Position numbers and translations under genes: made by a program | The notes under the pieces: model-generated | The model's input: only the letters and a program-made list of their open reading frames with translations | The model's database searches: none | What the model was told of the DNA's origin: nothing | Shown here: positions 1-64,000 of the stretch, piece after piece | How positions within the stretch are numbered: position 1 is the stretch's first letter | Layout: the number at the start of each line of letters is the position of its first letter | Virus record (IMG/VR): IMGVR_UViG_3300027770_000032 | DNA: 64,000 bases | Strand: one strand, 5' to 3' | Source: a virus

Positions 1-1
1 C

Positions 2-2596
2 ACTGTAGGTTCTAGCTTCATTGCCAACACGAGCAAAGTGGCTATCGGTACGGCAGTCGGACTTGAAGCGAACGGTGGTATCGGTACTGCCGGTCAAGTA
101 TTACACTCAAATGGTACTTCGATATACTGGGCAGTTGATGACAATGCCGGAGGAACAGTCACATCTGTCGCAACTGCCAACGGTCTTTCTGGTGGTCCAA
201 TTACATCAACTGGTACACTCGGTGTAACGACCGGTTCGACACTTACGGTGAATACTGCCGGCATTCATGTGAACTCAGCCTTATCAATCACATCTCTTAC
301 GTTAGCAGGTGCAGCTTCTGGTGTTACGACACTTGCTGCCGGTAATACAACAATTACAGGTTTTGCAAACGTAACAGGTAACGTACAAATAAGCGCGATC
401 AATGCAACCTCATTTGGCGCTACGCTTACTTCAAATTCAACGACCGCTATTTTAACTCTTGGCAACTCTTCTGTTACCGCAACAATGAATAGTTCAACCT
501 TTAGTGGCACTGCAAACAACTCTACGAATCTTGACGGGTCTTCATTAGCTACAGTACAAGGTCAAATTACTGGTAACGCTACTACTGCATATACAAACTC
601 AGTATCCTACACTGACACAAAGATCGGTACAGCGAATACTGCGATGGTTGCAAATGCCGGTGCAGCATATACCAATGCGACTATTTTTGCTGCCAATGCT
701 TCGAATGCAAACAATGGCACATTAGCTTTTGCTCGATTACCTTCATTGTTTGTTGGAACGACTACGATTCAGTCAACAAGTGCTGCACAAGCCGTAACAG
801 GTATTACGACGCTTGCCGCAGGTAACACGACGATTACTGGTGATATTACCGTTTCTGGTAACCTTACTATCAATGGTACTACAACCAATATAAATTCTAC
901 AAATCTTGTTGTAGAAGATAAAAACATTGTGCTTGCTGACGTAACTACTCCGACCGATGTGACTGCCGACGGTGGTGGTATTACTCTGAAAGGTGCCACC
1001 GATAAGACATTTAACTGGGTTGATGCAACTGACAGCTGGACTTCTTCTGAACATATCGATCTTGCGGCCGGTAAAGTCTATAAGATCGGTACTACTACTA
1101 TTGCTAACTCTACAGCTTTAGGTACTGGAATTCTTGCATCGTCTCTTACCTCTGTAGGCACTTTAAGTTCTCTTACGCTCGGTGGCGCAGTATCAGGCGT
1201 CACAACACTCGCTGCCGGTAATACTACTATTACTGGCTTTGCGAATGCTTCAGTTTCGGTCAACTCAGCATTGTTAACTGTGGGTACAGCCTTTGTTGCT
1301 AATACGATTGGAGCTTTTCACACTGGTACTGTTAACGCTGCATCATTTACAACCACTGGTTTAACAATTAATACTACTGCTATTGTTCCTACATCAAACT
1401 CATCAGGGCAGACATTAGGTAATACCACTTCTAGGTTTGTTTTGTCCGCCAACTCAATTGACACAACAGGCGCAATTAACATCGCCGCCGGGCAAGTGTT
1501 AAAATTCAATAATGATGTTGGTATTTCTCGCTCGCAAGCTGCAGTATTGTCTATCGGCAACGGAACTCAAAATGATTCTACTGGAACAATAAGTCTTACT
1601 GGTGGTTTATTTCAAGGCGCAGTCAATGCAGCTTCACATACTGTCGGTTCTAGCTTCATTGCCAACTCAACGGGCATTACATCAACTGGCTTTGCAAACG
1701 TATCGACTACATTACAAGTGGGAACGAATACAGCCACCTTTGGTACCGCTGTTTATATTATAGCAAGTGGTAACACCGGTGTTGGTACAAGTTCTCCGGC
1801 ATCACTGTTTCATGTCAAACGCGGCAGCAATGCTACCGAAAACTACCCTACTAATACTTGGGCGGCGCGCATTATCAATGCCACCGATGCCAATACTGAA
1901 AATGGCCTTGTTGTCGGCAATCGCTGGGCTGCGGTTGAGTCAACAATTTTTGAAGCCGGGTCGATTTATGGCGGAGGCTCTGCTTGGGCATCTTATTATA
2001 AAGTCACAGGCATTGGAACGCACACTTGGGGCACGGGCTCAACTGGCACTGAAGCTATGCGTATCGATACTAACGGTAACACTGGTATTGGTAACACCGC
2101 ACCGGCCCATAAATTATCGATAGGTGGCACGCTCGCAGCCGGTAACACTACGATCACGGGTTTTGCTAACGTATCGACCACTTTACAAGTAGGAGGCATT
2201 TCTACTCTTGCCGCAAACTTAGTAATGGCCAACAATTTTATTACTCGCCCAGTGTTAGCAGGTTACTCTGAACACGAAGTGTCAAACACGGCAGTTACTG
2301 GTACATTTACACTAGACTTTTCGACTGCAAACTTCTTCGATCTAATACTTACTGGAAACACGACAATCTCACCATCTGGAATTCCAGCGAATACAAGAAT
2401 GGTTTCTGCTACACTTGCAGTCAAACAAGATGCGACCGGAGGAAGAACCATTACATGGCCGACAGGTACTAAATACGCGGGTGCTGTCTCGCCTCCTGCG
2501 ACAACGACTGCAAATGCTGTCGATATCTGGTCGATTATGACGTACGATGCGGGCAATACTTACATTGTTTCATTGTCAGTAAAGAATGCGAGCTAA
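2..2596 (+). CDS. Long tail fibre protein, 5'-truncated by window edge
   Basis: Frame is open from base 2 (TVGSSFIANTSKVAIG...). T/G/A/N/S-rich with repeated TLAAGNTTITGFANV units and myovirus fibre motifs (VEDKNIVL...ADGGGITLKG.TDKTFNW, MRIDTNGNTGIG). C-terminal QDATGGRTITWP domain. Confidence 0.8.
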   Translation, partial: TVGSSFIANTSKVAIGTAVGLEANGGIGTAGQVLHSNGTSIYWAVDDNAGGTVTSVATANGLSGGPITSTGTLGVTTGSTLTVNTAGIHVNSALSITSLTLAGAASGVTTLAAGNTTITGFANVTGNVQISAINATSFGATLTSNSTTAILTLGNSSVTATMNSSTFSGTANNSTNLDGSSLATVQGQITGNATTAYTNSVSYTDTKIGTANTAMVANAGAAYTNATIFAANASNANNGTLAFARLPSLFVGTTTIQSTSAAQAVTGITTLAAGNTTITGDITVSGNLTINGTTTNINSTNLVVEDKNIVLADVTTPTDVTADGGGITLKGATDKTFNWVDATDSWTSSEHIDLAAGKVYKIGTTTIANSTALGTGILASSLTSVGTLSSLTLGGAVSGVTTLAAGNTTITGFANASVSVNSALLTVGTAFVANTIGAFHTGTVNAASFTTTGLTINTTAIVPTSNSSGQTLGNTTSRFVLSANSIDTTGAINIAAGQVLKFNNDVGISRSQAAVLSIGNGTQNDSTGTISLTGGLFQGAVNAASHTVGSSFIANSTGITSTGFANVSTTLQVGTNTATFGTAVYIIASGNTGVGTSSPASLFHVKRGSNATENYPTNTWAARIINATDANTENGLVVGNRWAAVESTIFEAGSIYGGGSAWASYYKVTGIGTHTWGTGSTGTEAMRIDTNGNTGIGNTAPAHKLSIGGTLAAGNTTITGFANVSTTLQVGGISTLAANLVMANNFITRPVLAGYSEHEVSNTAVTGTFTLDFSTANFFDLILTGNTTISPSGIPANTRMVSATLAVKQDATGGRTITWPTGTKYAGAVSPPATTTANAVDIWSIMTYDAGNTYIVSLSVKNAS

Positions 2597-2599
2597 GAT

Positions 2600-3922
2600 A
2601 TGGGTATTGGTGGAGGTTCTAAATTTACACTCGAAAAAACTTGGCGCGCAAGTGGTGTCGGCACGACTACGTTTAATGCACCAGGCAATATCGCAATCCC
2701 TTACGGTAGAAATGTAATCAACGTTGCTGGTGCAGGTGGCACCGGAACAGCAGCCATTTCTGGTAACTTAAACTATAATCCACTTGTACCAGGAACATTA
2801 AACTATAATCCACTTGTTCCAGGAACATTAAACTACAATCCACTCGTTCCTGGTACTCTTAACTATAACCCACTCGTTCCTGGTAACTTGAACTATAATC
2901 CACTTGTTCCTGGAACATTAAACTATAATCCTCTAGTTCCAGGCAATCTGAACTATAATCCGCTTGTTCCCGGAAACCTAAACTATAATCCACTTGTTCC
3001 TGGAACTGCCAACTATAATGCTGTCGTTCCGGGCACTTCTAACTATAATGCTGTCGTTCCGGGCACTTCTAACTATAATGCTGTCGTTCCAGGCAATTCT
3101 AACTTTAACCCAATTGTTCCAGGAACTGCGAGCACATATAATCCAGAGAGCGCAGGAACAGCGAGCTCATATAATGCTCCAAGCCCAGGAACAATTGCTG
3201 GATATACTCCCTATAAAGCCAAAGCGGGTACCGGAGGCAATCCGTTCTATAATGCTCCAACTGCTGGTAATCTGAATTATAACTCTCCTTCTCCAGGTAC
3301 AGTTGCAAGTTATAATTCTCCTTCAGGCGGCACATTTGCTGGTACTAATCCATCAAGTGGAGGTACATTTGCTGGTACTAATCCATCAAGTGGAGGTACA
3401 TTTGCTGGTACTAATCCATCAAGCGGCGGTACTTTATCTTCATACAATGCTCCAACTGGCCAAACATCGACCGGAACATATAATGCTCCAACTGGAAAAA
3501 CATCGACCGGAACATATAATGCTCCAACTGGTCAAACATCAACAGCAACATACAATGCTCCAACTGGCCAAACATCGACCGGAACATATAATGCTCCAAC
3601 TGGAAAAACATCAACAGGCACTTATAATGCACCAACGGGTCAAACCTCAACAGGCACTTATAATGCACCAACGGGTCAAACCTCGACCGGAACATATAAC
3701 GCTCCGACTGGACAAACGTCGTCAACATATAATCCAAATACTCCGGCAGTTGCCGGTACCTCATCATCAGCGCTCGGCGTGACAGCTCCCGGATCGGCGA
3801 CCGGAGGAACTCCAGCAACACCGGTAGGTCAAACACTTGTTAGCTATTATACATATCCAGATAACGCAACATATCCTGTGACAGTGGCTCCTGGGGGTAA
3901 TATAACTATAGTAGTATCGTAA
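2600..3922 (+). CDS. Gly/Pro/Thr-rich repeat protein, probable fibre-tip adhesin
   Basis: Directly follows the fibre gene. A Gly-rich domain (TTFNAPGNIAIPYG...VAGAGG / YPVTVAPGG) is split by ~330 aa of tandem repeats. Confidence 0.65.
   Translation: MGIGGGSKFTLEKTWRASGVGTTTFNAPGNIAIPYGRNVINVAGAGGTGTAAISGNLNYNPLVPGTLNYNPLVPGTLNYNPLVPGTLNYNPLVPGNLNYNPLVPGTLNYNPLVPGNLNYNPLVPGNLNYNPLVPGTANYNAVVPGTSNYNAVVPGTSNYNAVVPGNSNFNPIVPGTASTYNPESAGTASSYNAPSPGTIAGYTPYKAKAGTGGNPFYNAPTAGNLNYNSPSPGTVASYNSPSGGTFAGTNPSSGGTFAGTNPSSGGTFAGTNPSSGGTLSSYNAPTGQTSTGTYNAPTGKTSTGTYNAPTGQTSTATYNAPTGQTSTGTYNAPTGKTSTGTYNAPTGQTSTGTYNAPTGQTSTGTYNAPTGQTSSTYNPNTPAVAGTSSSALGVTAPGSATGGTPATPVGQTLVSYYTYPDNATYPVTVAPGGNITIVVS
2762..3745 (+). 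repeat. Coding tandem repeats: 30-nt (GxLNYNPLVP), 33-nt (GTFAGTNPSSG) and 36-nt (QTSTGTYNAPTG) units
   Basis: Directly visible. In-frame units with synonymous third-position variation. Confidence 0.95.
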
Positions 3923-3946
3923 TTTTTATATAATGAGGAATATATA

Positions 3947-4537
3947 ATGACTTTTGACTTTCAAAAATATAATGCGCCGTTGGAGTGTTTTGCTATATGG
4001 GAAGGTGGATTTACACCTGAAGAAGTAGACAAAATCCTTTATATGGAATCTCTCCAAAACTTTGGAAAAGGTACAGTAGGATCCGAGAATGCAGTTGCTA
4101 AAAAAGAAGTCAGAGACTCTGAAATAGCATGGATTCACCCCGATCAACATTCCCATTGGTTATTTGAACGACTTGCTGCAATCACATCAACCATAAATCA
4201 TCAACAATTTATGTATGATATTAAAGGTGTTGAACTTCTTCAATACACAAAATACAATATTAACCAACACTACACTTGGCACTGGGATGTTGAGTTTGGT
4301 TGGCAAAACTTTCAGCGTAAAATCTCTGCCACGATGATGCTCTCTGATCCTGATGAGTATGAAGGTGGTGAACTCGAGGTTTGCAATAATGGCAATTTTG
4401 AAGATACTAAAGTAGTGAAACCTAAAAAAGGTGATATTGTTTTCTTTGCATCTTGGATGCCGCATCGAGTAAAACCAGTTATTTCTGGTGAAAGAAAATC
4501 ATTGGTAATGTGGGTAATGGGAAAAAGGCAATCGTAA
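3947..4537 (+). CDS. 2OG-Fe(II) oxygenase, PKHD/prolyl-4-hydroxylase-like
   Basis: YTWHWD (HxD), YEGGEL, PHRVKPV (distal H), RKSLVMW (RxS). Confidence 0.9.
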   Translation: MTFDFQKYNAPLECFAIWEGGFTPEEVDKILYMESLQNFGKGTVGSENAVAKKEVRDSEIAWIHPDQHSHWLFERLAAITSTINHQQFMYDIKGVELLQYTKYNINQHYTWHWDVEFGWQNFQRKISATMMLSDPDEYEGGELEVCNNGNFEDTKVVKPKKGDIVFFASWMPHRVKPVISGERKSLVMWVMGKRQS

Positions 4538-5253
4538 TGTTTAACTTCTTTAAAAAACCGGTGATGGAATTCTATTGCCATCCAGAACAACATGGTGTTA
4601 TTCCTGAACCAAAACCGGCTGCAAAGTATATAGCAGATTGGTTTAAAAAAATTCCTGTCGATCTTGATGAAAGAGACACGTTTGGTGCTCGATCAATGTC
4701 TGCAAAGAAATGTATGCCAATGCTAGATGCAATGACATTAGGATACGTGATTCCTTTACAAGCAGATCTACATCTCATTTCTAATCACGATCGCACTCAT
4801 ATTGAGGTGACAAATCCTCCTGGTACAAAGATTTGTGAGTTTCATAATATCAAGCAAGTTGGTGAAAAGACTGCGCCCGGATTTCCGGCAGCTCCAATAA
4901 AGTTCATCAACTATTGGGTGATTAAAACAAAGCCCGGTTATTCTACGATGATCATGCCATTAGTTAATAATTTTGATAATGACTTTACGTGTTTGTCAGG
5001 TCTTGTCGACACTGATAGATATCCTAAAGAAATCAATTTTCCTGCAATCTGGCACACTCCTAACTTTGATGATATTATTCCAGCAGGAACTCCACTTGTT
5101 GTAGTGTTTCCTATTAAAAGAAGCGATATTCCATCTAAACCAATCGTCAGAGAAATGACCACTAAAGAATTTAAACACATTGATAATATCAAAAAAGCAC
5201 AAGACAGTCGTCGTCATGTCTATACACAAGAATTGAGGGAACCTAGAAAATGA
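4537..5253 (+). CDS. Conserved hypothetical protein of phage oxygenase clusters (DUF6065-like)
   Basis: KKCMPMLDAMTLGYVIP, W.IKT.PGYS, G.VDTD.Y, IPAGTPLV motifs. ATG overlaps the previous stop. Confidence 0.55.
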   Translation: MFNFFKKPVMEFYCHPEQHGVIPEPKPAAKYIADWFKKIPVDLDERDTFGARSMSAKKCMPMLDAMTLGYVIPLQADLHLISNHDRTHIEVTNPPGTKICEFHNIKQVGEKTAPGFPAAPIKFINYWVIKTKPGYSTMIMPLVNNFDNDFTCLSGLVDTDRYPKEINFPAIWHTPNFDDIIPAGTPLVVVFPIKRSDIPSKPIVREMTTKEFKHIDNIKKAQDSRRHVYTQELREPRK

Positions 5254-5969
5254 TTTTCAATTTTCTTAAAAAGAAAAAAGATCTTGAATTTGTAGATACC
5301 AGTAGAACTGCTTATCAGACATATCCTGTTGTAAGAGCGGCTGATATCAAACCGCGCACATTTGAATATCAAAAAAACAAATACAAAAAGCATATGTTGC
5401 CTCACTGCCCCGGTATGATTCAATATGCTGAGATGGGATATATTATTCCTGCATGGATTGATATTCACATTAGAGCGAATAAAGCAGGTGTTGCTCACTA
5501 TATTGGATCTGACGAACGCGGAACCCGCGGATATTTGCCAGGTAGAGTAATGGGTGCAGACGTAATCGATGGGATCTTTGAACCAGAAGATGGTGTTCCG
5601 TTGACTCCTCTTAATTTTGGAGCACCTTGGGCTATTTTTGGTCGTGGTAATATTACAGCCTTGTTATTACCTGCGATTTATCATTCAGACTTCTTAGACG
5701 ATTTGATGGTATTACCTGGATCTGTTGATTATGAAAAGTTTCATACTGCCAATTTTATCTGTGCTCCAAAGCGTGAGTGCGAGGTACATATCAAAGCTGG
5801 AGATCCTTTGTTGCATGTGATCCCGTTCTGGAATAAAGAATTTAATGCTGGATTTGGGCCTGGATCACAAGATCAAGTAGACAAATGGAATAATGAAATT
5901 CCCGGTGATGATAAACAATATTATCGTAGGTTTCAAATGTTAAAGAAAGTGTTTAGGTTGTCAAAATGA
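5250..5969 (+). CDS. Paralogue of the preceding hypothetical protein (DUF6065-like)
   Basis: CPGM...GYIIPAW, PGSVD, IKAGDPLLHVIPF align with the upstream gene. Confidence 0.55.
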   Translation: MIFNFLKKKKDLEFVDTSRTAYQTYPVVRAADIKPRTFEYQKNKYKKHMLPHCPGMIQYAEMGYIIPAWIDIHIRANKAGVAHYIGSDERGTRGYLPGRVMGADVIDGIFEPEDGVPLTPLNFGAPWAIFGRGNITALLLPAIYHSDFLDDLMVLPGSVDYEKFHTANFICAPKRECEVHIKAGDPLLHVIPFWNKEFNAGFGPGSQDQVDKWNNEIPGDDKQYYRRFQMLKKVFRLSK

Positions 5970-7036
5970 AAATATTTGTATCAATCTGTTCTTATAGAGA
6001 TCCACTTTTACATTATACTCTTGAGAGTTTAATTGAAAACAAATCAAATAGACACGAAGCAACTTACTCGATCTTAGAACAGATCGTATACAAAGACTCG
6101 CTTGAGAAGTTATATCCAGAACTTGTGGCAAGACCGGATGTTGTTTATAAAAGAGTCGAACCACAATATTCAGACGGGGTAGGTTGGGCGAGAAAGGTTA
6201 ACTCACTGAATGTAAGAGATGAGGATTTCTTTTATCAAATCGACAGTCATATGGTGTTCGATGAAAACTGGGATCGATATCTTGTAGAAGACTATAAGCG
6301 TGGTGTCAAGAAATCTGGTAGTAAGAAAGTTATTATTGACGGTGGAACTAAAACTTATACGTTAACTGAAAAGTTTGAACCGTATAAACATATAGAAGCT
6401 TACGGAATTACCACACATGCAAAATATTTTATGTGGGACAGAAATTCTATATTAGCAGTACATGGACATCATGTTCCTCCTACACCAGATGTGATGCCTA
6501 CAGCACATCTTTTTGCCGGCAATCTTTTTACTCATGTCGAATGGCTTCAAAATGTAGGAATCAATCATCTTTCGTTTTTTGATGCTGAAGAACAGCTTCT
6601 TACTATGACATCATTTGAAGCCGGTTACTATATGTACGCGCCGACTGAAGTTAAAGTATATCATTTCGCCGGATCCGGAGAGTATACTACTAAACAGTGG
6701 TATAAACCTATTATTAGTATGGATAAATACTCAGAATGCGTAAAAATATCTGTTAAACAGTGGACAGATTATCTTGAATATGTTCAAGAATCCGTTCTCA
6801 TAGATTACTACAAATATTCTGGCGTAGATTACATTAATCAAAAGATCGAAGATCGCGGTCGAGACTATCCTGCATTAGTCAGTAAAATGAATTATCCTTT
6901 GATACCAGGCGAAACTCACGTCGTTATTAATAAAGAAATTGAAGAAGACACTAAATCTAATATAATTGTTAATGAAGAAATTCAAGATGATAAAGGTGAA
7001 ATAACAAATGACAGTGCCGAATCTCAAACGGAATAG
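5966..7036 (+). CDS. Glycosyltransferase, GT60 / Skp1 hydroxyproline GlcNAc-transferase (Gnt1)-like
   Basis: IFVSICSYRDP, GVGWAR, QIDSHMVF..NWD (DxH), EE..L and YH motifs are typical of the GlcNAc/GT60 family. Confidence 0.8.
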   Translation: MKIFVSICSYRDPLLHYTLESLIENKSNRHEATYSILEQIVYKDSLEKLYPELVARPDVVYKRVEPQYSDGVGWARKVNSLNVRDEDFFYQIDSHMVFDENWDRYLVEDYKRGVKKSGSKKVIIDGGTKTYTLTEKFEPYKHIEAYGITTHAKYFMWDRNSILAVHGHHVPPTPDVMPTAHLFAGNLFTHVEWLQNVGINHLSFFDAEEQLLTMTSFEAGYYMYAPTEVKVYHFAGSGEYTTKQWYKPIISMDKYSECVKISVKQWTDYLEYVQESVLIDYYKYSGVDYINQKIEDRGRDYPALVSKMNYPLIPGETHVVINKEIEEDTKSNIIVNEEIQDDKGEITNDSAESQTE

Positions 7037-7469
7037 AGAATGTGGAGATTGTAAAGAATGCTGTACGGGCACTTTATATGCTGATATTTACGGAAAAATT
7101 ATGGATAAGGGAAGACCGTGTCACTACTTAGGTGGAGAGGGTTGCACTATTTATGAAAAAAGGCCAGGTGTTTGTAAAGCATATGCATGTGAATGGCTAA
7201 GAGATGATTCGACACTTATTCCAGAATGGATGAGACCGGATTTATCAAAAGTTATTATTACGCAAAAAGGCTGGGGTGATAATCTTCAACACAATTATTG
7301 GAATATCGCAGAAAGCCATCAGAAGATTGATTCTGTAATCTTAAATTGGGTCTATATGTATACGTCTTCTCATAATATATGTGCTAACATTGAAGTTGAC
7401 GGAAGATGGTATCAAATGGGCCCTCCCGAATTTGTAGAATATATGCAGAGAAGTGTTTCGGCGACTTAA
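7008..7469 (+). CDS. YkgJ/FliB-like cysteine-cluster (Fe-S/Zn) protein
   Basis: CGDCKECC...CHYL...GCTIYEKRPGVCKAYAC. Confidence 0.8.
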   Translation: MTVPNLKRNRECGDCKECCTGTLYADIYGKIMDKGRPCHYLGGEGCTIYEKRPGVCKAYACEWLRDDSTLIPEWMRPDLSKVIITQKGWGDNLQHNYWNIAESHQKIDSVILNWVYMYTSSHNICANIEVDGRWYQMGPPEFVEYMQRSVSAT

Positions 7470-7473
7470 ATCT

Positions 7474-8067
7474 ATGTTATACGAAGAAATAAAACTTAAA
7501 AATCCTGGGGTATTAAAAACAAAACTACCTAATGATATATTCAGGCAGATAAAAGCTGATGCACTTGCAGATGCTGAAAAAAAGATCCCATATAATGAAC
7601 ATTTAGTAGGTCAAATTGCTGGTGAATATCAAATCAAAGTAAATCCATATTTTGAAAAAATTATTAATAATATGTGGATTGAATATAGAGAAAGATTTGA
7701 CTATCATCTTTCAAACCAATATTATATTTCTGATACAGCATGGATAAATGTCCAGAAAAAACATGAATTCAATCCCGTGCATCATCATGAAGGTGCAGCA
7801 TCTTGGGTTATATGGTTACAGATCCCGTATGATTTAGAGGAAGAATTGAACACTTTTAAAAATGCAAAAAGTCGTGATACTTCTTTATTTTATTTTTATT
7901 ATAATTCGTTTATAGGAACACAAGAAAATTCCCCGCTGTATATTGATAAACAATGGGAAGGAACTATGATTATGTTTCCGGCGATGCTGAAGCATAGCGT
8001 ATATCCATTTTATACTACAGACTCTCCAAGAATTTCAATATCTGGGAACATTGAAGTCCATGCATGA
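7474..8067 (+). CDS. 2OG-Fe(II) oxygenase (TIGR02466-like)
   Basis: WIN.QKKHEFNPVHHH, FPAMLKHSVYPF, RISISGN. Start could be GTG 7453. Confidence 0.85.
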   Translation: MLYEEIKLKNPGVLKTKLPNDIFRQIKADALADAEKKIPYNEHLVGQIAGEYQIKVNPYFEKIINNMWIEYRERFDYHLSNQYYISDTAWINVQKKHEFNPVHHHEGAASWVIWLQIPYDLEEELNTFKNAKSRDTSLFYFYYNSFIGTQENSPLYIDKQWEGTMIMFPAMLKHSVYPFYTTDSPRISISGNIEVHA

Positions 8068-8890
8068 TATTCAATTTTGGAAAGAATTATGTCCAAATCT
8101 TACGATTGCAGAAATAGATCGTTGGGCAACACCGTCAGAAATTGCTATAGAAGATGTCAAAGATAAAATAGTTAACGACGGATATTTCCATATACCATTT
8201 GACTCATGGAATCTGCCTTTCGATGAAATGACTCGATGCATTGAAAAGTTAAAAGATCTTGATATGCAACCAGTATGGTGTTTTATATACGACGAGTTTT
8301 GGTTATTGACGGTCAAGATCGATGCACACATCAAATCTATTCTTGGTGAAAATTATTATCGGCTTCCTGAAGTGTGGGCATGGCATATCGATCCATCGAA
8401 AGAAGAAAGAGGCTGGAAGATACATCGAGAAGGCGGATATTATAGTACATTTGATGACGGTCTTCCAAAAACTTTAACTATCTGGATTCCTTTAACAGAT
8501 GCAACTTCAGAGAATGGTTGCATGTGTGTCGTGCCAATAGCAAACGATCCTAACTTTTATAATACAGACGAATCGTATTATGCAAATTGGCAAGAAGATT
8601 TTTATGATAATAGTAAAAAAATACTTGAAGCCAAATCAGGAGATGTGCTTGGATGGCATCCGCAGATATTACATTGGGGGAAAAAATCTACTAATAAAAA
8701 TGCAAATCCGCGAATATCAATATCCATGGAGTTTGTTTCGAATCGTATATTAGAACTAAATGATACTGCGTGTTTTTATGACAAAGAAGAACATCCATGG
8801 TTAGATCCATTTTATATTCCAGATCTGACTAAAAAGACAGAACTCATAAATAAGCTAGTATCACGATATCAACATATGTGGGAAAAGTAA
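8060..8890 (+). CDS. PhyH-family 2OG-Fe(II) dioxygenase
   Basis: WKIHRE, TIWIPLTDATSENGCM.VVP, GDVL...LHWG, PRISIS. Confidence 0.8.
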   Translation: MHDIQFWKELCPNLTIAEIDRWATPSEIAIEDVKDKIVNDGYFHIPFDSWNLPFDEMTRCIEKLKDLDMQPVWCFIYDEFWLLTVKIDAHIKSILGENYYRLPEVWAWHIDPSKEERGWKIHREGGYYSTFDDGLPKTLTIWIPLTDATSENGCMCVVPIANDPNFYNTDESYYANWQEDFYDNSKKILEAKSGDVLGWHPQILHWGKKSTNKNANPRISISMEFVSNRILELNDTACFYDKEEHPWLDPFYIPDLTKKTELINKLVSRYQHMWEK

Positions 8891-9499
8891 ATGCCTGAAC
8901 TAACCAAATACGAAAAATTAGTAAGACTTCAGCCGGTCGATTTTGTGCCTGAGATACAATTGTATCTATGTGATACAGCACATCACATCGTATATCCCGA
9001 TAGATATCCTTGTTGGGCATACGCATGGGTAGGCGGAAAGGCACTTGCCAGATATATTCTTGATAATCCGCAATTAGTTCAAGGCAAAACAATCATTGAC
9101 ATGGCAGCTGGATCTGGAATTGCAGCCATCGCAGCTAAAATGGCTGGCGCTGCAAGAGTAATAGCAGTCGATGACTATACACCGAGTATAGAAATCATGC
9201 AACTCAATGCTGAAGCGAATGGCGTTGAAATAGAATTGGTTCAACAAAGCGTTTTTGACTATCAACCAAGCCACGCCTATGACTTATTCATAATGGGCGA
9301 TCCATTCTATAACGATGATCTCTTCTCGTATGTTGAAAATAATTTCAAACCAGTACTTGTCGGATGCCCGGTAAGATCTCATACTTTGTATTATAATTTT
9401 TATGTAAAAAATCCAATACACACATATACTATTGAATCACCTCCAGGCTACGACGACTATCTCGAATTTGACACACACATTTGGTGGTTAAGTGCCTAA
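8891..9499 (+). CDS. SAM-dependent protein (lysine) methyltransferase, ETFbeta-KMT/PrmA-like
   Basis: WAYAWVGGKALARYILDNP, IIDMAAGSGIAAIAA motif I, LNAEANGV. Confidence 0.8.
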   Translation: MPELTKYEKLVRLQPVDFVPEIQLYLCDTAHHIVYPDRYPCWAYAWVGGKALARYILDNPQLVQGKTIIDMAAGSGIAAIAAKMAGAARVIAVDDYTPSIEIMQLNAEANGVEIELVQQSVFDYQPSHAYDLFIMGDPFYNDDLFSYVENNFKPVLVGCPVRSHTLYYNFYVKNPIHTYTIESPPGYDDYLEFDTHIWWLSA

Positions 9500-10250
9500 A
9501 TTTACGTGTTTATTAACACCAGGAAGATCGGGCTCTACGTTTTTATACACTGCATTTAATCAAATTCCAAATACTATTGCACATGAATCATACTATGTGT
9601 GTACTGATAATATCGAGCAGTGTTTTTCTTCTATTTACGGAAAATCGTTGGCAGAAAAAAACAGATTCATAAAGTCTAAGATCGAATATATCGAAAACTT
9701 AGACTGTGAATACTATGTTGATACTGTATCTCTTATATGCCAAGATAATAACTTAGAGTTGTTTATCGATAACGGTTATAAACCAAATGTCATTACGCTT
9801 CGCCGTGATCCAAGAGATGTTGCCTTAAGCTGGTATAGTTTTGGTTGGGATCCGACTAAGTCGCCTTTAACATCTGTCAATCCAAATGACAAAGATGCCA
9901 TCAAAATCACATTACAGGATCCACATGATTATCAATATTGTTTATGGTATTGCTTTGAGATTGAAAGACTGTGTAGACAATATAAAACAAAACTTGAATC
10001 TTGGGGCGTCAAACATTATGAAACATCCTTGTCTCATATAATAGACAAAGACAAGTTTAATTTGATGTTAGATTTTTTTGAAATGCCTAACATATCAGAG
10101 ATATGTCAAGGTAAAATAAATGAACTGAATGAATTTAAGGTCAGATCATTAGAAAATCATCTAATTCCTGAGTTGCAACAGCAGTTTCTAGAAAACATTA
10201 GAGACAATAATGACATAGAGTTTTTTGATATGGATCAGTGGAACTATTAG
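9492..10250 (+). CDS. Sulfotransferase-like protein
   Basis: PGRSGST (5'-PSB loop) and LRRDPRDVALSW (3'-PB). Confidence 0.65.
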   Translation: MPKFTCLLTPGRSGSTFLYTAFNQIPNTIAHESYYVCTDNIEQCFSSIYGKSLAEKNRFIKSKIEYIENLDCEYYVDTVSLICQDNNLELFIDNGYKPNVITLRRDPRDVALSWYSFGWDPTKSPLTSVNPNDKDAIKITLQDPHDYQYCLWYCFEIERLCRQYKTKLESWGVKHYETSLSHIIDKDKFNLMLDFFEMPNISEICQGKINELNEFKVRSLENHLIPELQQQFLENIRDNNDIEFFDMDQWNY

Positions 10251-10849
10251 TCTCTATAAACAGGAAGTGGAAAACCATATTGTGCTACATTTCCTGGTGA
10301 AACATAATGTAAAAAGGCTTGTGTGATAGATTTTTGTTCTACCTTTGGTCGATAATGCCATCTTCCGTCAAATTCGGTTGTGCCATAAAACATAATAGCA
10401 TCTCCTTCTTCCATAAAGACTTCTACAGGATTTGATCCGTGTTCGTCATCACAGAAACATAAAGACGTTGGCTGATCGCCGTCTTTGTCAATTAGTATAG
10501 TAGCTGAGAATTCACAGACAGAACGATCTCGATGGATCTTGAGTTCAGAATCGGTATAATATTGCCTAAAAAATACATAAGAAGGAATCAATTCAGTATT
10601 AAAGATGTCTTGCACTTTATTCTTATATGCGAGCAGCATACTATCAGCAAAGATAGTAGGTTGATAGTGATCGACATTGCCAATGAGATAAGGATTTGCT
10701 TCTACAGTCTTAATATTCGAAGCCTGTGAAACATCCATAAAAGACTTACAAATCTGAATTACTTCTGCAGATAAAAAGTTCTTGATGAGAACATATCCAT
10801 GTTTTTTAAGATGTTTTCTAGCGTTTTTCATTATATGCCTTTCATCCAC
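10247..10849 (-). CDS. 2OG-Fe(II) oxygenase
   Basis: R.Y...L.IHRDRSVCEFS, GDA.MFYG, WHYR, QAFLHYV. Confidence 0.8.
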   Translation of the reverse strand: MDERHIMKNARKHLKKHGYVLIKNFLSAEVIQICKSFMDVSQASNIKTVEANPYLIGNVDHYQPTIFADSMLLAYKNKVQDIFNTELIPSYVFFRQYYTDSELKIHRDRSVCEFSATILIDKDGDQPTSLCFCDDEHGSNPVEVFMEEGDAIMFYGTTEFDGRWHYRPKVEQKSITQAFLHYVSPGNVAQYGFPLPVYRD

Positions 10850-11592
10850 TTTGTTCCATGCTTCGAGCTGTACTTTGTTTCAGGATCGTATGCTGCAAAA
10901 TCTTCGTAGCGAGGATCTCCTGGCTCAGCTCGCTTGCCGATGCTATACTCGCCGATATGATTGACGATGTTATTTCCTTCTTCGGTCTTGAGCTTACATG
11001 TTTGCATGCCAAGTTGTTGCAACGATTTCGCGACGACATACTCACTTAAGTTCTTCTCGCCTACTGATTCGGTATGAGGAAGATCTACTATGGCACGCGG
11101 AAAAACACTTGCCAAACTCCAAAAATATGCTTCAGAAAGTTCTCCTCGATATTTTCCGAGTGTAATGTCTGTTTCATAAGCCTGAGTTTCCTCTTCAAAA
11201 TCATACCATTTTTGTCTTGTCAAACATACTTGAGAAACGTTACGATAATCATGTAAGATCTGAGTCATGTCGAGCATTCGAATCGGACAGTTGAACGTCA
11301 CATCATCTTCTGATAGATACACGTAGTCATAATCTCGTTCTCTCAGCAGTTCGAAGGTTCGATTCCATACGTATGGCAAACCCATATTCTGTTGATGTAA
11401 GAAGATCTCGGTAAAACCAAAACTTTTGGCTAACTCGAACATCGTACCATCGTGGCGACCTTTTGGCATATCATCGATAAAGATGCCTTCGACTTCACAA
11501 CCTTCAAAGTCTAACATATCACGCTGAGATTTGAGTGTAGGAATTAAATACTCGAGTCGATTCGTCGACCATATTACTTTACAAACTTTCAT
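10831..11592 (-). CDS. Glycosyltransferase, GT-A (GT2-like)
   Basis: IFIDD, N.GL, YVYLSEDD, HIG motifs. Confidence 0.65.
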   Translation of the reverse strand: MKVCKVIWSTNRLEYLIPTLKSQRDMLDFEGCEVEGIFIDDMPKGRHDGTMFELAKSFGFTEIFLHQQNMGLPYVWNRTFELLRERDYDYVYLSEDDVTFNCPIRMLDMTQILHDYRNVSQVCLTRQKWYDFEEETQAYETDITLGKYRGELSEAYFWSLASVFPRAIVDLPHTESVGEKNLSEYVVAKSLQQLGMQTCKLKTEEGNNIVNHIGEYSIGKRAEPGDPRYEDFAAYDPETKYSSKHGTKWMKGI

Positions 11593-12140
11593 CTCACTTG
11601 CTCCGTGTCAAAAAAGAATGTCTGAAAAAGACGTCCATCATATAAATCTTTCCCAAAGTAATCTAAGCTAGCATGGAAAAGGTCACCGCTATAAAGAATC
11701 AATCGATTGTATTTGTTGCCTACAACATCGATTCGATCCCACTTGGTATAGTCATATGCTTCGTGCTCGTTTGTTGGAGCCCGATATTCGCCTGTTTCTT
11801 TGTGCCGATACATGGCAGTGCCAGCGGTATATGGAGCATCTGGTGACAAGTAGCATACACCAGCCCACATGCTTGTATGATCGCAATGAATCCACGTTCG
11901 ATCTAAAGCGGTAGCGTATTGAAAGGCACCAGTATAACCGGAATCTTCGTGCCAATTGGAAATCTTTCCGACTGGATTCATCCAATGCTGAATGCAATCT
12001 TTGACATCTTGTGTCAAGAATGAAGGTGTTCGTTTTCCTGGATAGTTACCTATGACGCCAAAGTCTTGAGTTAAAGCAAAGGCTCTGACCGCGTCTGGAT
12101 TGATATAGAAGTTATCAATAATCATCAAGTCTAAATTCAT
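11589..12140 (-). CDS. 2OG-Fe(II) oxygenase-like protein (DUF6445-like)
   Basis: IIDNFY.NPD.VR, YPGKR, WIHCD, YNRLILY...FH, RLFQTFF. Confidence 0.7.
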   Translation of the reverse strand: MNLDLMIIDNFYINPDAVRAFALTQDFGVIGNYPGKRTPSFLTQDVKDCIQHWMNPVGKISNWHEDSGYTGAFQYATALDRTWIHCDHTSMWAGVCYLSPDAPYTAGTAMYRHKETGEYRAPTNEHEAYDYTKWDRIDVVGNKYNRLILYSGDLFHASLDYFGKDLYDGRLFQTFFFDTEQVR

Positions 12141-12171
12141 AATATTTCAAGTCCTCATGCTATACTAGTTG

Positions 12172-12179
12172 TATTTATA
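12172..12179 (-). promoter_or_regulatory. T4-type late promoter TATAAATA driving the minus-strand modification operon
   Basis: TATTTATA on the + strand, ~30 nt upstream of the 12140 start. Confidence 0.7.
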
Positions 12180-12184
12180 CGTCT

Positions 12185-12192
12185 TATAAATA
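12185..12192 (+). promoter_or_regulatory. T4-type late promoter TATAAATA for gp13
   Basis: Exact consensus upstream of the neck gene. Confidence 0.8.
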
Positions 12193-12225
12193 GCTAGACA
12201 CATAAATATAATAAAGAGGTATTCG

Positions 12226-12969
12226 ATGGCAACTCCTACTACAAAAGCGACATTTAAAGAGTATTGCCTTCGGAAGCTCGGCAAACCAGTCATTGAGATT
12301 AACGTCGACGATGATCAGGTAGATGATCGCATCGATGAAGCAATTCGTTACTGGTATGACTATCACTTCGATGGTTCAGAGAGAATATACTATAAGCATG
12401 CTATCACGTCAACTGACGTAACAAACAAGTATATCACTCTTCCAGAGAATATCATTGGTGCTGTCAGCATCTTCTCGATGGGTGATCCTTCGATTCGCTC
12501 TGACGACCTCTTTAATATTCGCTATCAGATCGCACTGAATGATATTTATACTTTGACAAACGTATCTCTTGTTCCATACTACATGGTCATGGAACATCTT
12601 GCACTCATGACTGAGCTTCTTGTTGGTAAACAACCTATTCGTTATTCTCGTCACAAAGATCGTCTTTATGTTGATATGGATTGGAATACAGTTGCTGTCG
12701 GTGAATTCTTACTCGTCGAAGCTTACGAAGTTGTAGATCCAGAAACATGGACAGATGCTTATAACGATCGTTGGCTTCAAAACTATGCTACGACTTTGAT
12801 TAAAGAACAATGGGGTTCGAATCTTACAAAGTTTACTGGAATGTCCTTACCGGGTGGAGTACAGTTTAACGGAGAGAAAATCTACAATGACGCGGTCGAC
12901 GCAAGAACTAAGATGGAACAAGAAATGATTTCATCTTATTCCCTTCCGGTTCTCGATATGATAGGTTAA
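12226..12969 (+). CDS. gp13: Neck protein
   Basis: YCLRKLG.PVIEINV.DDQ..DRIDEA...YHFDG; QWG.NL.KF.G..LPGGV. Confidence 0.95.
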   Translation: MATPTTKATFKEYCLRKLGKPVIEINVDDDQVDDRIDEAIRYWYDYHFDGSERIYYKHAITSTDVTNKYITLPENIIGAVSIFSMGDPSIRSDDLFNIRYQIALNDIYTLTNVSLVPYYMVMEHLALMTELLVGKQPIRYSRHKDRLYVDMDWNTVAVGEFLLVEAYEVVDPETWTDAYNDRWLQNYATTLIKEQWGSNLTKFTGMSLPGGVQFNGEKIYNDAVDARTKMEQEMISSYSLPVLDMIG

Positions 12970-12973
12970 CCCT

Positions 12974-13702
12974 ATGACAACCAATTTCTATTTTAACAAC
13001 TTTACAAATAGTCAAGAGCAGATCTTAATCGAGGATCTGGTTCTTGAGTCTATTCAAATATATGGTCATGATGTATTCTATTGTCCTCGTACACTCGTAG
13101 CCAAAGATGAAATCTACGAAGAAGATGCAGTATCAGAATACAACAGTAATTACTTAATTGACATGTATATTCGTAGCTATGAAAGTTACGAAGGCGACGG
13201 GCAATTCTTGTCGAAGTTTGGTCTTGAAATCAGAGATCAAGTCACATTTACTGTCTCTGTTCGTAACTTTATGAATGAGATCGGAAACGTTGAGATGATC
13301 GATCGTCCTCAAGAAGGCGATCTGATTTATCTTGCAATGGCAGATCGTTTAATGTATGTGAAGTATGTGAACAAAACTCCTGTCTTTTATCAGATGGGCG
13401 CTATCCAGATGTATGATCTTGTTTGTGAGATGTTCGAGTATGGTAGCGAGAAGTTGAATACAGGTATTACAGCTATCGATAGCATTGAGAAAAACTCCAG
13501 TCTAAGTCTCGATGCCTTTGGAATCTTGACGAATGACAATTTACTTCTGATTACTCAAGAAGGAAATCCAATCATACAAGGTAGCTATGATTTTGGCACA
13601 CAAGCCGGAGATGCATTCGAAGATAATATCGAGTTTGAAACAGACGGGGACACTATCCTTGACTGGACGCAGATAGATCCGTTTAGTGAAGGACAAGTAT
13701 AA
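12974..13702 (+). CDS. gp14: Neck protein / head closure
   Basis: EQ.LIEDLV.ESI.IYG, SKFGLEIRD, RP.EGDLIY, FYQ.G. Confidence 0.92.
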   Translation: MTTNFYFNNFTNSQEQILIEDLVLESIQIYGHDVFYCPRTLVAKDEIYEEDAVSEYNSNYLIDMYIRSYESYEGDGQFLSKFGLEIRDQVTFTVSVRNFMNEIGNVEMIDRPQEGDLIYLAMADRLMYVKYVNKTPVFYQMGAIQMYDLVCEMFEYGSEKLNTGITAIDSIEKNSSLSLDAFGILTNDNLLLITQEGNPIIQGSYDFGTQAGDAFEDNIEFETDGDTILDWTQIDPFSEGQV

Positions 13703-14532
13703 TGTTTGGAAGAACATGGAATCATGACAGTTTAAGAAAATACATCATTGTATTTGGTACTGTCTTCAACGATATCTATATCAATCGACTTAGCTCGACT
13801 GGAGAAGTACTTCAGACTCTGAAAGTCCCTTTAACGTACGGTCCAAAAGACAAAATACTTTCGAGACTCGAACAAAGCCCGAGACTCGATAATCAAGTTG
13901 GTATTATTCTTCCTCGTATTTCTTTTGAAATGACGACTTTAGAATATGATCCTACTCGTAAGTTAAACACTCTGAATAAGCTGACGAAGCAATCTGCAAC
14001 CGCGGGCACCGATGACGAAGTCAAGTATCAATATCAACCTGTTCCATATGATATGCAGTTCGAAATGAACATCTTAGTGAAGAATGCCGAAGATGGCACG
14101 CGTATCGTAGAGCAGATCGTACCTTACTTTACACCAGCTTTTACCGTAAGCGTGAATGTTGTACCAGAAGTCGATAGCGCGCGAGATATTCCTATTGTTC
14201 TAAATAGTATCTCTTCTCAAGATCAATATGAAGGCAACTTCGAACAAAGAAGAGCTTTAATATGGACACTTAGCTTTACATTGAAAGGTTGGTTGTACGG
14301 ACCATCGAAGAAATCAAAACTAATTAAACACGCTGAAACTGTATTTAGATTTCCAGAAGATGTCGCGACCGGAAATACTAATAGCACAGCGAATACGATA
14401 GTAGTGACTTCACGTCCTGGACTCACCGCGAACGGAGAACCTACTACCAACACTGCTTTAAGTATTTCGTATGAAGATATTATAAGTACAGATGACTATG
14501 CCATTATTAATACAATTACTGAGAATATCTAA
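13702..14532 (+). CDS. gp15: Tail sheath stabiliser / tail terminator
   Basis: FG..FNDI.I, VPL.YGPK.K, LPR.SFE, EQI.PYF.P. Confidence 0.92.
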   Translation: MFGRTWNHDSLRKYIIVFGTVFNDIYINRLSSTGEVLQTLKVPLTYGPKDKILSRLEQSPRLDNQVGIILPRISFEMTTLEYDPTRKLNTLNKLTKQSATAGTDDEVKYQYQPVPYDMQFEMNILVKNAEDGTRIVEQIVPYFTPAFTVSVNVVPEVDSARDIPIVLNSISSQDQYEGNFEQRRALIWTLSFTLKGWLYGPSKKSKLIKHAETVFRFPEDVATGNTNSTANTIVVTSRPGLTANGEPTTNTALSISYEDIISTDDYAIINTITENI

Positions 14533-14921
14533 TGAGCAATGAACTTGATAAATTTTTAAACATCGCCGCCGGCGATAACTTACCAGCTGTGATCGAAAAA
14601 AAGATGAGTACTCAAGTCTCGGCTGACTTTGAATTTGCTCGCGAGAATATGATGGAAGTCATTAATAAAGGGCAAGAAGCTCTCTTCGATCTAATGGATG
14701 TGGCAAAACAAAGTCAACATCCAAGAGCATATGAAGTACTTGCTGGAATGATGAACACTATGGTCGGAGCGAGTAAAGATCTTTTGGATTTACAAGTCAA
14801 AAAGAAAAAATTGATGGAAGATGATCCTTCTGCTTCTCCACAACAAGTCACAAACAATCTTTTTGTTGGTTCGACTGCAGAGTTACAAAAATATCTAAAG
14901 CAGCATAAAGATGGCGAGTGA
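14532..14921 (+). CDS. gp16: Terminase small subunit
   Basis: DFEFAR.N, HPRAYEV, NNLFVGSTAELQ. Confidence 0.9.
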   Translation: MSNELDKFLNIAAGDNLPAVIEKKMSTQVSADFEFARENMMEVINKGQEALFDLMDVAKQSQHPRAYEVLAGMMNTMVGASKDLLDLQVKKKKLMEDDPSASPQQVTNNLFVGSTAELQKYLKQHKDGE

Positions 14922-16584
14922 AAATTACTTAGGTAATCCTCGATTAAAAAGAGCTGACACAAAGGTCGAGTATACTCCAGAGCAAGTTGCCGAGTATATT
15001 AAGTGCTCTGAGGATCCGATCTACTTCATCTTAACTTACTGTAAGATTGTCAATATTGACAAGGGTTTGATCATGTTCCCGCTCTGGGAATTCCAGAAGG
15101 AAATGATCCTTGCATTCGAAGAGAATCGATTTGTCATCTGTAAGATGCCTCGTCAGGTTGGTAAGACGACGACTGTTGCCGCTTATTTGCTTTGGAAGAT
15201 CGTATTTAACGAAGAATACTCGATCGCTATTCTGGCTAACAAAGATAGACAGGCAAGAGAAATCCTTGGTCGTATTCAGTTGATGTTCGAGCATCTTCCG
15301 AAGTGGCTTCAGATGGGTGTGACTGAGTGGAATAAGGGTAACATTAAGCTCGAGAACGGATCTGAAATCCTTGCCTCAGCTACTTCGTCTTCTGCGATTC
15401 GTGGTACTTCACAGAACATGGTTTACCTCGACGAGTTTGCCTTCGTTCCGACCAATATTCAAGACGAATTCTTTGCTTCGGTCTATCCTACCATTTCATC
15501 TGGTCAAAGTTCGAAGGTTCTGATTACTTCGACACCGAACGGCATGAACATGTTCTATCGTATCTGGACCGAGTCAGAAGAAGGCCGTAATGCTTATGCT
15601 CGTGTCGATGTTCACTGGTCACAGATTCCAGGCCGTGACGAAGCATGGAGAGAACAGACGATCAGCAATACGTCTGAAGATCAGTTCAGACAAGAATACG
15701 AGTGCGAGTTCCTTGGTTCTTCGAATACTTTGATTCATCCTACCAAGCTTCGTAATATGGTCTATAAACAACCGATTGCTCAGGCAGACGGTGGACTCAA
15801 GATCTATGAAGAGCCAGAACCAGATACCATTTATGCTATCGTGGTTGATACTGCTCGAGGAGCCGGAGCAGATTATTCTGCTTTTATTGTCGTCAACGTA
15901 TCGACGATGCCATATCGTCAAGTCGCAGCATTTCGAAACAATCTAATATCTCCATTAATATATCCAAATATTATCTACGGTGCCGCAGTCAAATATAATG
16001 ATGCTCTCGTTCTCGTCGAAACAAATGATATTGGTCAGCAAGTCGCGGACATCTTACACTATGATCTTGAATATGATGGAGTTCTGGTGACTGCGAATAA
16101 TGGTAGAACAGGACAAAGTTTATCAGGTGGTTTTGCTACCACTACACACTATGGAGTCAAAACATCAAAGCAAGTCAAGAGAATTGGTTGTGCCACATTG
16201 AAAACTCTTGTTGAGGGTGACAAGTTTTTAATTTATGATTATGATACTATCTATGAGTTGAGTCGTTTTTCACTCAAGAACACTCTGAAAGGAAATCAGT
16301 CTTACGAAGCAGAAGACGGCAATGATGACATGGCCATGTGTTGTGTTCTCTTTGCCTGGTTGACTACACAACCGTATCTGAAAGAGATTACAAATATCGA
16401 TATTCGTATGCAAATTTACGAGCAGAACGAAAAGATGCTTGAGCAACAGATGCTACCATTCGGTCTCATGAGTACAGGTGATGATGCTCATGACGAAGAA
16501 GTCAATGAGTCGTTATTTGACGGCGGACCAAGAGATGATTTTTGGGTAGCGCAAAAGCGTGGTTTTTTCGAAGGAAACTTTTAG
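14911..16584 (+). CDS. gp17: Terminase large subunit
   Basis: YLGNP, RQVGKTT Walker A, LDEFAF Walker B, STPNG, nuclease DTARG...DYS and DD. Confidence 0.97.
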   Translation: MASENYLGNPRLKRADTKVEYTPEQVAEYIKCSEDPIYFILTYCKIVNIDKGLIMFPLWEFQKEMILAFEENRFVICKMPRQVGKTTTVAAYLLWKIVFNEEYSIAILANKDRQAREILGRIQLMFEHLPKWLQMGVTEWNKGNIKLENGSEILASATSSSAIRGTSQNMVYLDEFAFVPTNIQDEFFASVYPTISSGQSSKVLITSTPNGMNMFYRIWTESEEGRNAYARVDVHWSQIPGRDEAWREQTISNTSEDQFRQEYECEFLGSSNTLIHPTKLRNMVYKQPIAQADGGLKIYEEPEPDTIYAIVVDTARGAGADYSAFIVVNVSTMPYRQVAAFRNNLISPLIYPNIIYGAAVKYNDALVLVETNDIGQQVADILHYDLEYDGVLVTANNGRTGQSLSGGFATTTHYGVKTSKQVKRIGCATLKTLVEGDKFLIYDYDTIYELSRFSLKNTLKGNQSYEAEDGNDDMAMCCVLFAWLTTQPYLKEITNIDIRMQIYEQNEKMLEQQMLPFGLMSTGDDAHDEEVNESLFDGGPRDDFWVAQKRGFFEGNF

Positions 16585-16645
16585 TATCAAATTAAATATA
16601 CGATTAATTTGGGTTTTATGAACAAATACCCTAATTTTTTGAAGT

Positions 16646-16653
16646 TATAAATA
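16646..16653 (+). promoter_or_regulatory. Late promoter TATAAATA for gp18
   Basis: Exact consensus 45 nt upstream of the ATG. Confidence 0.8.
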
Positions 16654-16697
16654 AAGTAAATGCAACTTACATGACTAACCTTTAAAGGGAGATAACA

Positions 16698-19310
16698 ATG
16701 GCGTTTCAAGTCAGCCCAGGAATCAATGTTTCCGAAATTGATCTTACAACTACTGTTCCAGCACTTGCGACTACGGTCGGCGGTTTTGGCGGAGTATTTC
16801 GTTGGGGACCAGTCGGAAAGTTCGTTCTTGTAGATTCAGAAAATACACTCGCAAATCGCTTCGGTAAACCGACCTCGGACAACTACGAAACGTTTTATAC
16901 AGCCGCAAATTTCCTTTCTTATGGAAATGCTTTGTATGTTTCGCGGGCCGCCAATACAACAGGTTTTTCTAATACAGCGACTGTTACGCTTAGTAGTAAT
17001 ACTACGCTTGCCACGGCGAACGGCGCGGCTCTTGGCCTTACAGTTGGTAATCGCGTGCAAGGCGATGGCATTCCCGATGATACCTTCGTTACAGCGGTTT
17101 CCAATACCACTACTACTATTTCGAGAGCCGCGACAGCAAATGCTTCAGCTCTAATTTCATTCTTTGCGAATGCTACTACTCTCTCTGCTTATGCTGGTGA
17201 TACAGCTGCAGTCGTTGCATCAAACGTAGTTGTTAGAAACTCAGAAGAATTTGAAAACAAAGGCGCAGCGAATACAACTTTCGCTGGAACAGAGTTTGTA
17301 GCTCGTTATCCGGGTGCACTCGGTAACTCTCTCAAAGTTTCAATGTGCGACAGTGATAGACAATACGCTGAAACCATCACGTTTGAAACTAATACTTCAT
17401 GGGGTTCAACCACTGCAAATGCATATGCTCTTGCTGATCTTACATCGGCAACAATAGCTATCGATGTTGGTAGCAATACTGCTAACGTAGTATTCGTATG
17501 GTCTAACGACGATTTCGCAGATCGTGTAGCCGCTTCTGCAACAGCACGCGCAGTTGGATCGAACGGTGTATCAGCTAACTTTATCTCTCTTGCTACCGCA
17601 AATACACTCTTTACGAACGGTGACGCAGTATGGTATGCAAAGGGAGCTTCTTCGACTGCGAATAGCATTCAAGGTTTATCAGAAGGTACATCGTACTACA
17701 TTACTGGAGCGAATACAAGTGGCTTTACTCTCTCGCTAACATCTGGCGGAGCAAACGTTGCCATCTCGAATGGCGCAGCCAACTCGGTTGTTTATTTTAC
17801 AAAACAAACAGCGACTGGTCTCGGTCTTACTCTTGCACAAGCACGTCTGGCTGTCACAGCGCTTAAAGATAAGATCACTGTCGGCGATTATATCGAAGTT
17901 GGTAATACTTCTATCGGTAAGCAGAACATGAAGGTTGTCTCAGAGGGCGCGCAAGCCGATGACGGTACAAACATTTACTTCAACATCGTTTTCGATTCAA
18001 CTTGGAACAAGTCGACTAACTTTAGTGCTACTTCACTGAAGCGTCAATGGGAATACTTCAACACTGTAGATTCTGCTCCAGGCGTATCTCAAGCGATGAC
18101 AAACGCCGGACTTTCTACGAAAGACGAAGTTTCAGTTGTTGTGGTTGACGAAGATGGTCTAATCAGCGGAACACCTGGTCAAGTGCTTGAAATCTACCAA
18201 AACCTTTCGCGTGCAACAGATGCTAAGAAAGAAGATGGTACAACTAACTACTACAAGACGGCGATCAACGACTTCTCACGTTGGATTTGGGCTACAAACG
18301 ATCGCTCTGGCGCTGCTTCGAATACTCTCTCAACCGTTGCTAACTCGACCAATACGACGACTTATACAAAGTCATTCGTTCGCGGAACAGACGGTGCGAC
18401 AGAAAGTACAGTATCAATGGCAGCCGTTGGTGCTGCATACGATCTCTTCGCAGATGCAAGTACAGTCGATGTTTCTTTGATTCTTCAAGGGAAAGCAATC
18501 GGAACGAACGACGTTCAGTTAGCTAACTATCTGATCGACAACATTGCAGAAGTTCGTAAGGATTGCGTAGTATTCGTTTCGCCAGCCTACTCTGATGTTG
18601 TAGGTATCACTACAGAAAATGCACAAGCGCAGAACATCGTAGATTTCAGAAATCTTCTGCGTAATACCTCATATGCATTCCTCGATTCTGGTTACAAATA
18701 TCAGTACGACAAGTATGCAGATATCTATCGCTACATTCCATTGAACGGCGATATTGCTGGTATTACTGCTCGCAGCGATAGCCTAAAAGATCCTTGGTTC
18801 TCTCCTGCTGGATTTACTCGCGGTCAAATTAAAAACCTCGTCAAGCTGGCGTTTAGCCCTGGAAAAACTGAAAGAGATCTTCTGTATAAGAATGATGTCA
18901 ATCCAATCGTGACATTCCCGGGTCAAGGCACAGTACTCTACGGAGATAAGACTCTCCTCGGTCGTGCAAGTGCATTCGATCGTATTAACGTACGTCGCTT
19001 GTTTATTGTTCTTGAAAAGGCGATTGCAACAGCTTCAAACTCTACGCTGTTTGAATTCAACGACGATTTCACAAGATCACAGTTTGTGAATCTGGTTGAG
19101 CCATATCTTCGCGACGTTCAAGGTCGTCGTGGAATCTTTGACTTCCGCGTGGTTTGTGACGAGACGAATAACACTGCTGAAGTAATTGACAGCAATCGCT
19201 TTGTTGGAGACATCTACATTAAGCCTGCTAAGTCGATCAACTTCATTCAGCTAAACTTCGTCGCCGTCAGATCTGGTGTCGAGTTCAACGAAATCGCTGG
19301 CCAGTTCTAA
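16698..19310 (+). CDS. gp18: Tail sheath protein with inserted domains (870 aa)
   Basis: SPG.NVSEIDLT, FRWGP, PWFSPAG..RG, FDRINVRRLF, FEFND. Confidence 0.97.
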   Translation: MAFQVSPGINVSEIDLTTTVPALATTVGGFGGVFRWGPVGKFVLVDSENTLANRFGKPTSDNYETFYTAANFLSYGNALYVSRAANTTGFSNTATVTLSSNTTLATANGAALGLTVGNRVQGDGIPDDTFVTAVSNTTTTISRAATANASALISFFANATTLSAYAGDTAAVVASNVVVRNSEEFENKGAANTTFAGTEFVARYPGALGNSLKVSMCDSDRQYAETITFETNTSWGSTTANAYALADLTSATIAIDVGSNTANVVFVWSNDDFADRVAASATARAVGSNGVSANFISLATANTLFTNGDAVWYAKGASSTANSIQGLSEGTSYYITGANTSGFTLSLTSGGANVAISNGAANSVVYFTKQTATGLGLTLAQARLAVTALKDKITVGDYIEVGNTSIGKQNMKVVSEGAQADDGTNIYFNIVFDSTWNKSTNFSATSLKRQWEYFNTVDSAPGVSQAMTNAGLSTKDEVSVVVVDEDGLISGTPGQVLEIYQNLSRATDAKKEDGTTNYYKTAINDFSRWIWATNDRSGAASNTLSTVANSTNTTTYTKSFVRGTDGATESTVSMAAVGAAYDLFADASTVDVSLILQGKAIGTNDVQLANYLIDNIAEVRKDCVVFVSPAYSDVVGITTENAQAQNIVDFRNLLRNTSYAFLDSGYKYQYDKYADIYRYIPLNGDIAGITARSDSLKDPWFSPAGFTRGQIKNLVKLAFSPGKTERDLLYKNDVNPIVTFPGQGTVLYGDKTLLGRASAFDRINVRRLFIVLEKAIATASNSTLFEFNDDFTRSQFVNLVEPYLRDVQGRRGIFDFRVVCDETNNTAEVIDSNRFVGDIYIKPAKSINFIQLNFVAVRSGVEFNEIAGQF

Positions 19311-19340
19311 TAAATAAAAATAAACGTAGGAGGAAAGTAA

Positions 19341-19883
19341 ATGGCTTTTAATATCAATGAAATGAGAAGCCAGCTACAATTTGGCGGTGCAAGACAAAAT
19401 CTGTTCCAAGTGGATATTTCAAATCCCGCGAACAGTGATGGAGATCGAAAAACAAGATTCATGTGTCAGGCAGCTCAGCTGCCTGGCTCTGATCTTGGAG
19501 TCATTCCAGTGTTTTACTTTGGTCGTCAAATGAAGTTAGCTGGTGATAGAACATTCGCCGAATGGACAGTCACAATCATGAACGATGAAGACTTCTTGAT
19601 TCGGAATGCCATGGAAGAATGGTCGAATCAGATCAATCGTCTACAGCGCAACGTCAGAGAAATTGGCCCTGGATATAAGTCTCAGGCCACAGTCACTCAG
19701 TTTGGTAAAGATGGTACGAAGATCCGTACTTATGATTTTAACGGAATCTTCCCAAGTAATATCAGCCCTATCGAGCTCGATTGGTCGACGACTGATCAGA
19801 TCGAACTGTTCCAGGTGACATTCCAATATGACTACTGGTCAGTTGGTAAGGTCGGACAGACAGGCGATGCCGGCGGTGATTAA
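19341..19883 (+). CDS. gp19: Tail tube protein
   Basis: GGAR.NLF, AGDRTF.EWTVT..NDEDF.IR, F.YDYW. Confidence 0.95.
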   Translation: MAFNINEMRSQLQFGGARQNLFQVDISNPANSDGDRKTRFMCQAAQLPGSDLGVIPVFYFGRQMKLAGDRTFAEWTVTIMNDEDFLIRNAMEEWSNQINRLQRNVREIGPGYKSQATVTQFGKDGTKIRTYDFNGIFPSNISPIELDWSTTDQIELFQVTFQYDYWSVGKVGQTGDAGGD

Positions 19884-19884
19884 T

Positions 19885-19917
19885 AAGTAAAGGGTAGTTA
19901 TTACCCTTACTTTTTTT
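19885..19917 (+). terminator. Rho-independent terminator after gp19
   Basis: AAGGGTA-loop-TACCCTT hairpin followed by a T tract. Confidence 0.7.
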
Positions 19918-19938
19918 GTTATTTAAATTGGAGAATCC

Positions 19939-21576
19939 ATGGCCGAGTTATTTGGTTTTGAAATTAAAAGAAAGCAAGAAGAAAAAGCGCTTCTATCATT
20001 TGCCCCAAAACAGGACGATGATGGAGCGCTTGTTCTTGCTGAAGGTGGAGCTTACGGCCAGTACGTTGATATGGAAGGTTCTATTCGAACCGAATCAGAG
20101 CTTGTCTCGACGTATAGAGAGATGGCTCAACATCCTGACATCGAATTGGCAGTCGATGATATTATCAACGAAGCGGTTGTCATTGATCCAAAAAAAGAAG
20201 TCGTATCTTTAAATCTTGACGATTTAAAACAGCCAGACAAAGTCAAGAAACTTATTCTCGACGAATTCGAAACTGTACTCGAACTTCTTGAATTTAATAG
20301 CCACGCATACGAGATCTTTCGGAAATGGTATGTCGACGGCAGAATATTCTATCACTTGATGATCGACGAGAAGAAGCCGAGAGAAGGTATTCAGGAACTA
20401 CGCTATGTAGATCCTCGCAAGCTTCGGAAAGTCAAGACTCAGAAGAAAAGAAAAGTTGCAAAAGATTCAAACGTCATTGTTCCGATGGTAGGCGAAGAGT
20501 TCTACATCTACAATGAAAACGGTTTTGGTAAAACTCCAAGTCAACCGAATTATCAAGATCCTACTACACAAGGCATTAAGATCGCAGTCGACTCGATTGT
20601 CAACGTATCTTCTGGCCTTGTCAATGTCAAAGGTGACATGGTTCTTGGTTATCTGCAGAAGGCAATTAAGCCACTCAATCAGTTAAAGGCGATGGAAGAC
20701 TCATTAGTCATCTATCGTATCTCACGTGCACCTGAACGTCGTATCTTCTACATCGATGTCGGTAACCTACCGAAAATGAAAGCTGAGCAATATCTTCGTG
20801 ATGTGATGACTCGCTTTAAAAATAAAGTCGTGTACGATGCCGGAACCGGAGAAATCCGCGATGATCGGAAACACATGACCATGCTCGAAGATTTCTGGCT
20901 ACCTCGTCGTGAAGGCGGTAAGGGTACAGAAATCACTACTCTTCCGGGAGGTCAGAACCTTGGACAGATCGACGACATCGTTTACTTTCAACGTAAGCTT
21001 TACAAAGCTTTGAACGTTCCGATCTCTCGCCTCGATCCTGAACAAGCATTTAACTTTGGCCGAGCCACTGAAGTGACTCGCGACGAAGTGAAGTTTGCTA
21101 AATTTATTACACGTCTTCGCACTCGATTCTCAGAAATTTTTAGTAAGATTCTTGAGAAACAATTGATTCTGAAAGGTATCATTACATCAGAAGATTGGGC
21201 CGAATTTAAAGCTAACTTTAAATACGAATATTCTGAAGATAATCACTTCGCCGAACTCAAGAATACAGAGATTCTTCGCGATCGTATTTCGATGTTACGT
21301 GATGTCGATGACTATGCAGGAAAATACTATTCGCACGAATGGATTCGTCGGAACGTTCTTTATCAGACAGAAGAAGATATGGAAGAGATCGACAAGCAGA
21401 TTATTGAAGAAATGGATAATCCGCAGTATGCTCCACCAGAAATGGGGCCAGGTGGAGAACAGTTACCTCCTGAAGATGCAGGCACTCCGCCTTCTCCAGA
21501 TGATGCGACTCCTTCACCAGCAGGTAAACCGAAGGCTACTTCTATTCCAAACGTACCAGATTTGGTAGGAAAATAA
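19939..21576 (+). CDS. gp20: Portal protein
   Basis: WYVDGR, IYRISRAPERRIFYIDVGNLPK.KAEQYL, EDFWLPRREGG.GTEITTLPGG. Confidence 0.97.
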   Translation: MAELFGFEIKRKQEEKALLSFAPKQDDDGALVLAEGGAYGQYVDMEGSIRTESELVSTYREMAQHPDIELAVDDIINEAVVIDPKKEVVSLNLDDLKQPDKVKKLILDEFETVLELLEFNSHAYEIFRKWYVDGRIFYHLMIDEKKPREGIQELRYVDPRKLRKVKTQKKRKVAKDSNVIVPMVGEEFYIYNENGFGKTPSQPNYQDPTTQGIKIAVDSIVNVSSGLVNVKGDMVLGYLQKAIKPLNQLKAMEDSLVIYRISRAPERRIFYIDVGNLPKMKAEQYLRDVMTRFKNKVVYDAGTGEIRDDRKHMTMLEDFWLPRREGGKGTEITTLPGGQNLGQIDDIVYFQRKLYKALNVPISRLDPEQAFNFGRATEVTRDEVKFAKFITRLRTRFSEIFSKILEKQLILKGIITSEDWAEFKANFKYEYSEDNHFAELKNTEILRDRISMLRDVDDYAGKYYSHEWIRRNVLYQTEEDMEEIDKQIIEEMDNPQYAPPEMGPGGEQLPPEDAGTPPSPDDATPSPAGKPKATSIPNVPDLVGK

Positions 21577-21582
21577 ACCGAG

Positions 21583-21590
21583 TATAAATA
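21583..21590 (+). promoter_or_regulatory. Late promoter TATAAATA
   Basis: Exact consensus upstream of the prohead core genes. Confidence 0.8.
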
Positions 21591-21614
21591 GTAAAAGAAT
21601 TTTGGAGAATTTAT

Positions 21615-21941
21615 ATGGATATTGACGAACTGATTGGAGCAACCGTAGATCAACAACCGACACGGTTTGCAAACGCATTCGACGCAATTATGAGACAGAA
21701 GATTGACGCAAGACTCGAAGATGAAAGCGTTGCATATGCTCAGCAAATGTTCGCCGAACCAGAAGACATCGATGACGAAGACGAAGCCGCTGATGATGCC
21801 TTCGACGAAGAAGATTTTGAAATTGACGACGAAGAGTTCGAAGACGAAGATTTTAATATCGATGATCTTGATCTCGAAGAATTAGAAGATCTCGAAGACT
21901 TAGACACAGAGGAAGATGACGACGATGGCGAAGACGCTTAA
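21615..21941 (+). CDS. gp67: Prohead core protein (gp67-like), acidic tail
   Basis: Position after the portal gene; short helical N-terminus plus D/E-rich tail. Confidence 0.65.
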   Translation: MDIDELIGATVDQQPTRFANAFDAIMRQKIDARLEDESVAYAQQMFAEPEDIDDEDEAADDAFDEEDFEIDDEEFEDEDFNIDDLDLEELEDLEDLDTEEDDDDGEDA

Positions 21942-23142
21942 AGATTTCTTAAATGAAAGACAGCTTGGGCCGATGGTCGTCAAGAATCCTGACGAGCAGA
22001 AGTTCATTGACAAACACGTAGTTGCGAAGACTGCTGATCGCAACGGCAATGACGACGAAGTTTTCAAGGGCTCGAAGGTCAAGATGGCCGATCGCAAGAA
22101 AGAACGTCACGGTTATAATCCTGGCGAAGACGAAGACGTGTATGAAGAACTGAAGGGTGCTCAGCATAAGATCGATGCTAATAAGAATGGCAAGGTCGAT
22201 GCGCATGACTTCCAACTTCTTCGTAAGAAGAAGAAAGTTGCTGAAGAAGCCGAACAGATCGATGAACTATCACACGGCACACTTCGTAGATACCGAATGA
22301 AGGCAAAGTCTATTGCTGACCAGGGCGGTGAACAACGTGCTAAAGGTCGCGAACTAGCCGGCCGTAAGTCATATGGTGATATGATAGGTGGTATTAAAAA
22401 GCCTAAAGTTATGGCCAAAGAAGAAGCCGAGCAGATCGATGAGCTTTCGAAAGAAACTGTTCGCACCTATTACAACAAGGCTGGCGAGCAAGGCAAGAAG
22501 ATTGCTGATAAGATGAAGATGGGTGGCGGTGATTGGTCAAACGACGGATCAGATACCAAGACTCTGAAGAAGCGTGCAGCTGGTCGTACGATGGCTTTGA
22601 AGCGTCGCAGCGGTGAAATCAAGATGTCTGAAGAAGCTGAACAGATCGACGAGATCTCGGCCGGAAAGAAAGATGCATACGCCCAAAAAGCTGGAAAGCA
22701 ACTTCCAGGTTTGTTTGCAAAAAGCAACAGCGCTGATGGAGCTCGTAAGTACTATAATCGTAAGAACGCTGTTCGTAAAATTGCGAATGAAGAAACTGAG
22801 CAAGTTGACGAGAAGTTAGACATGAAGAAAGCGTCGATGGGAACCGTAATCAAGGATTTCCAAAAGTCTGATGCTCCTCAGTTTATGGGTAAGTCACAGA
22901 AAAAGCGCCAAGTTATGGCAATTGCAGCGAAGCTCTCAGCAGAACGCGGCGGCAAACCACTTAATAAAGAAGAGCGTCTTCTAACTAAGCTGGCTGATAT
23001 TTCAGAAACACATCAGAGAACGATGGTATCGGTCTTTGAAAAACTCAACGAAGATAACCAATATGCATTCATGCAAGCCTGCGACACCGCAGACGGCATC
23101 GAACAGATGTTGGATTTCTCAATCAGTTATAGAGGTGAATAA
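21925..23142 (+). CDS. Prohead core / internal head polyprotein with repeated EEAEQIDE(L/I)S linkers
   Basis: Lies between gp67 and gp21; basic modules separated by acidic linkers. Confidence 0.6.
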   Translation: MAKTLKDFLNERQLGPMVVKNPDEQKFIDKHVVAKTADRNGNDDEVFKGSKVKMADRKKERHGYNPGEDEDVYEELKGAQHKIDANKNGKVDAHDFQLLRKKKKVAEEAEQIDELSHGTLRRYRMKAKSIADQGGEQRAKGRELAGRKSYGDMIGGIKKPKVMAKEEAEQIDELSKETVRTYYNKAGEQGKKIADKMKMGGGDWSNDGSDTKTLKKRAAGRTMALKRRSGEIKMSEEAEQIDEISAGKKDAYAQKAGKQLPGLFAKSNSADGARKYYNRKNAVRKIANEETEQVDEKLDMKKASMGTVIKDFQKSDAPQFMGKSQKKRQVMAIAAKLSAERGGKPLNKEERLLTKLADISETHQRTMVSVFEKLNEDNQYAFMQACDTADGIEQMLDFSISYRGE

Positions 23143-23543
23143 TGGCTGTTACTATTACATCAAATAAGAAAAATACCTCTGCTGTTATTCACATATCTGC
23201 TGCGAATAGCGGCAATATTGTGGTTGTTGGCAATAGCACTACTACGAATGTTGGTGCCACTGCCACCTGTCTTGCTACGAGTGATGAGGTTCTTTCTGGA
23301 GCTTACATTACACAAATTGCATGGGGTTGCGACGGTAATGGTCATATTCAAGTGTTAAGAGGTACGACTCTTGTTGGAGTGTATGACTCGACTAGCTATA
23401 TTGATTATGCCGGTAACGGTATGCCGCTCAATGTAAATCCTACTGCAAATTTAGTAGTCAATTTTGTCGGTTCAGCAAACGCATATTGTTTGCTGGAAGT
23501 ACAGAAGCAAGGCACATTCATTTCACCATATAACAACTCATAA
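23142..23543 (+). CDS. Hypothetical virion protein in the head module
   Basis: Translationally coupled ORF upstream of gp21; beta-rich composition. Confidence 0.55.
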   Translation: MAVTITSNKKNTSAVIHISAANSGNIVVVGNSTTTNVGATATCLATSDEVLSGAYITQIAWGCDGNGHIQVLRGTTLVGVYDSTSYIDYAGNGMPLNVNPTANLVVNFVGSANAYCLLEVQKQGTFISPYNNS

Positions 23544-23554
23544 GGTAAGAAGAC

Positions 23555-24232
23555 ATGAAGCTAATCACCGAAGTTGTTGAAGATCTGAAATGCATTACTG
23601 AATCTCGTGAAGACGGGAAGAAGAACGTATACATTGAAGGTATCTTCTTGCAAGGAGGCATTAAGAACCGCAACGGTCGTATGTATCCTGTCGAGACTCT
23701 TGAAAAAGAAGTCAATCGTTACGACGAGTCTTACATTCAAAAAGGTCGTGCTCTCGGCGAGTTAGGTCATCCTGATGGTCCATCGATTAACCTCGATCGT
23801 GTATCTCATATGATCACTTCTTTGAAGAGAGAAGGCACCAATTTCGTGGGTCGGGCAAAGCTGATGGATACTCCGATGGGTAACATCGCCAAGGGGCTGA
23901 TCGGCGAAGGTGTCAAGCTCGGTGTTTCATCCAGAGGTATGGGTTCATTAAAGCTAAATAAAGAAGGCATTAATGAAGTTCAAGACGATTTCTATCTCGC
24001 CACAGCCGCTGATATTGTTGCAGATCCATCTGCTCCTGATGCGTTTGTCAACGGAATTATGGAAGGTGTTGAGTGGGTTTGGCAAGACGAACTTCTCGTT
24101 GCAAAGAAACAAGCGGCGCAGGTAATAGAACAAACCGTACAAAATATTGAAAGCGCATCTTCGAAAAGACAGCTTCAAGCTAAAAAGTTTGAAATTTTTG
24201 AGAACTTCCTCAATAAAATTTCTAAAATCTAA
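23555..24232 (+). CDS. gp21: Prohead protease
   Basis: MKLITE, NRNGRMYP, RALGELGHP, GVSSRGMGS, ADPSAPDAFV. Confidence 0.96.
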   Translation: MKLITEVVEDLKCITESREDGKKNVYIEGIFLQGGIKNRNGRMYPVETLEKEVNRYDESYIQKGRALGELGHPDGPSINLDRVSHMITSLKREGTNFVGRAKLMDTPMGNIAKGLIGEGVKLGVSSRGMGSLKLNKEGINEVQDDFYLATAADIVADPSAPDAFVNGIMEGVEWVWQDELLVAKKQAAQVIEQTVQNIESASSKRQLQAKKFEIFENFLNKISKI

Positions 24233-24268
24233 TTAGAATAAATAAATAAATATTACAAGGAGTCAAAA

Positions 24269-25255
24269 ATGTCAAATAAAGATACGAGTGAAATCGTTCA
24301 AGACGGTATCGATGAATCTGCTGGTTCGGAAACATTGAAGCCGAATCCAACACGCGCAGAGATGCTAGCTACTTTTAGCTCGCTCCTTGCTCAGCTGAAG
24401 GGCGAAGATCTTTCGCACTTCTTTAACGATTCGATCAAGCAATATAGTGCTGATGGTGTTCCTTCAGCTACCGCTCCTGGTGGAGCTCCTGGTATGGGGC
24501 AAATGCCGATGCCTACGCTCAATGCGGTCAAAGAAGACATCGACGAAGTATTCGCCGGCGAAGATCTTACCGAAGAAGCAAAAGAAAAGTTTTCTACGAT
24601 TTTTGAAGCAGCTGTTTCAGCTCGCGTTTCGATCGAAGAAGCTCGTCTTGAAGAAGAGTTTGAAACTCGTCTTGGCGAAGAAGTAGAAGAAATCAAAGAA
24701 GAGATCACTACAAAGATCGATCAGTATCTCGATTACGTAGTAGAATCGTGGATGGAAGACAACAAGCTTGCTGTCGAATCCACATTACGCGCCGATATTG
24801 CAGAGAACTTCATGGAAGGTCTTTACAATCTATTTGCAGAATCATACATCACAGTACCTGAAGAGAAGCTTGATGTAGTTGGTGAATTGAAGGCACAGAT
24901 CGAAGAACTTGAAACAAAGTTCGACGAGTCTGTAAATAAGCAACTCGAACTACAGTCAGTCATCGATGAAGCGACAATGGAAGCGACATTCGACGAAGTG
25001 ACTGAAGGTCTTGCTGCTACGCAGGTAGAAAAGCTTCGCACTCTTGCAGAAGGTATCGAGTTCACAGATTCTGAGTCTTATGTAAAGAAACTCAACATTC
25101 TAAAAGGCAAGTACTTCTCTGAGAAGAAAGAAGTCAATACTGGCGTTATTACAGAAGAAGCGACAGAAGGTCTTACTGAAGATAAGCCTGTAGCGGTTGG
25201 TGAAATGGCAAACTATGTCAGCGCGATTTCAAGAACTAAAACCAAAAACTTTTAA
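24269..25255 (+). CDS. gp22: Prohead scaffolding protein
   Basis: Acidic coiled coil, IFEAAV, YLDYVVE.W..DN.LAVE; position before gp23. Confidence 0.9.
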   Translation: MSNKDTSEIVQDGIDESAGSETLKPNPTRAEMLATFSSLLAQLKGEDLSHFFNDSIKQYSADGVPSATAPGGAPGMGQMPMPTLNAVKEDIDEVFAGEDLTEEAKEKFSTIFEAAVSARVSIEEARLEEEFETRLGEEVEEIKEEITTKIDQYLDYVVESWMEDNKLAVESTLRADIAENFMEGLYNLFAESYITVPEEKLDVVGELKAQIEELETKFDESVNKQLELQSVIDEATMEATFDEVTEGLAATQVEKLRTLAEGIEFTDSESYVKKLNILKGKYFSEKKEVNTGVITEEATEGLTEDKPVAVGEMANYVSAISRTKTKNF

Positions 25256-25298
25256 TTGATAAATAATAAACAAATCCTAAGGATAAAGGGAGAATAAA

Positions 25299-26657
25299 AT
25301 GTTAGCTGAGGAACTAAATAACAAGTGGAAGCCAGTGCTCGAGCACACGGATCTTCCAGAAATTACAGATGCTCATAAGCGCCTTGTCACAGCGACAGTG
25401 CTTGAGAACACAGAGCGCGCGCTTCGCGAAGCTGGTGGTGGACAGCAAATGCTTGGTGAAGGCGATGGTCACATCAACTCTGCAGGCAGCGGCGCTGTTG
25501 CAAACTTCGATCCAGTATTGATTTCACTCGTACGTCGTTCGATGCCAAATCTGATTGCTTATGACGTTTGCGGCGTTCAGCCAATGAACGGTCCAACCGG
25601 CCTTATCTTCGCAATGCGTTCGCAGTATGCTAACTCGACAGATGCGAACACGGCAGAAGCATTCTACAACGAAGCAAACACAGGTCACGCTTCGCGTCTC
25701 GGCGCTGGTTTGACAGCTGCTAACACCGGTGCTGCTACAGCAACTACTGTTGGTGCTAACACTGTTGGTACATCACCTGATTCGTCAAACAACGCTGGCA
25801 ACTCGTTCTACAACTACACAATGGGTCTTCTCGTTGGTTCGGCTGAATTGCTCGGCGCGAACAGCACATACATCTTCCCGGAAATGGGCTTCTCGATCGA
25901 GAAGGTGACTGTATCTGCAAAGACACGTGCTCTGAAGGCTGAATACACGCTTGAACTCGCACAAGATCTGAAAGCGATTCATGGTCTTGACGCAGAATCA
26001 GAACTTTCGAACATTCTTTCGGGCGAAATCCTTGCAGAAATCAACCGTGAAGTTGTTCGCTCTATCATCATCACTGCTGAAAAAGGTGCAACCGATGGTA
26101 CCACAACTGCTGGTATCTTCGATCTCGACACCGATTCAAACGGTCGTTGGTCAGTTGAAAAGTTCAAAGGCCTTCTGTTCCAGATCGAACGTGAATGCAA
26201 CCAGATCGCGAAGCAAACACGTCGCGGTAAAGGTAACGTAATCATCTGCTCTTCGGACGTTGCTTCGGCACTTCAGATGGCAGGCGTTCTTGATTACGCT
26301 CCTGCGATGAATACCTCTTCGTTGAATATCGACGATACAGGCAACACATTTGCTGGTGTTATCAATGGTCGCATTAAGGTCTATATTGATCCATATGCTG
26401 GTACAAACTTCTTGGTCGTAGGCTATAAGGGTTCGAATCCATTCGACGCTGGCCTCTTCTATTGCCCATACGTTCCACTTCAGATGGTTCGTGCGGTTGA
26501 TCCAGGTTCGTTCCAGCCGAAGATTGGCTTCAAGACACGCTACGGCATGGCACCGAATCCATTCGCGAAGGGTACAACTGCTGCTTCTGCAACAGCTGTT
26601 CTTGAGCAGGATTCGAACAAGTACTATCGTCGCGTTCTTGTTAACAACTTGATGTAA
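25299..26657 (+). CDS. gp23: Major capsid protein
   Basis: DPVLISLVRR.MPNLIAYD.CGVQPM.GPTGLIFAMR, ELAQDLKAIHGLDAE, FQPKIGFKTRYG. Confidence 0.98.
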   Translation: MLAEELNNKWKPVLEHTDLPEITDAHKRLVTATVLENTERALREAGGGQQMLGEGDGHINSAGSGAVANFDPVLISLVRRSMPNLIAYDVCGVQPMNGPTGLIFAMRSQYANSTDANTAEAFYNEANTGHASRLGAGLTAANTGAATATTVGANTVGTSPDSSNNAGNSFYNYTMGLLVGSAELLGANSTYIFPEMGFSIEKVTVSAKTRALKAEYTLELAQDLKAIHGLDAESELSNILSGEILAEINREVVRSIIITAEKGATDGTTTAGIFDLDTDSNGRWSVEKFKGLLFQIERECNQIAKQTRRGKGNVIICSSDVASALQMAGVLDYAPAMNTSSLNIDDTGNTFAGVINGRIKVYIDPYAGTNFLVVGYKGSNPFDAGLFYCPYVPLQMVRAVDPGSFQPKIGFKTRYGMAPNPFAKGTTAASATAVLEQDSNKYYRRVLVNNLM

Positions 26658-26695
26658 GTATAAGAGTTGGTATAAAACCAACCACTAAAACTAAG

Positions 26696-26725
26696 GAGGG
26701 GGATCGAAAGGTCCTCCTCTTTTTT
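26696..26725 (+). terminator. Rho-independent terminator after gp23
   Basis: GAGGGGGATC-GAAA-GGTCCTCCTC followed by a T tract. Confidence 0.8.
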
Positions 26726-26738
26726 GGCATGTACAATA

Positions 26739-26746
26739 TATAAATA
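26739..26746 (+). promoter_or_regulatory. Late promoter TATAAATA, nested in a TGTACA-N16-TATAAT element
   Basis: Exact consensus upstream of gp3. Confidence 0.7.
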
Positions 26747-26781
26747 GTGTGTATAATGGGTATTACAGCCGAAGGAAAGAT

Positions 26782-27294
26782 ATGACTGCCGTAAACAATA
26801 TAAACAAAAACTTTCTGTCACCTTTAGGCTATAAGTTTACCTTAGCGCGAGCACCGGCGATTAGTTACAATGTACAGAACGTTCGTTTTCCTGGAGTACA
26901 GATGAGTAACGGAGAGAGCCCAACTCCATTCGTTCCGATTCCAGTCACAGGCAAACTAACTTATAGCCCACTCGATCTGACGTTCCGAGTGAATGAAGAT
27001 ATGACAGATTATCTCGAGATCTATAACTGGATGGTAGCACTCGCTTCTCCTACCAGTTTTGACGGTTATAAAGCTTTGCAAAATTCTCAGGTCGGCGGTG
27101 CAGCTACTTTATATTCGGATCTCAATCTGCAGATTATGAATAGTAGCATGAACTCGAATATTATGATAACTTTTTATGATGCATTTCCGATTAGCATAGG
27201 AGATATTGAGTTTAATACTACAGATACTAGTGTCAATTATATAGAATGCAGTGTAGAGTTTAAATATCTAAGGTATGATATCGAAGTTTTATAG
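26782..27294 (+). CDS. gp3: Tail completion / tube terminator protein
   Basis: NFLSP.G.KF, F.V.EDM..Y.EIYNW, F.DAFP.S. Confidence 0.85.
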   Translation: MTAVNNINKNFLSPLGYKFTLARAPAISYNVQNVRFPGVQMSNGESPTPFVPIPVTGKLTYSPLDLTFRVNEDMTDYLEIYNWMVALASPTSFDGYKALQNSQVGGAATLYSDLNLQIMNSSMNSNIMITFYDAFPISIGDIEFNTTDTSVNYIECSVEFKYLRYDIEVL

Positions 27295-27303
27295 GATTTA
27301 GTT

Positions 27304-27738
27304 ATGAAAATTGATGACATTTATGCAGAATGGGAAAAGGATTCCCAGATTAATCGCTCTGAGCTCGGCGACGAGGCGCTCAACATTCCAAAGCTCCATC
27401 ACAAGTATTTCAAGATCTTTACGCATGAGCGGCTGTTGCTTCGTAAGCAAGAAGTCGAACTGAAGCAACTGAAGCTCGAGAAGCTGGAGTTTTACACTCT
27501 CGGACCGACAGAAGAGTCTCATGAGAAAGGTTGGCGCTTGCCACCGCAAGGAAAAATACTGAAATCTGAAGTGAATAACTATATCGAAGCAGACAAGGAT
27601 ATGGTGAATCTATCACTGAAAATCGGCATTCAGCACGAGAAGATCGATCTCCTTGAATCCATCATCAAGTCTCTCACTGCTCGTGGTTTTAATATTAAGG
27701 CCGCTATCGAGTGGGAGCGTTTTAAAGTAGGTATTTAA
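27304..27738 (+). CDS. uvsY: Recombination mediator
   Basis: W.KDS.I, IP.LH.KY, YIEAD, R.FNIK.AIEW. Confidence 0.9.
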   Translation: MKIDDIYAEWEKDSQINRSELGDEALNIPKLHHKYFKIFTHERLLLRKQEVELKQLKLEKLEFYTLGPTEESHEKGWRLPPQGKILKSEVNNYIEADKDMVNLSLKIGIQHEKIDLLESIIKSLTARGFNIKAAIEWERFKVGI

Positions 27739-29201
27739 TGAGTTCAGTGCACCTTAAATTTATTAATAATGTCCACGTCAAAGTGGAGGCAGAGCCATCG
27801 ACTATTATGGAACTGGCAGATGCGTTTACGTTCTATGCTGAGAACTATAAGTTCCATCCAAAGTATCGAGCCAGAATGTGGGATGGAAAGATTCGTCTCG
27901 TTAACAATCTAACTGGATATGTATACGCCGGATTGGCAAGGCATATTAAAAAGTTTTGTGATGCTCGAAACTATACATTCTCGTTTGATGAAGAGATGTA
28001 CTATGATGGTGTATCTGAGCATGAGTTGAGAGAATTCATAGATACTCTTAGAATTCCTGAAAAGTATGCAATTCGAGACTATCAGTTTGATTCAATCTTA
28101 AAGTGTATTCGATCGAATCGAAGAACATTAGTATCGCCAACTTCTTCTGGTAAATCATTGATGATCTACATTCTGATGAGATGGTATCAGAAACACAAAG
28201 GTTTGATTATCGTTCCTACGATTGGGCTGGTAAATCAGATGGAGAGTGACTTTCGAGAGTATGGATATACAGGTGATATTCATATGTCGACTCAAGGTTT
28301 GAGTAAGGCGAATGATATTGAAGCCGAACTTGTTATTACAACGTGGCAGTCACTCAATAATGGTAAGAATAAGATGCCAAAACCTTGGTATCAACAGTTT
28401 GGAGTCGTATTCGGAGATGAAGCACATGGAGCAAAAGCGACTTCGCTTATACAAATTCTTAGCAGTCTTACTGATTGTAAGTATCGTTTTGGTACTACCG
28501 GCACGCTCGATGGTACACCTCTTAATGAGACAACAATCGAAGGTCTCTTCGGTCCAAAGTACAAAGCAGTTACCACAAAAGAGCTCATGGATCAAGGATA
28601 CGTATCTAAACTCAAGATCAAGTGTATTGTCCTTAAGTATGATGAACAGACAAGCAAAGAGCTCAAAGGAAAAACATACCAAGAAGAAATCGATTTCCTC
28701 GTTGGTAGTGAAGCTCGGAATAAGTTCATTCGCAACCTCGGACTCTCTTTAAAAGGTAATAAGCTTGTTTTCTTTCGAATTGTCGATCATGGTAAAACAC
28801 TCTATGATCTCATCACAAGAAGTACTAATCATAATGTTTTTTACATCGATGGTTCTGTTAGTGGTGATATGCGAGAGTCTATACGAAAGGCTCTCGAAGA
28901 AGAAGAAAACGCCATCCTCCTCGCCTCGCTCGGAACGACATCGACAGGCGTGAGTATCAATCGACTACATCATATGATCGCCGCTTCTCCATCGAAGTCG
29001 AAGATTAAAGTTCTACAGTCCATCGGTCGTATGCTTCGATTGCATGAAGAGAAACAAGAACACGGCGCCATCTTATATGATATCGTCGATGATCTCTCTT
29101 ACAAATCCCATCAAAACTTTACGCTCAAGCATTTTATTGAAAGAACAAAGATCTATGATGCTGAGCAGTTTGACTACGAAATCTATAACGTAAAGGTTTA
29201 A
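27738..29201 (+). CDS. uvsW: RNA-DNA/DNA helicase (SF2)
   Basis: WDGKIRL, SPTSSGKSL, GDEAH, LQSIGR.LR. Confidence 0.95.
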   Translation: MSSVHLKFINNVHVKVEAEPSTIMELADAFTFYAENYKFHPKYRARMWDGKIRLVNNLTGYVYAGLARHIKKFCDARNYTFSFDEEMYYDGVSEHELREFIDTLRIPEKYAIRDYQFDSILKCIRSNRRTLVSPTSSGKSLMIYILMRWYQKHKGLIIVPTIGLVNQMESDFREYGYTGDIHMSTQGLSKANDIEAELVITTWQSLNNGKNKMPKPWYQQFGVVFGDEAHGAKATSLIQILSSLTDCKYRFGTTGTLDGTPLNETTIEGLFGPKYKAVTTKELMDQGYVSKLKIKCIVLKYDEQTSKELKGKTYQEEIDFLVGSEARNKFIRNLGLSLKGNKLVFFRIVDHGKTLYDLITRSTNHNVFYIDGSVSGDMRESIRKALEEEENAILLASLGTTSTGVSINRLHHMIAASPSKSKIKVLQSIGRMLRLHEEKQEHGAILYDIVDDLSYKSHQNFTLKHFIERTKIYDAEQFDYEIYNVKV

Positions 29202-29203
29202 TT

Positions 29204-29587
29204 ATGATAAAAGTATTACATCTGATTAACGGCGAAGTCCTGATCGGTAAAATCAAAAATGAAACAGATAGATCGGCGACATATACAATTGAACAACCAT
29301 TTATGATGGATATTGTCGACGACTCAGATGAAGGTTCTGGTATTCGTATGGATTATTTGTTAGCATTTTCGAAAGATAACTGTGTACATATAAAGAAAAA
29401 CGTGGTATTGTATAACTATAATCCTTCGAATAGACTCGAAGAATATTATGGCCGACTCGTTGAATTTACGGCTAAACGCGATAATGATGTCATGTTAAAA
29501 CAAACCCTCGAGGGTATGGATGAGATGGATCGTAAGATGAAATCTTTTCTGACACAAAGACTCGTAGGAAAAAGTACAGTAAATTGA
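29204..29587 (+). CDS. Conserved hypothetical protein (Sm-like) between uvsW and gp55
   Basis: L.NGE.LIG N-terminus; syntenic position in T4-like phages. Confidence 0.6.
   Translation: MIKVLHLINGEVLIGKIKNETDRSATYTIEQPFMMDIVDDSDEGSGIRMDYLLAFSKDNCVHIKKNVVLYNYNPSNRLEEYYGRLVEFTAKRDNDVMLKQTLEGMDEMDRKMKSFLTQRLVGKSTVN
29383..29411 (+). promoter_or_regulatory. TGTACA-N17-TATTGT promoter upstream of gp55
   Basis: Member of a recurring motif family. Confidence 0.5.
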
Positions 29588-29596
29588 GAAAGTTGA

Positions 29597-30160
29597 ATGA
29601 TGATTAAAAAGAAACCGACTACCCACTATATCGACAATAAGTTGTTTTATACCGAGATGGTCAAGTTCTGGAATTCTTGTCAAGAAGCGAAGAAAAATGG
29701 TGAACCAAGGCCAGCGATTCCGAATTACGTAGGCAAGTGCATCATGATGATTGCGCAACGCCTCTCAACTCGACCTAACTTTATCGGATATTCGTATCGT
29801 GAAGAGATGGTCGGAGATGGTATTGAAAACTGCTTGACATACATTCATAACTTCAATCCAGACAAATCTTCGAATCCATTCGCATACTTTACTCAAATCA
29901 TTTACTATGCATTTCTACGCCGAATTCAAAAAGAAAAGAAGCACACATATATCAAGCACAAAGCTTTTGAGAATAGCATGATCATGAACACACTCGTGGA
30001 CATGGCGCCTGAAGATCGATCGCATTTTAATGCCGCGTTTATCAATGTCTCAGAAAAGCTTGGTGAATTGGTAGAGAAATTTGAAGCAAAGAAACCACCA
30101 AAGCCTGTCGAAAAGAAAGGCGTAGAGAAGTTTATCGAGGACGAAGAAGATGAAGGATAA
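29597..30160 (+). CDS. gp55: Late-transcription sigma factor
   Basis: HY.DNK, PNF.GYSYREEM..DGIENC, NPFAYFTQI.YYAFLRRI.KEKK. Confidence 0.96.
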   Translation: MMIKKKPTTHYIDNKLFYTEMVKFWNSCQEAKKNGEPRPAIPNYVGKCIMMIAQRLSTRPNFIGYSYREEMVGDGIENCLTYIHNFNPDKSSNPFAYFTQIIYYAFLRRIQKEKKHTYIKHKAFENSMIMNTLVDMAPEDRSHFNAAFINVSEKLGELVEKFEAKKPPKPVEKKGVEKFIEDEEDEG

Positions 30161-30320
30161 TATTCCAACACTCATTGAACAGATCAAAGAAAATATGCTT
30201 GACGAAGGAACACCGAAACATATTCGATATAACTATATGGTCTCAATGGAAGCCATTCGTGATTATGCAGATAAAGCATTACGTGAATATCACAGTAACA
30301 AAAAGAAGATTTTTAAATGA
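30150..30320 (+). CDS. Small hypothetical protein (56 aa)
   Basis: ATG overlaps the end of gp55; stop overlaps the gp47 start. Confidence 0.55.
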   Translation: MKDNIPTLIEQIKENMLDEGTPKHIRYNYMVSMEAIRDYADKALREYHSNKKKIFK

Positions 30321-31381
30321 AGATTGCTTTAATTACTGACACCCATTGGGGTGCTCGTGGAGATTCTGCGGCTTTCGCAGAATATTTTAATAGGTTTTAT
30401 TATGAACATTTCTTTCCGTACCTTTCTGCTAATGGTATTAGCCGCATTTTTCATTTGGGTGACATTGTTGATCGACGAAAGTATATCAACTTTGTTACAG
30501 CCAGACATTTACGGCGATTCGTCGAACACTGTGATACTTCCGGAATCAGACTAGACGTTATCATTGGTAATCATGATACTTCGTTTAAGAATACGAACGA
30601 AGTGAATTCTATGCGCGAATTGTTTGATCACTCGACGTATGACATTCACTATTACTCAGATCCTACAGAAGTAGATATCGACGGCTTGAGTGTTGCCGTA
30701 CTTCCTTGGATTTGTTCTGGTAACTATGACGAAAGCATGAAGTTTATCGATAACACTTCTGCGCAGGTTTTATTTGGGCATCTCGAACTCGCTGGCTTCG
30801 AGATGTATAAGGGTGCAGTAAATGATCATGGATTTAGCGCTAGCATGTTTGATAAGTTTGATGTCGTGTGTAGTGGGCATTTCCATCATAAATCCACGCG
30901 TGGTAATATCAATTATCTCGGCGCACCCTATGAAATGTCTTGGTCTGACTATGATGATCCAAGGGGCTTTCATATATTTGACACAGACACTCGTGAGCTA
31001 ACATTTATACAGAATCCTTATACGATGTTTCAGAAGTGGTTTTATGATGATGCCAAGTGGCCTAACTTCGAATCGATTCATGAGTTAGATTTCGATACTG
31101 TCAAAGGTAACTATGTGAAGGTAATTGTAAAGAACAAGAACAACCCGTTCTGGTTCGATACATATATTGACAAGCTCGAAAAGGCAGGTGCTCTTGACAT
31201 ACAGGTGGTCGAAGATAATCTCAATCTTCAATTGGAAGATGACCGTGACATTGTCAATGAAGCGGAAGATACACTCACAATCCTCACCAAAGTGATTGAC
31301 CAGTGGGAAACTCCAGTGGATAAAAAAAGATTGTACAATTTCTTAACAACGTTGTATGGTGAAGCTTTAAGTGTGGAGTAA
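30317..31381 (+). CDS. gp47: Recombination endonuclease subunit (Mre11/SbcD-like)
   Basis: DTHWG, HLGD..DRRK, GNHD, SGHFH, YLG. Confidence 0.95.
   Translation: MKIALITDTHWGARGDSAAFAEYFNRFYYEHFFPYLSANGISRIFHLGDIVDRRKYINFVTARHLRRFVEHCDTSGIRLDVIIGNHDTSFKNTNEVNSMRELFDHSTYDIHYYSDPTEVDIDGLSVAVLPWICSGNYDESMKFIDNTSAQVLFGHLELAGFEMYKGAVNDHGFSASMFDKFDVVCSGHFHHKSTRGNINYLGAPYEMSWSDYDDPRGFHIFDTDTRELTFIQNPYTMFQKWFYDDAKWPNFESIHELDFDTVKGNYVKVIVKNKNNPFWFDTYIDKLEKAGALDIQVVEDNLNLQLEDDRDIVNEAEDTLTILTKVIDQWETPVDKKRLYNFLTTLYGEALSVE
31332..31360 (+). promoter_or_regulatory. TGTACA-N17-TATGGT promoter upstream of gp46
   Basis: Member of the motif family; 24 nt before the ATG. Confidence 0.5.
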
Positions 31382-31383
31382 TC

Positions 31384-33099
31384 ATGATTTATTTTAACAA
31401 ACTCCGTTGGCAGAATCTTCTGTCGACTGGAAATCAAATGACTGAAGTCCAATTGGATCGCAGCAAATCTACACTCATTCTCGGTGAAAATGGCGCAGGC
31501 AAGTCGACGATCTTGGATGCGCTGTCTTATGTCTTGTATGGTAAAGCTTTCCGTAATATCAATAAGCCACAGCTTGTCAATTCGATGACAAATAAGAACC
31601 TTTTAGTTGAATGTGAGTTCCTGATAGGAAAAAACGCCTTTCTTGTAAAAAGAGGTATGCGACCTAACCTCTTCGAGATATATCAAAATGGTGTACTATT
31701 AAATCAAAATAGCTCCAATAAAGATTATCAAGATTACTTTGAGAAGCAATTATTGAAATTAAGTTTCAAATCCTTCAGCCAGATCGTAGTATTAGGCTCT
31801 GCAAACTATTTGCCCTTTATGCAGCTCCCAGCTCATGGGCGAAGAGAAGTCATCGAAGATCTTCTGGACATACAAATCTTTAGTACGATGAATACGCTAC
31901 TCAAAGAAAAGATCATTGAGAATCGGAATGAACTTCACGAGTCTGATCATAAGATTAACTTGATCGAAAACAAGATCGAGCTGGCAGAGAAGCACATCGT
32001 ATCTCTTCGTACCAACAATGACGAGCTGATCAAAGCTAAGCAAGGCATGATCGATGAACTCGAAGATCGTGTATCAGAAACTGAAACTGCTATTCAAGTT
32101 GTGTCTGATAACATCTTATCTCTGAGTGCACAGATCGAGGATCATGACAAGGTATCGAAGCGTAAGCTGAAGCTACGTCAGATGGAGACCGATCTCGAGA
32201 CCAAGATTCGTAAGTTTAAGAAAGAGATCTCGTTCTTTCACGATCACGATAACTGCCCGACATGTCGTCAAGGTATCGACCATGATTTCAAAGAAGAATG
32301 GATTAGTAATCGCACGAATAAGACAAGTGAGATTGAAACTGCCATGGTTGAGATCGAAAGACAGATGGAAAACATCGAGACTCGTCTGAACGAGATCGCT
32401 GGTATCAATACACAGATCACGTCTCTCAATACACAGATCACTGGTCATAATGCTGACATTCGTTCGTGGCAGAATTCAATCAAGACTCTCAACGCAGAGA
32501 TCGAATCGATTCGTAATAATACGCTTGCGATTGATACGAGCACTGATGATGTCGATGTTTTCAAGACTGAGTTAAAGAATACCAAAGCTCGCAAAGAAGA
32601 ACTTACACATCATCGTTCGGTTCTGGAAGTAGCAGGTGTTTTGCTCAAAGATACAGGTATCAAGACGAAGATCATTAAGCAATACGTTCCTGTCATGAAT
32701 AAATTGATCAATAAGTATCTCGCAGCCATGGACTTTTTTGTCCAGTTCGAATTGGACGAAAACTTTAATGAAACTATTAAGTCGCGTCACAGAGACGATT
32801 TCAGCTATGCCTCTTTCTCAGAAGGAGAAAAGATGCGCATTGATCTTAGCCTTATGTTTACCTGGAGGGCTATTGCTAAGCTGCGCAATTCTGCTTCGAC
32901 CAACCTTCTCCTCATGGATGAAGTCTTCGACTCGTCGCTCGACGTCGGGGGAACAGAAGAATTCATGAAGATCCTCGAAGGCTTGACACAAGATACGAAC
33001 ACTTTTGTGATCTCACATAAGGGCGATCAGCTCTATGATAAGTTCCATTCGGTGATTAAGTTTGAGAAGCATAAAAATTTCAGTAGGATTGCAGCATGA
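31384..33099 (+). CDS. gp46: Recombination ATPase subunit (Rad50/SbcC-like)
   Basis: GENGAGKST, CPTC zinc hook, FSEGEK.RIDL, DEVFDSSLD, ISH. Confidence 0.96.
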   Translation: MIYFNKLRWQNLLSTGNQMTEVQLDRSKSTLILGENGAGKSTILDALSYVLYGKAFRNINKPQLVNSMTNKNLLVECEFLIGKNAFLVKRGMRPNLFEIYQNGVLLNQNSSNKDYQDYFEKQLLKLSFKSFSQIVVLGSANYLPFMQLPAHGRREVIEDLLDIQIFSTMNTLLKEKIIENRNELHESDHKINLIENKIELAEKHIVSLRTNNDELIKAKQGMIDELEDRVSETETAIQVVSDNILSLSAQIEDHDKVSKRKLKLRQMETDLETKIRKFKKEISFFHDHDNCPTCRQGIDHDFKEEWISNRTNKTSEIETAMVEIERQMENIETRLNEIAGINTQITSLNTQITGHNADIRSWQNSIKTLNAEIESIRNNTLAIDTSTDDVDVFKTELKNTKARKEELTHHRSVLEVAGVLLKDTGIKTKIIKQYVPVMNKLINKYLAAMDFFVQFELDENFNETIKSRHRDDFSYASFSEGEKMRIDLSLMFTWRAIAKLRNSASTNLLLMDEVFDSSLDVGGTEEFMKILEGLTQDTNTFVISHKGDQLYDKFHSVIKFEKHKNFSRIAA

Positions 33100-33236
33100 A
33101 CCAGTGGATTGAAGAGAAAGATGGCAAACAGTATTGGTGTCAATACTTTTCGAAAGATGAACTCATACTTCTGAAAAAGTATCATACAGCAATTAATAGA
33201 ATGACAAAACTAGATTATAGCAGGATTATCAAATGA
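33096..33236 (+). CDS. Small hypothetical protein (46 aa)
   Basis: ATGA overlaps at both ends. Confidence 0.4.
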   Translation: MNQWIEEKDGKQYWCQYFSKDELILLKKYHTAINRMTKLDYSRIIK

Positions 33237-33793
33237 TCAAAGACATCTTAATGCATACGGATCCGATCTTGAAAGAAGAGATGCCGAAGTTTGATTTCGA
33301 TAATCCTATAGTCAATGCTGTAGAACTCTACAACGATCTTGCTGAGACGATGATCGATGCTGAAGGCATGGGACTTTCGGCCAATCAGATTGGTATACGT
33401 ACTCGTATGTTTGTGATGCGATCAGAGAATGTCATCGGTGTGATCAATCCGAAGATTGTCGACGTATCTTCTGAGACGGTCGTCCTTGAAGAAGGCTGCT
33501 TGTCATATCCGAATCTTTTCGTCAAGATCAAGCGCCCGAAGTTTATTAAGGTTCGCTTCACACATCCTGATGGCACGACTGAGACGAAGAAGTTTGACGG
33601 TATTACTGCTCGTGTATTCCAGCATGAGCTCGATCACTTAAATGGAATTCAGCATACCAAGCGAGCGAATACATATCATATGGAACAAGCAAAAAAGCTA
33701 GCGGCGAAAATAAACCGAAAAAACGGTGTACTTAAACCGAAAAATGAGTTATCTTTAGAAGTACAACAAATGATGGATTGGTTAAAAGCATGA
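33233..33793 (+). CDS. def: Peptide deformylase
   Basis: GMGLSANQIG, EGCLS, QHELDHLNG. Confidence 0.95.
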   Translation: MIKDILMHTDPILKEEMPKFDFDNPIVNAVELYNDLAETMIDAEGMGLSANQIGIRTRMFVMRSENVIGVINPKIVDVSSETVVLEEGCLSYPNLFVKIKRPKFIKVRFTHPDGTTETKKFDGITARVFQHELDHLNGIQHTKRANTYHMEQAKKLAAKINRKNGVLKPKNELSLEVQQMMDWLKA

Positions 33794-34197
33794 GTGAAGA
33801 TTGGGTAAGAGATATTTCTGGTATGCATCGGTATTACGGTGTCAATGAGAAGATTCAAGATTTTGATGCCGAGAAGCTGAAGCAGTTTCTTCGGTTTCGC
33901 ATGTCGTTCCTCGACGAAGAACTGACTGAAACAAAGAATGCGGTGAACGCCAATGACGCAGAAGAAATCGTCGATGGTCTAATCGACCTTTGCGTGGTGG
34001 CCATCGGTACATTGGATTCGATGGGTATTGATTCGTATGAGGCATGGAATCGTGTTCTACGCGCCAACCTTCAAAAACAAGTCGGAGTAAAGCCAGAACG
34101 ACCGAATCCTCTCGGTCTTCCAGATCTGATCAAACCTGCTGGTTGGAAGGCTCCATCCCATACTAATAATCATGGATTGCTAGCAAAGCTTAAGTAA
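33790..34197 (+). CDS. All-alpha NTP pyrophosphohydrolase (MazG/PRA-PH-like; candidate dCTPase/dUTPase)
   Basis: EELTE...EEIVDGLIDL, V.RAN..K, DLIKP.GW.AP. Confidence 0.8.
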   Translation: MSEDWVRDISGMHRYYGVNEKIQDFDAEKLKQFLRFRMSFLDEELTETKNAVNANDAEEIVDGLIDLCVVAIGTLDSMGIDSYEAWNRVLRANLQKQVGVKPERPNPLGLPDLIKPAGWKAPSHTNNHGLLAKLK

Positions 34198-34700
34198 TGT
34201 GGATTATTGACAATTTTTTACCTGACTCTTTGTATCAAGATCTTAAATCCTTAATATTAGGAGATAACATCGAATGGAACTATTGTCCAGGTGCTACATA
34301 TAAAGATCAGCACGATGAATTCTATTTTGTGCATAGTGTGATAGCCGAGAATTATACATCACCTCACTTTAAAGATATTAAACCGATACTTTATTTCATG
34401 GATGATAAACTCGGTTTTGTCATTAATAAAATTATAAGAATTAACTGTACGCTTACTACCAATCAAGGTGTACGTAAGCGTACGGCTATGCATATTGATT
34501 TTGACGAACCCCATTACACAGGCATATACTATATCAACGATAACAATGGGCCTACTGTGGTAGAAGATACCGAGGTTGAATGTGTAGCCAATCGATTCTT
34601 ACTATTTGAAGGATCTAAGATGCATAGTGGTACCTTACAAGACGACTGTCATGCCAGAGTTAACATTGTTTTCAATATGCAAGGTTTTTTTCGAAAATAA
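34197..34700 (+). CDS. 2OG-Fe(II) oxygenase
   Basis: IIDNFL, MHID, YYINDNNG.T, NR.LLF.G...H, R.NI.FN. Confidence 0.75.
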   Translation: MWIIDNFLPDSLYQDLKSLILGDNIEWNYCPGATYKDQHDEFYFVHSVIAENYTSPHFKDIKPILYFMDDKLGFVINKIIRINCTLTTNQGVRKRTAMHIDFDEPHYTGIYYINDNNGPTVVEDTEVECVANRFLLFEGSKMHSGTLQDDCHARVNIVFNMQGFFRK

Positions 34701-34703
34701 ACA

Positions 34704-34743
34704 TGTACAATTAATCCAATTCTTGGTATAGTGGACCTATAAT
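34704..34743 (+). promoter_or_regulatory. Early-type promoter TGTACA-N17-TATAGT with second TATAAT
   Basis: Motif family; followed by an AAGGA RBS. Confidence 0.7.
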
Positions 34744-34759
34744 CAAGAAGGAAATGATA

Positions 34760-35047
34760 ATGACTAAGTTTGTGAAGAGCAATTTTGAATACCATGGCGG
34801 ATACCTCCATTACAATACCGCCGCCGGCGAACGTAAGTTTGTCGCCCGCTTTAAGCGTGGCCCAATTACCAAAGCCAAGTTTCAAGCCGCGCTGATCAAG
34901 TATTACGATGTAGATGCCTACTTCGCCCGTCTCGTTGGACCTTACAACGCATATGGTCATACTCCTTTTGGAATGATGATGTATGACGGCATTCTTTGCC
35001 GCCATTACAAAACTCACGAGCTCATCCTTGACGGAAAGGCACTCTAA
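34760..35047 (+). CDS. Hypothetical early protein
   Basis: ORF behind promoter and RBS. Confidence 0.65.
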   Translation: MTKFVKSNFEYHGGYLHYNTAAGERKFVARFKRGPITKAKFQAALIKYYDVDAYFARLVGPYNAYGHTPFGMMMYDGILCRHYKTHELILDGKAL

Positions 35048-35325
35048 TGGATAAGTATGACATCCTTCGCTCTCTTTTGAGTTTACCTCTTTTTAAGGCC
35101 CGTGACTTTGCTATAGCAATTCTTCGTGAAATCCCTGTACCTCCGATGACTAATAGCAGTATACCAGCTATGAGAAAGCGTGCTAGTGTGAATAAACTCA
35201 TTCGTGACATTGAAAATGCAAACTCACCGTTTTCTATTAGTCAGACTATGTGGAATCTTGATCAAGCCAAAGCGGGTTTGAATGTAGCAAACTCCGCGTG
35301 GGACAAACATTACAAAAGTATTTAA
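35047..35325 (+). CDS. Hypothetical protein
   Basis: Coupled TAATG start. Confidence 0.6.
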   Translation: MDKYDILRSLLSLPLFKARDFAIAILREIPVPPMTNSSIPAMRKRASVNKLIRDIENANSPFSISQTMWNLDQAKAGLNVANSAWDKHYKSI

Positions 35326-35333
35326 ATTAAATG

Positions 35334-35362
35334 TGTACATATTATGAAAGATGTGGTAGATT
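35334..35362 (+). promoter_or_regulatory. TGTACA-N17-TAGATT promoter; the ATG is 7 nt downstream, so the mRNA is probably leaderless
   Basis: Motif family; no SD between the -10 and the ATG at 35369. Confidence 0.6.
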
Positions 35363-35368
35363 AAAATT

Positions 35369-35905
35369 ATGACTGAACTATTAGAAAAACTCAAAACCAT
35401 CTTTGCAACAACCGAGCCTGGCTTGGTAATCGACAAAGAATTCCTCGAACTCCGTGAAACTATGAAGTCACGCCTCAATCAAGGCACTCGAAACGACTTC
35501 AAGTTTACCAAAGACGTCGACTGTCTGATGCTCGAAGAATGGCTCATCAAGAAAAACATCGTTCTTGGTCCGCTGCCTGAGCACTGTGAAAAAAGCGGAG
35601 CATGCGTTTATGACGTTCGCGTCGACGATGCTTACATCGATTTCAAATGCATCGATGAGAACCTATACTATAACGTTTCTGAACAAAAGATGAATACACA
35701 CCCATGGGTAGAAGCTGGCATTAAAGCTGGACGCTTGACTCATTATTGTTTTTATCGGATGTATCGGCCTGAAGATCGACCACTCCAAGAAAATGATGTA
35801 GTGACATTCGAATTAATCAATGTACTTAATTCGCAATATGTAGTAGATTCATTAATGCCTTCCAAATTCGATGGCAAATTTTATAAGGTGCCTAAATATG
35901 TCTAA
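35369..35905 (+). CDS. Putative PD-(D/E)xK nuclease, DenB (endonuclease IV)-like
   Basis: LEEWL...YDVRVDDAYIDFK resembles the E...D...(D/E)xK restriction-fold pattern; size is similar to T4 DenB. Confidence 0.45.
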   Translation: MTELLEKLKTIFATTEPGLVIDKEFLELRETMKSRLNQGTRNDFKFTKDVDCLMLEEWLIKKNIVLGPLPEHCEKSGACVYDVRVDDAYIDFKCIDENLYYNVSEQKMNTHPWVEAGIKAGRLTHYCFYRMYRPEDRPLQENDVVTFELINVLNSQYVVDSLMPSKFDGKFYKVPKYV

Positions 35906-36278
35906 AGAACGTGAATCAATTAAAGTCCTCCAAGAATGTGCTGAGATCCAGCTAAAGAAGTCGAAAGACTATCAGAACGAAGCATCACGCATTCGCCAAG
36001 CTGACTACTATCCTCGTGGTGTAGCTACCATCACCGATCTCATCTATGCCAAGACTCTGCGTATGCAATCTGTCATCGAAGCGATGGAAAAAGATCCTAC
36101 ATATACGCCTAACTTCGAATCCATTGTAGACTCTGCAATGGATCTGATTAACTATGCGTCGTTCGTCGTTGCTTATTCTCGTGGTAAGATGGACGGTCAA
36201 TCACCAGATCGTGACTTCCTCAATCGTCCTGTCAAGATAGTTGGCGCGGGCGTTGGAGGTAATCTTGCTGAAGGTTGA
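35898..36278 (+). CDS. Nucleotide-modification-associated protein (DUF1599-like)
   Basis: L.EC..IQ.KK..DY, K..R, D...DLINYA.F. Confidence 0.7.
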   Translation: MSKERESIKVLQECAEIQLKKSKDYQNEASRIRQADYYPRGVATITDLIYAKTLRMQSVIEAMEKDPTYTPNFESIVDSAMDLINYASFVVAYSRGKMDGQSPDRDFLNRPVKIVGAGVGGNLAEG

Positions 36279-36915
36279 AGATATTCGTAATCACTTCATT
36301 GATGAATTGATGGACAGTAACTTTGTCACTGATAAGACTGGTGTCAAAACCATCGAGATGATCGGTGCTACATTCGAAGCAGATGAACCAACCATTTTCG
36401 GTGATGTAAATGATGATTACATTCAACGTGAGCTTGAATGGTACGAGTCAATGTCATTGTATGTCGATGATATTCCTGGTGTTACTCCTGCTATCTGGCA
36501 GAAAGTTGCTGATCGTGGTGGCAAGATCAATTCCAATTATGGTTGGGCTATCTATCATAAAGATAACGGTTTGCAATATATGCGTGTCTTCAATCAATTA
36601 TTACATTTGCCAAATAGTCGTCGCGCAGTCATGATCTACACTCGACCTACTATGTGGGAAGATTACAAGCGTGATGGTATGAGCGACTTCATGTGTACTA
36701 ATACTGTACAGTATATGATTCGTAATGAGCAGCTTGTTGCAATCGTTCAGATGCGTTCGAATGATGTTGTCTTCGGTTATCGTAACGACTATGCATGGCA
36801 AAAGCATGTTGCTGATACTTTGACAGCAGACTTAGGATTAACAAAAGAACCAAAAATTATTTGGCATGTTGGTAGTCTTCATGTGTACGAAAGACATTTT
36901 GATAAGGTAAAGTAA
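36241..36915 (+). CDS. gp42: dCMP hydroxymethylase (thymidylate synthase fold); exact start uncertain
   Basis: KTIEMIGA.F.ADEP.IFG, INSNYGW, GMSDFMCTNTVQY, MRSNDVVFGYRNDYAWQ, GSLHVY closely match T4 gp42, including the dCMP-specifying Asp in RND. Confidence 0.88.
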   Translation: MARALEVILLKVEDIRNHFIDELMDSNFVTDKTGVKTIEMIGATFEADEPTIFGDVNDDYIQRELEWYESMSLYVDDIPGVTPAIWQKVADRGGKINSNYGWAIYHKDNGLQYMRVFNQLLHLPNSRRAVMIYTRPTMWEDYKRDGMSDFMCTNTVQYMIRNEQLVAIVQMRSNDVVFGYRNDYAWQKHVADTLTADLGLTKEPKIIWHVGSLHVYERHFDKVK

Positions 36916-37340
36916 TGAAAGACGTTTTATATTATTCAACTCAGAGTGGCCACGAGATCAGTGATGATGTCGTGGTCGTTGGTTTATGCCCTTCGAGTAA
37001 CGATGTCCGTTCGAGATCAGATACGTATTGGCGTCTCAAGAACTGGATGAACATCGTAGGTCAATATGCATACGACTTCTACAACGTGATTCCTGATATT
37101 GTCGACGCAGAGCCGAAGATGGCGAACGTCAATCTTGAGGATATAAATACTAAGCTAAGCAAGTTTAGAGATAAGAAGGTGATTGCTCTCGGCAACTTTC
37201 CTTCGAAGGTACTCGACAAGCTTGGCATAGATCACCTCAAGATCGGTCATCCTTCAATGCGTAATAGAAAGTGGAACGACTTTCATAACGTAACGATGAC
37301 TCTTGAAAATATGAAAGATTATCTGCGTGGAACTCACTGA
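36915..37340 (+). CDS. Uracil-DNA-glycosylase-fold protein
   Basis: VVVGLCPS, F.NV, KVIALG, HPS.RN motifs. Confidence 0.55.
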   Translation: MKDVLYYSTQSGHEISDDVVVVGLCPSSNDVRSRSDTYWRLKNWMNIVGQYAYDFYNVIPDIVDAEPKMANVNLEDINTKLSKFRDKKVIALGNFPSKVLDKLGIDHLKIGHPSMRNRKWNDFHNVTMTLENMKDYLRGTH

Positions 37341-38487
37341 ATATTATGACGAGTATATCCGATATTTCTATCTAGCAAAAGATCAGCAAGCCAAGTGTAA
37401 TCTTGGTTCTGTGCCATACCTCGAATCGAATATGAACGACGACCTCCTCGAGAACGTAGAGCTCTATGACGTCGTCGAACGTAAGTATGCGGGATTCTCA
37501 CAGATTGTCAATGACGTTTTCTATGGATGGACTCCGGAACATCCATACTGGGACAAGATGGAAAAAGGCCATCATACATACCAAAGGAAGACGATTGCCA
37601 CCGACTGGACTGGTAAGCACTCTGACTTTCAACTTGCCGAATGGTTGTATGTGTTCCTTCTCCATCGTGTGACTGGTTCTGGTATCAACTACTCTGTAAA
37701 ACCTTCGGGCTATTCGAACACCGTTCTTCCACATCTCTACAAGTTTAATACTATTGAAGAGATGACGCGATTCATCAACGTTTATCCATATCCATTCTAC
37801 ACGTCGGTAGGTTATCAGTTTCCTTCCTTTCCAAAGCCGAAACCTGGTTACAAGAGAGGTGGAGACTATTATCTTTCTGAGTATGCACCTCGTCTTTGCC
37901 GAGAAATGGCAGAGTGGCTCGAAGGCAATAACTCCAAGAAAGATCTTCGCGAAATCGGAGAATGGATGTTTGACTGGAATACTAAGAATGGACTTCGTGT
38001 TTATCGATTCCAATATGCTGCATTCGTAGCAGACATTGCCGATTGGTTTCCGCAGTATGTCAATCTTGAAAGCCCATTCTATTATGGTACGAATGCGGTA
38101 GAATGTATCTCATATCTTGCTAACAATACAGATAAGTTGCAAAAAGAAAAGTTCCTCGACAAGGTAATGGAAAAGATTTATGCAGATACAGGCGCGTTCC
38201 CTTACAATGCAGAAGATGTATGCTGCGACTTTATCCGATGGGTCGAGAACTATGTGAAACCGGGTGGAGCTTACAATCATCTCGATTTTGACTCACTGTG
38301 GTCGTCATGCAAAATTAAAGATCACCCGTATGGTCGACAAAAGGCAATGCTGGATCTAGGCCTCGTGAGAACTTTCAATGGTATGACAAACCATCCATCC
38401 GATGATACTGTTCTCAAGCAAGTTGGCATGAGTGTACAAGACTATAAGGCAAAAGTAAATGAACATGTTAACACAACTGCTCGGTGA
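37327..38487 (+). CDS. aGPT-Pplase-like (HhH-fold) DNA base hypermodification protein
   Basis: C-terminal YG.NA..CI...EDVCCDFIRW resembles the G.G...GL...E..LC..KY signature; neighbours gp42. Confidence 0.55.
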   Translation: MELTEYYDEYIRYFYLAKDQQAKCNLGSVPYLESNMNDDLLENVELYDVVERKYAGFSQIVNDVFYGWTPEHPYWDKMEKGHHTYQRKTIATDWTGKHSDFQLAEWLYVFLLHRVTGSGINYSVKPSGYSNTVLPHLYKFNTIEEMTRFINVYPYPFYTSVGYQFPSFPKPKPGYKRGGDYYLSEYAPRLCREMAEWLEGNNSKKDLREIGEWMFDWNTKNGLRVYRFQYAAFVADIADWFPQYVNLESPFYYGTNAVECISYLANNTDKLQKEKFLDKVMEKIYADTGAFPYNAEDVCCDFIRWVENYVKPGGAYNHLDFDSLWSSCKIKDHPYGRQKAMLDLGLVRTFNGMTNHPSDDTVLKQVGMSVQDYKAKVNEHVNTTAR

Positions 38488-39466
38488 GCATGAATTTGAT
38501 ATTGAATATCCGAATATTGCCGAAGTCGAGTATGACGACAAAGGAAAGCCGAAGCAATCATGGATGAAAGACTGGACTCAAGAGGAGAGGACTGAAAAGT
38601 TCTTTGAGTTTTGTCGTGAATATGATTTGCGTCGAGACTCTCTTCTTCGTGACAACTATCAACAGTTCAGTCATCGCATGCATTGGCATGAATGTCCTTT
38701 CGTTGATGAGATCAAGGAAGTCGAAGATTTTAAGACTGTACTCGAAGCATGCCTTATCTTCTCTTTTAGCAATGAACACTGGAAAACTTTTAAAGCATGG
38801 CAATCTGGAGGTCCGGAAGCTATGCGTACTCGTTTTATATCTGAACGTCATGCTCGCTCAGATCTTTTTCAAATCTATTATCCAAAAGATACGAGTGTAA
38901 AAGATTGGCTGTGTGAAGTTCCTACGGCATTTGCAGAGAAGCATGCTGAAAGCTTGTTTGAGAAACGCAATCGACCTTATACGATGATGGAGTTTGCTAA
39001 GAAGTTGAACACGATCTTCGTCGAGGAATTTGGTTTTCGTAATGCCATGTATCCTTGTAAGAACGCAGCTCGTCACGTGGCTATGAGTCATCCCGATTGG
39101 GTGGATCCTGATTCTTTCCTTCATGGCGGTACAGGTTATTTCGACGGACTCAGCCAAGTTTTTGATTGTCCGAATCTGATGAGTAAGAGTAAGTATGATA
39201 TTAACGAGTTCGGTGAGTATGTTGCTTTGAATGATGCGGCGAAGATGCAAGTCGAGCATATGGATTATCTGAAGGCACATCTATCAAATCCCATTCATAC
39301 GCATAACTATCTGAACCTCGAAGACAAGCTTTGTATGCATTATAAATATATGGCAGTCAAGCTTGGCGTGAAGTCGCAGACGATGCAAATCCCATATGAT
39401 TGGGTATATCCCATCGAATGGTCTCTCAAGACGAATAGATATGATAGGCTGACGAATGGCACATAA
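38459..39466 (+). CDS. Second aGPT-Pplase-like DNA modification protein
   Basis: GGTGYFDGL...LEDKLCMHYKY; paralogous C-terminus. Confidence 0.5.
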   Translation: MNMLTQLLGEHEFDIEYPNIAEVEYDDKGKPKQSWMKDWTQEERTEKFFEFCREYDLRRDSLLRDNYQQFSHRMHWHECPFVDEIKEVEDFKTVLEACLIFSFSNEHWKTFKAWQSGGPEAMRTRFISERHARSDLFQIYYPKDTSVKDWLCEVPTAFAEKHAESLFEKRNRPYTMMEFAKKLNTIFVEEFGFRNAMYPCKNAARHVAMSHPDWVDPDSFLHGGTGYFDGLSQVFDCPNLMSKSKYDINEFGEYVALNDAAKMQVEHMDYLKAHLSNPIHTHNYLNLEDKLCMHYKYMAVKLGVKSQTMQIPYDWVYPIEWSLKTNRYDRLTNGT

Positions 39467-40358
39467 TAAACATGTCACCGATGGCGTGAACAAAGACGTA
39501 GGCATTTACGGTTGGGAAAAAGCCAGAGAATATTATCTGAGTCTTGCCGAATCATGGACCGATCCTTATCCAGATCCAGTCGTCACAATTCATGACGGTG
39601 TACGATGTGTACGAGACGATCTCATCACTGGAACGAAAGTTCGTGGTGGTGATTGTCTTATTTCAAGAATGAATCAATCGACTATTGTATATGTTCAACC
39701 TCGCACTGGTCTTGCAGGTGTTTCTCTTCTTGATGTGGCCAAGCGTCATAATAAGAAAGTAAAGTTGTTCATGCCTTCTTCACAAACAATCTCTCATCAT
39801 CAGGCATGCTGTATTGAACAAGGAGCAGATGTCGAGTTTCATCGTATTGCTGCAATGCCAAATCTAAACAAGATCGCCAAAGATTGGGCAGATTCTCAAG
39901 AAGATGCCTTCTTCGTTCCTCTTGGTTTAAAGCATGAACTCGTCACCGCTGGTATTGTGAAGGCTGCATCAAAGATCGAAGCGCCTGATGAAGTCTATGT
40001 CGCCATCTCAACAGGTGTACTCTCACGTGCAATGCAGATCGCGTGGCCAAATGCCAAATTCCACTCAGTTGCAGTGTCTCGTAATCTGAAAGCTGGTGAA
40101 CTTGGCCGTGCTGATGTCATCTCTGAACCGATGCCATTTCAACAAAGCGAGAAGGCAGAGAATCTTCCACCGTTTCCATCGATTGATACTTATGATGGAA
40201 AAGTATGGAAATACATTCCAAAAAATACTGGTAGGAACATCTTATTTTGGAATGTCGGTAAACAACCAGTATTGAATGATCCTACAATCTATGATCGCGT
40301 AAATAGTTACCGCGATTGGCAAAAAAATGATGTACAATATAGGCAACTTGATATATAA
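39456..40358 (+). CDS. PLP-dependent enzyme, fold type II (TrpB/cysteine-synthase-like)
   Basis: VRDDL..GTK.R (PLP lysine), YVAISTGVL, YDGKVW, LFWNVG. Confidence 0.8.
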   Translation: MAHNKHVTDGVNKDVGIYGWEKAREYYLSLAESWTDPYPDPVVTIHDGVRCVRDDLITGTKVRGGDCLISRMNQSTIVYVQPRTGLAGVSLLDVAKRHNKKVKLFMPSSQTISHHQACCIEQGADVEFHRIAAMPNLNKIAKDWADSQEDAFFVPLGLKHELVTAGIVKAASKIEAPDEVYVAISTGVLSRAMQIAWPNAKFHSVAVSRNLKAGELGRADVISEPMPFQQSEKAENLPPFPSIDTYDGKVWKYIPKNTGRNILFWNVGKQPVLNDPTIYDRVNSYRDWQKNDVQYRQLDI

Positions 40359-40359
40359 G
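40331..40359 (+). promoter_or_regulatory. TGTACA-N17-TATAAG promoter
   Basis: Motif family. Confidence 0.45.
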
Positions 40360-40366
40360 GGATAAT

Positions 40367-41434
40367 ATGAACATATTACTCACATCCCCATTCACTCCTG
40401 TTTCTTCCAACATTCACTCGCATCGGGCCGCTCAGGCTGCCATCTATGCTGAACAGTTGAGTAGTTTAGGTAACGTCCATCTCGATCGTACTGGTAACAT
40501 TCATCAGGATACGGTATGGATAGATGCTACTGGTAACATTCATTCTGATCCGCCACAAGTTGATAGAGTCTATGTCTATCATGGCAATGATTGGTTTGGC
40601 TCACTAAACCTTTTCGGTGGCATGAAAAATTATAGTAATATCGATAAGTTGATTCTCTACTCGAATCTAAAGGCTCCTGTCTATTCTTTATGGATCGATC
40701 ATCCGAAGTACAGTGAGATGTTAAAGCCCCGACTCGATGGTGATATCCATCCTTTCTGGCATCTTGTTGATTGGGAAAATCTAAAGAAGATCGAAGACAC
40801 TGCCATTACAGTTCGTGAAATTGAAACTACGAATCGTGCAGTGGCCGGTGATAGCCATGCTATTTGCATGTATCGTCCAGGTTGGTTTGTCAATTCGGTT
40901 CCCTTCAAGACTCTCCACGGTGCACTCAAGGAAGGTCTACAAACTTTTATCGAGCCTCATCATGAGATCGCAGAGTTCTACTTCGGTAACATCGACGTAC
41001 GTCACCATCTTTGCCGTCAACCTGATCCTGAACAAGCAACACGAGATTTGGCGAATAGATACTATGAACAGCTCTCTCGACTAGATCTTGCAAAAGTTTC
41101 TGCATATGAGTTGCTTCCTATCGAGCATGAATCGCGAGTCCTTCCAAAGACTGGATACTATAAAGGAACTCCATTCTATGGTTCATGGGAAGATCGCAAT
41201 AGATGTCGTCTTATCTTTAAGGATGAGATGAGAAAGCTTTGTGCTCAAGGTAGTGTCAACCTCATTGAATGGGTTGATCCGCTTCTCAATGACAGAGGTG
41301 AGCTCGACTTTGAATGCATGGAAAAACCAAAGTCGGTCCATCTCTCGCGCAATTCATATCCGCATTGGCAAGGCCGCAAGTGGTCTGGCCTATCTGAAAA
41401 CAAACCCGCAACTCTAGAGGATTTCTTTGCATGA
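40367..41434 (+). CDS. Hypothetical protein of the DNA-modification cluster (SGNH/GDSL-like C-terminal half)
   Basis: AGDSHA, FGNIDVRHH, SVHL motifs. Ends in TLEDFF, a clamp-binding-like tail similar to the gp43 C-terminus TLEDWL. Confidence 0.5.
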   Translation: MNILLTSPFTPVSSNIHSHRAAQAAIYAEQLSSLGNVHLDRTGNIHQDTVWIDATGNIHSDPPQVDRVYVYHGNDWFGSLNLFGGMKNYSNIDKLILYSNLKAPVYSLWIDHPKYSEMLKPRLDGDIHPFWHLVDWENLKKIEDTAITVREIETTNRAVAGDSHAICMYRPGWFVNSVPFKTLHGALKEGLQTFIEPHHEIAEFYFGNIDVRHHLCRQPDPEQATRDLANRYYEQLSRLDLAKVSAYELLPIEHESRVLPKTGYYKGTPFYGSWEDRNRCRLIFKDEMRKLCAQGSVNLIEWVDPLLNDRGELDFECMEKPKSVHLSRNSYPHWQGRKWSGLSENKPATLEDFFA

Positions 41435-41892
41435 AAACTAGTAAGTATATAATGAACGAACATGATGATAATACCGTATCCATCACTAAGAAAGGTCCAA
41501 CAGGTGGACCACAGTTTGAAAGTATGGCAGGATTAAATGGTCCTCCAGGTATATACGTCGAGAATCCTTCGGGCACACACATAAATTTTATTCCAGGAAT
41601 TACGGCGAAGCATCTCAGTGTGTATAAATACAATGAAGGCGAATCACTCAAAGAAATTCAGTCTTACATCGATGCTACTTACGAGCAGCATTATTCCCGA
41701 AATAAATATCAAGCAACAGAATTCATCATTGACGCCGGTCATGGTACTGGTTTTAATATCGGGAATATGATGAAGTACACTCAACGATACGGTCGTAAGG
41801 GTGATCCCGCCGAATGGCGAAAGGACCTGATGAAGGTTATCCACTACGCAATTATGCAACTCCACGTTCATGATACTGAAAATAAAGATTAA
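41431..41892 (+). CDS. DUF3310 / T7 gp1.7-like nucleotide-kinase domain protein
   Basis: HY, F..GN..KY..RYG.KG, DL.K..HY. Confidence 0.7.
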   Translation: MKTSKYIMNEHDDNTVSITKKGPTGGPQFESMAGLNGPPGIYVENPSGTHINFIPGITAKHLSVYKYNEGESLKEIQSYIDATYEQHYSRNKYQATEFIIDAGHGTGFNIGNMMKYTQRYGRKGDPAEWRKDLMKVIHYAIMQLHVHDTENKD

Positions 41893-41901
41893 GGATTAAT
41901 T

Positions 41902-42876
41902 ATGGGTATTGAAATTAATGTTCCAATGGAAGAGCTCAGAAAGCGCAAGCTCTTTATTGCCGCGCCAATGTATGGCGGCCAATGCGCTGGTATGTTTACA
42001 CGATCAATCGCAGATCTCTCTGCACTTTGTACGCACTACGGAATTCAAGTCAGATTTTACTTCTTGTTTAACGAGTCATTGATCACTCGAGCGCGTAACT
42101 ACTGCGCAGACGAATTCATGCGTTCAGGTGATACTCACTTGATGTTCATCGACTCTGATATTGGATTCAATCCAAATGACGTGATCGCACTGCTTGCTCT
42201 ACAAAATCCAGATCCATCAGTAGATAACTATGATATCATCGCTGGTCCATATCCGAAGAAGTGCATCAGTTGGGAAAAGATTAAGCTTGCTGTCGATAAG
42301 GGTATGGCTGACGAGAATCCAAACGATCTCGAAAAGTTTGTTGGTGATTACGTCTTTAATCCAACTGGTGAAACACGAGAGATTGCTCTTGGACAACCAG
42401 TCGAAGTGCTTGAATCTGGAACTGGATTCATGATGATTCGGCGCCAAACTTTCGAGAAGTTTCAAGAAGCTTATCCTCAGCAGTTCTACAAACCTGATCA
42501 CGTTCGTACAGAACACTTCGACGGTAGCCGTGAAATCATGGCTTACTTCGATACGCCGATCGATCATAAGCGTACGAACATTAATGCCGAGCTTGAAGAA
42601 TACTTGAAAAAGAATCCAAAAGCAAAAGCAAAAGAGATTGTAGACTTTGTGAAAGATCCGAACAATGGTGTAATCAAAGAATATTCGAAACGTTACCTCT
42701 CCGAAGACTATATGTTCTGTCAGTGGGTTCGTAATGCTGGAATGCATGTATGGCTTTGCCCATGGATGGAACTGAAGCACGTTGGTTCGTATGTATTCGG
42801 TGGTTCTCTGCCAGATATTGCCCGTATCGGTGCAGCTGCAACTGCAGATCCTTCTGCACTCGGTAAAAACAAATAA
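41902..42876 (+). CDS. Glycosyltransferase-like protein (GT-A fold)
   Basis: NESLITRARN, THLMFIDSDIGF, GTGFMMIRR, YLSEDY.FC, L.H.G. Confidence 0.7.
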   Translation: MGIEINVPMEELRKRKLFIAAPMYGGQCAGMFTRSIADLSALCTHYGIQVRFYFLFNESLITRARNYCADEFMRSGDTHLMFIDSDIGFNPNDVIALLALQNPDPSVDNYDIIAGPYPKKCISWEKIKLAVDKGMADENPNDLEKFVGDYVFNPTGETREIALGQPVEVLESGTGFMMIRRQTFEKFQEAYPQQFYKPDHVRTEHFDGSREIMAYFDTPIDHKRTNINAELEEYLKKNPKAKAKEIVDFVKDPNNGVIKEYSKRYLSEDYMFCQWVRNAGMHVWLCPWMELKHVGSYVFGGSLPDIARIGAAATADPSALGKNK

Positions 42877-42879
42877 TGG

Positions 42880-42908
42880 TGTACAATTAATACAATCGTT
42901 GGTATATT
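42880..42908 (+). promoter_or_regulatory. TGTACA-N17-TATATT promoter upstream of gp45
   Basis: Motif family. Confidence 0.65.
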
Positions 42909-42936
42909 GAATATTCCGAACATATGGAGATTTATT

Positions 42937-43596
42937 ATGAAATTAGATAATGATACGTTGCAAGTACTCAAGAACTTCTCGGCTATTAACAAGAACATTA
43001 TGTTCAAGCCTGGAAATGTGATTCGTACTATTTCGAGTACAAAATCTGTTCTTGCAAAAGCAACAATTAAACAAGAATTTGACAAAGGTTTTGCCGTATA
43101 TGACCTCTCACGGTTTATTGGCACTCTTTCCTTGTTTAATGATCCTGAGATTGAAATCAAGGATTCGTACGTCGAACTCATCGAAGGTAACAACAAGTTT
43201 CAGTACGCTGTCACTGATCCTTCGCTGATCATCGTTCCTCCTGATCGTGAGATTGAATTGCCAAATCCAGAAGTCAATTGCTTGATTTCTGAAGAAGCGC
43301 TTAATCGAGTGATGAAGGCGTTGGCAGTTTCTCAGTTGCCTGAGATTGCCATCGTCGGTAAGAACGGTAAGATCTTGCTTCAGGCTGTCGATACTCGTGG
43401 CACTAGCAACGACTCGTTTAGCATCGAAGTTGGTGAAACTGAAGCTCGCTTTCGCATGGTATTCCGTTCGGATTGCATGAAGTTGATTCCAGGTTCTTAT
43501 GACGTTTCGATCTCTTCCAAGGGCCTTAGCCATTGGAAGGGCGCAACAGTAGAATACTGGATCGCTGTTGAATCCAACTCGGCGTTCGAGGCTTGA
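42937..43596 (+). CDS. gp45: Sliding clamp
   Basis: T..VLKNFS.IN, F.VYDL..F, G.Y.V.IS, YWIA.E. Confidence 0.93.
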   Translation: MKLDNDTLQVLKNFSAINKNIMFKPGNVIRTISSTKSVLAKATIKQEFDKGFAVYDLSRFIGTLSLFNDPEIEIKDSYVELIEGNNKFQYAVTDPSLIIVPPDREIELPNPEVNCLISEEALNRVMKALAVSQLPEIAIVGKNGKILLQAVDTRGTSNDSFSIEVGETEARFRMVFRSDCMKLIPGSYDVSISSKGLSHWKGATVEYWIAVESNSAFEA

Positions 43597-43603
43597 TTAT
43601 TAT

Positions 43604-43632
43604 GGGTGGTGTTTCGGCATCACCCGCTTTTT
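43604..43632 (+). terminator. Terminator/hairpin between gp45 and gp44
   Basis: GGGTGGTG-TTTCGG-CATCACCC followed by Ts. Confidence 0.65.
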
Positions 43633-43648
43633 GTGACGGAGATATATT

Positions 43649-44584
43649 ATGCTTGAAGATTTTTTGTGGGTAGAGAAGTATCGCCCAAAGACCGTGTCCG
43701 ACACTATCCTGACTGACGAACTGAAGAAAACATTTCAACAGTTCGTAGATCAGAAAAACATTCCTAACCTCATTCTCTCTGGTACCGCAGGTGTTGGCAA
43801 GACGACTGTGGCAAAAGCCATGTGCGAAGAACTACAATGTGACTATATCGTTATCAACGGTTCGATGAATGGCAACATCGATATGCTACGTAACGACATC
43901 TCACAGTTTGCTAGCTCTGTGTCGCTCATGGGTGGCAGAAAGATGGTGATCCTCGACGAAGCCGACTATCTCAATCCTCAGTCGACTCAACCAGCTCTTC
44001 GTAACTTTATGGAAGAGTTCAGTGCCAATTGTGGATTTATTCTCACTTGTAACTTTGTTGATCGTATCATCGAGCCTCTTCATTCTCGTTGTTCTGTGAT
44101 CAAGTTCAAGATTCCAAAGTCAGAACTGCCAGCTCTTGCAAAACAATTTATGCAACGAGTGTGCGGCATTCTTGACATTGAAGGTGTAGAATACGAGAAG
44201 CCAGTTGTGGCTGAAGTGATCAAGTCTCACTTTCCTGATTGGCGCCGAGTGATCAATGAGTTGCAGCGTTACAGTGCGACTGGTAAGATCGATACCGGTA
44301 TCCTACGTAACTTCTCTGACAATGCACTCGCCAAACTCATTGGTTACATGAAGGATAAGAACTTCACAGCCGTTCGTAAGTGGCTTGGAGAGTCTGACAT
44401 TGAACCGACCGAGTTCTTCCGTGCCTTCTTCGATAAGGCCGAGGATTATATCGGCAAAGGTAGTATGCCTCAACTCGTACTCCATCTCGCAAAGTATCAG
44501 TATCAGAATGCATTCGCTGCTGATCCTGAGATCAATCTCATGGCATGTCTCACAGAAATTATGGCCGACTGCGAATTCTTGTGA
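43649..44584 (+). CDS. gp44: Clamp loader large subunit
   Basis: LWVEKYRP, G.AGVGKTT, ILDEADY, PLHSRC. Confidence 0.96.
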   Translation: MLEDFLWVEKYRPKTVSDTILTDELKKTFQQFVDQKNIPNLILSGTAGVGKTTVAKAMCEELQCDYIVINGSMNGNIDMLRNDISQFASSVSLMGGRKMVILDEADYLNPQSTQPALRNFMEEFSANCGFILTCNFVDRIIEPLHSRCSVIKFKIPKSELPALAKQFMQRVCGILDIEGVEYEKPVVAEVIKSHFPDWRRVINELQRYSATGKIDTGILRNFSDNALAKLIGYMKDKNFTAVRKWLGESDIEPTEFFRAFFDKAEDYIGKGSMPQLVLHLAKYQYQNAFAADPEINLMACLTEIMADCEFL

Positions 44585-44829
44585 TCTGGTTCAATCGAAA
44601 TAAAACATGCGCCGTGTGTGAAGATAAGTATCTGAAGAGCGTGCCATTTCATGAAATACAAATGAATACTGATGAAGGCATGGTCTCTCTTGAAATATGT
44701 GATAAGTGCGCAGACTTCTTTGATAAGTCTGCAGACGTGATAATGAAAGGCCGATCAAATGACACCCTTCGACTTCGTGAAATCGATCAACTCGACCAAG
44801 AAGAACCTGATGAAAGGTACGGAGAATGA
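44581..44829 (+). CDS. Small CxxC...CxxC zinc-finger-like protein
   Basis: GTG overlaps the gp44 stop; CAVC...ICDKC. Confidence 0.45.
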   Translation: MIWFNRNKTCAVCEDKYLKSVPFHEIQMNTDEGMVSLEICDKCADFFDKSADVIMKGRSNDTLRLREIDQLDQEEPDERYGE

Positions 44830-45145
44830 TGCTCTCGCCGAGAAGACATACAGTCCTTGGCTAACAAATAGATCCTTATCTTACTTTGCCGATTCCATTC
44901 ATGCCGCCAACATGATGAACTGCAACCACAACCTCGATAACAAACTCCAATATTCTTTTTTGATAAATATCATACGACCTAGCAAACGCTTTGCGAAGTG
45001 GGTGAAAAAAGAAAAGGATGGAGATCTCGAAGCGGTTGCAGAGTACTACAATTATAACCGCCGTGCTGCCAAGGCAGCTCTTGATATCCTCTCCTCTGAA
45101 CATATAAAAATAATAAAGAAAAAGATTCAGAAGGGTGAAACATGA
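44759..45145 (+). CDS. gp62: Clamp loader small subunit
   Basis: F...SIN..K, NRSLSYF.D, MN, R..KRF.KW.K. Confidence 0.92.
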   Translation: MTPFDFVKSINSTKKNLMKGTENDALAEKTYSPWLTNRSLSYFADSIHAANMMNCNHNLDNKLQYSFLINIIRPSKRFAKWVKKEKDGDLEAVAEYYNYNRRAAKAALDILSSEHIKIIKKKIQKGET

Positions 45146-45537
45146 ATATTTTAGAAACTTTAGTTGAAGTGAGGCTTGGAGAAGAAGACGATTTCTTGAA
45201 AGTTCGCGAGACTTTGACTCGTATCGGCGTAGCTTCTCGTAAGGACAAGACTCTTTATCAGTCTTGCCATATCTTACACAAACAAGGCAAATATTATATC
45301 GTCCACTTCAAAGAGTTGTTTGCACTCGATGGTAAACCATCAGACTTTTCAGAAGAAGACAAAGGTCGCAGAAATACAATTACCAAGCTTCTCTCCGATT
45401 GGGGATTGATCGCGATTGTTGATCCAGATAATATCATTGATCCTCAGACTCCTTTGAACCAAATTAAGATCCTTCCATTCAAAGAAAAAAATGAATGGAG
45501 TCTCGTGACGAAATATAATATCGGTCGCAAAAAATAA
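45142..45537 (+). CDS. regA: Translational repressor
   Basis: DDFLKVRETLTRIGVAS, LYQSCHILHKQG.YYIVHFKELFALDG, KY.IG. Confidence 0.97.
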   Translation: MNILETLVEVRLGEEDDFLKVRETLTRIGVASRKDKTLYQSCHILHKQGKYYIVHFKELFALDGKPSDFSEEDKGRRNTITKLLSDWGLIAIVDPDNIIDPQTPLNQIKILPFKEKNEWSLVTKYNIGRKK

Positions 45538-45559
45538 GTTATTGATTTAAATTGAAATT

Positions 45560-45635
45560 AAAACGCGCTTGGATGATTCTGAGTGCGTTTTTTTGTGTAC
45601 ATTATTGTCAAAACGTTGTATCCTGGGTATATGAT
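45560..45635 (+). promoter_or_regulatory. Terminator hairpin plus TGTACA-N17-TATCCT early promoter cassette (copy 1)
   Basis: AAAACGCGCTTGGA/TCTGAGTGCGTTTT stem immediately followed by the promoter motif; repeated at 49551. Confidence 0.7.
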
Positions 45636-45654
45636 GATGAAAAGGAAAAATACT

Positions 45655-46047
45655 ATGCTTACTCTTCGTGATATTAACACTGCAACCAACAGCCGTGATG
45701 GCGATATCTACTCTGACCTGTACAAGGACGTATACGGTAGTCGTCCTCGTCACGCCGAGTTCGCGTCGATCGAAGAGTTCGATACCGACTTCGAAGCTCT
45801 TTCGCACATGCTTGATAAGCAGATCGAGAGCGAAGCTGAGTATCAACAGATCTACTTCGACAAGTTTGTTGCTCGAGTTGAAGAGACGATGCAAATCGTT
45901 CAGGGTACAACTCGTGAACGTGCGATCGAGATCATCGCCGAAGCCGAAGGTATTCGCGCGGCGGAGTTCGAATTCTATGGTCTCGAGATTCTTGAGCATG
46001 AACTCAACCTCAAGTACGGTTCAATCGCTCGATGGTTATCAGAGTAA
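45655..46047 (+). CDS. Hypothetical early protein
   Basis: AAGGA RBS; YSDLYKDVYG.RPR motif seen in early genes of T4-like phages. Confidence 0.7.
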   Translation: MLTLRDINTATNSRDGDIYSDLYKDVYGSRPRHAEFASIEEFDTDFEALSHMLDKQIESEAEYQQIYFDKFVARVEETMQIVQGTTRERAIEIIAEAEGIRAAEFEFYGLEILEHELNLKYGSIARWLSE

Positions 46048-46055
46048 AATACCGG

Positions 46056-46084
46056 TGTACAATAATGCCAAACTATGGTAGAAT
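46056..46084 (+). promoter_or_regulatory. TGTACA-N17-TAGAAT promoter
   Basis: Motif family. Confidence 0.7.
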
Positions 46085-46112
46085 GATATTATCAGTTGAA
46101 AAGGAATATATT

Positions 46113-46418
46113 ATGACTCTTACCATTAAACAAATCGAATCGAATTACGCCGTCCCTGCCGACGCGACTCGTCAAAATTATTATCCTGTCCGCGCTTATT
46201 GGATTCCAATCGAACTTCGCGAACAAGTTTTGGCCGCTTACCGCGAAACCAATACTCGTGTCCGTCTTCGCTATCGTGGCCCTCGCGCCGTTTCAATCGG
46301 CCGCGAAATGACTCGTCCCGATAAAACCACTTATCTTCGTTCGCGCCACCGTGCGATGCAAGATTGTTTGATTGCCGACGCAACTCATTTCACTGTTTAC
46401 GACTATACTTCGCGATAA
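46113..46418 (+). CDS. Hypothetical early protein (Arg-rich)
   Basis: RBS plus ORF behind the promoter. Confidence 0.65.
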   Translation: MTLTIKQIESNYAVPADATRQNYYPVRAYWIPIELREQVLAAYRETNTRVRLRYRGPRAVSIGREMTRPDKTTYLRSRHRAMQDCLIADATHFTVYDYTSR

Positions 46419-46448
46419 GTTGAATATATATTATTAGGAGATTATTTT

Positions 46449-46610
46449 ATGAACGTCGAACTTTTTGCATTTCCAACAATGGAAAATCCGAAGGCCGTCG
46501 AAGATACATTTTGCGATCTTCTGAACGCAAAGCGTCGTGGAGAATCGATTCCTGTTGAAGCACTCGATTGGATGGACACCGCGAATAACTGGTTATTGGA
46601 GTCGAAGTAA
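46449..46610 (+). CDS. Small hypothetical protein (53 aa)
   Basis: AGGAG RBS. Confidence 0.6.
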   Translation: MNVELFAFPTMENPKAVEDTFCDLLNAKRRGESIPVEALDWMDTANNWLLESK

Positions 46611-46783
46611 TGCCGAATGAAAATAAAGGTGGAACGTTTGCGCCAGCAGATATGGATTTACTAAAGCGCGCCCTCCGTCATTATAAAGATATGCTCGTAA
46701 GTACTGAAGAGAGCGAGCGAAATGCGTCTCCCGAACTCATGAAGGTAGCTAATCTTCTTCATCGAATAGGTCGTATCGTCTAA
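46610..46783 (+). CDS. Small hypothetical protein (57 aa)
   Basis: GGAG RBS; TAATG coupling. Confidence 0.55.
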   Translation: MPNENKGGTFAPADMDLLKRALRHYKDMLVSTEESERNASPELMKVANLLHRIGRIV

Positions 46784-46791
46784 CAGTTAGA

Positions 46792-46869
46792 GGTCCCGTA
46801 GCTCAGCTGGATTAGAGCACGAGCCTTCTAAGCTTGGGGCCGCAGGTTCGAATCCTGCCGGGATCACCA
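46792..46869 (+). tRNA. tRNA-Arg(TCT)
   Basis: GGTCCCG/CGGGATC acceptor stem, CTTCTAA anticodon loop, GTTCGAATC T-loop, encoded CCA. Confidence 0.93.
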
Positions 46870-46877
46870 CTTTTTAG

Positions 46878-46917
46878 TGTACATTAATTCTTTTTTGGTT
46901 TAAGATGGATCTATAAT
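46878..46917 (+). promoter_or_regulatory. TGTACA-N17-TAAGAT promoter with second TATAAT
   Basis: Motif family. Confidence 0.7.
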
Positions 46918-46932
46918 CAGAAAGGAAACGAA

Positions 46933-47091
46933 ATGCTCAACTATACTCTCACCATTCGCAACGCTAAAACCAATAAGGTTCTTCGTAAGATTGAGTATAA
47001 GAACCACAGCGGTCATGCTATGATGGATGAGTGCTTCTACTGGAGGCAGCATTATCGGAACAAGGGCATCGAGATTATCAACGAATGGTAA
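46933..47091 (+). CDS. Small hypothetical early protein (52 aa)
   Basis: AAGGA RBS behind the promoter. Confidence 0.6.
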   Translation: MLNYTLTIRNAKTNKVLRKIEYKNHSGHAMMDECFYWRQHYRNKGIEIINEW

Positions 47092-47109
47092 TCAATTGTT
47101 AAAGTTTAC

Positions 47110-47185
47110 GGACACTTAGCTCAGTAGGTAGAGCACCGGGCTTTTAACCTGTAGGTCCTGGGTTCGAACCCCAGAGCGTCCACCA
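47110..47185 (+). tRNA. tRNA-Lys(TTT)
   Basis: Cloverleaf with CTTTTAA loop, GTTCGAA and CCA; one acceptor-stem A:C mismatch. Confidence 0.88.
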
Positions 47186-47200
47186 TTTAAAGGATAGTAT

Positions 47201-47746
47201 ATGCCTTGGTCAATCGGAGTGTTTAATAACACACTAGAAAACCATATTAGTAAGATTGCGCCGAACTATATCTTAGATGTAGGATGTGGTTCTGGTTCAT
47301 ATAGTGATATGTTCAAGCGAGCAGCTCCTCGTGCTGTACTCGAAGCAGTTGAGCCTACTGAAAAGTACTGGTCAGCATACAAATTACAAGATAAATATCA
47401 TATTCTTCATAAGATGGAGATTCAAGAGTTTACTAAACAAGATAATAAAATTTATGATTTGATTACTTGTTTCGATGTGCTCGAACATCTTTATCTGAGT
47501 GAAGCTATTGATACTTTAGAGTGTTTGACATATTGTTCTCGTAATATTATTATTGCATGGCCTACAAATGTTAATCAAGGAAACCATGAAGGTAATCCTT
47601 ATGAGAAGCATAAATCTAATATGACGTTATCAGATCTTACACGATTTGATATTACGTATTATCAGAAGACACCGTTAGAGCAAAATGCAATGTATCATTA
47701 TGCACATATTAAAGGTTTACACGGTGAATATACTTCTCTAATTTAG
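47201..47746 (+). CDS. Class I SAM-dependent methyltransferase
   Basis: ILDVGCGSG, AVE, YDLI.CFDVLEH. Confidence 0.8.
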   Translation: MPWSIGVFNNTLENHISKIAPNYILDVGCGSGSYSDMFKRAAPRAVLEAVEPTEKYWSAYKLQDKYHILHKMEIQEFTKQDNKIYDLITCFDVLEHLYLSEAIDTLECLTYCSRNIIIAWPTNVNQGNHEGNPYEKHKSNMTLSDLTRFDITYYQKTPLEQNAMYHYAHIKGLHGEYTSLI

Positions 47747-47752
47747 TTTAAT

Positions 47753-47828
47753 GCCCTTATAGCTCAGTTGGTAGAGCGACGCACTTGTAATGCGTAGGTC
47801 CGGCGTTCAAGTCGTCGTGGGGGCACCA
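47753..47828 (+). tRNA. tRNA-Thr(TGT)
   Basis: GCCCTTA/TGGGGGC stem, CTTGTAA loop, GTTCAAG, CCA. Confidence 0.92.
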
Positions 47829-47856
47829 TTTATTTTTCATTGTATACGTTATTTAG

Positions 47857-47885
47857 TGTACAAATTATGCATTATGTTGTAGATT
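47857..47885 (+). promoter_or_regulatory. TGTACA-N17-TAGATT promoter
   Basis: Motif family. Confidence 0.65.
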
Positions 47886-47909
47886 GAATAATAAGAAATG
47901 GAGATTATA

Positions 47910-48161
47910 ATGACTAATTCTGATTACTTGACGATGGCTGAAACTCGTTTCTCATCGGTTCAACGCTACTTTCCTAATTCTTCTGAGTTTAATCGGCTGT
48001 TTAATATCGTTCTTGATATGACAAATAAGATGACTGACGAAGAACGTCAAGCTCATAAGGAAAAATCCATGGAAACACCTGCCACGAAAGCTGCACGCTT
48101 GAAAGAAGAGCAAAGGATTATGCGGCAGATGGAAATGAACAAAGACAGCAACAGCATATAA
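47910..48161 (+). CDS. Hypothetical early protein
   Basis: GGAG RBS. Confidence 0.6.
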   Translation: MTNSDYLTMAETRFSSVQRYFPNSSEFNRLFNIVLDMTNKMTDEERQAHKEKSMETPATKAARLKEEQRIMRQMEMNKDSNSI

Positions 48162-48164
48162 ATA
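48157..48164 (+). promoter_or_regulatory. Late promoter TATAAATA
   Basis: Exact consensus upstream of the 48176 ORF. Confidence 0.55.
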
Positions 48165-48175
48165 AGGAATATAAT

Positions 48176-48367
48176 ATGATTAAGAAAGTTGAAATGCATG
48201 TCAGTGAACACACTCTCGACGAAGATGGTGGTCCTGGTGCACAGTCGATTGATATCAATCTTTATGTTCAAGCACTCGGGGCAACTCCTGCCGAGAAGGC
48301 AGCGATTCGCACTATTATGAATTCGGCTCAGTTGTATATCAATACAGAATTAAAGAATTTAAAATAA
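48176..48367 (+). CDS. Hypothetical protein
   Basis: AAGGA RBS. Confidence 0.55.
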   Translation: MIKKVEMHVSEHTLDEDGGPGAQSIDINLYVQALGATPAEKAAIRTIMNSAQLYINTELKNLK

Positions 48368-48374
48368 AGTTTAT

Positions 48375-48449
48375 TCCCCGATAGCTCAGTGGTAGAGCAG
48401 GTGACTGTTAATCACCTGGCCGGTGGTTCGAACCCATCTCGGGGAGCCA
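48375..48449 (+). tRNA. tRNA-Asn(GTT)
   Basis: TCCCCGA/TCGGGGA stem, CTGTTAA loop, GTTCGAA, CCA. Confidence 0.93.
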
Positions 48450-48600
48450 ATTCGAGTGGGAGATGATGGAGATGCATCTCTTGATTTAAGGCACACTATG
48501 AGGGTCACTAACGACTAGAACCCGAACTGCTGAACCACCGAAGAAGCGACAAATCTAGGGAGTGGTACTCCTGCCCAACCAGCAATAGGTTTGTCGCTTC
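48450..48600 (+). ncRNA. Candidate structured non-coding RNA
   Basis: 15-bp stem (48543-48557 with 48586-48600) enclosing a GGAGT/ACTCC hairpin; additional short stems upstream; no convincing ORF. Confidence 0.35.
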
Positions 48601-48621
48601 ACATTATTCATGGAGATAGTT

Positions 48622-48771
48622 ATGTGGCGTATTTGGGCAAAAGCTTTAGGTGAAAAAGCAAGTCCTTGTGATCGCGAGTCTGATAGAGTCGCTTTGATCC
48701 GAACTCTCTTCATCGTACAAGCCGTCATAGCAAACATCTTTTTGATTGCAAATGCAATTCATCATTGGTAG
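48622..48771 (+). CDS. Small membrane protein (MWRIWAKALGEKA...HW), as seen in T4-like aquatic phages
   Basis: GGAG RBS; hydrophobic C-terminal half. Confidence 0.6.
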   Translation: MWRIWAKALGEKASPCDRESDRVALIRTLFIVQAVIANIFLIANAIHHW

Positions 48772-48780
48772 GAGTAAATT

Positions 48781-49368
48781 ATGGTACAACGTATTAAGAT
48801 TAAAAGGTTTTGGGATATTGATGAGAATGTAGGTGATGAACTGAAAACTCTTGTTCCAAGTGTAACTTTTAAAACTCGTGTTAGAGATGACTTGATTGGC
48901 GGTGACAATCCATATCGCTGGGAAGATGTCACCACGTGGGATCTGTTCGCAGGTAAACGCGTGGTTCTTTTCTCCCTTCCTGGTGCATTCACTCCAACGT
49001 GTTCGACATATCAACTTCCTGGTTTCGAAGAGAAGTTTGCTGAATTCAAGGCTCTCGGAATTAAGGACATCTATTGTGTTTCGGTCAACGATGCGTTTGT
49101 GATGAATGCATGGGCGAAAGCACAGAAGGTGAAGAAAGTCAAGGTAATTCCTGACGGTTCAGGTAAGTTCACTCGTAAGATGGGTATGCTAGTTCATAAG
49201 GATAATCTCGGTTTTGGTGAACGCTCATGGCGTTACGCATGTGTCGTTAATAACGGTAAGATCGAGAAGTGGTTCATCGAACCAGGCGCAGAAGATAATT
49301 GCCCAGTCGATCCTTATGGTGAAACTGCTCCAGAAAACATCTTAAACTGGTTAAAAGAAAATGGATAA
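48781..49368 (+). CDS. Peroxiredoxin (Prx5/redoxin family)
   Basis: FSLPGAFTPTCS, SVNDAFVM.AW, PDGSG.FT, GFG.RSWRYA. Confidence 0.93.
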   Translation: MVQRIKIKRFWDIDENVGDELKTLVPSVTFKTRVRDDLIGGDNPYRWEDVTTWDLFAGKRVVLFSLPGAFTPTCSTYQLPGFEEKFAEFKALGIKDIYCVSVNDAFVMNAWAKAQKVKKVKVIPDGSGKFTRKMGMLVHKDNLGFGERSWRYACVVNNGKIEKWFIEPGAEDNCPVDPYGETAPENILNWLKENG

Positions 49369-49534
49369 TAAGAAAGTCGTTGCTGGAGTTGCAGGAATAG
49401 CAGTCGTAGGAATCCTTTCCTATTTTGGCTATCGTCTTGTCAAGGAACTGAACGAACTTGATGTCGATTTCTTCGGAGAGAATATCGAAGACTCTTATTA
49501 TCAAAAGTATCCTCAGAAAAACAACGATACATAA
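49361..49534 (+). CDS. Small membrane-anchored protein (57 aa)
   Basis: N-terminal hydrophobic helix; overlaps the prx stop. Confidence 0.5.
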   Translation: MDNKKVVAGVAGIAVVGILSYFGYRLVKELNELDVDFFGENIEDSYYQKYPQKNNDT

Positions 49535-49550
49535 CTCATAATCTTTTTAA

Positions 49551-49629
49551 AAAAAACGCATTCGGACTTGCTCTGAGTGCGTTTTTTGGTGTACATTATT
49601 ATCAAAACAGTGTAAGGTGGAACTATAAT
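49551..49629 (+). promoter_or_regulatory. Terminator hairpin plus TGTACA-N17-TAAGGT promoter cassette (copy 2)
   Basis: Near-copy of the 45560 cassette. Confidence 0.7.
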
Positions 49630-49646
49630 AAAGAAGGAAGAAAAAA

Positions 49647-49991
49647 ATGATTAAGGTTTATCAGATTCAGCTTACCGATGCAGAGATCAACATGATCAAT
49701 ACCGGCGAAACAAGCGCACGTATCAAGGCTTACTTCGATCGTAGCTTCGAAGGTAAATTTAAAGCTGAAAACTTCCAGTACTACACGCATGTCGCTAACG
49801 TTGATACCAACGACATGGAAAATGCCTTTGAAGCAATGAATCTCTGGGAAGAAAGCATATACTTCGAGGATATTTTTAAGCTCGGCCCTTGCTCTTCGAT
49901 GTCAGTTGGTGATATTCTTGACGTTGACGGTAAACTTTATCGCTGCGCTTCGGCAGGCTTCACACTTCTTGAAAATTATCAAAAGGATTAA
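49647..49991 (+). CDS. Hypothetical early protein (YodL-like)
   Basis: VYQI...SMSVGDI....Y.C...GF pattern. Confidence 0.55.
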   Translation: MIKVYQIQLTDAEINMINTGETSARIKAYFDRSFEGKFKAENFQYYTHVANVDTNDMENAFEAMNLWEESIYFEDIFKLGPCSSMSVGDILDVDGKLYRCASAGFTLLENYQKD

Positions 49992-49993
49992 TT

Positions 49994-50275
49994 ATGCTTA
50001 AACTCTCAAAAGATTTAAGTCGGTTTCCAAGTCAGCGAGCTGCTCTGGCTCGTCGGAAATCAGAACTTTTTCTCGAAATCATCAAATGGACCGGCACGTC
50101 CTGTGTTATTGTGGCTGCAGCTTGTCGAGCATTTGATTTCCATGCGGCAGATCTTCTGATCTCGATTGCTGGTGCTGGCCTTTGGGGTTATGCTGCAATC
50201 GCGATGAGAGATAAAGCATTGATTGCTGTAAACGCACTCGTTGTTGGTATTTTAATTGTAGGAGTTATTGTATGA
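49994..50275 (+). CDS. Hypothetical multi-pass membrane protein
   Basis: Three hydrophobic segments. Confidence 0.6.
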   Translation: MLKLSKDLSRFPSQRAALARRKSELFLEIIKWTGTSCVIVAAACRAFDFHAADLLISIAGAGLWGYAAIAMRDKALIAVNALVVGILIVGVIV

Positions 50276-50412
50276 AGTTTGATCCATGGACCGATCGAGT
50301 CTTTGTTCGTCGTTTGAAGAACGTTCTCGTTGCATCTCAGCGTGCAGAGAATCCTGAGTTTAAAGCGATGTGGATAAAAAAGTTTGACGAACTGTTTTTA
50401 AGGGCAGAATAA
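50272..50412 (+). CDS. Small hypothetical protein (46 aa)
   Basis: AGGAG RBS; ATGA overlap. Confidence 0.5.
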   Translation: MKFDPWTDRVFVRRLKNVLVASQRAENPEFKAMWIKKFDELFLRAE

Positions 50413-50433
50413 ACAATAGCAATCGCTAAATAG

Positions 50434-50441
50434 TATAAATA
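50434..50441 (+). promoter_or_regulatory. Late promoter TATAAATA heading the curli/cyclase operon
   Basis: Exact consensus 6 nt before the ATG at 50447. Confidence 0.65.
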
Positions 50442-50446
50442 ATCGT

Positions 50447-50734
50447 ATGGGTTACGATACTATATTCAAAATTATTGGTGACGTCGGATTCCCCATCGCA
50501 GCAGCATTGCTCGGTGGGGTTTTCGTTTATTTTGTTATCAACTATATCCTTGAGAGTGTTGTAAAAGCAATCAGGGGCATGCAGGGTATTATCATGGGGC
50601 TTGACAATCGAGTCAAGACAATGAATCATGATATCATCCGTGTTGATGCTATAGTCAGTTCAGCTCTCGGTCTTCAGCCAGACCTTGACAGAATTGCCCG
50701 AGCAGACGGAAAGAACGATGCTCGGAAAGACTAA
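50447..50734 (+). CDS. Single-TM coiled-coil membrane protein (YvrJ/holin-like)
   Basis: IIGDVGFPIAAA TM segment followed by a coiled coil. Confidence 0.6.
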   Translation: MGYDTIFKIIGDVGFPIAAALLGGVFVYFVINYILESVVKAIRGMQGIIMGLDNRVKTMNHDIIRVDAIVSSALGLQPDLDRIARADGKNDARKD

Positions 50735-50985
50735 TGGATCCAGAACTGCTCGCAGAGCTTATAAAACAATACGGTTTTCCAATTGTCGCGTCTGTGGGAA
50801 TGGGATATTTTGTTTGGTTCATTTATAAGTTTGTCACAGATAAATTAATGCCATTGATTGGCGAAACTAACGGTATTTTAATTGCACTAATCGATCGTGT
50901 CCGTATGTTGGACAACGATCTCATTAGACTTCAACAGAAGGTGAGCGTTGTTTTACAGATAAAGGATCCTCATAATGACAATTAA
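50734..50985 (+). CDS. Paralogous single-TM membrane protein (YvrJ/holin-like)
   Basis: IKQYGFPIVAS TM; DRVRMLDNDLIR parallels DNRVKTMNHDIIR. Confidence 0.6.
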   Translation: MDPELLAELIKQYGFPIVASVGMGYFVWFIYKFVTDKLMPLIGETNGILIALIDRVRMLDNDLIRLQQKVSVVLQIKDPHNDN

Positions 50986-51056
50986 TTTAAAAATTGAGAT
51001 CCTTAAAGTATTCTGTCTTGAATTTGGATTTTCTTCTGAAAAGAAAGAGGAAAAAG

Positions 51057-51497
51057 ATGTTCAAGAAAATATTGATTTGCTCGATATTCTTCAGCAGCCC
51101 AGCGGCAGCTGATCCGCTCGTACAACAGTTTAAAAGTCCATCCTTTAATGGATATGGATGGTCGTCACATGTGCAATCAATCGATGCACAAGAACGTTCT
51201 CGTGAACAAGCAATCAAAGATGCTGAAGCCTCAAAGATTGCTCTTGCAAGAGCTGAAGCTTCGAATACGCCGCTTGCAAAGTTCATGGCACTATTCACCT
51301 CTCAGGTATATGCTCAGCTAGCCACACAGTTGTCAAACAATCTGTTTGCAGAAGGTTCGGCGCAACAAGGCATGTTTAATCTTGATGGTAACACGATTAG
51401 CTATGTAAAAACTGGTACATCAGTGACATTGACTGTCGTTGACAAATTTGGTAATACGACAGTCGTGACTGTTCCTATCGCAACGTTTGCATTTTAA
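51057..51497 (+). CDS. csgF: Curli assembly protein CsgF
   Basis: Signal peptide, then LVQQFKSPSFNG (compare CsgF F.NP.FGG); adjacent to csgG. Confidence 0.8.
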   Translation: MFKKILICSIFFSSPAAADPLVQQFKSPSFNGYGWSSHVQSIDAQERSREQAIKDAEASKIALARAEASNTPLAKFMALFTSQVYAQLATQLSNNLFAEGSAQQGMFNLDGNTISYVKTGTSVTLTVVDKFGNTTVVTVPIATFAF

Positions 51498-51506
51498 GGA
51501 GAAGTC

Positions 51507-52331
51507 ATGAAAAAGCTTTTATTACTTCCATTACTTCTTATCACAACGGCTTGTGCTGGAGGAGTGCATCCTCATCTCAATCAATCATATCTCGCAAGAG
51601 AAGATGCTGAAGTAGAAAGATTTGCAAATCCTAAGTTGTTTAGAACTCTACCAGAACTTGATGGTCAGGTAATTCCGATTGCCATCTACTCGTTCACTGA
51701 TAGAACAGGACAACGCAAACCTTCTGCTACTCAAGCCAGCTTCTCGACAGCCGTCACTCAAGGTGCAGATGCTTATGTTATTAAAACATTGGCAGATACT
51801 GGTGGAGGAAAATGGTTTCGACCAGTCGAGCGCGTAGGCATTGATTCGCTTATTAAAGAACGTCAACTCGTAAGACAGATGAGAGAGCAACAACTCGGAG
51901 AAGGTGCTGAACCACTTCCTCCTTTGATGGTTGCAGGTATCATCCTTGAAGGCGGTATTATTGACTATAGTTCAAATACCAAAACTGGTGGTAACGGTGC
52001 AAGATTCCTCGGAATCGGTCCTTATCAACAATATTCAGAAGATCAAGTTACTATTAGTATGCGACTCGTTTCGGTTCAGACAGGTGAAGTTTTAACTTCT
52101 GTCACCGTTGAGAAGAATCTACTCTCTACTTCCGAGGGAGTGACAGCATTTAAGTTTTTTGATGTGGGAACAAAAGCTTTTGAATTTGATGGACAACAAA
52201 CATCAAATGAAGCTGGTAGTTATGCAATCCGTTCAGCCATAGAAACGGCAGTTGTGGAATTAATCAAGGATGGTGAACGCAAAGGACTATGGAGATTTAA
52301 GCAAAAGGAATCAACAAATGAAGGTAATTAA
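51507..52331 (+). CDS. csgG: Curli secretion channel lipoprotein CsgG
   Basis: Lipobox TAC; Y.F.D.TGQRKP, FSTAVTQGA, WF.PVER.G...L.KERQ..R, EGGII.Y. Confidence 0.93.
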   Translation: MKKLLLLPLLLITTACAGGVHPHLNQSYLAREDAEVERFANPKLFRTLPELDGQVIPIAIYSFTDRTGQRKPSATQASFSTAVTQGADAYVIKTLADTGGGKWFRPVERVGIDSLIKERQLVRQMREQQLGEGAEPLPPLMVAGIILEGGIIDYSSNTKTGGNGARFLGIGPYQQYSEDQVTISMRLVSVQTGEVLTSVTVEKNLLSTSEGVTAFKFFDVGTKAFEFDGQQTSNEAGSYAIRSAIETAVVELIKDGERKGLWRFKQKESTNEGN

Positions 52332-53091
52332 GTCTTTATTAGTTGGTGCTGCTCTTCTTTATGGAACATCAGTGACTGCACAAACCGTGCTACCGACAGC
52401 CCCAACTCCACCAGCAATTGTAACTACATCACCAAATGAGGTGACTGCAGCTGCAGTGGCTACAACAAACAAAGTATATATCGATCAAGAAGGTGGCAAT
52501 GTAGATGTTAACGTTGTTCAAACTGGTACTGCTAATATCATTGGCGACAATGATGATCCTATCTATTTACGAGGTGATAATCAAAGTGTCATCGCTGTTC
52601 AAACCGGTAACGGAAACCAACTCTACATGGGCGTGGTCTCCGCTACAGGAGCAACAGGAATCACAGCAGTAACAGTTCGTCAAATCGGTAATCTCAACAC
52701 CGCAGACATCCGTTGCGGCACGCTTCAATCTGACGCTATCTGTAACAAGTTTGATCTGAATGCCAGATTTACAGGCGATTCAAACTCGCTCGTATTTCAT
52801 GGTTCAGGCGAAAACATTCGTAACTCGATGGATGTAACTGGTGATAATAATGCATTCAACATTGATGCACTCTCACCTAATGCAACTCAGACTCTTCTTG
52901 TCACAGGTGACTATAATGACTTCGACGTGACACAAACAGGTCTTGGCGGCACATTCGGTCATTCACTTTATGTGAACCTCACAGGTACACTTAACACCAT
53001 TACAACCCAACAGTACGGAGCTTCAGAAACCGTAATCAATATTAACTCGGCGGGTTCAAATGGTACGTTTAATATCAAGACTGGCCATTAA
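52318..53091 (+). CDS. Secreted curlin-repeat (CsgA/CsgB-like) protein
   Basis: Signal peptide; repeated xQxGxxN / TGDxN beta-arch units. Confidence 0.7.
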   Translation: MKVIKSLLVGAALLYGTSVTAQTVLPTAPTPPAIVTTSPNEVTAAAVATTNKVYIDQEGGNVDVNVVQTGTANIIGDNDDPIYLRGDNQSVIAVQTGNGNQLYMGVVSATGATGITAVTVRQIGNLNTADIRCGTLQSDAICNKFDLNARFTGDSNSLVFHGSGENIRNSMDVTGDNNAFNIDALSPNATQTLLVTGDYNDFDVTQTGLGGTFGHSLYVNLTGTLNTITTQQYGASETVININSAGSNGTFNIKTGH

Positions 53092-54196
53092 TCTATTACT
53101 TCTGATATCGGTTCCCGCCTTTGCAGGTGTGGGATCGATATCAGAGTTTCAGGGCGGAGGTTCCGTTAAGCGTGGTGCAAAGGTTGCACCTGCTGCTAAA
53201 GGCTCGAGTATCGAGAAGAACGATACCGTATCGACTAACTCTCAAGGTAGATTTAAGATTCGATTCGTTGATGCCACGATGGTAAACATCACACAAAATT
53301 CAAGGTTAATAATTGATGATTTCGTTTATGATGGAAATAATAAGAGTAAAGGCAAACTCGGTCTTAAACTGGCTTTGGGGACTGCAAGATATACTTCTGG
53401 CGGGATTGCTCATGGGAACTCTCGAGGTGTTGGAATACGTACTCCGACTGCGACGATTGCAGTCAGAGGCACAGACTTTGTTATGTCTGTTGATGAGGCA
53501 GGCAGATCGACTGTTGTTCTTGTTCCTGAATGTTACAACGATAAAGATATCACAAAGATCAACTTCGAATGCCCTTCAGGAGCTATCGATGTCATCACTG
53601 CTGCAGGCATCGTCACTCTGACTCAGCCATTCCAAGCAACGATGGTCGAGAATTCTTATGCGCCTCCTGCGCCTCCTGTCGTCATTAATCCTTCAATGAA
53701 GGGTATGGACAACAATATTCAGATCTCTCCTCTCGAAACGGATGACGGTCAATCACTGATCACTGCTGCTCGCGAAGCACTCAAGAAGTTTGTCAATCCT
53801 GCAAAAGCCGCTTCTGATGACAACCAAGATCCAAATACTGGCGGAGATGGCGTAGAAGAAGTTGCGGTGGCTACTCTTCGTTTGCCTACTCAAGACGAAC
53901 TTCAAAACATTTATGCAGAGTATAACTCTGGAGCAAGACCGACAGAAACTATCTATACGAATGTATCTCCTATATTTAAAAAACAAATGCAAGTCGGATG
54001 GGTGTACTCGAGAATCTCAGAAGATAAGAATCAAGTTGTCATAGTGTGGTTACCAAAAGATACTGAAATTCAAATGGTTTCATCTCATAATGGGATTGTC
54101 GACGCTTACAATTTTATGGATGATAAATGGACTACGACTGGTACAGGTAGACCACAAGGAAATATCACCGTGATACAAGAGTCGGGTGCAAGATGA
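53060..54196 (+). CDS. Secreted FecR-domain protein
   Basis: Signal peptide; I.F.D.T....NSRL.ID.FVY, IRTPTATIAVRGTDF. Confidence 0.8.
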   Translation: MVRLISRLAINLLLLISVPAFAGVGSISEFQGGGSVKRGAKVAPAAKGSSIEKNDTVSTNSQGRFKIRFVDATMVNITQNSRLIIDDFVYDGNNKSKGKLGLKLALGTARYTSGGIAHGNSRGVGIRTPTATIAVRGTDFVMSVDEAGRSTVVLVPECYNDKDITKINFECPSGAIDVITAAGIVTLTQPFQATMVENSYAPPAPPVVINPSMKGMDNNIQISPLETDDGQSLITAAREALKKFVNPAKAASDDNQDPNTGGDGVEEVAVATLRLPTQDELQNIYAEYNSGARPTETIYTNVSPIFKKQMQVGWVYSRISEDKNQVVIVWLPKDTEIQMVSSHNGIVDAYNFMDDKWTTTGTGRPQGNITVIQESGAR

Positions 54197-55653
54197 TGAG
54201 ATGGATCTTAACACTACTACTGTTAATGTTCAGCGTGCAGTTAAATGCACAGACACCATCAAACTATGGTTTTGAAGCTGGAACTTATGCTGGTTGGACA
54301 GCTAGTAACGGATCTACTACACTTCGTACGTCATGGAGCGATAGTGGCAACGGTGTACAAGTTACGACTGGAATGCAGAACTATTGCCCAGGCGGTGGTA
54401 AGTGTTGGACGATTACTCCATATGGATCGTACATGCTCTCGGTTCAAGCAGGAGGAAATTCTCCTCAATTTAATGCTGCAATGACTACTCTTGGACTGAG
54501 CGCTTCAAATATCACTTCTATTCGTAATACGATCTATTCGAATGGATCGATGAATCCTACGAACGCTTCTTCTGTCAGTCGAACAATATTCTTACAAGCA
54601 GGAATTACATATTCGTTTGGGTGGCAATATCTGTCGACAGACTATGTTCCGTATAACGACGGTTCTCTCATCACCTTGACAGGTGGACCAGGAACACCAA
54701 CACTCAACGGTCAAACACAGAACTTTGCGTTGTTAGGCTTTACGAATCCTGGAACGGGCAACTACTCGACCAATTCATATGGTGCTACTGGATGGCAGGT
54801 TGCTGTGTTCACAGTTCCGGCAGATGGCAACTATATGCTTGGATTCTCGTCGTTCAATCTTGGCGATACAGCTCTCTCACCTATTCTATTCATCGATCAG
54901 TTACAAGGAACTACGGCGTTGAATGGTACTACGTTTGCTCCTGTTGCACCTAACCAAGGATCTTCGGCACCGACTGCTCCACCTCCGCCTCCTGCAGAAC
55001 CAACATATCCAACTACATCAATTGCGACTAATCAAACTATTAAGCTTGGTCAGACAAATGCCATTGTAAGTAACTCAATTTACATTCAAAACATCGGTGA
55101 TAATAACACCGTCAACATCGAACAGTTCTCAAAATTTAACGCCGTAAGAGGTGTGAATGGTTCTCAATCGATGTTGATCAACGGTAGCAATAACGCTATT
55201 ACTATCAATCAAGGCACTGCAGCGGCAGCTCTTGGAAACAATCTTGCAGAAGTGTCTGTCACAGGAAACGGTAATACGGTATCTCTGACACAACAATATA
55301 ATGGCAAATATACAGAGCTAGTAATGAATGGAACAGGAAATCAGCTGACTGCTCAGCAAAAAGATGTTGGTGGAAAGTCTGCGTTCTTCAACATCTTAGG
55401 TAATTCGAACGTTATCACAACTACACAATCAGGTTCTGGTAATCACTTCTTAGATATCAGTGCACCTTATGGAGGATTGAATGCAACCATCACTCAATCT
55501 GGTGCTGCGCAGAAGCTGTTTAAACTAATAATAAATAATCCTGGAATTGGAGTCACTGTATCGCAAACTGCTGCGAGCGTTACTGACTCAGTCTTAATGT
55601 CAATCACATGTACGACCGGACCTTGCAATGGATACAGTTACGTTAAAAATTAA
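54193..55653 (+). CDS. Secreted protein: N-terminal beta-sandwich, Pro linker, C-terminal curlin repeats
   Basis: Signal peptide, GFE.G...GW domain, APPPPPAEP linker, QNIGDNN/TGNGN/QSGSGN repeats. Confidence 0.65.
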   Translation: MMRWILTLLLLMFSVQLNAQTPSNYGFEAGTYAGWTASNGSTTLRTSWSDSGNGVQVTTGMQNYCPGGGKCWTITPYGSYMLSVQAGGNSPQFNAAMTTLGLSASNITSIRNTIYSNGSMNPTNASSVSRTIFLQAGITYSFGWQYLSTDYVPYNDGSLITLTGGPGTPTLNGQTQNFALLGFTNPGTGNYSTNSYGATGWQVAVFTVPADGNYMLGFSSFNLGDTALSPILFIDQLQGTTALNGTTFAPVAPNQGSSAPTAPPPPPAEPTYPTTSIATNQTIKLGQTNAIVSNSIYIQNIGDNNTVNIEQFSKFNAVRGVNGSQSMLINGSNNAITINQGTAAAALGNNLAEVSVTGNGNTVSLTQQYNGKYTELVMNGTGNQLTAQQKDVGGKSAFFNILGNSNVITTTQSGSGNHFLDISAPYGGLNATITQSGAAQKLFKLIINNPGIGVTVSQTAASVTDSVLMSITCTTGPCNGYSYVKN

Positions 55654-57688
55654 AAAGATTCTATTGAGTCCATGGTTGGCACTCTTTACATTTGCATTAT
55701 TACTTGCATTTAAATTACAAGATCCATACTTAGTTGAAGCGACTCGTCTCAAATTTTATGATTACATCATGCTTGATAAAGCAAAACAATCTGAGCAGAT
55801 TGTAGTCATTAATTTAGGGGAGAAATCAATTGAAAAATATGGTCAGTGGCCTTTCCCGCGCGAAGTCCACGCTAAAATCATTGATGAGGTCTATGATAGA
55901 GGGGCTGCTCTTGTTGGCAGCACTGTACTTATGCTCGAGCCTGATCGCATGGGCACTGATAGTGTTCTTTCAGATAGCTTAAACAAATATCCAGTCGTTC
56001 TTAGTCAGACTGTAAGCGACTCTTGTTCTCGGGTAAGTACGACAATTCGGAAAACAGGCGTTGCCGTAATCGGCGATGGAGAAGCAACTGAATTTCTTCC
56101 TCAATACCCATGCGTTCTAAGTAATGTCTCAGTTCTTCAAGAAGCCGCAGCCGGTGTTGGGATAACGTCAACCCTACCTGAGACTGATGGGGTTGTGAGG
56201 CGAGTTCCTCTTCTATCTGAATCATCAGGCGAATACTATCCCGCATTTGCTCTAGAGCTGTTGCGTGTAGCGGCAGGAGACTCTTCGTATCAAGCCAAGA
56301 TAAATCAGACTGGGGTTGAAGCATTAAGAATTCCTTCTTTTGAAACAATTAAAACAGACGAATATGGAAGAGTGTTCATTAATCCGAACTATCGATTCCA
56401 GTCATACGAAATTGGCGAAGAAGTTCCTGATCTGACTGGTAAGATAGTGATTCTAGGCGTAACTGCCGCAGGAATTGCGAATCCTGTAGCGACTCCTTCA
56501 GGTGCGCAATATCCCCATCAATTGCAAGCGAGTATTCTTGAAACTCTGATAAATGGAGATTCTGTTTCGATTCCGAATTGGACACAGCTTGTAGATCTTG
56601 CTGCTCTTCTTGTTTTGGCTCTGTCATTAATCATGATCTCTCGATTAAAATACTCTATCGTTTGGATAGGTTTGATTCTAGGTGGATACCTTTATTTACC
56701 GGTGTATTTATTCGCGAGTAAAGGAATCTTGTTGGATGTCACTTTTAACGTGCTGGCCATCGCGATCATCTATATGCATATTTATACCGTAAAGTTTATT
56801 AGTGAGTTCATGCAGAAGCAACAAATCAAGAAACAGTTTGGCACATATCTAAGTCCAGATCTGGTCGCAAAGTTACAAAGACAACCAGATCTCTTGAAAC
56901 TCGGAGGAGAATCGCGCGAGCTTTCAATCATGTTCACAGACGTTCGTGGATTTACTACAATCTCTGAACACTATGGCGAAGATGTCCAAGGCCTCACATC
57001 AATCATGAATCGTTATATGACTGTCATGACAAGAGCGATTCTTGAAAACAACGGGACATTAGATAAGTATATCGGTGATGCACAGATGGCATTCTGGAAT
57101 GCGCCACTCGATAACAAACAGCATGCATTAGATGCAGTGAGAACATCCTTTCAGATGCTCAAAGATTTGGAGATATTTAATGAAGAAGTTAAAAGCGAAG
57201 GTATACCCGCTTTTGGGATGGGTCTTGGTATTAACACTGCCACTGTGGTTGTTGGCAATATGGGCAGTACTCAGCGTTTTGACTATACTTGCCTGGGTGA
57301 TGGCGTTAATCTGGCTGCTCGTTTGGAAGGTCAATCCAAGCCTTATGGGGTCAAACTTGTCGTCGGGCCACAAACTGCCGAATTGGTTAGGGATGTATAC
57401 CAAGTAGTTGAGCTTGATCTCATTGCCGTAAAAGGTAAGACAGAACCCGCCAGAATCTATACCATTTTTGATGTTACTGATGGAGCAGGAGACCTCCTAC
57501 ATAAAAAGTTCCTCGAACTCTATCGTCAAGGCAAATGGGATGCAGCTATCAATATGATAAAAGATCTGAAGCGTTGCTGGAACGAAGATCTGAATGCATA
57601 CTACGAGATGATGGAGAAACGCATTCAAGATTTGAAGATTGAAGAACCATATAAATGGGACGGAATTTATCGCGCAACCTCAAAATAA
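55628..57688 (+). CDS. CHASE2-domain membrane adenylate cyclase (class III)
   Basis: GQWPFPR, DGVVRR.P (CHASE2), TM bundle, FTDVRGFT, DKYIGDA, YTCLGDGVNLAARLE. Confidence 0.93.
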   Translation: MDTVTLKIKKILLSPWLALFTFALLLAFKLQDPYLVEATRLKFYDYIMLDKAKQSEQIVVINLGEKSIEKYGQWPFPREVHAKIIDEVYDRGAALVGSTVLMLEPDRMGTDSVLSDSLNKYPVVLSQTVSDSCSRVSTTIRKTGVAVIGDGEATEFLPQYPCVLSNVSVLQEAAAGVGITSTLPETDGVVRRVPLLSESSGEYYPAFALELLRVAAGDSSYQAKINQTGVEALRIPSFETIKTDEYGRVFINPNYRFQSYEIGEEVPDLTGKIVILGVTAAGIANPVATPSGAQYPHQLQASILETLINGDSVSIPNWTQLVDLAALLVLALSLIMISRLKYSIVWIGLILGGYLYLPVYLFASKGILLDVTFNVLAIAIIYMHIYTVKFISEFMQKQQIKKQFGTYLSPDLVAKLQRQPDLLKLGGESRELSIMFTDVRGFTTISEHYGEDVQGLTSIMNRYMTVMTRAILENNGTLDKYIGDAQMAFWNAPLDNKQHALDAVRTSFQMLKDLEIFNEEVKSEGIPAFGMGLGINTATVVVGNMGSTQRFDYTCLGDGVNLAARLEGQSKPYGVKLVVGPQTAELVRDVYQVVELDLIAVKGKTEPARIYTIFDVTDGAGDLLHKKFLELYRQGKWDAAINMIKDLKRCWNEDLNAYYEMMEKRIQDLKIEEPYKWDGIYRATSK

Positions 57689-57691
57689 ACA

Positions 57692-57731
57692 TGTACATTA
57701 ATCCATTTTCATGATAGGATGAACCTATAAT
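57692..57731 (+). promoter_or_regulatory. TGTACA-N17-TAGGAT promoter with second TATAAT
   Basis: Near-copy of the 34704 cassette. Confidence 0.7.
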
Positions 57732-57747
57732 GATGAAGGACGAAAAC

Positions 57748-58215
57748 ATGAATATCACGATTACCGGCATGATTGGCAAGCGCAAAGAGAAAGCCCTTCT
57801 GAAGGAAGCCGCAGAGTTTTTTGCCGATCAGTTGATGGATCCTCGCATGGTTCGCAACCTCACCCTCGACATCGAAGTTTACAATAACCTTGACGTTGAA
57901 GGCGAATGCGTCGATGAAGATGGTTTTCGCAATCCTCGGTGGTTCACCATCGGCCTGAAGAGCCAAGACATCAAAGACATGATCAAGACTCTTGGCCATG
58001 AAATGGTGCACGTCAAGCAACATGCCAAGAACGAACTTCAGACTGGCCATGCAGTTGCTGCACGCGGCGGTCTCAAAATCTACAGCAAGTGGATGGGTGA
58101 AGTTTGGAAAGCAAAACGTAAAGAAGATGATTACTTTGACTCTCCTTGGGAGATCGAAGCGTATGGCCGTGAAGTCGGTCTTTATGCAAAGTGGGTTCAA
58201 TATAAAGGAAATTGA
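57748..58215 (+). CDS. Zincin-type metallopeptidase-like protein
   Basis: HEMVHVKQ and PWEIEAY. Confidence 0.75.
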   Translation: MNITITGMIGKRKEKALLKEAAEFFADQLMDPRMVRNLTLDIEVYNNLDVEGECVDEDGFRNPRWFTIGLKSQDIKDMIKTLGHEMVHVKQHAKNELQTGHAVAARGGLKIYSKWMGEVWKAKRKEDDYFDSPWEIEAYGREVGLYAKWVQYKGN

Positions 58216-58216
58216 T

Positions 58217-58456
58217 ATGAAAGATATTATGAAAACAATTTTTGATCGTGTATTTAGTTTTACTGGTATGGTGGGTTTACTAGTTTTATTGACTGGCTGG
58301 TTTCTTGGATCGGCTATCATTAATGAAAACGAAGAGCGCGCGCTGAATAAAGCTACTATTAAGGCTTGCTACGATGGAGGCCTAATTAAGGTCGATACTG
58401 ATGCAGGTTCTTACTGTGTTGCTCCTGCTAATCTTGTAAGGGTTGAAGTAAAATGA
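58217..58456 (+). CDS. Hypothetical membrane protein
   Basis: AAGGA RBS; TM helix. Confidence 0.55.
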   Translation: MKDIMKTIFDRVFSFTGMVGLLVLLTGWFLGSAIINENEERALNKATIKACYDGGLIKVDTDAGSYCVAPANLVRVEVK

Positions 58457-58665
58457 GTTTTTGGTTGATTGTTTATTTGTTCACTCAAGAAGGCGAATTC
58501 GTTGCAAAAGATGTTTACGAAACCGGTGGTCAAGAACAGTGTGTGAAGTTTGCCGGTGAAGTGACTCGCACGATTATTAATAGCCGTCTGCAAGCACAAT
58601 TTCATTGTGTAAGTGATGATCATTACATGGGCCGCAAACAAGACGAAGGGATTGATTATGACTAA
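58453..58665 (+). CDS. Hypothetical protein
   Basis: Coupled ORF. Confidence 0.55.
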   Translation: MSFWLIVYLFTQEGEFVAKDVYETGGQEQCVKFAGEVTRTIINSRLQAQFHCVSDDHYMGRKQDEGIDYD

Positions 58666-58767
58666 TCATCCTCGTCAGCGCGCAATGTGGGATGGACTAA
58701 CTGGATCAGGCTGTCTTGGTATTGTTCTTTTGCTTGCTATGATAACTGTAATTGGAGTTTTGTTTGA

Positions 58768-59178
58768 ATGACTGAACGTGTAGGTATCGTAGCAAGTTGT
58801 TTTGATTTGTTTCATGCAGGTCATATCCTGATGCTGATGGAAGCAAAGGGGAAATGTGATCGGTTGGTCGTGGCTTTGCAGTCAGATCCTACGATTGATC
58901 GACCTGAGAAGAACAAGCCAGTTCAAGCAATGTTTGAGCGCTATGTACAACTCGAAGCATGCAAGTATGTCGATCAAATAATCCCTTATGATACAGAAGC
59001 TGATCTGCTAAACCTACTGTCAGGTTACGATTGGGACGTTCGTTTCCTTGGTATGGATTACATTGATCGGACAGAATTTACTGGATCCTATCTCGATATT
59101 CCTATCCACTACTGCAGCCGTAGGCACAACTATAGTTCATCTGGTTTGCGTGAACGTATTTTGAAAGCAAAGAAATGA
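58768..59178 (+). CDS. Cytidylyltransferase (TagD-like)
   Basis: FDLFHAGH (HxGH), YSSSGLR.RI. Confidence 0.88.
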   Translation: MTERVGIVASCFDLFHAGHILMLMEAKGKCDRLVVALQSDPTIDRPEKNKPVQAMFERYVQLEACKYVDQIIPYDTEADLLNLLSGYDWDVRFLGMDYIDRTEFTGSYLDIPIHYCSRRHNYSSSGLRERILKAKK

Positions 59179-59618
59179 GTAAGTGGGCAGCACGATTCCT
59201 CGATCTTGCTGACCATGTCGCGACATGGTCAAAGGATCCTCGGACACAAGTAGGATGCGTCATCGTAGATAAGCACAATCGTATCGTCTCTCTCGGTTTT
59301 AATGGCTTTCCTCGTGGTGTGAACGATCTTGCACAGAGATACAATGATAGACCGACGAAACATCTGTTCGTAGCTCACGCCGAGCGAAATGCACTCGATA
59401 ATGCTCCGTTGTCTGTTGAAGGTTGTACGCTTTATAGTCCTCTGCTACCTTGTAGCGAATGCGCAAAGAGCATCATTCAGAAAGGAATTACGAAGGTTGT
59501 ATCATACGAACCAGATGAAGACGTTGAACATTTTCACTGGGATATCACAAAACAAATGTTTTTAGAAGCATGTGTTCAACTTTATCTGATAAATAAAACT
59601 GTCACGCCTAATGGGTGA
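59175..59618 (+). CDS. dCMP deaminase
   Basis: SKDP.TQVG, G.NG.PRG, HAERNA, PC.EC. Confidence 0.92.
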   Translation: MSKWAARFLDLADHVATWSKDPRTQVGCVIVDKHNRIVSLGFNGFPRGVNDLAQRYNDRPTKHLFVAHAERNALDNAPLSVEGCTLYSPLLPCSECAKSIIQKGITKVVSYEPDEDVEHFHWDITKQMFLEACVQLYLINKTVTPNG

Positions 59619-59653
59619 CACAACTAAACTCGCTTAATAGGAGAATGAGTATG
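59600..59653 (+). promoter_or_regulatory. ROSE-like RNA thermometer in the sHSP leader
   Basis: TGTCAC/GTGACA hairpin, then CTCGCT-TAAT-AGGAG hairpin with a bulged G sequestering the SD. Confidence 0.55.
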
Positions 59654-60160
59654 TTTAATAATATCAAGGATTTCGATCGCTTTTTTGTAGGCTTCGATCC
59701 AATCGTAAAGAGAATGTCAGAAGCTGCAGAGCAGACTGTCAAGGCAGCTCAAAACTATCCCCCATACAATATCAAGAAGATTGATGAGAACAAGTATCTT
59801 ATCGAGATGGCTGTTGCTGGTTTCGGTAAGCAGGATCTCGAAATCGAGCTTGCAGAAGATAAGCTAATCATCAAAGGTAATGTTCAGTCTGGAGAACCTG
59901 CAGAGCAGGATTCGAAGGGCGAATGGACATGGCCTGCATTCCTCTATCAAGGACTTGCGAATCGCCCATTTACTCGCACGTTTAATCTCGCGGATAATGT
60001 AGAGATTCGTAACGCATCTCTTCTGAATGGTATTCTCAAGATTGCTCTCGAAGCAATTATTCCTGAGCATAAGAAACCAAAGAAGATCCATATTCAGGAT
60101 CCAGACGAAGAATATCCGTCGCAAGCTGCCGAATTCTTGGCAGAAGGTAAAACGAAGTAA
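59651..60160 (+). CDS. Small heat-shock protein (Hsp20/IbpA-like)
   Basis: FVGFD, YPPYNI, IE.AVAGF, G.A.R.F.R.F.LA, NG.L.I.L, PE.KKP..I.I. Confidence 0.95.
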   Translation: MFNNIKDFDRFFVGFDPIVKRMSEAAEQTVKAAQNYPPYNIKKIDENKYLIEMAVAGFGKQDLEIELAEDKLIIKGNVQSGEPAEQDSKGEWTWPAFLYQGLANRPFTRTFNLADNVEIRNASLLNGILKIALEAIIPEHKKPKKIHIQDPDEEYPSQAAEFLAEGKTK

Positions 60161-60187
60161 AAAGAAGGGGAGCTTTCGCTCCCCTTC
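60161..60187. terminator. Hairpin terminator between the convergent sHSP and endolysin genes
   Basis: GAAGGGGAGC-TTTC-GCTCCCCTTC; the upstream A tract gives a U tract on the minus strand. Confidence 0.75.
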
Positions 60188-60190
60188 AAC

Positions 60191-61357
60191 TTATCCCCAA
60201 TTGGCGTATTGTTTTGTTTTCTTTAGGCGATCGTCAAGACCATGTGTACCGCCATTCACTCGCTTTGTAATCTGAGTGATGATAGCATCGGATACACCTT
60301 TGTCTGCAATTGCAAGCAATCCATTTTTACGGAAGAACCATAATGCAGACTCAAAAGCCAACTCACCAACCACAAGATCAGGATTCGTCAAGACGTCAGG
60401 ACGTTTTACGTCAGCGGCAAAGGTTGCATAGTTGTCTTTCCCAGTCAGTTGGATCGGACCACGACCTCTCCACTTATAACCATCTCCAGAGGCTTCTGAA
60501 CCGTTCCCCATCCGATTAGCATACACTTTGTTTGCAATCTTTTCTGGTTTACGAGCATAACCTGCAGTCGAAGCGATCGTAGGAAAATACTTCTTGAAAA
60601 TTCCGTTGAGTCCCTTATCTGAGTAGTTGAGGTTCTCAGAGAACACCTTAAACCCACCTGACTCATGAGCACACTGACCGAAGAAGTGTGCCGCTTGATT
60701 GTTTGTCAGCTTGAAATAATCTCTTGCTGCCTTATATGTTCCAGGTCCCCATTTACCGTCGGCAACAATGCCGCATTTCGTTTGGAGAGCAGCTAATGGA
60801 CCAAGACCCGCAGCAATCGGAATTGCCTTTGAAGCAGGAACCGGAGGAGTTGTCTGACGAAGAACTCCAGTGGCCTTCATTGTGGTGGGATCAAAATCCT
60901 GAACAGGCGTATATGTTGTGCCACCAGATTTTGACTTCGCAGCAACTAGAAGTTGACGACGATTCCCACCAGCCTTCTTAATCGAAGCGTGAACCCATCC
61001 TGAATTCTTATCACCTTTTGTGTAGAACTCAAGAATCACTTGGTCAAATTCAAGATTATCGCCGATCCAATCGGCAACAGTTTTGTTATCAACACCTTTT
61101 ACTTCAAAGTCAATCGCCTGACCGTTGACATGTTGTGATGTCTTTGAACCACCGACTGCCTTATTCACAAGCGGTGCACGATACGAAGAGTTGATCGTCA
61201 CAGGACCAAACTTTGCACGAACTGGTTCAAGAATCTTTTCGCAACAGTAACGCATATTCTCAATATGTTCTGGAGTTGGATTATTGCTAAGTCCAAGTTT
61301 TTTAGCCGTTGGAGAAACAGTCATTTCTTCTAGAGCAAAATGTTCAGTTAGTTTCAT
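60191..61357 (-). CDS. Endolysin: peptidase M15A + PG-binding linker + GH19 lysozyme domain
   Basis: SSYR...SQH..GQA.D...WVH (M15); DGKWGPGT; AHFFGQCAHES, ENLNYS, RGRGPIQLTG, TKRVNGG (GH19). Confidence 0.88.
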   Translation of the reverse strand: MKLTEHFALEEMTVSPTAKKLGLSNNPTPEHIENMRYCCEKILEPVRAKFGPVTINSSYRAPLVNKAVGGSKTSQHVNGQAIDFEVKGVDNKTVADWIGDNLEFDQVILEFYTKGDKNSGWVHASIKKAGGNRRQLLVAAKSKSGGTTYTPVQDFDPTTMKATGVLRQTTPPVPASKAIPIAAGLGPLAALQTKCGIVADGKWGPGTYKAARDYFKLTNNQAAHFFGQCAHESGGFKVFSENLNYSDKGLNGIFKKYFPTIASTAGYARKPEKIANKVYANRMGNGSEASGDGYKWRGRGPIQLTGKDNYATFAADVKRPDVLTNPDLVVGELAFESALWFFRKNGLLAIADKGVSDAIITQITKRVNGGTHGLDDRLKKTKQYANWG

Positions 61358-61375
61358 TTTTATCGCCTTTTACTA

Positions 61376-61404
61376 TGTACTTTATTTGGGTTTTAGAGTA
61401 TAAC
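61376..61404 (+). promoter_or_regulatory. TGTACT-N17-TATAAC promoter for gp43
   Basis: Variant of the motif family. Confidence 0.5.
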
Positions 61405-61433
61405 TAATAATGCGGCCAGATACTGGAGATCCA

Positions 61434-63941
61434 ATGAATTTTTATACCAATGTTACTCGTCATCGAAATCAAATTTTAGTTCGCGGAATATCTGACGGCA
61501 AACCTGTCAAGTTTTCTGTGAAATACAAACCTTATTTATTCGTTCAAGCAAGTGCACAAACCGAACATAAGAACCTGAAAGGTGAATATGTCGGCAAGAT
61601 GCAATTCGATTCCATGTCTGAAACACGAGAGTTTCTACAAAGTTACGAAAACGTGGCAGGCATGAACATCTACGGCCTCTCCGATTGGCCTTACATGTAT
61701 ATTTATGACAAGTATAAGGGTGAGATCAAGTATGATCCTGCCCTCGTTTCAGTTTGTTCGATCGATATCGAGACCAGCATTGAAGGTGGTTTCCCCGACA
61801 TCGAGAAAGCAGACAATGAAATCACAGCGATTACCATCGGCCGCAATGGTAGAAAGACTACTTTTGGTTGCGGTGAATATCAGGAGCATCAAGACAATGT
61901 ACAATATTACAAATGCGCAGACGAATCTGCACTCTTACTCGCCTTTCTCGAAGTCTGGAACGGATCACTCTATTCGCCTGACGTTGTCACAGGCTGGAAC
62001 ATCGAGTTCTTCGACATTCCGTATCTTGTCAACAGGATTCGAAAGGTTCTTGGAGATGATCACGCTGAACGTCTCTCTCCCTGGAAAATACTTCGTGAAT
62101 ACAAAGTTAACAGCCGTGGACGAGACTGCATTTGCTATGCCCCTATCGGCATCGCCGTCCTTGATTACATCAAACTCTACAGGAAGTTTACGTACACAGA
62201 GCAGGAATCTTACCGACTTGACTACATCGCTCAAGTTGAACTCGGCGAAGGAAAGCTTGACTATCGCGATGAAGGTTATACCGACCTCGATGACCTTCGG
62301 CTAAGAAACTTTCAACTCTACATCGAATATAACGTTCGAGATGTTGAGATCGTTGAGAGACTCGAAGACAAGCTAAAGCTCATCGAGCTGGTCTATGCTT
62401 TGGCTTATGACGCTAAGGTAAACTATGAAGATACCATGGCAACCGTGAAGCAATGGGACGTGATCACTCACAACTATCTTCTCGATCGAAACATCGTGGT
62501 TCCTCTCAACGATAAGAATAAACCCGACCGAGCCTTCGTAGGCGGATATGTCAAAGATCCAAAGGTCGGCATGAGTAAATGGGTTGTGTCGTTCGATCTA
62601 AACTCCCTTTATCCTCACCTTATTATGCAGTACAACATCTCGCCAGAGACGCTTGTCACTCGCTTAAAAGATAAGGTGTCGATCGACGACCTACTTGTTG
62701 GTGGCGCTAGTCAGTTCGGTGGCTATCTTGATAAAACGAACTGCACTATCGCCGCCAACCTTTGTATCTATACAAAAGAAAAGCGTGGCTTCTTGCCATC
62801 GATTATGGATCGTATGTATGACGATCGTACTCGATATAAGAAGCAGATGATCAAGTGTAAGAAAGAATACGAGAAGACGAAAGAACCCCAGCTCGTCAAA
62901 GAAATTGCTCGTCTCGATAACATGCAGATGGCCAAGAAGATTCAGTTGAACTCGGCTTATGGTGCTCTCGGCAACAAGTGGTTTCGCTGGTTTGACGTGA
63001 ACAATGCCGAAGCCATTACCACATCTGGTCAGCTCAGCATTCGTTGGATCGAGAATAAGCTCAACGACTATCTCAACAAACTGTTGAAGACCGAGAACTT
63101 TGACTATGTATTGGCTTCCGATACCGATTCAGTGTATGTGACTCTCGAATACCTCGTGAAGAATGTATTCGGTGATGATGTTCCTGAAACGAAGAAGGTG
63201 ATCCAATATATCGACAAGATCTGTAAGGAACGAATTGAACCATTCATCGACCGTTCTTATCAAGAGCTTGCCGAATATATGCGTGCATATGATCAGAAGA
63301 TGCAAATGAAGCGAGAGAACATCGCAGATAAAGGTATCTGGAAGGCCAAGAAGATGTACATCTTGAATGTATGGAACTCTGAAGGTGTTGAGTATGAGAA
63401 GCCGAAGTTGAAGATGACAGGCATCGAAGCAGTTCGATCCTCGACTCCGACTGCATGTCGTGATGCCATTAAGAAATCTCTCGAGATTATTATGGCTGGA
63501 TCCGAATCGGATCTTCAGAAATATGTGGCCAACTTTAAGTCAGAGTTTTCTTCTCTTGGATTTGACGACATTGCTTTTACTCGCGGTGTCAAGGATATCG
63601 AGAAATATTGGGTAGGTGGTAGGTTCCAAAGCCAGACACCTATTCACGTTCGCGGTTCAGTCGTCTTCAATGAAATGTTGAAGAAGAAGAAACTGACAAA
63701 TAAATATCAATTGATTACCAGCGGTGAAAAGATTAAGTTCGCGTATCTCAAAAACCCGAACCCGACACAAGACTACGTGATCGCATGTCCGAATGGTCTA
63801 CCAAAAGAATTGAAAATGGAAACCTATATCGACTATGCGGTGCAGTTCGAGAAAGGCTATCTTAGCCCTATCGAGTCTATCACAAATACAATGGGCTGGC
63901 AAGCAGAAAAAAGAGCAACACTCGAGGATTGGCTAAACTAA
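61434..63941 (+). CDS. gp43: DNA polymerase, family B
   Basis: DIET, GWNIEFFDIPY, SFDLNSLYP, KIQLNSAYG, SDTDS, KKMY; C-terminal clamp peptide. Confidence 0.98.
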   Translation: MNFYTNVTRHRNQILVRGISDGKPVKFSVKYKPYLFVQASAQTEHKNLKGEYVGKMQFDSMSETREFLQSYENVAGMNIYGLSDWPYMYIYDKYKGEIKYDPALVSVCSIDIETSIEGGFPDIEKADNEITAITIGRNGRKTTFGCGEYQEHQDNVQYYKCADESALLLAFLEVWNGSLYSPDVVTGWNIEFFDIPYLVNRIRKVLGDDHAERLSPWKILREYKVNSRGRDCICYAPIGIAVLDYIKLYRKFTYTEQESYRLDYIAQVELGEGKLDYRDEGYTDLDDLRLRNFQLYIEYNVRDVEIVERLEDKLKLIELVYALAYDAKVNYEDTMATVKQWDVITHNYLLDRNIVVPLNDKNKPDRAFVGGYVKDPKVGMSKWVVSFDLNSLYPHLIMQYNISPETLVTRLKDKVSIDDLLVGGASQFGGYLDKTNCTIAANLCIYTKEKRGFLPSIMDRMYDDRTRYKKQMIKCKKEYEKTKEPQLVKEIARLDNMQMAKKIQLNSAYGALGNKWFRWFDVNNAEAITTSGQLSIRWIENKLNDYLNKLLKTENFDYVLASDTDSVYVTLEYLVKNVFGDDVPETKKVIQYIDKICKERIEPFIDRSYQELAEYMRAYDQKMQMKRENIADKGIWKAKKMYILNVWNSEGVEYEKPKLKMTGIEAVRSSTPTACRDAIKKSLEIIMAGSESDLQKYVANFKSEFSSLGFDDIAFTRGVKDIEKYWVGGRFQSQTPIHVRGSVVFNEMLKKKKLTNKYQLITSGEKIKFAYLKNPNPTQDYVIACPNGLPKELKMETYIDYAVQFEKGYLSPIESITNTMGWQAEKRATLEDWLN

Positions 63942-64000
63942 TGGCAAACTTAGACATCGATTTAGATTTTGATTTTGGTTTCACGACTTCTTCTGAAGAA
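63941..64000 (+). CDS. Hypothetical protein, 3'-truncated (MANLDIDLDFDFGFT...)
   Basis: TAATG coupling after gp43. Confidence 0.5.
   Translation, partial: MANLDIDLDFDFGFTTSSEE

Follow-up and report, generated by a model that had tools for sequence, protein, structure and literature searches.

Two repeat arms of nearly matched unit number in a small protein encoded beside the tail fibre gene of an uncultured T4-like phage

Introduction

Out-and-back needles and separate tip adhesins are already known from T4-like phages. In gp37 of T4, residues 811-881 and 1010-1026 together make up the collar domain D10, and the needle D11 (residues 882-1009) is inserted in this domain; the needle is elongated and bears the receptor-binding tip (PMC6957217). 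The gp38 adhesins are described as a separate fibre-tip protein of modular build, in which a Gly-rich up-and-down scaffold bears variable loops that face the host (PMC12032242; Dunne et al. 2018). A needle built of two tandem-repeat arms with co-evolving copy numbers, such as the one proposed below, would be new as far as searches show.

Antiparallel coiled-coil arms occur in SMC, Rad50 and MukB, where the two halves must match in length and where insertions and deletions are compensated across evolution. Prolyl hydroxylation, for its part, is combined with GlcNAc addition in the pathway that acts on Skp1 in Dictyostelium and Toxoplasma, and hydroxyproline is also a feature of proteins of the collagen and extensin type.

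The present analysis concerns IMG/VR virus record IMGVR_UViG_3300027770_000032, of which one strand of 64,000 nucleotides was analysed (the window), and within it a gene, P0001, whose product consists largely of short tandem repeats. A first-pass annotation had read these repeats as fifteen units out, a turn and fifteen units back, with block sizes that match in reverse order, and had proposed one long antiparallel hairpin or needle inserted into a Gly-rich domain, the arms of which must be kept in register. The mirror architecture of the repeats is confirmed here, and the interpretation placed on it is partly supported.

Gene order at the locus

The window belongs to an uncultured T4-like myovirus, in which terminase, sheath, portal, major head protein, helicase and DNA polymerase are recognisable. 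Its major head protein reaches no more than 62% identity with the counterparts in pelagimyophages, Methylophilales phages and cyanomyophages. The features discussed in this work are collected in Table 1.

Table 1. Positions in the window of the repeat-protein gene, its segments and the neighbouring genes
Feature	Position	Strand	Basis or remark
Tail-fibre gene, at least 864 aa, open at the window's 5' end	2..2596	+	PHROG tail-fibre families match residues 730-860
Conserved C-terminal domain of the tail-fibre protein, last ~130 residues	2201-2593	+	Alignment A4, tblastn
Repeat-protein gene P0001, 440 aa, adjacent to the upstream fibre gene	2600..3922	+	Start 3 nt past the fibre stop codon
N-terminal part of the beta-sandwich core, residues 1-54	2600..2761	+	AlphaFold2 strands 21-25, 29-33, 40-45, pLDDT 91-97
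Outgoing arm, 14 units: 12 of ten residues, then 2 of eleven	2762..3187	+	Translation, repeat detection, automatic parse
Turn unit, 16 residues, with Tyr, Pro and two Lys	3188..3235	+	Stands where relatives have a distal knob
Returning arm, 15 units: 2 of 10, 5 of 11, 7 of 12 and 1 of 11 residues	3236..3745	+	Translation, repeat detection, parse
C-terminal part of the beta-sandwich core, residues 383-440, and stop codon	3746..3922	+	AlphaFold2 strands 389-439, pLDDT 94-97
2OG-Fe(II) oxygenase, prolyl-4-hydroxylase-like	3947..4537	+	PF13640, E 1e-19
Two paralogous DUF6065-type genes	4510-5253 and 5250-5969	+	PF19541, phrog_7084
Glycosyltransferase, Pfam 'GlcNAc'	5966..7036	+	PF11397, E 1.2e-22

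The C-terminal domain of the fibre protein (about 100-130 residues) recurs at 47-70% identity in the gene upstream of homologues of P0001 elsewhere (alignment A4; tblastn), and it stays this conserved where the repeat proteins themselves are only 30-40% alike. A gene carrying the domain lies directly upstream of the homologue in 11 of 13 loci, and the precomputed Pfam matches of the collection label the upstream gene as PF26209, Phage_phiTE_241_C. It is this gene order that suggests a position of P0001 at the fibre tip.

Downstream, the catalytic motifs of the oxygenase (H-x-D, a distal H and R-K-S) are visible in its translation, and copies that are 47-61% identical follow the homologues at other loci, directly adjoining them in most. 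The pair of DUF6065-type genes is likewise kept in other loci, and the PF11397 transferase was found in L009, L010, L011, L012, L013 and the contig of P0002. Among ten lineages with readable downstream genes, the module of oxygenase, DUF6065 pair and often PF11397 is present in eight and absent in two. A literature search on DUF6065, and on prolyl hydroxylase together with fibres in cyanophages, returned nothing relevant. As the adjoining enzyme module is conserved, the repeat arms are a good candidate for its substrate.

The repeat protein

The reading frame of P0001 has no internal stops. Within its translated product, residues 55-382 are made up of 30 contiguous units without gaps, which follow one another in the lengths and order given in Table 1 and correspond exactly to the unit list drawn up in the first-pass annotation. 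The outgoing units comprise eight of the form G(T/N)LNYNPLVP, three of GT(A/S)NYNAVVP, one GNSNFNPIVP and two 11-mers, after which comes the turn unit. In the DNA, Tandem Repeats Finder independently reported a 30-nt period (12 copies, 2768-3127), a 33-nt period (3.1 copies with 97% matches, 3332-3432) and a 36-nt period (7.8 copies, 3441-3721). In each arm a period of three units, 90 nt in one and 108 nt in the other, outscores the single-unit period.

The composition of the insert is strongly biased, with Thr, Asn, Gly, Pro, Ser and Tyr making up 76% of it (13% Pro, 15% Asn and 26% Ser plus Thr). It contains no His, Cys, Asp or Arg and almost no charged residues, and His is missing from the whole of P0001. 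There are 12 V-P-G junctions in the outgoing arm.

The equality of fifteen units with fifteen holds if the turn unit is assigned to the outgoing arm, whereas the automatic parse gives 14 units, a turn and 15 units. At the DNA level the units are 70-100% identical to one another; by this measure the two three-unit blocks (87-97% and 91-97% identity) arose very recently, and the two long blocks are intermediate in age. A mirrored order of recency among the duplicated units was not significant (rho 0.31, p 0.27), and an alternative register gave rho 0.51 (p 0.06). The mirror order of the blocks is statistically undemonstrable inside P0001 alone. What stands of this part of the claim is a symmetry beyond chance that rests on comparison across the family.

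A family of two-armed proteins

A word-indexed search returned 66 homologues of P0001, and a profile search of 1.84 billion representatives yielded 248 cluster representatives at E ≤ 1e-3 (181 at E ≤ 1e-10), all members of the family being from metagenomes or uncultured genomes. Against 50,697 records of deposited phages, tblastn of P0001, of its C-terminal core and of P0020 gave zero matches, as did megablast of 12 kb of the window; a locus search with alignment A3 found no related loci. No Pfam or PHROG family matched P0001 or any of the 66 members. As far as these searches show, the family appears not to have been described before.

Common to all members are the motifs of the two ends of the chain, which are conserved in alignments A1 and A2: K-T-W, F-N, P-Y-G and G-x-G-G-T-G on the N-terminal side, and L-G-V and Y-P-D...T-Y-P-V on the C-terminal side. 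The units share a pattern of Gly and Asn or Thr, three to five residues, an aromatic residue or Asn, Asn, Pro or Ala, and two to three further residues. The Gly, Asn, aromatic and Asn-Pro positions are kept in every unit, though the cores of homologues are only 30-40% identical. Two classes of unit can be told apart, an aromatic one (x-Y-N-P) and a Gly-rich one (A-G-N/T-N-P). The arms of a protein usually differ in class, in either order; two Gly-rich arms were never seen together among family members, and class fractions correlate negatively between the arms of a pair (rho -0.39 to -0.50). Returning arms are slightly richer in aromatic residues, and hydrophobicity, Pro, Gly and Ser/Thr gave no systematic difference between outgoing and returning arms. 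Classification of arms by their junction residue proved too noisy.

The family is modular, and knob and arms occur separately: P0183 and P0172 have a knob and no arms, and P0074 has arms of three units each and no knob. Across the family the arms reach up to 14-15 units, and P0001 combines the longest arms seen with a minimal turn of 16 residues. Between the arms of relatives lie aromatic or Cys-containing knobs of 11-185 aa. The Lys-containing tip, which had been put forward as the end of a length-tunable ruler, is specific to P0001.

Co-variation of the two arms

Units were counted with an automatic parser which finds unit anchors, splits arms at gaps and keeps those proteins whose arms abut the cores. 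This gave a set of 57 two-arm members; in three of them the knobs are very short, and the units were counted by eye. An earlier and cruder parser had given a rho of only 0.53, since it counted chance anchors within knobs, and is superseded. In the final set, outgoing and returning counts (range 2 to 15) are correlated with a Spearman coefficient of 0.73 (p 9e-11), and the slope of returning on outgoing units is 1.00. Counts are equal in 46% of the proteins, compared with 14% after shuffling, and within one unit of each other in 79%, compared with 38%. Measured in residues, returning arms exceed outgoing ones by about 10% (39 of 57, p 3e-4). Relatedness was controlled with a tree built from core residues only, which provided 28 non-overlapping sister pairs; where both arms had changed, the direction was shared in 17 pairs and opposite in 3 (sign test p 0.0026), with a correlation through the origin of 0.74 over the 28 pairs.

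Members with more than two arms show the same behaviour. The 21 four-arm members follow a 6/x/x/6 pattern, in which x ranges from 2 to 6 or more, and arms 2 and 3 are equal in 62%, compared with 28% after shuffling. Arm 1 does not track arm 2, nor does arm 3 track arm 4, and so the layout is nested and does not consist of two serial hairpins. Moreover, because the inner arms vary jointly while the outer arms stay fixed and equal, a general tendency to slippage cannot account for the pattern. A six-arm relative, P0014, reads about 6/6/3/3/7/6. The mirror architecture is a property of the whole family, and the copy numbers of homologues, named in the first-pass annotation as the place to look, bear out its expectation.

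There are also members in which the arms are clearly unmatched, namely P0011 (3/8), P0019 (4/7), P0082 (2/8), P0009 (7/5) and P0025 (11/14). One-arm variants were sought within 90% clusters, in backgrounds that are otherwise 100% identical, and were found in P0200 (7/6 and 7/7), P0208 (6/5 and 6/6) and P0238 (9/8 and 6/8, which amounts to three extra outgoing units). These are either real products of single-arm slippage or errors of short-read assembly; as such, either strict register is not required or some assemblies miscount repeats. Single-arm slippage products are the intermediates that compensated change would be expected to pass through. The requirement that the arms stay in register, against which unmatched homologues had been named in advance as evidence, survives in a weaker form: unmatched homologues exist, yet most proteins lie within one unit, and register is a long-term tendency and no absolute rule.

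Core domain and structure prediction

AlphaFold2 was run on P0001 with an alignment of 66 sequences and on a four-arm relative, P0047, with 21 sequences. In P0001, residues ~12-60 and ~375-440 come together as one beta-sandwich with pLDDT above 90 (91-97), and the linkers from the core to the first unit and from the last unit to the core are about 4 and 10 residues long. Since the flanks build a single domain, the repeats form an excursion which leaves and rejoins the same place. DSSP on the model assigned isolated beta-bridges at residues 50/53/57 and 377/381/384. Their spacing is mirrored, and bridges with mirrored spacing recur in the model of P0047, in which cores and knobs are folded and arms are not. 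These bridges are consistent with arms that pair in antiparallel fashion where they leave the core.

The arms of P0001 and P0047 have pLDDT below 50 in both runs, which gave no usable model of them. The insertion of the repeats into one compact domain is borne out by this prediction. The low confidence over the arms nominally fits the disordered repeats that the first-pass annotation had listed as speaking against a hairpin; the alignments behind both runs are shallow and ambiguous in register. P0001 is listed in the ESM Atlas as a sequence with no model, and gave no feature matches there.

The beta-sandwich core has, on the predicted model, no clear structural relative. A PDB fold search (VIA) gave unrelated beta-sandwiches with a best Z of 5.7, Foldseek against the PDB found nothing at E below 5, and BFVD returned one unnamed match (E 1e-6, TM 0.17), all others having E above 0.4. 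Fold matches of the P0047 model reach a Z of at most 5.4. The domain had been called Gly-rich, and membership in that Pfam family was not supported: none of the 66 members matches Gly_rich_2 (PF21722) at E ≤ 0.1, and hhalign against a Gly_rich_2 protein of locus L002 gave a probability of 0.1%. About one third of 50 weak BFVD matches are named Gly_rich_2 'glycine-rich domain', all of them at E above 0.4.

Proposed architecture and alternatives

The best-supported explanation of the P0001 family, and one which we regard as fairly probable, is an out-and-back stalk with antiparallel arms. P0001 belongs to a family of phage structural-region proteins that appears undescribed. About 110 residues from the two chain ends form one beta-sandwich, from one loop of which an outgoing arm of units (G-N/T-x3-5-aromatic/N-N-P/A-x2-3) leads to a distal element, followed by a returning arm of related units. 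The distal element is the 16-residue Tyr/Lys loop in P0001 and an aromatic or Cys-containing knob in relatives. Most likely the two arms would lie side by side, antiparallel and roughly unit against unit, so that the length of the stalk would depend on how many unit pairs it contains and would shift through tandem-repeat slippage, compensated between the arms over time. Judging from gene order, the probable docking site of the sandwich is the conserved C-terminal domain of the upstream fibre protein, and the docked stalk would hold out its distal element towards the host. Modification of the arms would probably be the work of the co-inherited module of hydroxylase and glycosyltransferase. The repeats, the single core domain, the joint variation of arm lengths and the conserved gene order are direct outcomes of the analysis; the pairing of the arms, their geometry and oligomeric state, the attachment to the fibre, receptor binding and modification are proposed on that basis. 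Counted against the stalk are the low pLDDT of the arms and their low-complexity sequence, rich in G, N, P, T and S, which could be disordered, as well as the unmatched members, the one-arm variants and the mirror order that P0001 by itself does not bear out statistically.

Other ways of pairing the arms are a real possibility, if one with clearly lower odds than the single antiparallel stalk. The protein could be a trimer with a six-stranded needle or a triple beta-helix (cf. T4 gp37 and gp5), or each arm could be a stack of rungs, the two stacks being packed antiparallel. Fibre proteins are commonly trimers, and the needle of T4 gp37 is likewise an out-and-back insert in a compact domain (PMC6957217). 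Matching per unit rather than per residue and the higher-order periods of three units in both arms would suit such arrangements, as would weak matches of the core to trimeric C1q/TNF-like jelly rolls (Z 4.2-4.8), although these matches fall within the range of chance (Z below 6) and the arms have no His or Cys for metal sites or disulfides.

The arms could also be extended tethers, largely unstructured or polyproline-II-like and heavily modified as in mucins and extensins, which make no specific contact and whose lengths track each other loosely since both span the distance from core to distal element. This is unlikely, even though the low pLDDT across the arms, their nearly uncharged composition rich in Pro, Asn, Ser and Thr, the conserved hydroxylase and glycosyltransferase next door and the apparent tolerance of single-arm variants would all be expected of tethers. 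Against such tethers speak the particular positions kept in each unit when cores have diverged so far, a balance that lies in unit count while residue length differs, the usual pairing of arms from complementary classes, and the frequent equality of the inner arms in four-arm members.

In T4 and lambda, as is often the case, the gene right after the distal fibre gene encodes a chaperone. P0001 begins just past the stop codon of its fibre gene, and could in the same way be an assembly chaperone (cf. T4 gp38, lambda Tfa) that is no part of the virion and whose repeats are no ruler. We consider this improbable, given that P0001 and the 66 members matched no chaperone family in Pfam or PHROGs, Tfa and T4 gp38 types included, and that highly variable knobs and arm lengths next to a conserved upstream fibre domain are the pattern of an exposed, host-facing part. 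Least probable is that the symmetry of P0001 is a coincidence or an assembly artefact: the count hinges on the turn unit, the mirror test within the gene is not significant, and short-read assembly can miscount units this similar in DNA, but the co-variation holds family-wide in independently assembled homologues from many samples.

A wider reading of the stalk is offered tentatively, as one that is doubtful at present. The family may be a widespread and undescribed class of fibre tip, with a host-binding knob on a two-armed stalk that runs from 0 to 15 unit pairs through compensated slippage, is nested in some members, and owes its construction or stiffness to a dedicated, co-inherited pathway in which prolyl hydroxylase, DUF6065 proteins and GlcNAc transferase take part. 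As for the two-armed stalk in general, the family would provide stalks graded by nature, with 0 to 15 unit pairs, in which fibre reach could be related to adsorption, and it would clearly exemplify compensatory evolution of copy number within one protein. Aquatic T4-like phages carry many 2OG-Fe(II) oxygenase genes that are unexplained, and the tight linkage of the family to the hydroxylase and glycosyltransferase module makes the repeat arms a concrete candidate for their substrate.

Comparison with known systems

On the predicted model, the closest structural precedent for P0001 would be the tip of T4 gp37. Both have an elongated out-and-back insert in a compact domain of flanking segments, as predicted for P0001 by AlphaFold2, and both are placed, P0001 by its gene order, at the far end of the fibre in a T4-like phage; the outermost tip faces the host in gp37 and would do so in P0001. 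The needle of gp37 is part of the fibre chain, whereas P0001 is a separate small protein. In the trimeric gp37 needle, seven iron ions bound to His motifs hold the structure, and tandem repeats of variable number are absent; P0001 contains 30 tandem units and, having no His, no His-x-His motif. Chains of gp37 and gp12 are absent from the fold matches of the P0001 core (best Z 5.7), and no sequence similarity to gp37 was detectable.

Similarly, gp38 of Straboviridae of the T2/S16 type and P0001 are both separate proteins encoded beside the distal fibre gene (in 11 of 13 loci here), and a conserved fibre end followed by a hypervariable small protein is the arrangement both of gp37/gp38 in T2/S16-type phages and of the P0001 loci. 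The units of P0001 are 10-12-mers with Asn, Pro and an aromatic residue in two long arms of variable copy number, while gp38 has polyglycine motifs in a fixed sandwich. Membership of P0001 in the gp38 families was considered and found no Pfam or PHROG match.

The arms of SMC, Rad50 and MukB resemble those of P0001 in running out and back with length-matched halves. They differ in being alpha-helical, in belonging to ATPases and in having no short tandem repeats, and neither in sequence nor in function are they related to P0001.

Collagen-like proteins were also considered; Gly-X-Y triplets are absent from P0001, whose units of 10-12 residues have one or two Gly. Unlike hydroxyproline proteins, some relatives have arms with almost no Pro (the returning arm of P0006), and modification is here predicted from the genes. 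In parallel to the Skp1 and other hydroxyproline systems, genes for a P4H-like oxygenase (PF13640) and a PF11397 transferase stand beside that of a Pro-rich repeat protein here, and the V-P-G junctions of the P0001 outgoing arm resemble X-Pro-Gly sites. If the wider reading given above is true, these phages would possess a counterpart of eukaryotic hydroxyproline glycoproteins, with which they tune their reach through the surface layers of the host.

Enzyme module downstream of the repeat-protein gene

A prolyl-4-hydroxylase-like (P4H-like) 2OG oxygenase gene and two DUF6065-type genes are co-inherited with the gene for the repeat protein P0001 and its homologues, often together with a PF11397 GlcNAc-type transferase. 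The module was seen at 3947-7036 of the window and in loci L001, L004-L007 and L009-L013. It is present in 8 of the 10 lineages with readable downstream genes and is missing from two, those of P0021 (L002) and L008.

The arrangement was also recorded in individual loci. At L009, P4H-like and DUF6065 genes flank the repeat-protein gene on both sides, and the fibre C-terminal domain is encoded 6 kb upstream of it, not adjoining. In the P0029 locus (L013), a few genes 3' of the module, lies a gene whose 628-aa product carries the domains Glyco_transf_25 and GT_PLOD (collagen-type glycosyltransferase). Additional candidate protein-modifying genes lie ahead of the neck genes in the window.

The P0038 locus (L011) has genes for a ferredoxin-dependent bilin reductase and for heme oxygenase, which makes the carrier of P0038, at least, a cyanophage.

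Coordinates of module, modification-type and related genes
Feature	Sequence	Position
P4H-like 2OG oxygenase, two DUF6065-type genes, PF11397 GlcNAc-type transferase	window	3947-7036
CxxCxxCC protein	window	within 7008-12140
2OG-FeII_Oxy_5	window	within 7008-12140
PhyH-type dioxygenase	window	within 7008-12140
PrmA/Methyltransf_16-like methyltransferase	window	within 7008-12140
Sulfotransferase-like gene	window	within 7008-12140
DUF6445	window	within 7008-12140
P4H-like and DUF6065 genes	L009	5581-6899, 7827-10838
Heme oxygenase, bilin reductase	L011	4180-5344
Glyco_transf_25/GT_PLOD protein	L013	14475-16361
Stand-alone fibre C-terminal domain protein	L014 (Escherichia phage alia, NC_052655.1)	3872-4345

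Variation in the arms

In both arms of P0001 a three-unit higher-order repeat outscores the single unit, with periods of 90 nt (2762-3079) and 108 nt (3441-3717). The difference between P0238 and P0050 is likewise three units exactly. Copy-number variants of one arm, in proteins that are otherwise identical or near-identical, were found on different contigs (P0200, P0204, P0208, P0209 and P0238). These variants could be natural slippage intermediates or assembly collapses.

A subgroup (P0130, P0155, P0065, P0064 and P0122) carries on the same core a different, longer arm unit of ~22-26 residues containing T-N-Y-N-x-x-Y-P-I-A-N-Q-P, so a second kind of repeat may have been used to rebuild the proposed stalk.

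The fibre C-terminal domain in other phages

The conserved fibre C-terminal domain matched 229 phage records. In rV5-like coliphages the baseplate region also encodes it, at ~36% identity, as a 157-aa 'tail fiber protein' of its own.

Follow-up and report, generated by a model that had tools for sequence, protein, structure and literature searches.

A conserved, putatively fibre-tailoring gene cassette behind the tail-fibre gene of a bacteriophage

We analysed a 64,000-nucleotide stretch of DNA from an uncultured T4-like phage (IMG/VR record IMGVR_UViG_3300027770_000032; hereafter the window), in which the region behind a tail-fibre gene is best explained as a conserved, late-expressed fibre-tailoring cassette set in a variable shell of accessory enzymes. 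The conservation of this gene set in many related phages makes it probable that the fibre is chemically decorated by the phage itself. On balance, we lean towards a phage-encoded pathway that hydroxylates and O-glycosylates the repeat protein REP, a candidate fibre-tip protein, late in infection. We know of no phage for which chemical decoration of its own fibre has been demonstrated experimentally, and our literature search found no publication describing such a module.

The ORF map of the window confirmed the 12 consecutive genes between REP and gp13 that an earlier note on this sequence had described (Table 1). Nine are on the plus strand and are as tightly packed as claimed, spaced by at most 24 nt or overlapping by 4–29 nt, and three are on the minus strand. 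The T4-type late promoter motif TATAAATA occurs here as a divergent pair, one copy for gp13 and one for the minus-strand trio, for which a late promoter of its own had been predicted. The window contains 12 copies of the motif versus 3.25 expected, a count that none of 100 shuffles reached. The unit from the fibre gene to the GT60 gene is bracketed by the motif and usually has none inside. The gp13 ortholog in locus L012 bears PF26809 (Phage_T4_gp13).

Table 1. Features between the tail-fibre gene and gp13 in the window
Feature	Coordinates	Strand	Evidence or remark
Tail-fibre protein	2–2596	+	5′ end beyond window; PHROG tail-fibre and virion structural matches
REP, low-complexity repeat protein of 440 aa; candidate fibre tip and modification substrate	2600–3922	+	Translation
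P4H/PKHD-type 2OG-Fe(II) oxygenase (P4H)	3947–4537	+	PF13640 2OG-FeII_Oxy_3, E 1e-19
DUF6065a, dUTPase/dCTP-deaminase-fold protein	4510–5253	+	PF19541, E 7e-8
DUF6065b, paralog of DUF6065a (about 20–25% identity)	5250–5969	+	phrog_7084, E 8e-16
GT60 GT-A glycosyltransferase, polypeptide HexNAc-transferase type	5966–7036	+	PF11397 'GlcNAc', 81.3 bits, cutoff 21
YkgJ-type CxxCxxCC cysteine-cluster protein	7008–7469	+	phrog_9155, E 2e-37
2OG-FeII_Oxy_5 oxygenase	7453–8067	+	PF13759, E 6e-13; H110/H112, H181, R193 conserved
PhyH-type 2OG oxygenase	8051–8890	+	PF05721, E 3e-13; H112-x-D114, H208, R221 conserved
Class I SAM methyltransferase	8891–9499	+	PrmA, MTS, Methyltransf_16
Sulfotransferase	9492–10250	+	PF00685 Sulfotransfer_1, 26.8 bits, cutoff 22
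Fifth oxygenase-like protein	10247–10849	-	phrog_2954, E 5e-31; H106-R-D108, H165 conserved
Probable GT2-like GT-A glycosyltransferase	10831–11592	-	D40-D41, E95-D96-D97 conserved
DUF6445 2OG-oxygenase-like protein	11589–12140	-	PF20043, E 1.5e-14; H85-x-D87, H156, R170
T4-type late promoter motif, for minus-strand trio	12172–12179	-	
T4-type late promoter motif, for gp13	12185–12192	+	
gp13 neck protein, boundary marker	12226–12969	+	phrog_211, E 2e-41

The order fibre C-terminus, REP, P4H-like oxygenase, DUF6065a, DUF6065b and GT60 recurs in about 140 viral loci, collected from two directions: 80 through GT60 and 60 through the C-terminal domain of REP. The set comprises 52 distinct GT60 proteins (10 clusters at 60% identity), and GT60 identity among syntenic loci falls to 41%. 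Loci found through GT60 keep the core order wherever upstream DNA suffices, except for the L026-type, which have a duplicated arrangement, and the L013-type, which have two genes between REP and P4H. Among those found through REP, P4H comes next in 60/60, followed by DUF6065a, DUF6065b and GT60; gene order differs in L152 and GT60 is cut off in L144. The location of the unit varies: it may adjoin gp13, lie between fibre genes or run in the opposite direction to gp13, and it also occurs with an inserted sulfotransferase. The loci come from related phages, and conserved order is therefore partly shared ancestry. Its retention in divergent phages and several architectures, seen from both search directions, supports the earlier view that these genes belong with the adjacent repeat protein and are not free-floating AMGs. 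The GT60 subfamily is essentially restricted to phages: a survey of 185,579 species genomes gave a single match, which lies on a MAG contig of 4.4 kb.

The C-terminal approx. 110 aa of the fibre protein are conserved and always located 5′ of REP in related loci; its counterpart in L012 bears PF01391 and PF26209. In T-even phages, the gp38 adhesin gene comes after gp37, and by analogy the REP gene has the same position. Pfam and PHROG searches with REP returned zero matches. The translation is rich in Pro, Asn, Tyr and Thr, as previously noted; orthologs keep the N- and C-terminal domains and differ in their repeat units. [YF]N dipeptides occur 26 times in the window REP versus 4.8 expected, the unit common to REP clades is [S/T/N]-[Y/F]-N, and comparison of REP orthologs revealed no residue common to all repeats besides aromatic-Asn. 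Proline content ranges from 3 to 20% across REPs and is 3.2% in the core of one clade; proline is thus not what the repeats share. The residue modified in REP might be Pro, Asn, Tyr/Phe or Ser/Thr; to our knowledge, neither Asn nor Tyr/Phe is an established substrate of PF13640-type enzymes. Lysine methylation of a YKAK tip had also been put forward, and K-x-K is indeed kept centrally in the three methyltransferase-bearing phages with an available REP (window, L002, L003), which belong to a single clade and thus count as one observation.

Searches with PF13640 and PF11397, recommended in the earlier note, identified the core oxygenase and the GT60 ORF, respectively (Table 1). In the P4H family, H112, D114 and R183 are invariant in 53/53 sequences and H173 is present in 49/53. 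The family profile matched the solved structures of PiuC (6e-12) and PBCV-1 P4H (1e-6); the nearest solved relatives are thus PKHD/PiuC enzymes of unknown substrate, with prolyl hydroxylases ranking behind, which weakens the claim of prolyl hydroxylation. The GT60 family has invariant D93-S94-H95, H233 and E208/E209. The earlier note had named the lack of a GT-A fold in this ORF as a reason to abandon its proposal; the model (AF2 pLDDT 85, pTM 0.80) is confidently GT-A, so the proposal stands on this point. Its top PDB matches are all mucin-type polypeptide O-GalNAc-transferases (ppGalNAc-T, GT27; E about 3e-11), which have the DxH plus His metal site in common with it and use Ser/Thr acceptors within Pro-rich low-complexity repeats. 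Identity to GT27 is only 12–19%, however, and the phage GT60 has no lectin domain and would act in the cytoplasm rather than the Golgi.

This conserved core accounts for only four of the 12 genes, which contradicts the idea of the whole block as one pathway. The methyltransferase, sulfotransferase, CxxC protein and non-core oxygenases form a recurrent but variable shell around the core. All five proposed 2OG-Fe(II)-type oxygenases have a conserved HxD...H; the fifth, present in close relatives only, yielded no match in Pfam and PDB searches and is therefore an oxygenase by motif only (H106-x-D108...H165). Domain matches likewise support the predicted methyltransferase and sulfotransferase. The nearest models of the former are protein N-methyltransferases (NCBIfam PrmA, HemK and PrmB, all sub-cutoff); the latter has conserved TPGRSGST and RRDPRDVALS motifs, and sulfotransferases are also found in the L013 and L056 architectures. 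The cysteine-cluster protein, described as YkgJ/FliB-like, has the exact CxxCxxCC signature (C12, C15, C18, C19, C38, C46, C56 and C61 conserved), but its PF03692 match (E 0.002) stays below the cutoff (19.1 versus 23). Assignment of the second GT-A glycosyltransferase is tentative, being suggested by the DD and EDD motifs, a PHROG match spanning 38 residues and atlas look-alikes in viral GT2-labelled clusters (score 0.98). Together with the DUF6445 gene it forms a pair beside gp13 that is conserved in many loci.

The shell genes differ from lineage to lineage. In cultured cyanophages, DUF6445 homologs lie inside large LPS-type glycosyltransferase clusters, and relatives of the core oxygenase are not fibre-linked but scattered near uvsW and uvsY. 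These observations would fit enzymes that target something besides REP, either host envelope glycans or proteins (surface remodelling, superinfection exclusion) or other virion proteins, and that adjoin the fibre genes only because this region is a plastic, late-expressed part of T4-like genomes. We regard this as the less probable course, given the exceptionless co-occurrence of REP with the enzymes, whether the search started from REP or from GT60, and the survival of the unit through rearrangements. REP and P4H are moreover duplicated together, each REP in two-REP loci being followed by its own P4H paralog, and in L056-type loci a second P4H′/DUF6065′ set adjoins a different repeat protein of GN(P/A)G units. 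A protein target is further indicated by the solved folds nearest to the GT60 enzyme, which are those of protein O-glycosyltransferases.

The two paralogous DUF6065-like proteins that had been predicted were recovered: PF19541 matches DUF6065a, phrog_7084 matches both, and their joint alignment (A2) contains an invariant G-x-V-D motif. The true start of DUF6065a is probably the ATG right behind the P4H stop. dUTPases were the top matches of its model (AF2 pLDDT 82) in both Foldseek and VIA (Z up to 10.5), and an oxygenase assignment of DUF6065 was rejected on this predicted fold, for which the originally proposed pathway offers no explanation. Structural matches included HCMV pp71 and ORF10, non-enzymatic viral dUTPase-fold proteins. 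dUTPase-fold proteins are obligate trimers, like fibres, and T4 fibre chaperone genes lie directly behind fibre genes, as the cassette genes do. In two-REP loci, one of the two P4H paralogs (P4H1) has Ser or Ala in place of the distal iron ligand H173, as seen in four distinct sequences, and may therefore have a non-catalytic role. P4H and DUF6065 could thus serve chiefly in fibre assembly, as chaperones of REP or scaffolds for its trimerisation, with catalysis secondary or lost. This is improbable in view of the near-complete conservation of the P4H active-site residues, the invariant DxH, His and Glu residues of GT60, and a sulfotransferase, methyltransferase and oxygenase shell that makes sense for chemistry only.

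Distant DUF6065 relatives in cultured phages adjoin ribonucleotide reductase and therefore point to nucleotide metabolism. DNA modification is frequent in T4-like phages, and an oxygenase, a dUTPase-like nucleotide enzyme, a glycosyltransferase and a methyltransferase could together make up a DNA or nucleotide hypermodification pathway modelled on base J and phage TET-GT systems. We consider this very unlikely, as the genes lie in a late fibre operon in strict linkage to REP, and a domain search of the block found no Tet_JBP, thymidylate-synthase-like or cytosine methyltransferase domain. Phage DNA GT-A enzymes are JGT/TarP-like (R...DDD...EDY/F) and cluster with 5mYOX or ThyS (10.1101/2023.12.21.572611), whereas the GT60 enzyme has DxH and is ppGalNAc-T-like. 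For 2OG-Fe(II) and PhyH-like genes of cyanophages, the classical proposal is an auxiliary metabolic role in 2-oxoglutarate consumption or sensing, or in DNA repair (Sullivan et al. 2010, PMC3037559). Such a role is equally implausible for the oxygenases here, as it explains neither their fixed arrangement with REP, DUF6065 and GT60 nor the late promoters nor the co-duplication with REP.

Among known systems, glycosylation of Skp1 on hydroxyproline in Dictyostelium and Toxoplasma (prolyl 4-hydroxylase PhyA and Gnt1, CAZy GT60/PF11397) has the same pairing of a cytoplasmic PF13640-type oxygenase with a PF11397 DxH GT-A transferase, and both pairs would act on a cytoplasmic protein. The cassette differs in that its target would be a phage repeat protein with many potential sites instead of one Pro, a residue not universal in REP repeats, in the two dUTPase-fold proteins between oxygenase and GT60, and in an oxygenase that ranks nearer to PiuC/PKHD enzymes than to P4Hs in the PDB; no counterpart of PgtA or AgtA was identified in the cassette. 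Mimivirus likewise encodes a repeat-rich structural protein and its hydroxylase/glycosyltransferase (L230 lysyl hydroxylase/glucosyltransferase, R699; PMC5802723, PMC9546862), and its collagen hydroxylase and glycosyltransferases have been characterised (PMC9546862). As in Mimivirus and PBCV-1, modification would be independent of host machinery, and the PBCV-1 prolyl 4-hydroxylase (PDB 5c5t) is among the detectable sequence relatives of the cassette oxygenase. Those are giant eukaryotic viruses, however, whereas the cassette belongs to a bacteriophage; REP repeats are not collagen triplets, and the enzymes are separate genes with a transferase from a different GT family.

Closer to phages, a 2OG oxygenase is present in a cyanomyovirus virion proteome (PMC12801897). 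Virion O-glycosylation is known from mycobacteriophages, where, as far as Freeman et al. (2023) is cited in PMC12801897 and PMC12619734, phage glycosyltransferases encoded near structural genes act on the C-termini of the phage's own capsid and tail-tube proteins, without a hydroxylase. The cassette instead pairs a dedicated candidate fibre-tip repeat protein with oxygenases, a sulfotransferase and a methyltransferase. We know of no enzymatic modification of gp38, to which REP has no detected sequence similarity. According to what PMC12801897 cites of Dunne et al. (2018), the T2/S16-type gp38 adhesin gene, like REP, lies directly behind the long-fibre gene, and its product, also like REP, combines a conserved N-terminal attachment region with a variable, Gly-rich low-complexity receptor-binding part.

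Under the preferred reading of REP decoration, the core oxygenase would hydroxylate REP side chains in the host cytoplasm late in infection, and the GT60 enzyme would add HexNAc from a UDP-sugar, onto the new hydroxyls or straight onto Ser/Thr. The DUF6065 pair probably handles a uridine nucleotide or sugar-nucleotide, or scaffolds a trimer, and the further oxygenases, GT2-like transferase, sulfotransferase, N-methyltransferase and Cys-cluster protein may elaborate the decoration in this phage. If true, this would give the phage a mucin- or extensin-like fibre tip with altered receptor binding, stability or recognition.

Judged by its genes, the source phage is a distant T4-like myovirus, with a large terminase that shares no more than 57% identity with Synechococcus cyanomyovirus terminases, and gp13, gp14, gp15 and terminase genes follow downstream of the region in the order known from T4. 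Between a 5′-truncated tail-fibre gene and gp13 we located a 440-aa repeat protein (REP) and 12 more ORFs. Nine of these lie on the plus strand with gaps of at most 24 nt or overlaps of 4–29 nt, and three on the minus strand, so that the ORF map agrees with the earlier note in placing 12 genes, the plus-strand ones tightly packed, between repeat protein and gp13. Neither the block (megablast) nor its GT60 glycosyltransferase (tblastn) had a match in 50,697 phage records; the cassette thus appears to be carried by no cultured phage. The window contains 12 copies of the late promoter motif TATAAATA where 3.25 are expected (about 3.7-fold enrichment), mainly on the plus strand, close to gene starts and upstream of structural genes. 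One of these copies gives the minus-strand trio a late promoter motif of its own, as had been claimed. Related loci carry TATAAATA ahead of the fibre gene and a second time where the GT60 gene ends (3′), usually with none between, a motif distribution that fits one late transcription unit from fibre to GT60.

Features of the window and of related viral loci (L-numbers)
Feature	Locus	Coordinates (strand)	Remark
Tail-fibre gene	window	2-2596	5′-truncated
REP	window	2600-3922 (+)	repeat units LNYNPLVPGT and TGTYNAPTGQTS
P4H-like oxygenase	window	3947-4537 (+)	core
DUF6065a	window	4510-5253 (+)	core
DUF6065b	window	5250-5969 (+)	core
GT60	window	5966-7036 (+)	core
CxxC protein	window	7008-7469 (+)	
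Oxy_5 oxygenase	window	7453-8067 (+)	
PhyH oxygenase	window	8051-8890 (+)	
Methyltransferase	window	8891-9499 (+)	
Sulfotransferase	window	9492-10250 (+)	
200-aa oxygenase (m200)	window	10247-10849 (-)	minus-strand trio
253-aa ORF (m253)	window	10831-11592 (-)	minus-strand trio
DUF6445	window	11589-12140 (-)	minus-strand trio
m253/DUF6445 pair	window	10831-12140 (-)	
m253/DUF6445 pair	L034	9626-10920	
Divergent TATAAATA pair	window	12172-12179 (-) and 12185-12192 (+)	serves minus-strand trio and gp13
gp13	window	12226-12969	
TATAAATA motifs	window	16646, 21583, 26739, 37142, 39341, 41623, 48157, 50434 (+)	
Architecture	window		core adjoining CxxC...gp13
Architecture	L010		core embedded among fibre genes
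Architecture	L013		251-aa protein and Sulfotransfer_2-like gene inserted between REP and P4H
Architecture	L056		core inverted relative to gp13
Architecture	L026-L032		core duplicated
First P4H paralog	L026	8438-9001	between REP1 and GT60, HxD kept; also L027, L029, L032
251-aa protein	L013	6404-7159	no family match; between REP and Sulfotransfer_2-like gene; Pro-poor REP clade
Gly/Asn/Pro/Ala-rich protein	L056	15527-17515 (-)	>662 aa, collagen-like GN(P/A)G units
DUF6065 homolog	L091, Halophage HF1	48119-49003	just downstream of ribonucleotide reductase
DUF6065 homolog	L155, S-RIM4	158324-159118	just downstream of ribonucleotide reductase
REP repeat unit	L010		ASYNTVPGNxNPTNYPYTP
REP repeat unit	large clade		GPQNFNA
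REP repeat unit	L013		ASYNAQNV

A search of viral contigs with the GT60 protein and subsequently with the family alignment yielded about 90 loci, on contigs that stem from lakes and seas, and the window proteins were mapped onto them. The order fibre C-terminal domain, REP, P4H-like, DUF6065a, DUF6065b and GT60 is retained wherever upstream DNA suffices and persists down to 41% GT60 identity, so the conserved unit covers only a portion of the block; its surroundings fall into several architectures. The fibre domain that is kept upstream of every REP comprises the C-terminal approx. 110 aa, which suggests a REP docking site. Several copies of a TLAAGNTTITGFANV-type segment occur in the fibre protein of the window. 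A reverse search seeded with the conserved REP C-terminal domain recovered 60 loci, none with a REP lacking the enzymes: P4H directly follows REP in 60/60, and DUF6065a/b and GT60 are also present, in a different order in L152 and with GT60 cut off by the contig end in L144. The set contains 52 distinct GT60 proteins, forming 28 clusters at 90% identity, 14 at 70% and 10 at 60%. Because the loci belong to related phages, shared ancestry accounts for part of the synteny; the persistence of the core through rearrangements argues for selection on linkage. Among 185,579 cellular species genomes, the GT60 subfamily had a single match, on a 4.4-kb contig (DOMR01000007.1) of the Chitinophagaceae MAG UBA8137, which is probably a mis-binned phage fragment and could be a weak host hint.

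P4H-type genes are tied to repeat proteins in two more arrangements. L026-type loci have two REP genes that differ in their C-termini, and after each comes a P4H paralog of its own (43% identity between the paralogs). In the first paralog the distal iron ligand is lost, with Ser or Ala in place of H173 in four distinct sequences, and this paralog may be a pseudo-enzyme; the second is intact. L056-type loci have a second, minus-strand set (DUF6065′, P4H′, CxxC, two Oxy_5) after a different low-complexity protein, which looks like a second tailoring set with its own kind of repeat protein. In L056, the genes after the Gly/Asn/Pro/Ala-rich protein on its strand are a 101-aa ORF, paralogs of DUF6065 and P4H, a gene for a CxxC protein and two Oxy_5 oxygenase genes. 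The 251-aa protein of L013 is conserved in L012, L022, L025 and L030.

The GT60 protein was assigned to PF11397 with 81.3 bits (cutoff 21, E = 1.2e-22), as the earlier note had supposed, and this domain is present in all of the 120 homologs listed. A phmmer search against PDB sequences gave no usable match for GT60. The GT-A fold, on which the earlier note had made its reading depend, is present in a confident AlphaFold (AF2) model (pLDDT 85, pTM 0.80), whose top Foldseek matches in the PDB are all GT-A domains of polypeptide GalNAc-transferases (ppGalNAc-T; E about 3e-11, probability 1.00). D93-S94-H95, containing the metal-binding DxH motif, H233 and E208/E209 are invariant in the family (DSH and H233 across 30 sequences). 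These structural matches and invariant residues make GT60 a GT-A enzyme, with protein O-HexNAc transfer as its predicted type of reaction. The P4H-like ORF scored 71.7 bits against PF13640 (2OG-FeII_Oxy_3, cutoff 27), in line with its proposed identity as a 2OG-Fe(II) oxygenase. Its HxD...H iron triad and basic 2OG-binding residue are conserved, with H112, D114 and R183 in 53/53 family sequences and H173 in 49/53. The closest solved relatives of the family profile are PKHD/PiuC enzymes (6e-12), on whose substrates a literature search returned nothing informative; PBCV-1 P4H, Pseudomonas PPHD, Chlamydomonas P4H and P3H1 come next (1e-6 to 1e-3).

The two DUF6065-like ORFs are paralogs (both phrog_7084). 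The predicted DUF6065a monomer (pLDDT 82) has a dUTPase/dCTP-deaminase-like fold according to two independent aligners. Foldseek matched it to many dUTPases (E = 7e-5 to 1e-3), and in the VIA-wide comparison the top 22 chains all belong to the dUTPase/dCTP deaminase superfamily (Z 10.5–6.0; next chain 4.9). By its model, DUF6065a thus has the trimeric dUTPase-type beta fold of this superfamily. A G-x-V-D-x-x-x-[YF] motif, which we take to resemble dUTPase motif III, is invariant across the paralogs; the Pfam dUTPase model matched none of 27 DUF6065 members at E ≤ 1. DUF6065 was also considered as a cryptic 2OG oxygenase or cupin and rejected, as it has the dUTPase fold instead and no conserved His/Asp triad. 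Remote homologs from tailed viruses of haloarchaea and from a few cyanophages adjoin ribonucleotide reductase, and we infer an ancestry in uridine or cytidine nucleotide handling. About 49 records of haloarchaeal tailed viruses contain full-length homologs (30–35% identity); the copy in S-CREM1 carries the annotation 'triphosphate nucleotidohydrolase'. No paper turned up in a literature search for DUF6065.

Outside the core, the CxxC, Oxy_5, PhyH, methyltransferase, sulfotransferase and 200-aa oxygenase genes of the window are found only in close relatives (L001–L004). Genes of these kinds recur around the core in other loci: sulfotransferases in three architectures (window, L013, L056), CxxC and Oxy_5 in L054–L073. 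The domains listed in the earlier note were mostly borne out by Pfam, PHROGs and motif conservation. Its five oxygenase-type proteins (2OG-FeII_Oxy_3, 2OG-FeII_Oxy_5, PhyH, DUF6445 and m200) all have the HxD...H iron signature, four of them also the conserved Arg; m200 was assigned by PHROG match and motifs only, and phmmer against PDB sequences gave nothing usable for it. The sulfotransferase-like protein exceeded the PF00685 cutoff (26.8 bits against 22) and conserves TPGRSGST and RRDPRDVALS, presumably the PAPS-binding loop motifs. The methyltransferase scored 39.2 bits against PrmA (cutoff 22), covering only the SAM-binding core (residues 62–118), and 31.6 against Methyltransf_16 (cutoff 21). 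Its nearest models are the protein N-methyltransferases PrmA, HemK and PrmB, with all NCBIfam equivalogs far below their cutoffs; NCBIfam models provided no name for any accessory enzyme. The YkgJ/FliB-like call holds for the exact, conserved CxxCxxCC motif but not for PF03692, which scored 19.1 bits (cutoff 23); at 153 aa, the protein is YkgJ-sized and far shorter than FliB. m253 is a probable GT-A, judged by its DD and EDD motifs and by look-alikes in the atlas that carry a GT2 label (score 0.98). Identity with the GT25-like gene found after DUF6445 in cyanophages was rejected, since BLASTP showed no similarity (E = 0.21) and Pfam gave no match. The m253/DUF6445 pair is retained beside gp13 in many loci, independent of the core. 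RefSeq cyanophage records label DUF6445 homologs 'minor coat protein'; these homologs lie within large glycosyltransferase clusters (S-SSM7, Sf-FS3).

REP orthologs share terminal domains, one of about 45 aa at the N-terminus and one of about 55 aa, with an invariant [YF]-P-D, at the C-terminus, and have wholly different repeat units between lineages; an atlas search with REP gave no usable match. The sole element common to the repeats is aromatic-Asn, usually [S/T/N]-[Y/F]-N, which recurs at 4–11 per 100 aa; in the REP of the window it is found 26 times where 4.8 are expected from composition. Asn makes up 8.2–29.3% of the REP core. Since the Pro content of the core varies between 3.2 and 20.4% (median 12.5) and X-Pro-Gly sites, frequent in most lineages, are not so in all, hydroxylation of repeat Pro, as proposed earlier, cannot hold for all lineages. 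The expected co-occurrence of GT60 and P4H with repeat fibre genes holds in all 60 REP loci, but the repeats are not Pro-rich throughout. From the sequences, the candidate sites for modification are Ser/Thr, Asn, the aromatic residue and the Pro that is invariant in the C-terminal domain. For the suggested Lys methylation, a central K-x-K is present in the three methyltransferase-bearing phages with an available REP (window, L002, L003), and Lys is absent from half of the remaining REP cores; the three phages are one clade, however, so the association amounts to a single observation.

With gene linkage, folds, catalytic residues and promoter motifs established, we lean towards phage-encoded hydroxylation and O-glycosylation of a fibre-tip repeat protein: late in infection, phage enzymes would modify REP, a putative virion component, with elaborations that differ by lineage. 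The decoration pathway first envisaged is partly supported: the linkage of core enzymes to REP stands, but Pro hydroxylation of the repeats cannot hold for all lineages and the block is conserved only in part. A multi-enzyme tailoring of a receptor-binding fibre tip that goes beyond Hyp-GlcNAc is conceivable, if doubtful. Several dedicated 2OG oxygenases would act on non-Pro residues of the universal [S/T/N]-[Y/F]-N (Asn or aromatic beta-hydroxylation), GT60 and the GT2-like enzyme would build an O-glycan that is then sulfated, and the DUF6065 pair would be a new class of partner, handling uridine nucleotides or sugar nucleotides for a protein glycosyltransferase. Such a pathway would be a bacterial-virus counterpart of mucin/extensin biosynthesis in the bacterial cytoplasm. 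We consider it rather unlikely that the enzymes act on a target other than REP, and a mainly chaperone role is less probable again. DNA hypermodification is very improbable. Phage DNA-glycosylating GT-As are JGT/TarP-like, with an R...DDD...EDY/F motif and 5mYOX or ThyS neighbours (10.1101/2023.12.21.572611), whereas GT60 carries DxH and matches ppGalNAc-T rather than TarP, and none of the 12 ORFs has a TET/JBP-type dioxygenase or ThyS-like Pfam domain. A function as metabolic AMGs, the role classically assigned to 2OG oxygenases of cyanophages (PMC3037559), would leave the gene linkage unexplained and is hardly credible.

Under the favoured reading of late fibre-tip modification, the phage module would function in the manner of the PhyA/Gnt1 pair that acts on Skp1 in protists and of collagen modification in mimivirus (PMC9546862, PMC5802723). 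Mycobacteriophages provide a precedent for glycosylated phage virions (Freeman 2023, cited in PMC12801897 and PMC12619734), a host-dependent methylation of a tail protein is essential in a mycobacteriophage (PMC13445384), and proteomics detected a 2OG oxygenase in cyanomyovirus virions (PMC12801897). Virus-encoded tailoring of a virus's own structural proteins is already known, and the fibre-linked cassette would add a further form of it; literature searches found no paper describing a fibre-linked P4H, DUF6065 and GT60 cassette. The cassette is compact, consisting of REP and four genes. If the proposal is true, protists would cease to be the sole known setting of GT60-type protein glycosylation, and the uncharacterised DUF6065 family, which haloarchaeal viruses also carry, would acquire a context open to testing. 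Part of the very abundant '2OG-Fe(II) oxygenase' pool of aquatic T4-like phages would then serve virion chemistry and not metabolism or DNA repair. If REP is modified as proposed, receptor-binding fibres may bear phage-encoded hydroxylation, glycosylation and sulfation, extra determinants of host range and stability that would be invisible to sequence-based receptor-binding predictions.

Follow-up and report, generated by a model that had tools for sequence, protein, structure and literature searches.

A position-specific [A/S]-N-[S/T] excess on exposed parts of the sheath, capsid and fibre in one T4-like phage branch

The tail sheath protein and its inserted modules

The window analyzed here is a 64,000-nucleotide stretch of DNA from an uncultured T4-like phage (IMG/VR record IMGVR_UViG_3300027770_000032). 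It encodes a tail sheath protein, gp18, with the following features:

16698..19310, + strand: gp18 tail sheath, 870 aa, with T4-like N- and C-terminal parts and a large insert
16935..17808, + strand: insert region of gp18 that carries the asparagine-neighbor bias (aa 80-371)
16956..17177, + strand: first inserted module of gp18, a small beta domain (aa 87-160) related to the Bridgette decoration protein
17493..17813, + strand: second inserted module of gp18, a small beta-barrel (aa 266-372) present only in the window's closer relatives

The conserved N- and C-terminal sheath domains place gp18 among the T4-type tail sheath proteins. The protein matches PHROG 23 (E 3e-113), the T4 gp18 entry in the PDB matches its residues 571-868 (E 3.5e-91), and its AF2 model (pLDDT 87.2) matches the fold of a Klebsiella phage sheath with a Z-score of 43.2 over 512 aligned residues. 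The first inserted module is a decoration domain of the type found in Arthrobacter phage Bridgette (PDB 8ECI), as judged by both sequence and fold, with a match that is moderate and not strong. In a fold search, aa 87-160 aligned with 8eci_2 over 73 residues (Z 8.8, rmsd 3.2, 37% identity), and phmmer returned an E-value of 0.007 over query residues 5-69, with SSNTT in the module aligned with ASNTT in Bridgette. This shared [A/S]-S-N-T-T site is the sole gp18 site kept over very long distance. The Bridgette protein is a free capsid decoration, whereas the window's module sits inside the sheath protein and has five further Asn (four of them after Ala or Ser) at places where Bridgette has other residues. 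Bridgette's homologous module thus retains one of six Asn, and the fold does not require the motif Asn.

In the second inserted module (AF2 pLDDT 85.9), nine of ten Asn are preceded by Ala or Ser. The module is found in the window and in three relatives (L036, L028 and L030) and is missing from relatives aligned at 56-69% gp18 identity. Its top fold matches reach only Z 6.0-6.5 and are small beta-barrels, including phage structural proteins; the arrangement is a common one, and we assign no fold identity to the second insert.

Asparagine neighbors in the sheath, capsid and fibre

Residues 80-371 of gp18 contain 27 Asn, of which 13 follow Ala and 8 follow Ser, exactly as counted by hand in the initial annotation. 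These 21 compare with 7.8 expected from local composition (51 Ala and 33 Ser among 292 residues; binomial p = 1.9e-7), and none of 200,000 plain shuffles of the insert reached 21 (maximum 18). Shuffling within secondary-structure classes gave a mean of 8.3 and shuffling within strand-relative position classes a mean of 8.6; the class-restricted shuffles thus stay near 8.5 where 21 were counted, and neither the composition of loops versus strands nor the position relative to strands was accepted as the cause. No dipeptide is more over-represented in the insert than AN (z 4.4), and the tripeptide [A/S]-N-[S/T] occurs 13 times in the whole of gp18 against 2.8 expected, and 10 times in the insert against 2.0. 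Every one of the four Ala and six Ser codons is used before Asn, which rules out a DNA-level cause and places the bias at the protein level. Recent internal duplication was likewise rejected, as a BLASTP self-comparison of gp18 returned the identity hit alone and no internal repeats.

The preference is sharp in position. In variable inserts taken from 143 diverse gp18 proteins, the residue before Asn gives values of 1.58 for Ala, 1.21 for Ser and 0.72 for Thr, and the residue after it 1.38 for Thr and 1.31 for Ser; other offsets lie near 1, and the conserved cores are flat. The tripeptide count in these inserts is 245 against 112, and 181 against 85 when conserved anchor sites are masked. Asp shows neither preference (Ala at -1, 0.97; Thr at +1, 0.86), and the bias is therefore Asn-specific; a generic Asx turn or cap explanation was rejected because Asp does not share the neighbors of Asn. 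The G-N pairs in the pooled set are mostly due to one conserved LGNSL site. The bias is absent from all T4 structural proteins and from E. coli Ag43, FliC and FliD, which rules it out as something that surface proteins share whenever they are rich in Ala, Ser, Thr, Asn and Gly. The conclusion that composition, secondary-structure class and DNA-level bias fail to explain the excess is supported.

Of the 21 gp18 sites, 19 are predicted to be coil beside beta-strands. Model confidence is pLDDT ~75-95 at all sites except N241, which falls within a low-confidence stretch (233-246), and the sites belong to confidently folded domains and not to disordered linkers. Among 120 close relatives, Asn conservation at these sites is 0.81, equal to the insert average of 0.81, and the replacements are Thr, Asp, Ser, Gly, Ala or Val. 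The preceding residue is Ala or Ser in 91% of sequences that have the Asn and in 67% of those that do not.

Two further regions of the window carry the motif in excess:

25623..25886, + strand: aa 109-196 of gp23, a surface segment that is variable and contains every one of the capsid protein's six [AS]N[ST]
2..2596, + strand: tail-fibre-like protein, open at its 5' end

In gp23 the six [A/S]-N-[S/T] compare with 0.86 expected for the whole protein and 0.68 for aa 109-196, where none of 20,000 shuffles reached six; none of the sites is conserved in Cr30, HTVC008M or T4. The fibre has 22 AN against 10.4 expected, the top dipeptide there (z 4.2), and 11 [AS]N[ST] against 5.1. Part of the fibre count is due to short modules that each recur about four times, with four GFAN[VA]S and four related copies of [FTI][IV]AN[TS].

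The claim that unrelated structural proteins share the motif thus holds for three exposed proteins, in which the excess is position-specific and Asn-specific and outlives the composition-controlled shuffling that the initial annotation had proposed as a check. The examples it quoted are all present, in the gp23 segment (YANS, DANT, EANT, AANT, GANT, GANS), the fibre, the C-terminus of gp15 and ORF 23142, and so are the two AN of the DNA polymerase. Its description of the enrichment as virion-wide was too broad. While gp18, gp23 and the fibre stand above shuffles, the remaining structural proteins pooled give 26 observed against 28.1 expected; the excess is confined to those three proteins of the window and so is not virion-wide. 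ORF 23142 and gp15 are at chance against shuffles, and a Pro-rich fibre-tip protein is depleted in [AS]N (4 against 10.2 expected). The N-rich proteins at 52270-55653 were rejected as virion controls once recognised as secreted, curlin-like and adjoining CsgG; used as non-virion controls, they are without the bias. The further claim that many sites fit N-x-S/T was not borne out, with 8 of the 27 Asn of the gp18 insert where 6.9 were expected (p 0.39), and 4 in gp23 where 4.7 were. Enrichment of the canonical N-glycosylation sequon (OST/PglB, NGT) is therefore not seen in gp18 or gp23. N-x-S/T is in excess only in the fibre (34 against 21.6), which on reading its sequence we attribute to the repeat modules.

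Candidate enzymes and distribution of the motif

Three loci of the window encode candidate modifying enzymes:

3947..10250, + strand: variable enzyme cassette with Pfam matches to P4H-like, DUF6065, GT60, Oxy_5, PhyH, PrmA-like methyltransferase and sulfotransferase proteins
10831..11592, - strand: GT2-like glycosyltransferase candidate (no more than a lead, from an Atlas feature score of 0.98 to GT2 clusters)
11589..12140, - strand: DUF6445 protein, a 2OG-oxygenase-like candidate adjoining gp13 (PF20043, E 1.5e-14; HxD...H pattern)

The initial annotation had suggested that enzymes of the window write the motif, and proposed comparing motif type with glycosyltransferase and oxygenase content across related phages. 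That comparison largely contradicts the suggestion, as the gp18 bias persists while the cassette varies. Phages with gp18 82-96% identical are equally motif-rich and differ widely in cassette content. For example, L030 encodes a sulfotransferase, a GT25, an epimerase and an HldE-like enzyme, and L068 has no homologue of the window cassette within 10 kb. The excess is kept in loci with the P4H/GT60 cassette, with a GT25/HldE-like cassette, and without a homologue of the window cassette in the 10 kb upstream. A further relative, L012, was set aside as a cassette-free case, since its fibre-like match lies on the opposite strand and indicates rearrangement, not clean absence. The cassette at 3947-10250 is not linked to the motif.

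The two remaining candidates, weighed as writers, do not track the motif either. The GT2-like protein is 75-98% identical across the clade loci, and it has no match in any cultured phage or in G002, which retains the motif. DUF6445 matches 43 cultured-phage records, all of them cyanophages, pelagiphages or marine viruses, and Cr30, phiM12 and DLP6 are therefore not among them.

As a trait of the lineage, the bias is retained at 1.5- to 2.8-fold in relatives whose gp18 is 56-96% identical. Among cultured phages, [A/S]-N-[S/T] occurs 9 times in gp18 of the Caulobacter phage Cr30 against 2.3, and in the Sinorhizobium phage phiM12 it occurs 16 times in the fibre against 4.8 and 4 times in gp18 against 0.9; a unit that recurs periodically in the phiM12 fibre, LTSN[ST]ATITT, is built around it. 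The excess is weaker in Stenotrophomonas phage DLP6. Searched as complete genomes, Cr30 and phiM12 gave nothing above threshold for 2OG-FeII_Oxy_3, Oxy_5, PhyH or GT2, with a single 18-bit GT2 hit in Cr30 under the cut-off. Conversely, gp18 of HTVC008M shows no excess despite 9-14 oxygenase hits in that phage. A search with PF11397 (GT60) was silent in all five cultured genomes, control genomes included, and so does not show absence.

Known modification systems offer partial likenesses. The window encodes a P4H-like oxygenase (3947-4537; PF13640, E 1e-19) together with a GT60 transferase (5966-7036; PF11397, E 1.2e-22), like the prolyl 4-hydroxylase and GT60 Gnt1 of the Skp1 hydroxyproline-GlcNAc pathway. 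That pathway targets proline, whereas the window motif has none and does not co-vary with the cassette; loci lacking GT60 or P4H show the same bias in gp18. The P4H and GT60 genes instead co-occur in loci with the Pro-rich fibre-tip protein. In the chlorovirus PBCV-1, Asn of the capsid protein Vp54 is glycosylated at the atypical sequences NTGT, NTET, NTAT and NIPG (PMC9614988). As in the window, the protein is exposed on a viral capsid, and Asn has Thr after it without following N-x-S/T. The chlorovirus machinery is virus-encoded, and the enzyme making the Asn link is not known (PMC9614988). Chlorovirus glycans have been shown chemically, whereas the window motif is known from sequence alone. 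The window does not follow the chlorovirus-type pattern of N-T-x-T or N-I-P-G, as N-T-x-T fits 2 of the 27 Asn of the gp18 insert (FSNTAT, VSNTTT) and not one of the six sites in gp23. No oligosaccharyltransferase, GT41 N-glycosyltransferase or Asn glycosyltransferase family was found among about 30 window proteins scanned against Pfam. Freeman et al. 2023 are said to have found mycobacteriophage capsid and tail proteins sugar-coated by the phage's own transferases. The sugars there are reportedly O-linked on Ser/Thr-rich C-terminal extensions, unlike a dispersed Asn motif in folded domains. Our literature search found nothing relevant on modified Asn or on glycosylation in the virions of T4-like phages or cyanophages, and no report of such Asn modification in a tailed phage.

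Possible sources of the bias

The excess does not follow nearby modifying enzymes, which makes a building habit of the lineage more likely than a sugar-attachment tag. We consider it probable, though well short of certain, that [A/S]-N-[S/T] belongs to the structural vocabulary of uncharged, beta-rich decoration modules on the exposed surfaces of one T4-like branch. The branch comprises the window's clade, Cr30, phiM12 and, more weakly, DLP6, and the modules are the two beta-domain inserts of the sheath, the low-complexity surface segment of gp23 and the short repeat units of the fibre. Asn sits in predicted short loops that link or enter beta-strands, with a small residue before it and a hydroxyl residue after it that starts the next strand. 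Its carboxamide may cap main-chain groups at loop-strand junctions and would carry no attachment; the motif would have been inherited and multiplied along with the modules and be read by no enzyme. Support comes from the coil sites in folded domains, the SSNTT/ASNTT match with Bridgette, the periodic fibre units, the sharp -1/+1 preference in the 143 gp18 inserts, the chance level of N-x-S/T in gp18 and gp23, and the independence from the cassette seen in relatives, Cr30 and phiM12, with HTVC008M as the converse case. Counting against it are the specificity for Asn, the excess that class-restricted shuffles leave unexplained, the retention of a single Asn in Bridgette, the average level of Asn conservation, the coupling of the -1 residue to Asn, and the bias-free T4 proteins, Ag43, FliC and FliD. 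If the motif is mere vocabulary, it warns that short polar motifs can show strong and significant enrichment on phage surfaces with no enzyme involved, and that a nearby enzyme cassette is no evidence of a link to a motif.

Alternatively, the motif would be a recognition site for modification of the Asn or of the next Ser/Thr, written by an unrecognised enzyme, either of the phage and outside the tested families or of the host, a reading that we regard as quite unlikely. Sites would then turn over while the total load holds, as in a glycan shield; indeed, individual sites are moderately conserved while their number is held across the clade, the -1 residue varies with the presence or absence of Asn, and the Asn- and position-specific bias is confined to exposed parts of three unrelated proteins. 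Vp54 provides a viral precedent with Thr at +1, and the GT2-like and DUF6445 genes form a pair beside gp13 in the window's clade. Against these points, no candidate writer tracks the motif, the Pfam scan gave no Asn glycosyltransferase family, N-T-x-T fits few sites, and the literature holds no tailed-phage report that we could find. That such a modification coats the exposed sheath, capsid and fibre throughout the branch, Cr30 and phiM12 included, seems to us equally improbable. If true, tailed phages would have their first dispersed, Asn-centred site of modification, and the idea is testable at once because Cr30 and phiM12, which carry the same bias, are cultivable. The narrower proposal that the writers are the P4H-like, Oxy_5 and PhyH oxygenases, GT60, methyltransferase and sulfotransferase of the window is very improbable and already largely contradicted. 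The cassette is indeed located among the structural genes, 6-13 kb upstream of gp18, but equally motif-rich relatives carry other cassettes or none nearby, Cr30 and phiM12 are without an above-threshold match to the testable families, and the pairing of P4H with GT60 points to hydroxyproline, in genes that accompany a fibre-tip protein depleted in [AS]N.

It is also unlikely that the motif is under no selection and that shared ancestry and fine-scale compositional patchiness inflate the counts. Some of the counts do have such a source, namely the recurring fibre modules, the conserved LGNSL site behind most pooled G-N, and gp18 sites N92, N158, N192 and N263, which are inherited across the clade. 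Patchiness, however, does not produce a profile that peaks sharply at -1 and +1 alone, gp18 is free of internal repeats detectable by BLAST, the excess outlives the masking of conserved anchors, and the six gp23 sites do not recur in Cr30, HTVC008M or T4. Moreover, where relatives have Asn at columns that lack it in the window, Ala precedes it in 21 of 72 cases, against an Ala content of about 17%.

Asparagine context in three virion proteins

The window derives from a T4-like myophage of metagenomic source whose closest cultured relatives by DNA (Sinorhizobium phages phiM12 and phiN3, Caulobacter phage Cr30 and S-CRM01) reach only ~74% identity, within gp23. Its genes run from fibre to fibre-tip protein, variable enzyme cassette, gp13 to gp23 and replication genes, with these features:

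2-2596 (+): tail fibre
2600-3922 (+): fibre-tip protein
3947-10250 (+): enzyme cassette (P4H-like, DUF6065, GT60, Oxy_5, PhyH, methyltransferase, sulfotransferase)
10831-11592 (-): GT2-like gene
11589-12140 (-): DUF6445 gene
16698-19310: gp18, tail sheath protein, 870 aa, with T4-like ends and a large insert
16935-17808 (+): gp18 insert, residues 80-371
25623-25886 (+): gp23 segment

Within the gp18 insert, Ala or Ser precedes 21 of the 27 Asn, where local composition predicts 7.8 (binomial p 1.9e-7); the hand count of the initial annotation (Ala before 13, Ser before 8) is exact. The excess stays when the insert is shuffled at fixed composition (0 of 200,000 shuffles gave 21), and AN ranks first among all 400 dipeptides in both the insert (z 4.4) and the fibre (z 4.2). 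In whole-protein shuffles, also run within 30-residue blocks, gp18 (28 versus 14.6), fibre (28 versus 19.1) and gp23 (12 versus 6.6) stand out, gp19 is marginal and the fibre-tip protein is depleted. Because the codons preceding Asn are mixed, the bias lies at the protein level.

Ser or Thr is also in excess after Asn (13 versus 7.0 expected in the gp18 insert, 11 versus 4.8 in gp23), and the motif is the tripeptide [A/S]-N-[S/T]. It occurs 13 times in gp18 against 2.8 expected, 6 times in gp23 against 0.86, with all six inside residues 109-196, and 11 times in the fibre against 5.1, partly due to short modules that recur. Among the remaining window proteins, only a 92-aa ORF at 35047-35325 shows an excess (2 versus 0.2, p 0.013). 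The enrichment had been described as virion-wide, which it is not: pooled, the remaining structural proteins show no excess of [AS]N (26 versus 28.1 expected), with the fibre-tip protein depleted, and neither do the non-structural proteins (89 versus 104.1). The many sites said to fit N-x-S/T are likewise at chance level (8 versus 6.9 in the gp18 insert, 4 versus 4.7 in gp23). No bias was found in T4 structural proteins or in E. coli Ag43, FliC and FliD. The bias is real, Asn-specific and limited to exposed modules of three proteins.

The fibre-tip protein consists of two short-repeat runs, of the LNYNPLVPGT and YNAPTGQTSTGT types. Most of its Asn come after Tyr or Leu, which is opposite to what gp18 shows.

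Position specificity and structural setting

A set of 143 diverse gp18 representatives shows, in their variable inserts, a preference that is sharply tied to position, with neighbour values at -1 of 1.58 for A, 1.21 for S and 0.72 for T, at +1 of 1.38 for T and 1.31 for S, and near 1 at all other offsets. The conserved cores of gp18 show no such preference around Asn, and Asp does not share it. The tripeptide is found 245 times in this set against 112 expected, or 181 against 85 with conserved anchor sites masked, and the roughly five-fold excess of the window lies towards the top of a continuum. The bias is a property of one branch of T4-like phages. In 120 relatives with 80-97% identity, Asn at the gp18 sites is conserved at the insert average (0.81 versus 0.81) and gives way to T, D, S, G, A or V; A or S precedes Asn in 91% of the sequences that have it, and where Asn is absent the -1 position is A or S in 67%.

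In a confident AlphaFold model of gp18 (mean pLDDT 87.2), 19 of the 21 sites are in coil, many within short hairpin loops or 1-3 residues ahead of a strand. Shuffling inside secondary-structure classes or inside classes of strand-relative position gives means of 8.3 and 8.6, short of the 21 observed, so the coupling acts locally, within the dipeptide. A solved sequence relative was found for one small module of the insert only:

16956-17177 (+): module of gp18 related to the decoration protein of Arthrobacter phage Bridgette

Residues 87-160 match this protein both by structure (Z 8.8, with 37% of 73 residues identical) and by sequence (E 0.007), with SSNTT of gp18 aligned to ASNTT. The Bridgette protein has no counterpart of the other five Asn in the module. 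It is a free capsid decoration protein (PDB 8ECI), whereas the related module is the first one inserted in gp18, so that the head of an actinophage and the sheath of a proteobacterial-type phage share a decoration domain. Residues 266-372 form a small beta-barrel fold with weak matches only (Z 6.0-6.5). The phiM12 fibre gp097 (L092:886-3591, the phiM12 record) has about 8 copies of a periodic unit, LTSN[ST]ATITT, between residues 140 and 230, with the motif at its core.

Enzyme content of related phages

The motif had been proposed as plausibly written by enzymes of the window, with a comparison of glycosyltransferase and oxygenase content across related phages as a check. The proposal is not borne out. 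A comparison of 27 related loci, in which gp18 is 56-96% identical, gives an excess of 1.5-2.8-fold for the dipeptide and ~2.6-5.7-fold for the tripeptide. The bias is kept with the P4H/GT60 cassette in the slot ahead of the neck genes, with part of that cassette, with an unrelated set (L030) and, in L068, with no homologue of the cassette in 10 kb.

The contrast is clearest in complete genomes. Cr30 has the motif in gp18 (9 versus 2.3) and no above-threshold hit to Oxy_3, Oxy_5 or PhyH, with a single GT2 match of 18 bits, below the cut-off; phiM12 has it in fibre (16 versus 4.8) and gp18 (4 versus 0.9) and no above-threshold hit to Oxy_3, Oxy_5, PhyH or GT2. HTVC008M, in contrast, has 9 Oxy_3 and 14 2OG-FeII_Oxy_5 matches and no gp18 excess (1 versus 1.4). 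The GT60 search of complete genomes was silent even in controls and is thus uninformative.

A conserved minus-strand pair adjoins gp13, back to back (10831-12140). One member is a candidate GT2-like protein, suggested only by a language model; the other belongs to DUF6445 and has an HxD...H pattern. Within the window's clade both show 75-98% conservation. The pair does not track the motif either: relatives such as L062/G002 lack the GT2-like gene and still have the bias. Neither glycosyltransferase of the window follows the motif in our data. No cultured phage searched has a GT2-like homologue, and DUF6445 matches among cultured phages come from cyanophage, pelagiphage and marine-virus records only, with Cr30 and phiM12 absent.

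In the Pelagibacter phage HTVC008M (L089), four oxygenase genes form a consecutive run divergent from gp13, at the place where the window has its DUF6445 gene. In L030:1-7744 (gp18 ~88% identical), the slot between fibre and neck genes holds an RCC1-repeat protein, sulfotransferase, GT25 transferase, epimerase, cupin and HldE-like kinase/cytidylyltransferase in place of the P4H/GT60 cassette, so that the slot swaps entire tailoring sets.

Probable structural vocabulary or, less likely, a modification site

The bias has no tie to any enzyme testable here, and where context is clear, in fibre repeats and the Bridgette-type module, the motif is part of a structural unit. We therefore favour the reading that it is probably a structural vocabulary of decoration modules. 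Against this, the fold does not need most motif Asn, these Asn are not specially conserved, and Asp behaves differently. The same observations leave room for a modification site with a writer outside the enzyme families covered here, a reading that we consider unlikely. The nearest precedent is chlorovirus Vp54, with glycosylated Asn in NTGT, NTET, NTAT and NIPG (PMC9614988), but its pattern matches few sites of the window. Sullivan et al. 2010 (PMC3037559) note that no substrate is known for the numerous 2OG oxygenases of cyanophages, and our data give no reason to connect these enzymes to the motif.

Elsewhere, the window carries a curli-like secretion module:

51507-57688 (+): CsgG (PF03783, E 1e-52); two signal-peptide proteins with curlin-like Asn/Gln/Gly repeats; a FecR-domain protein; a CHASE2 and adenylate/guanylate cyclase protein
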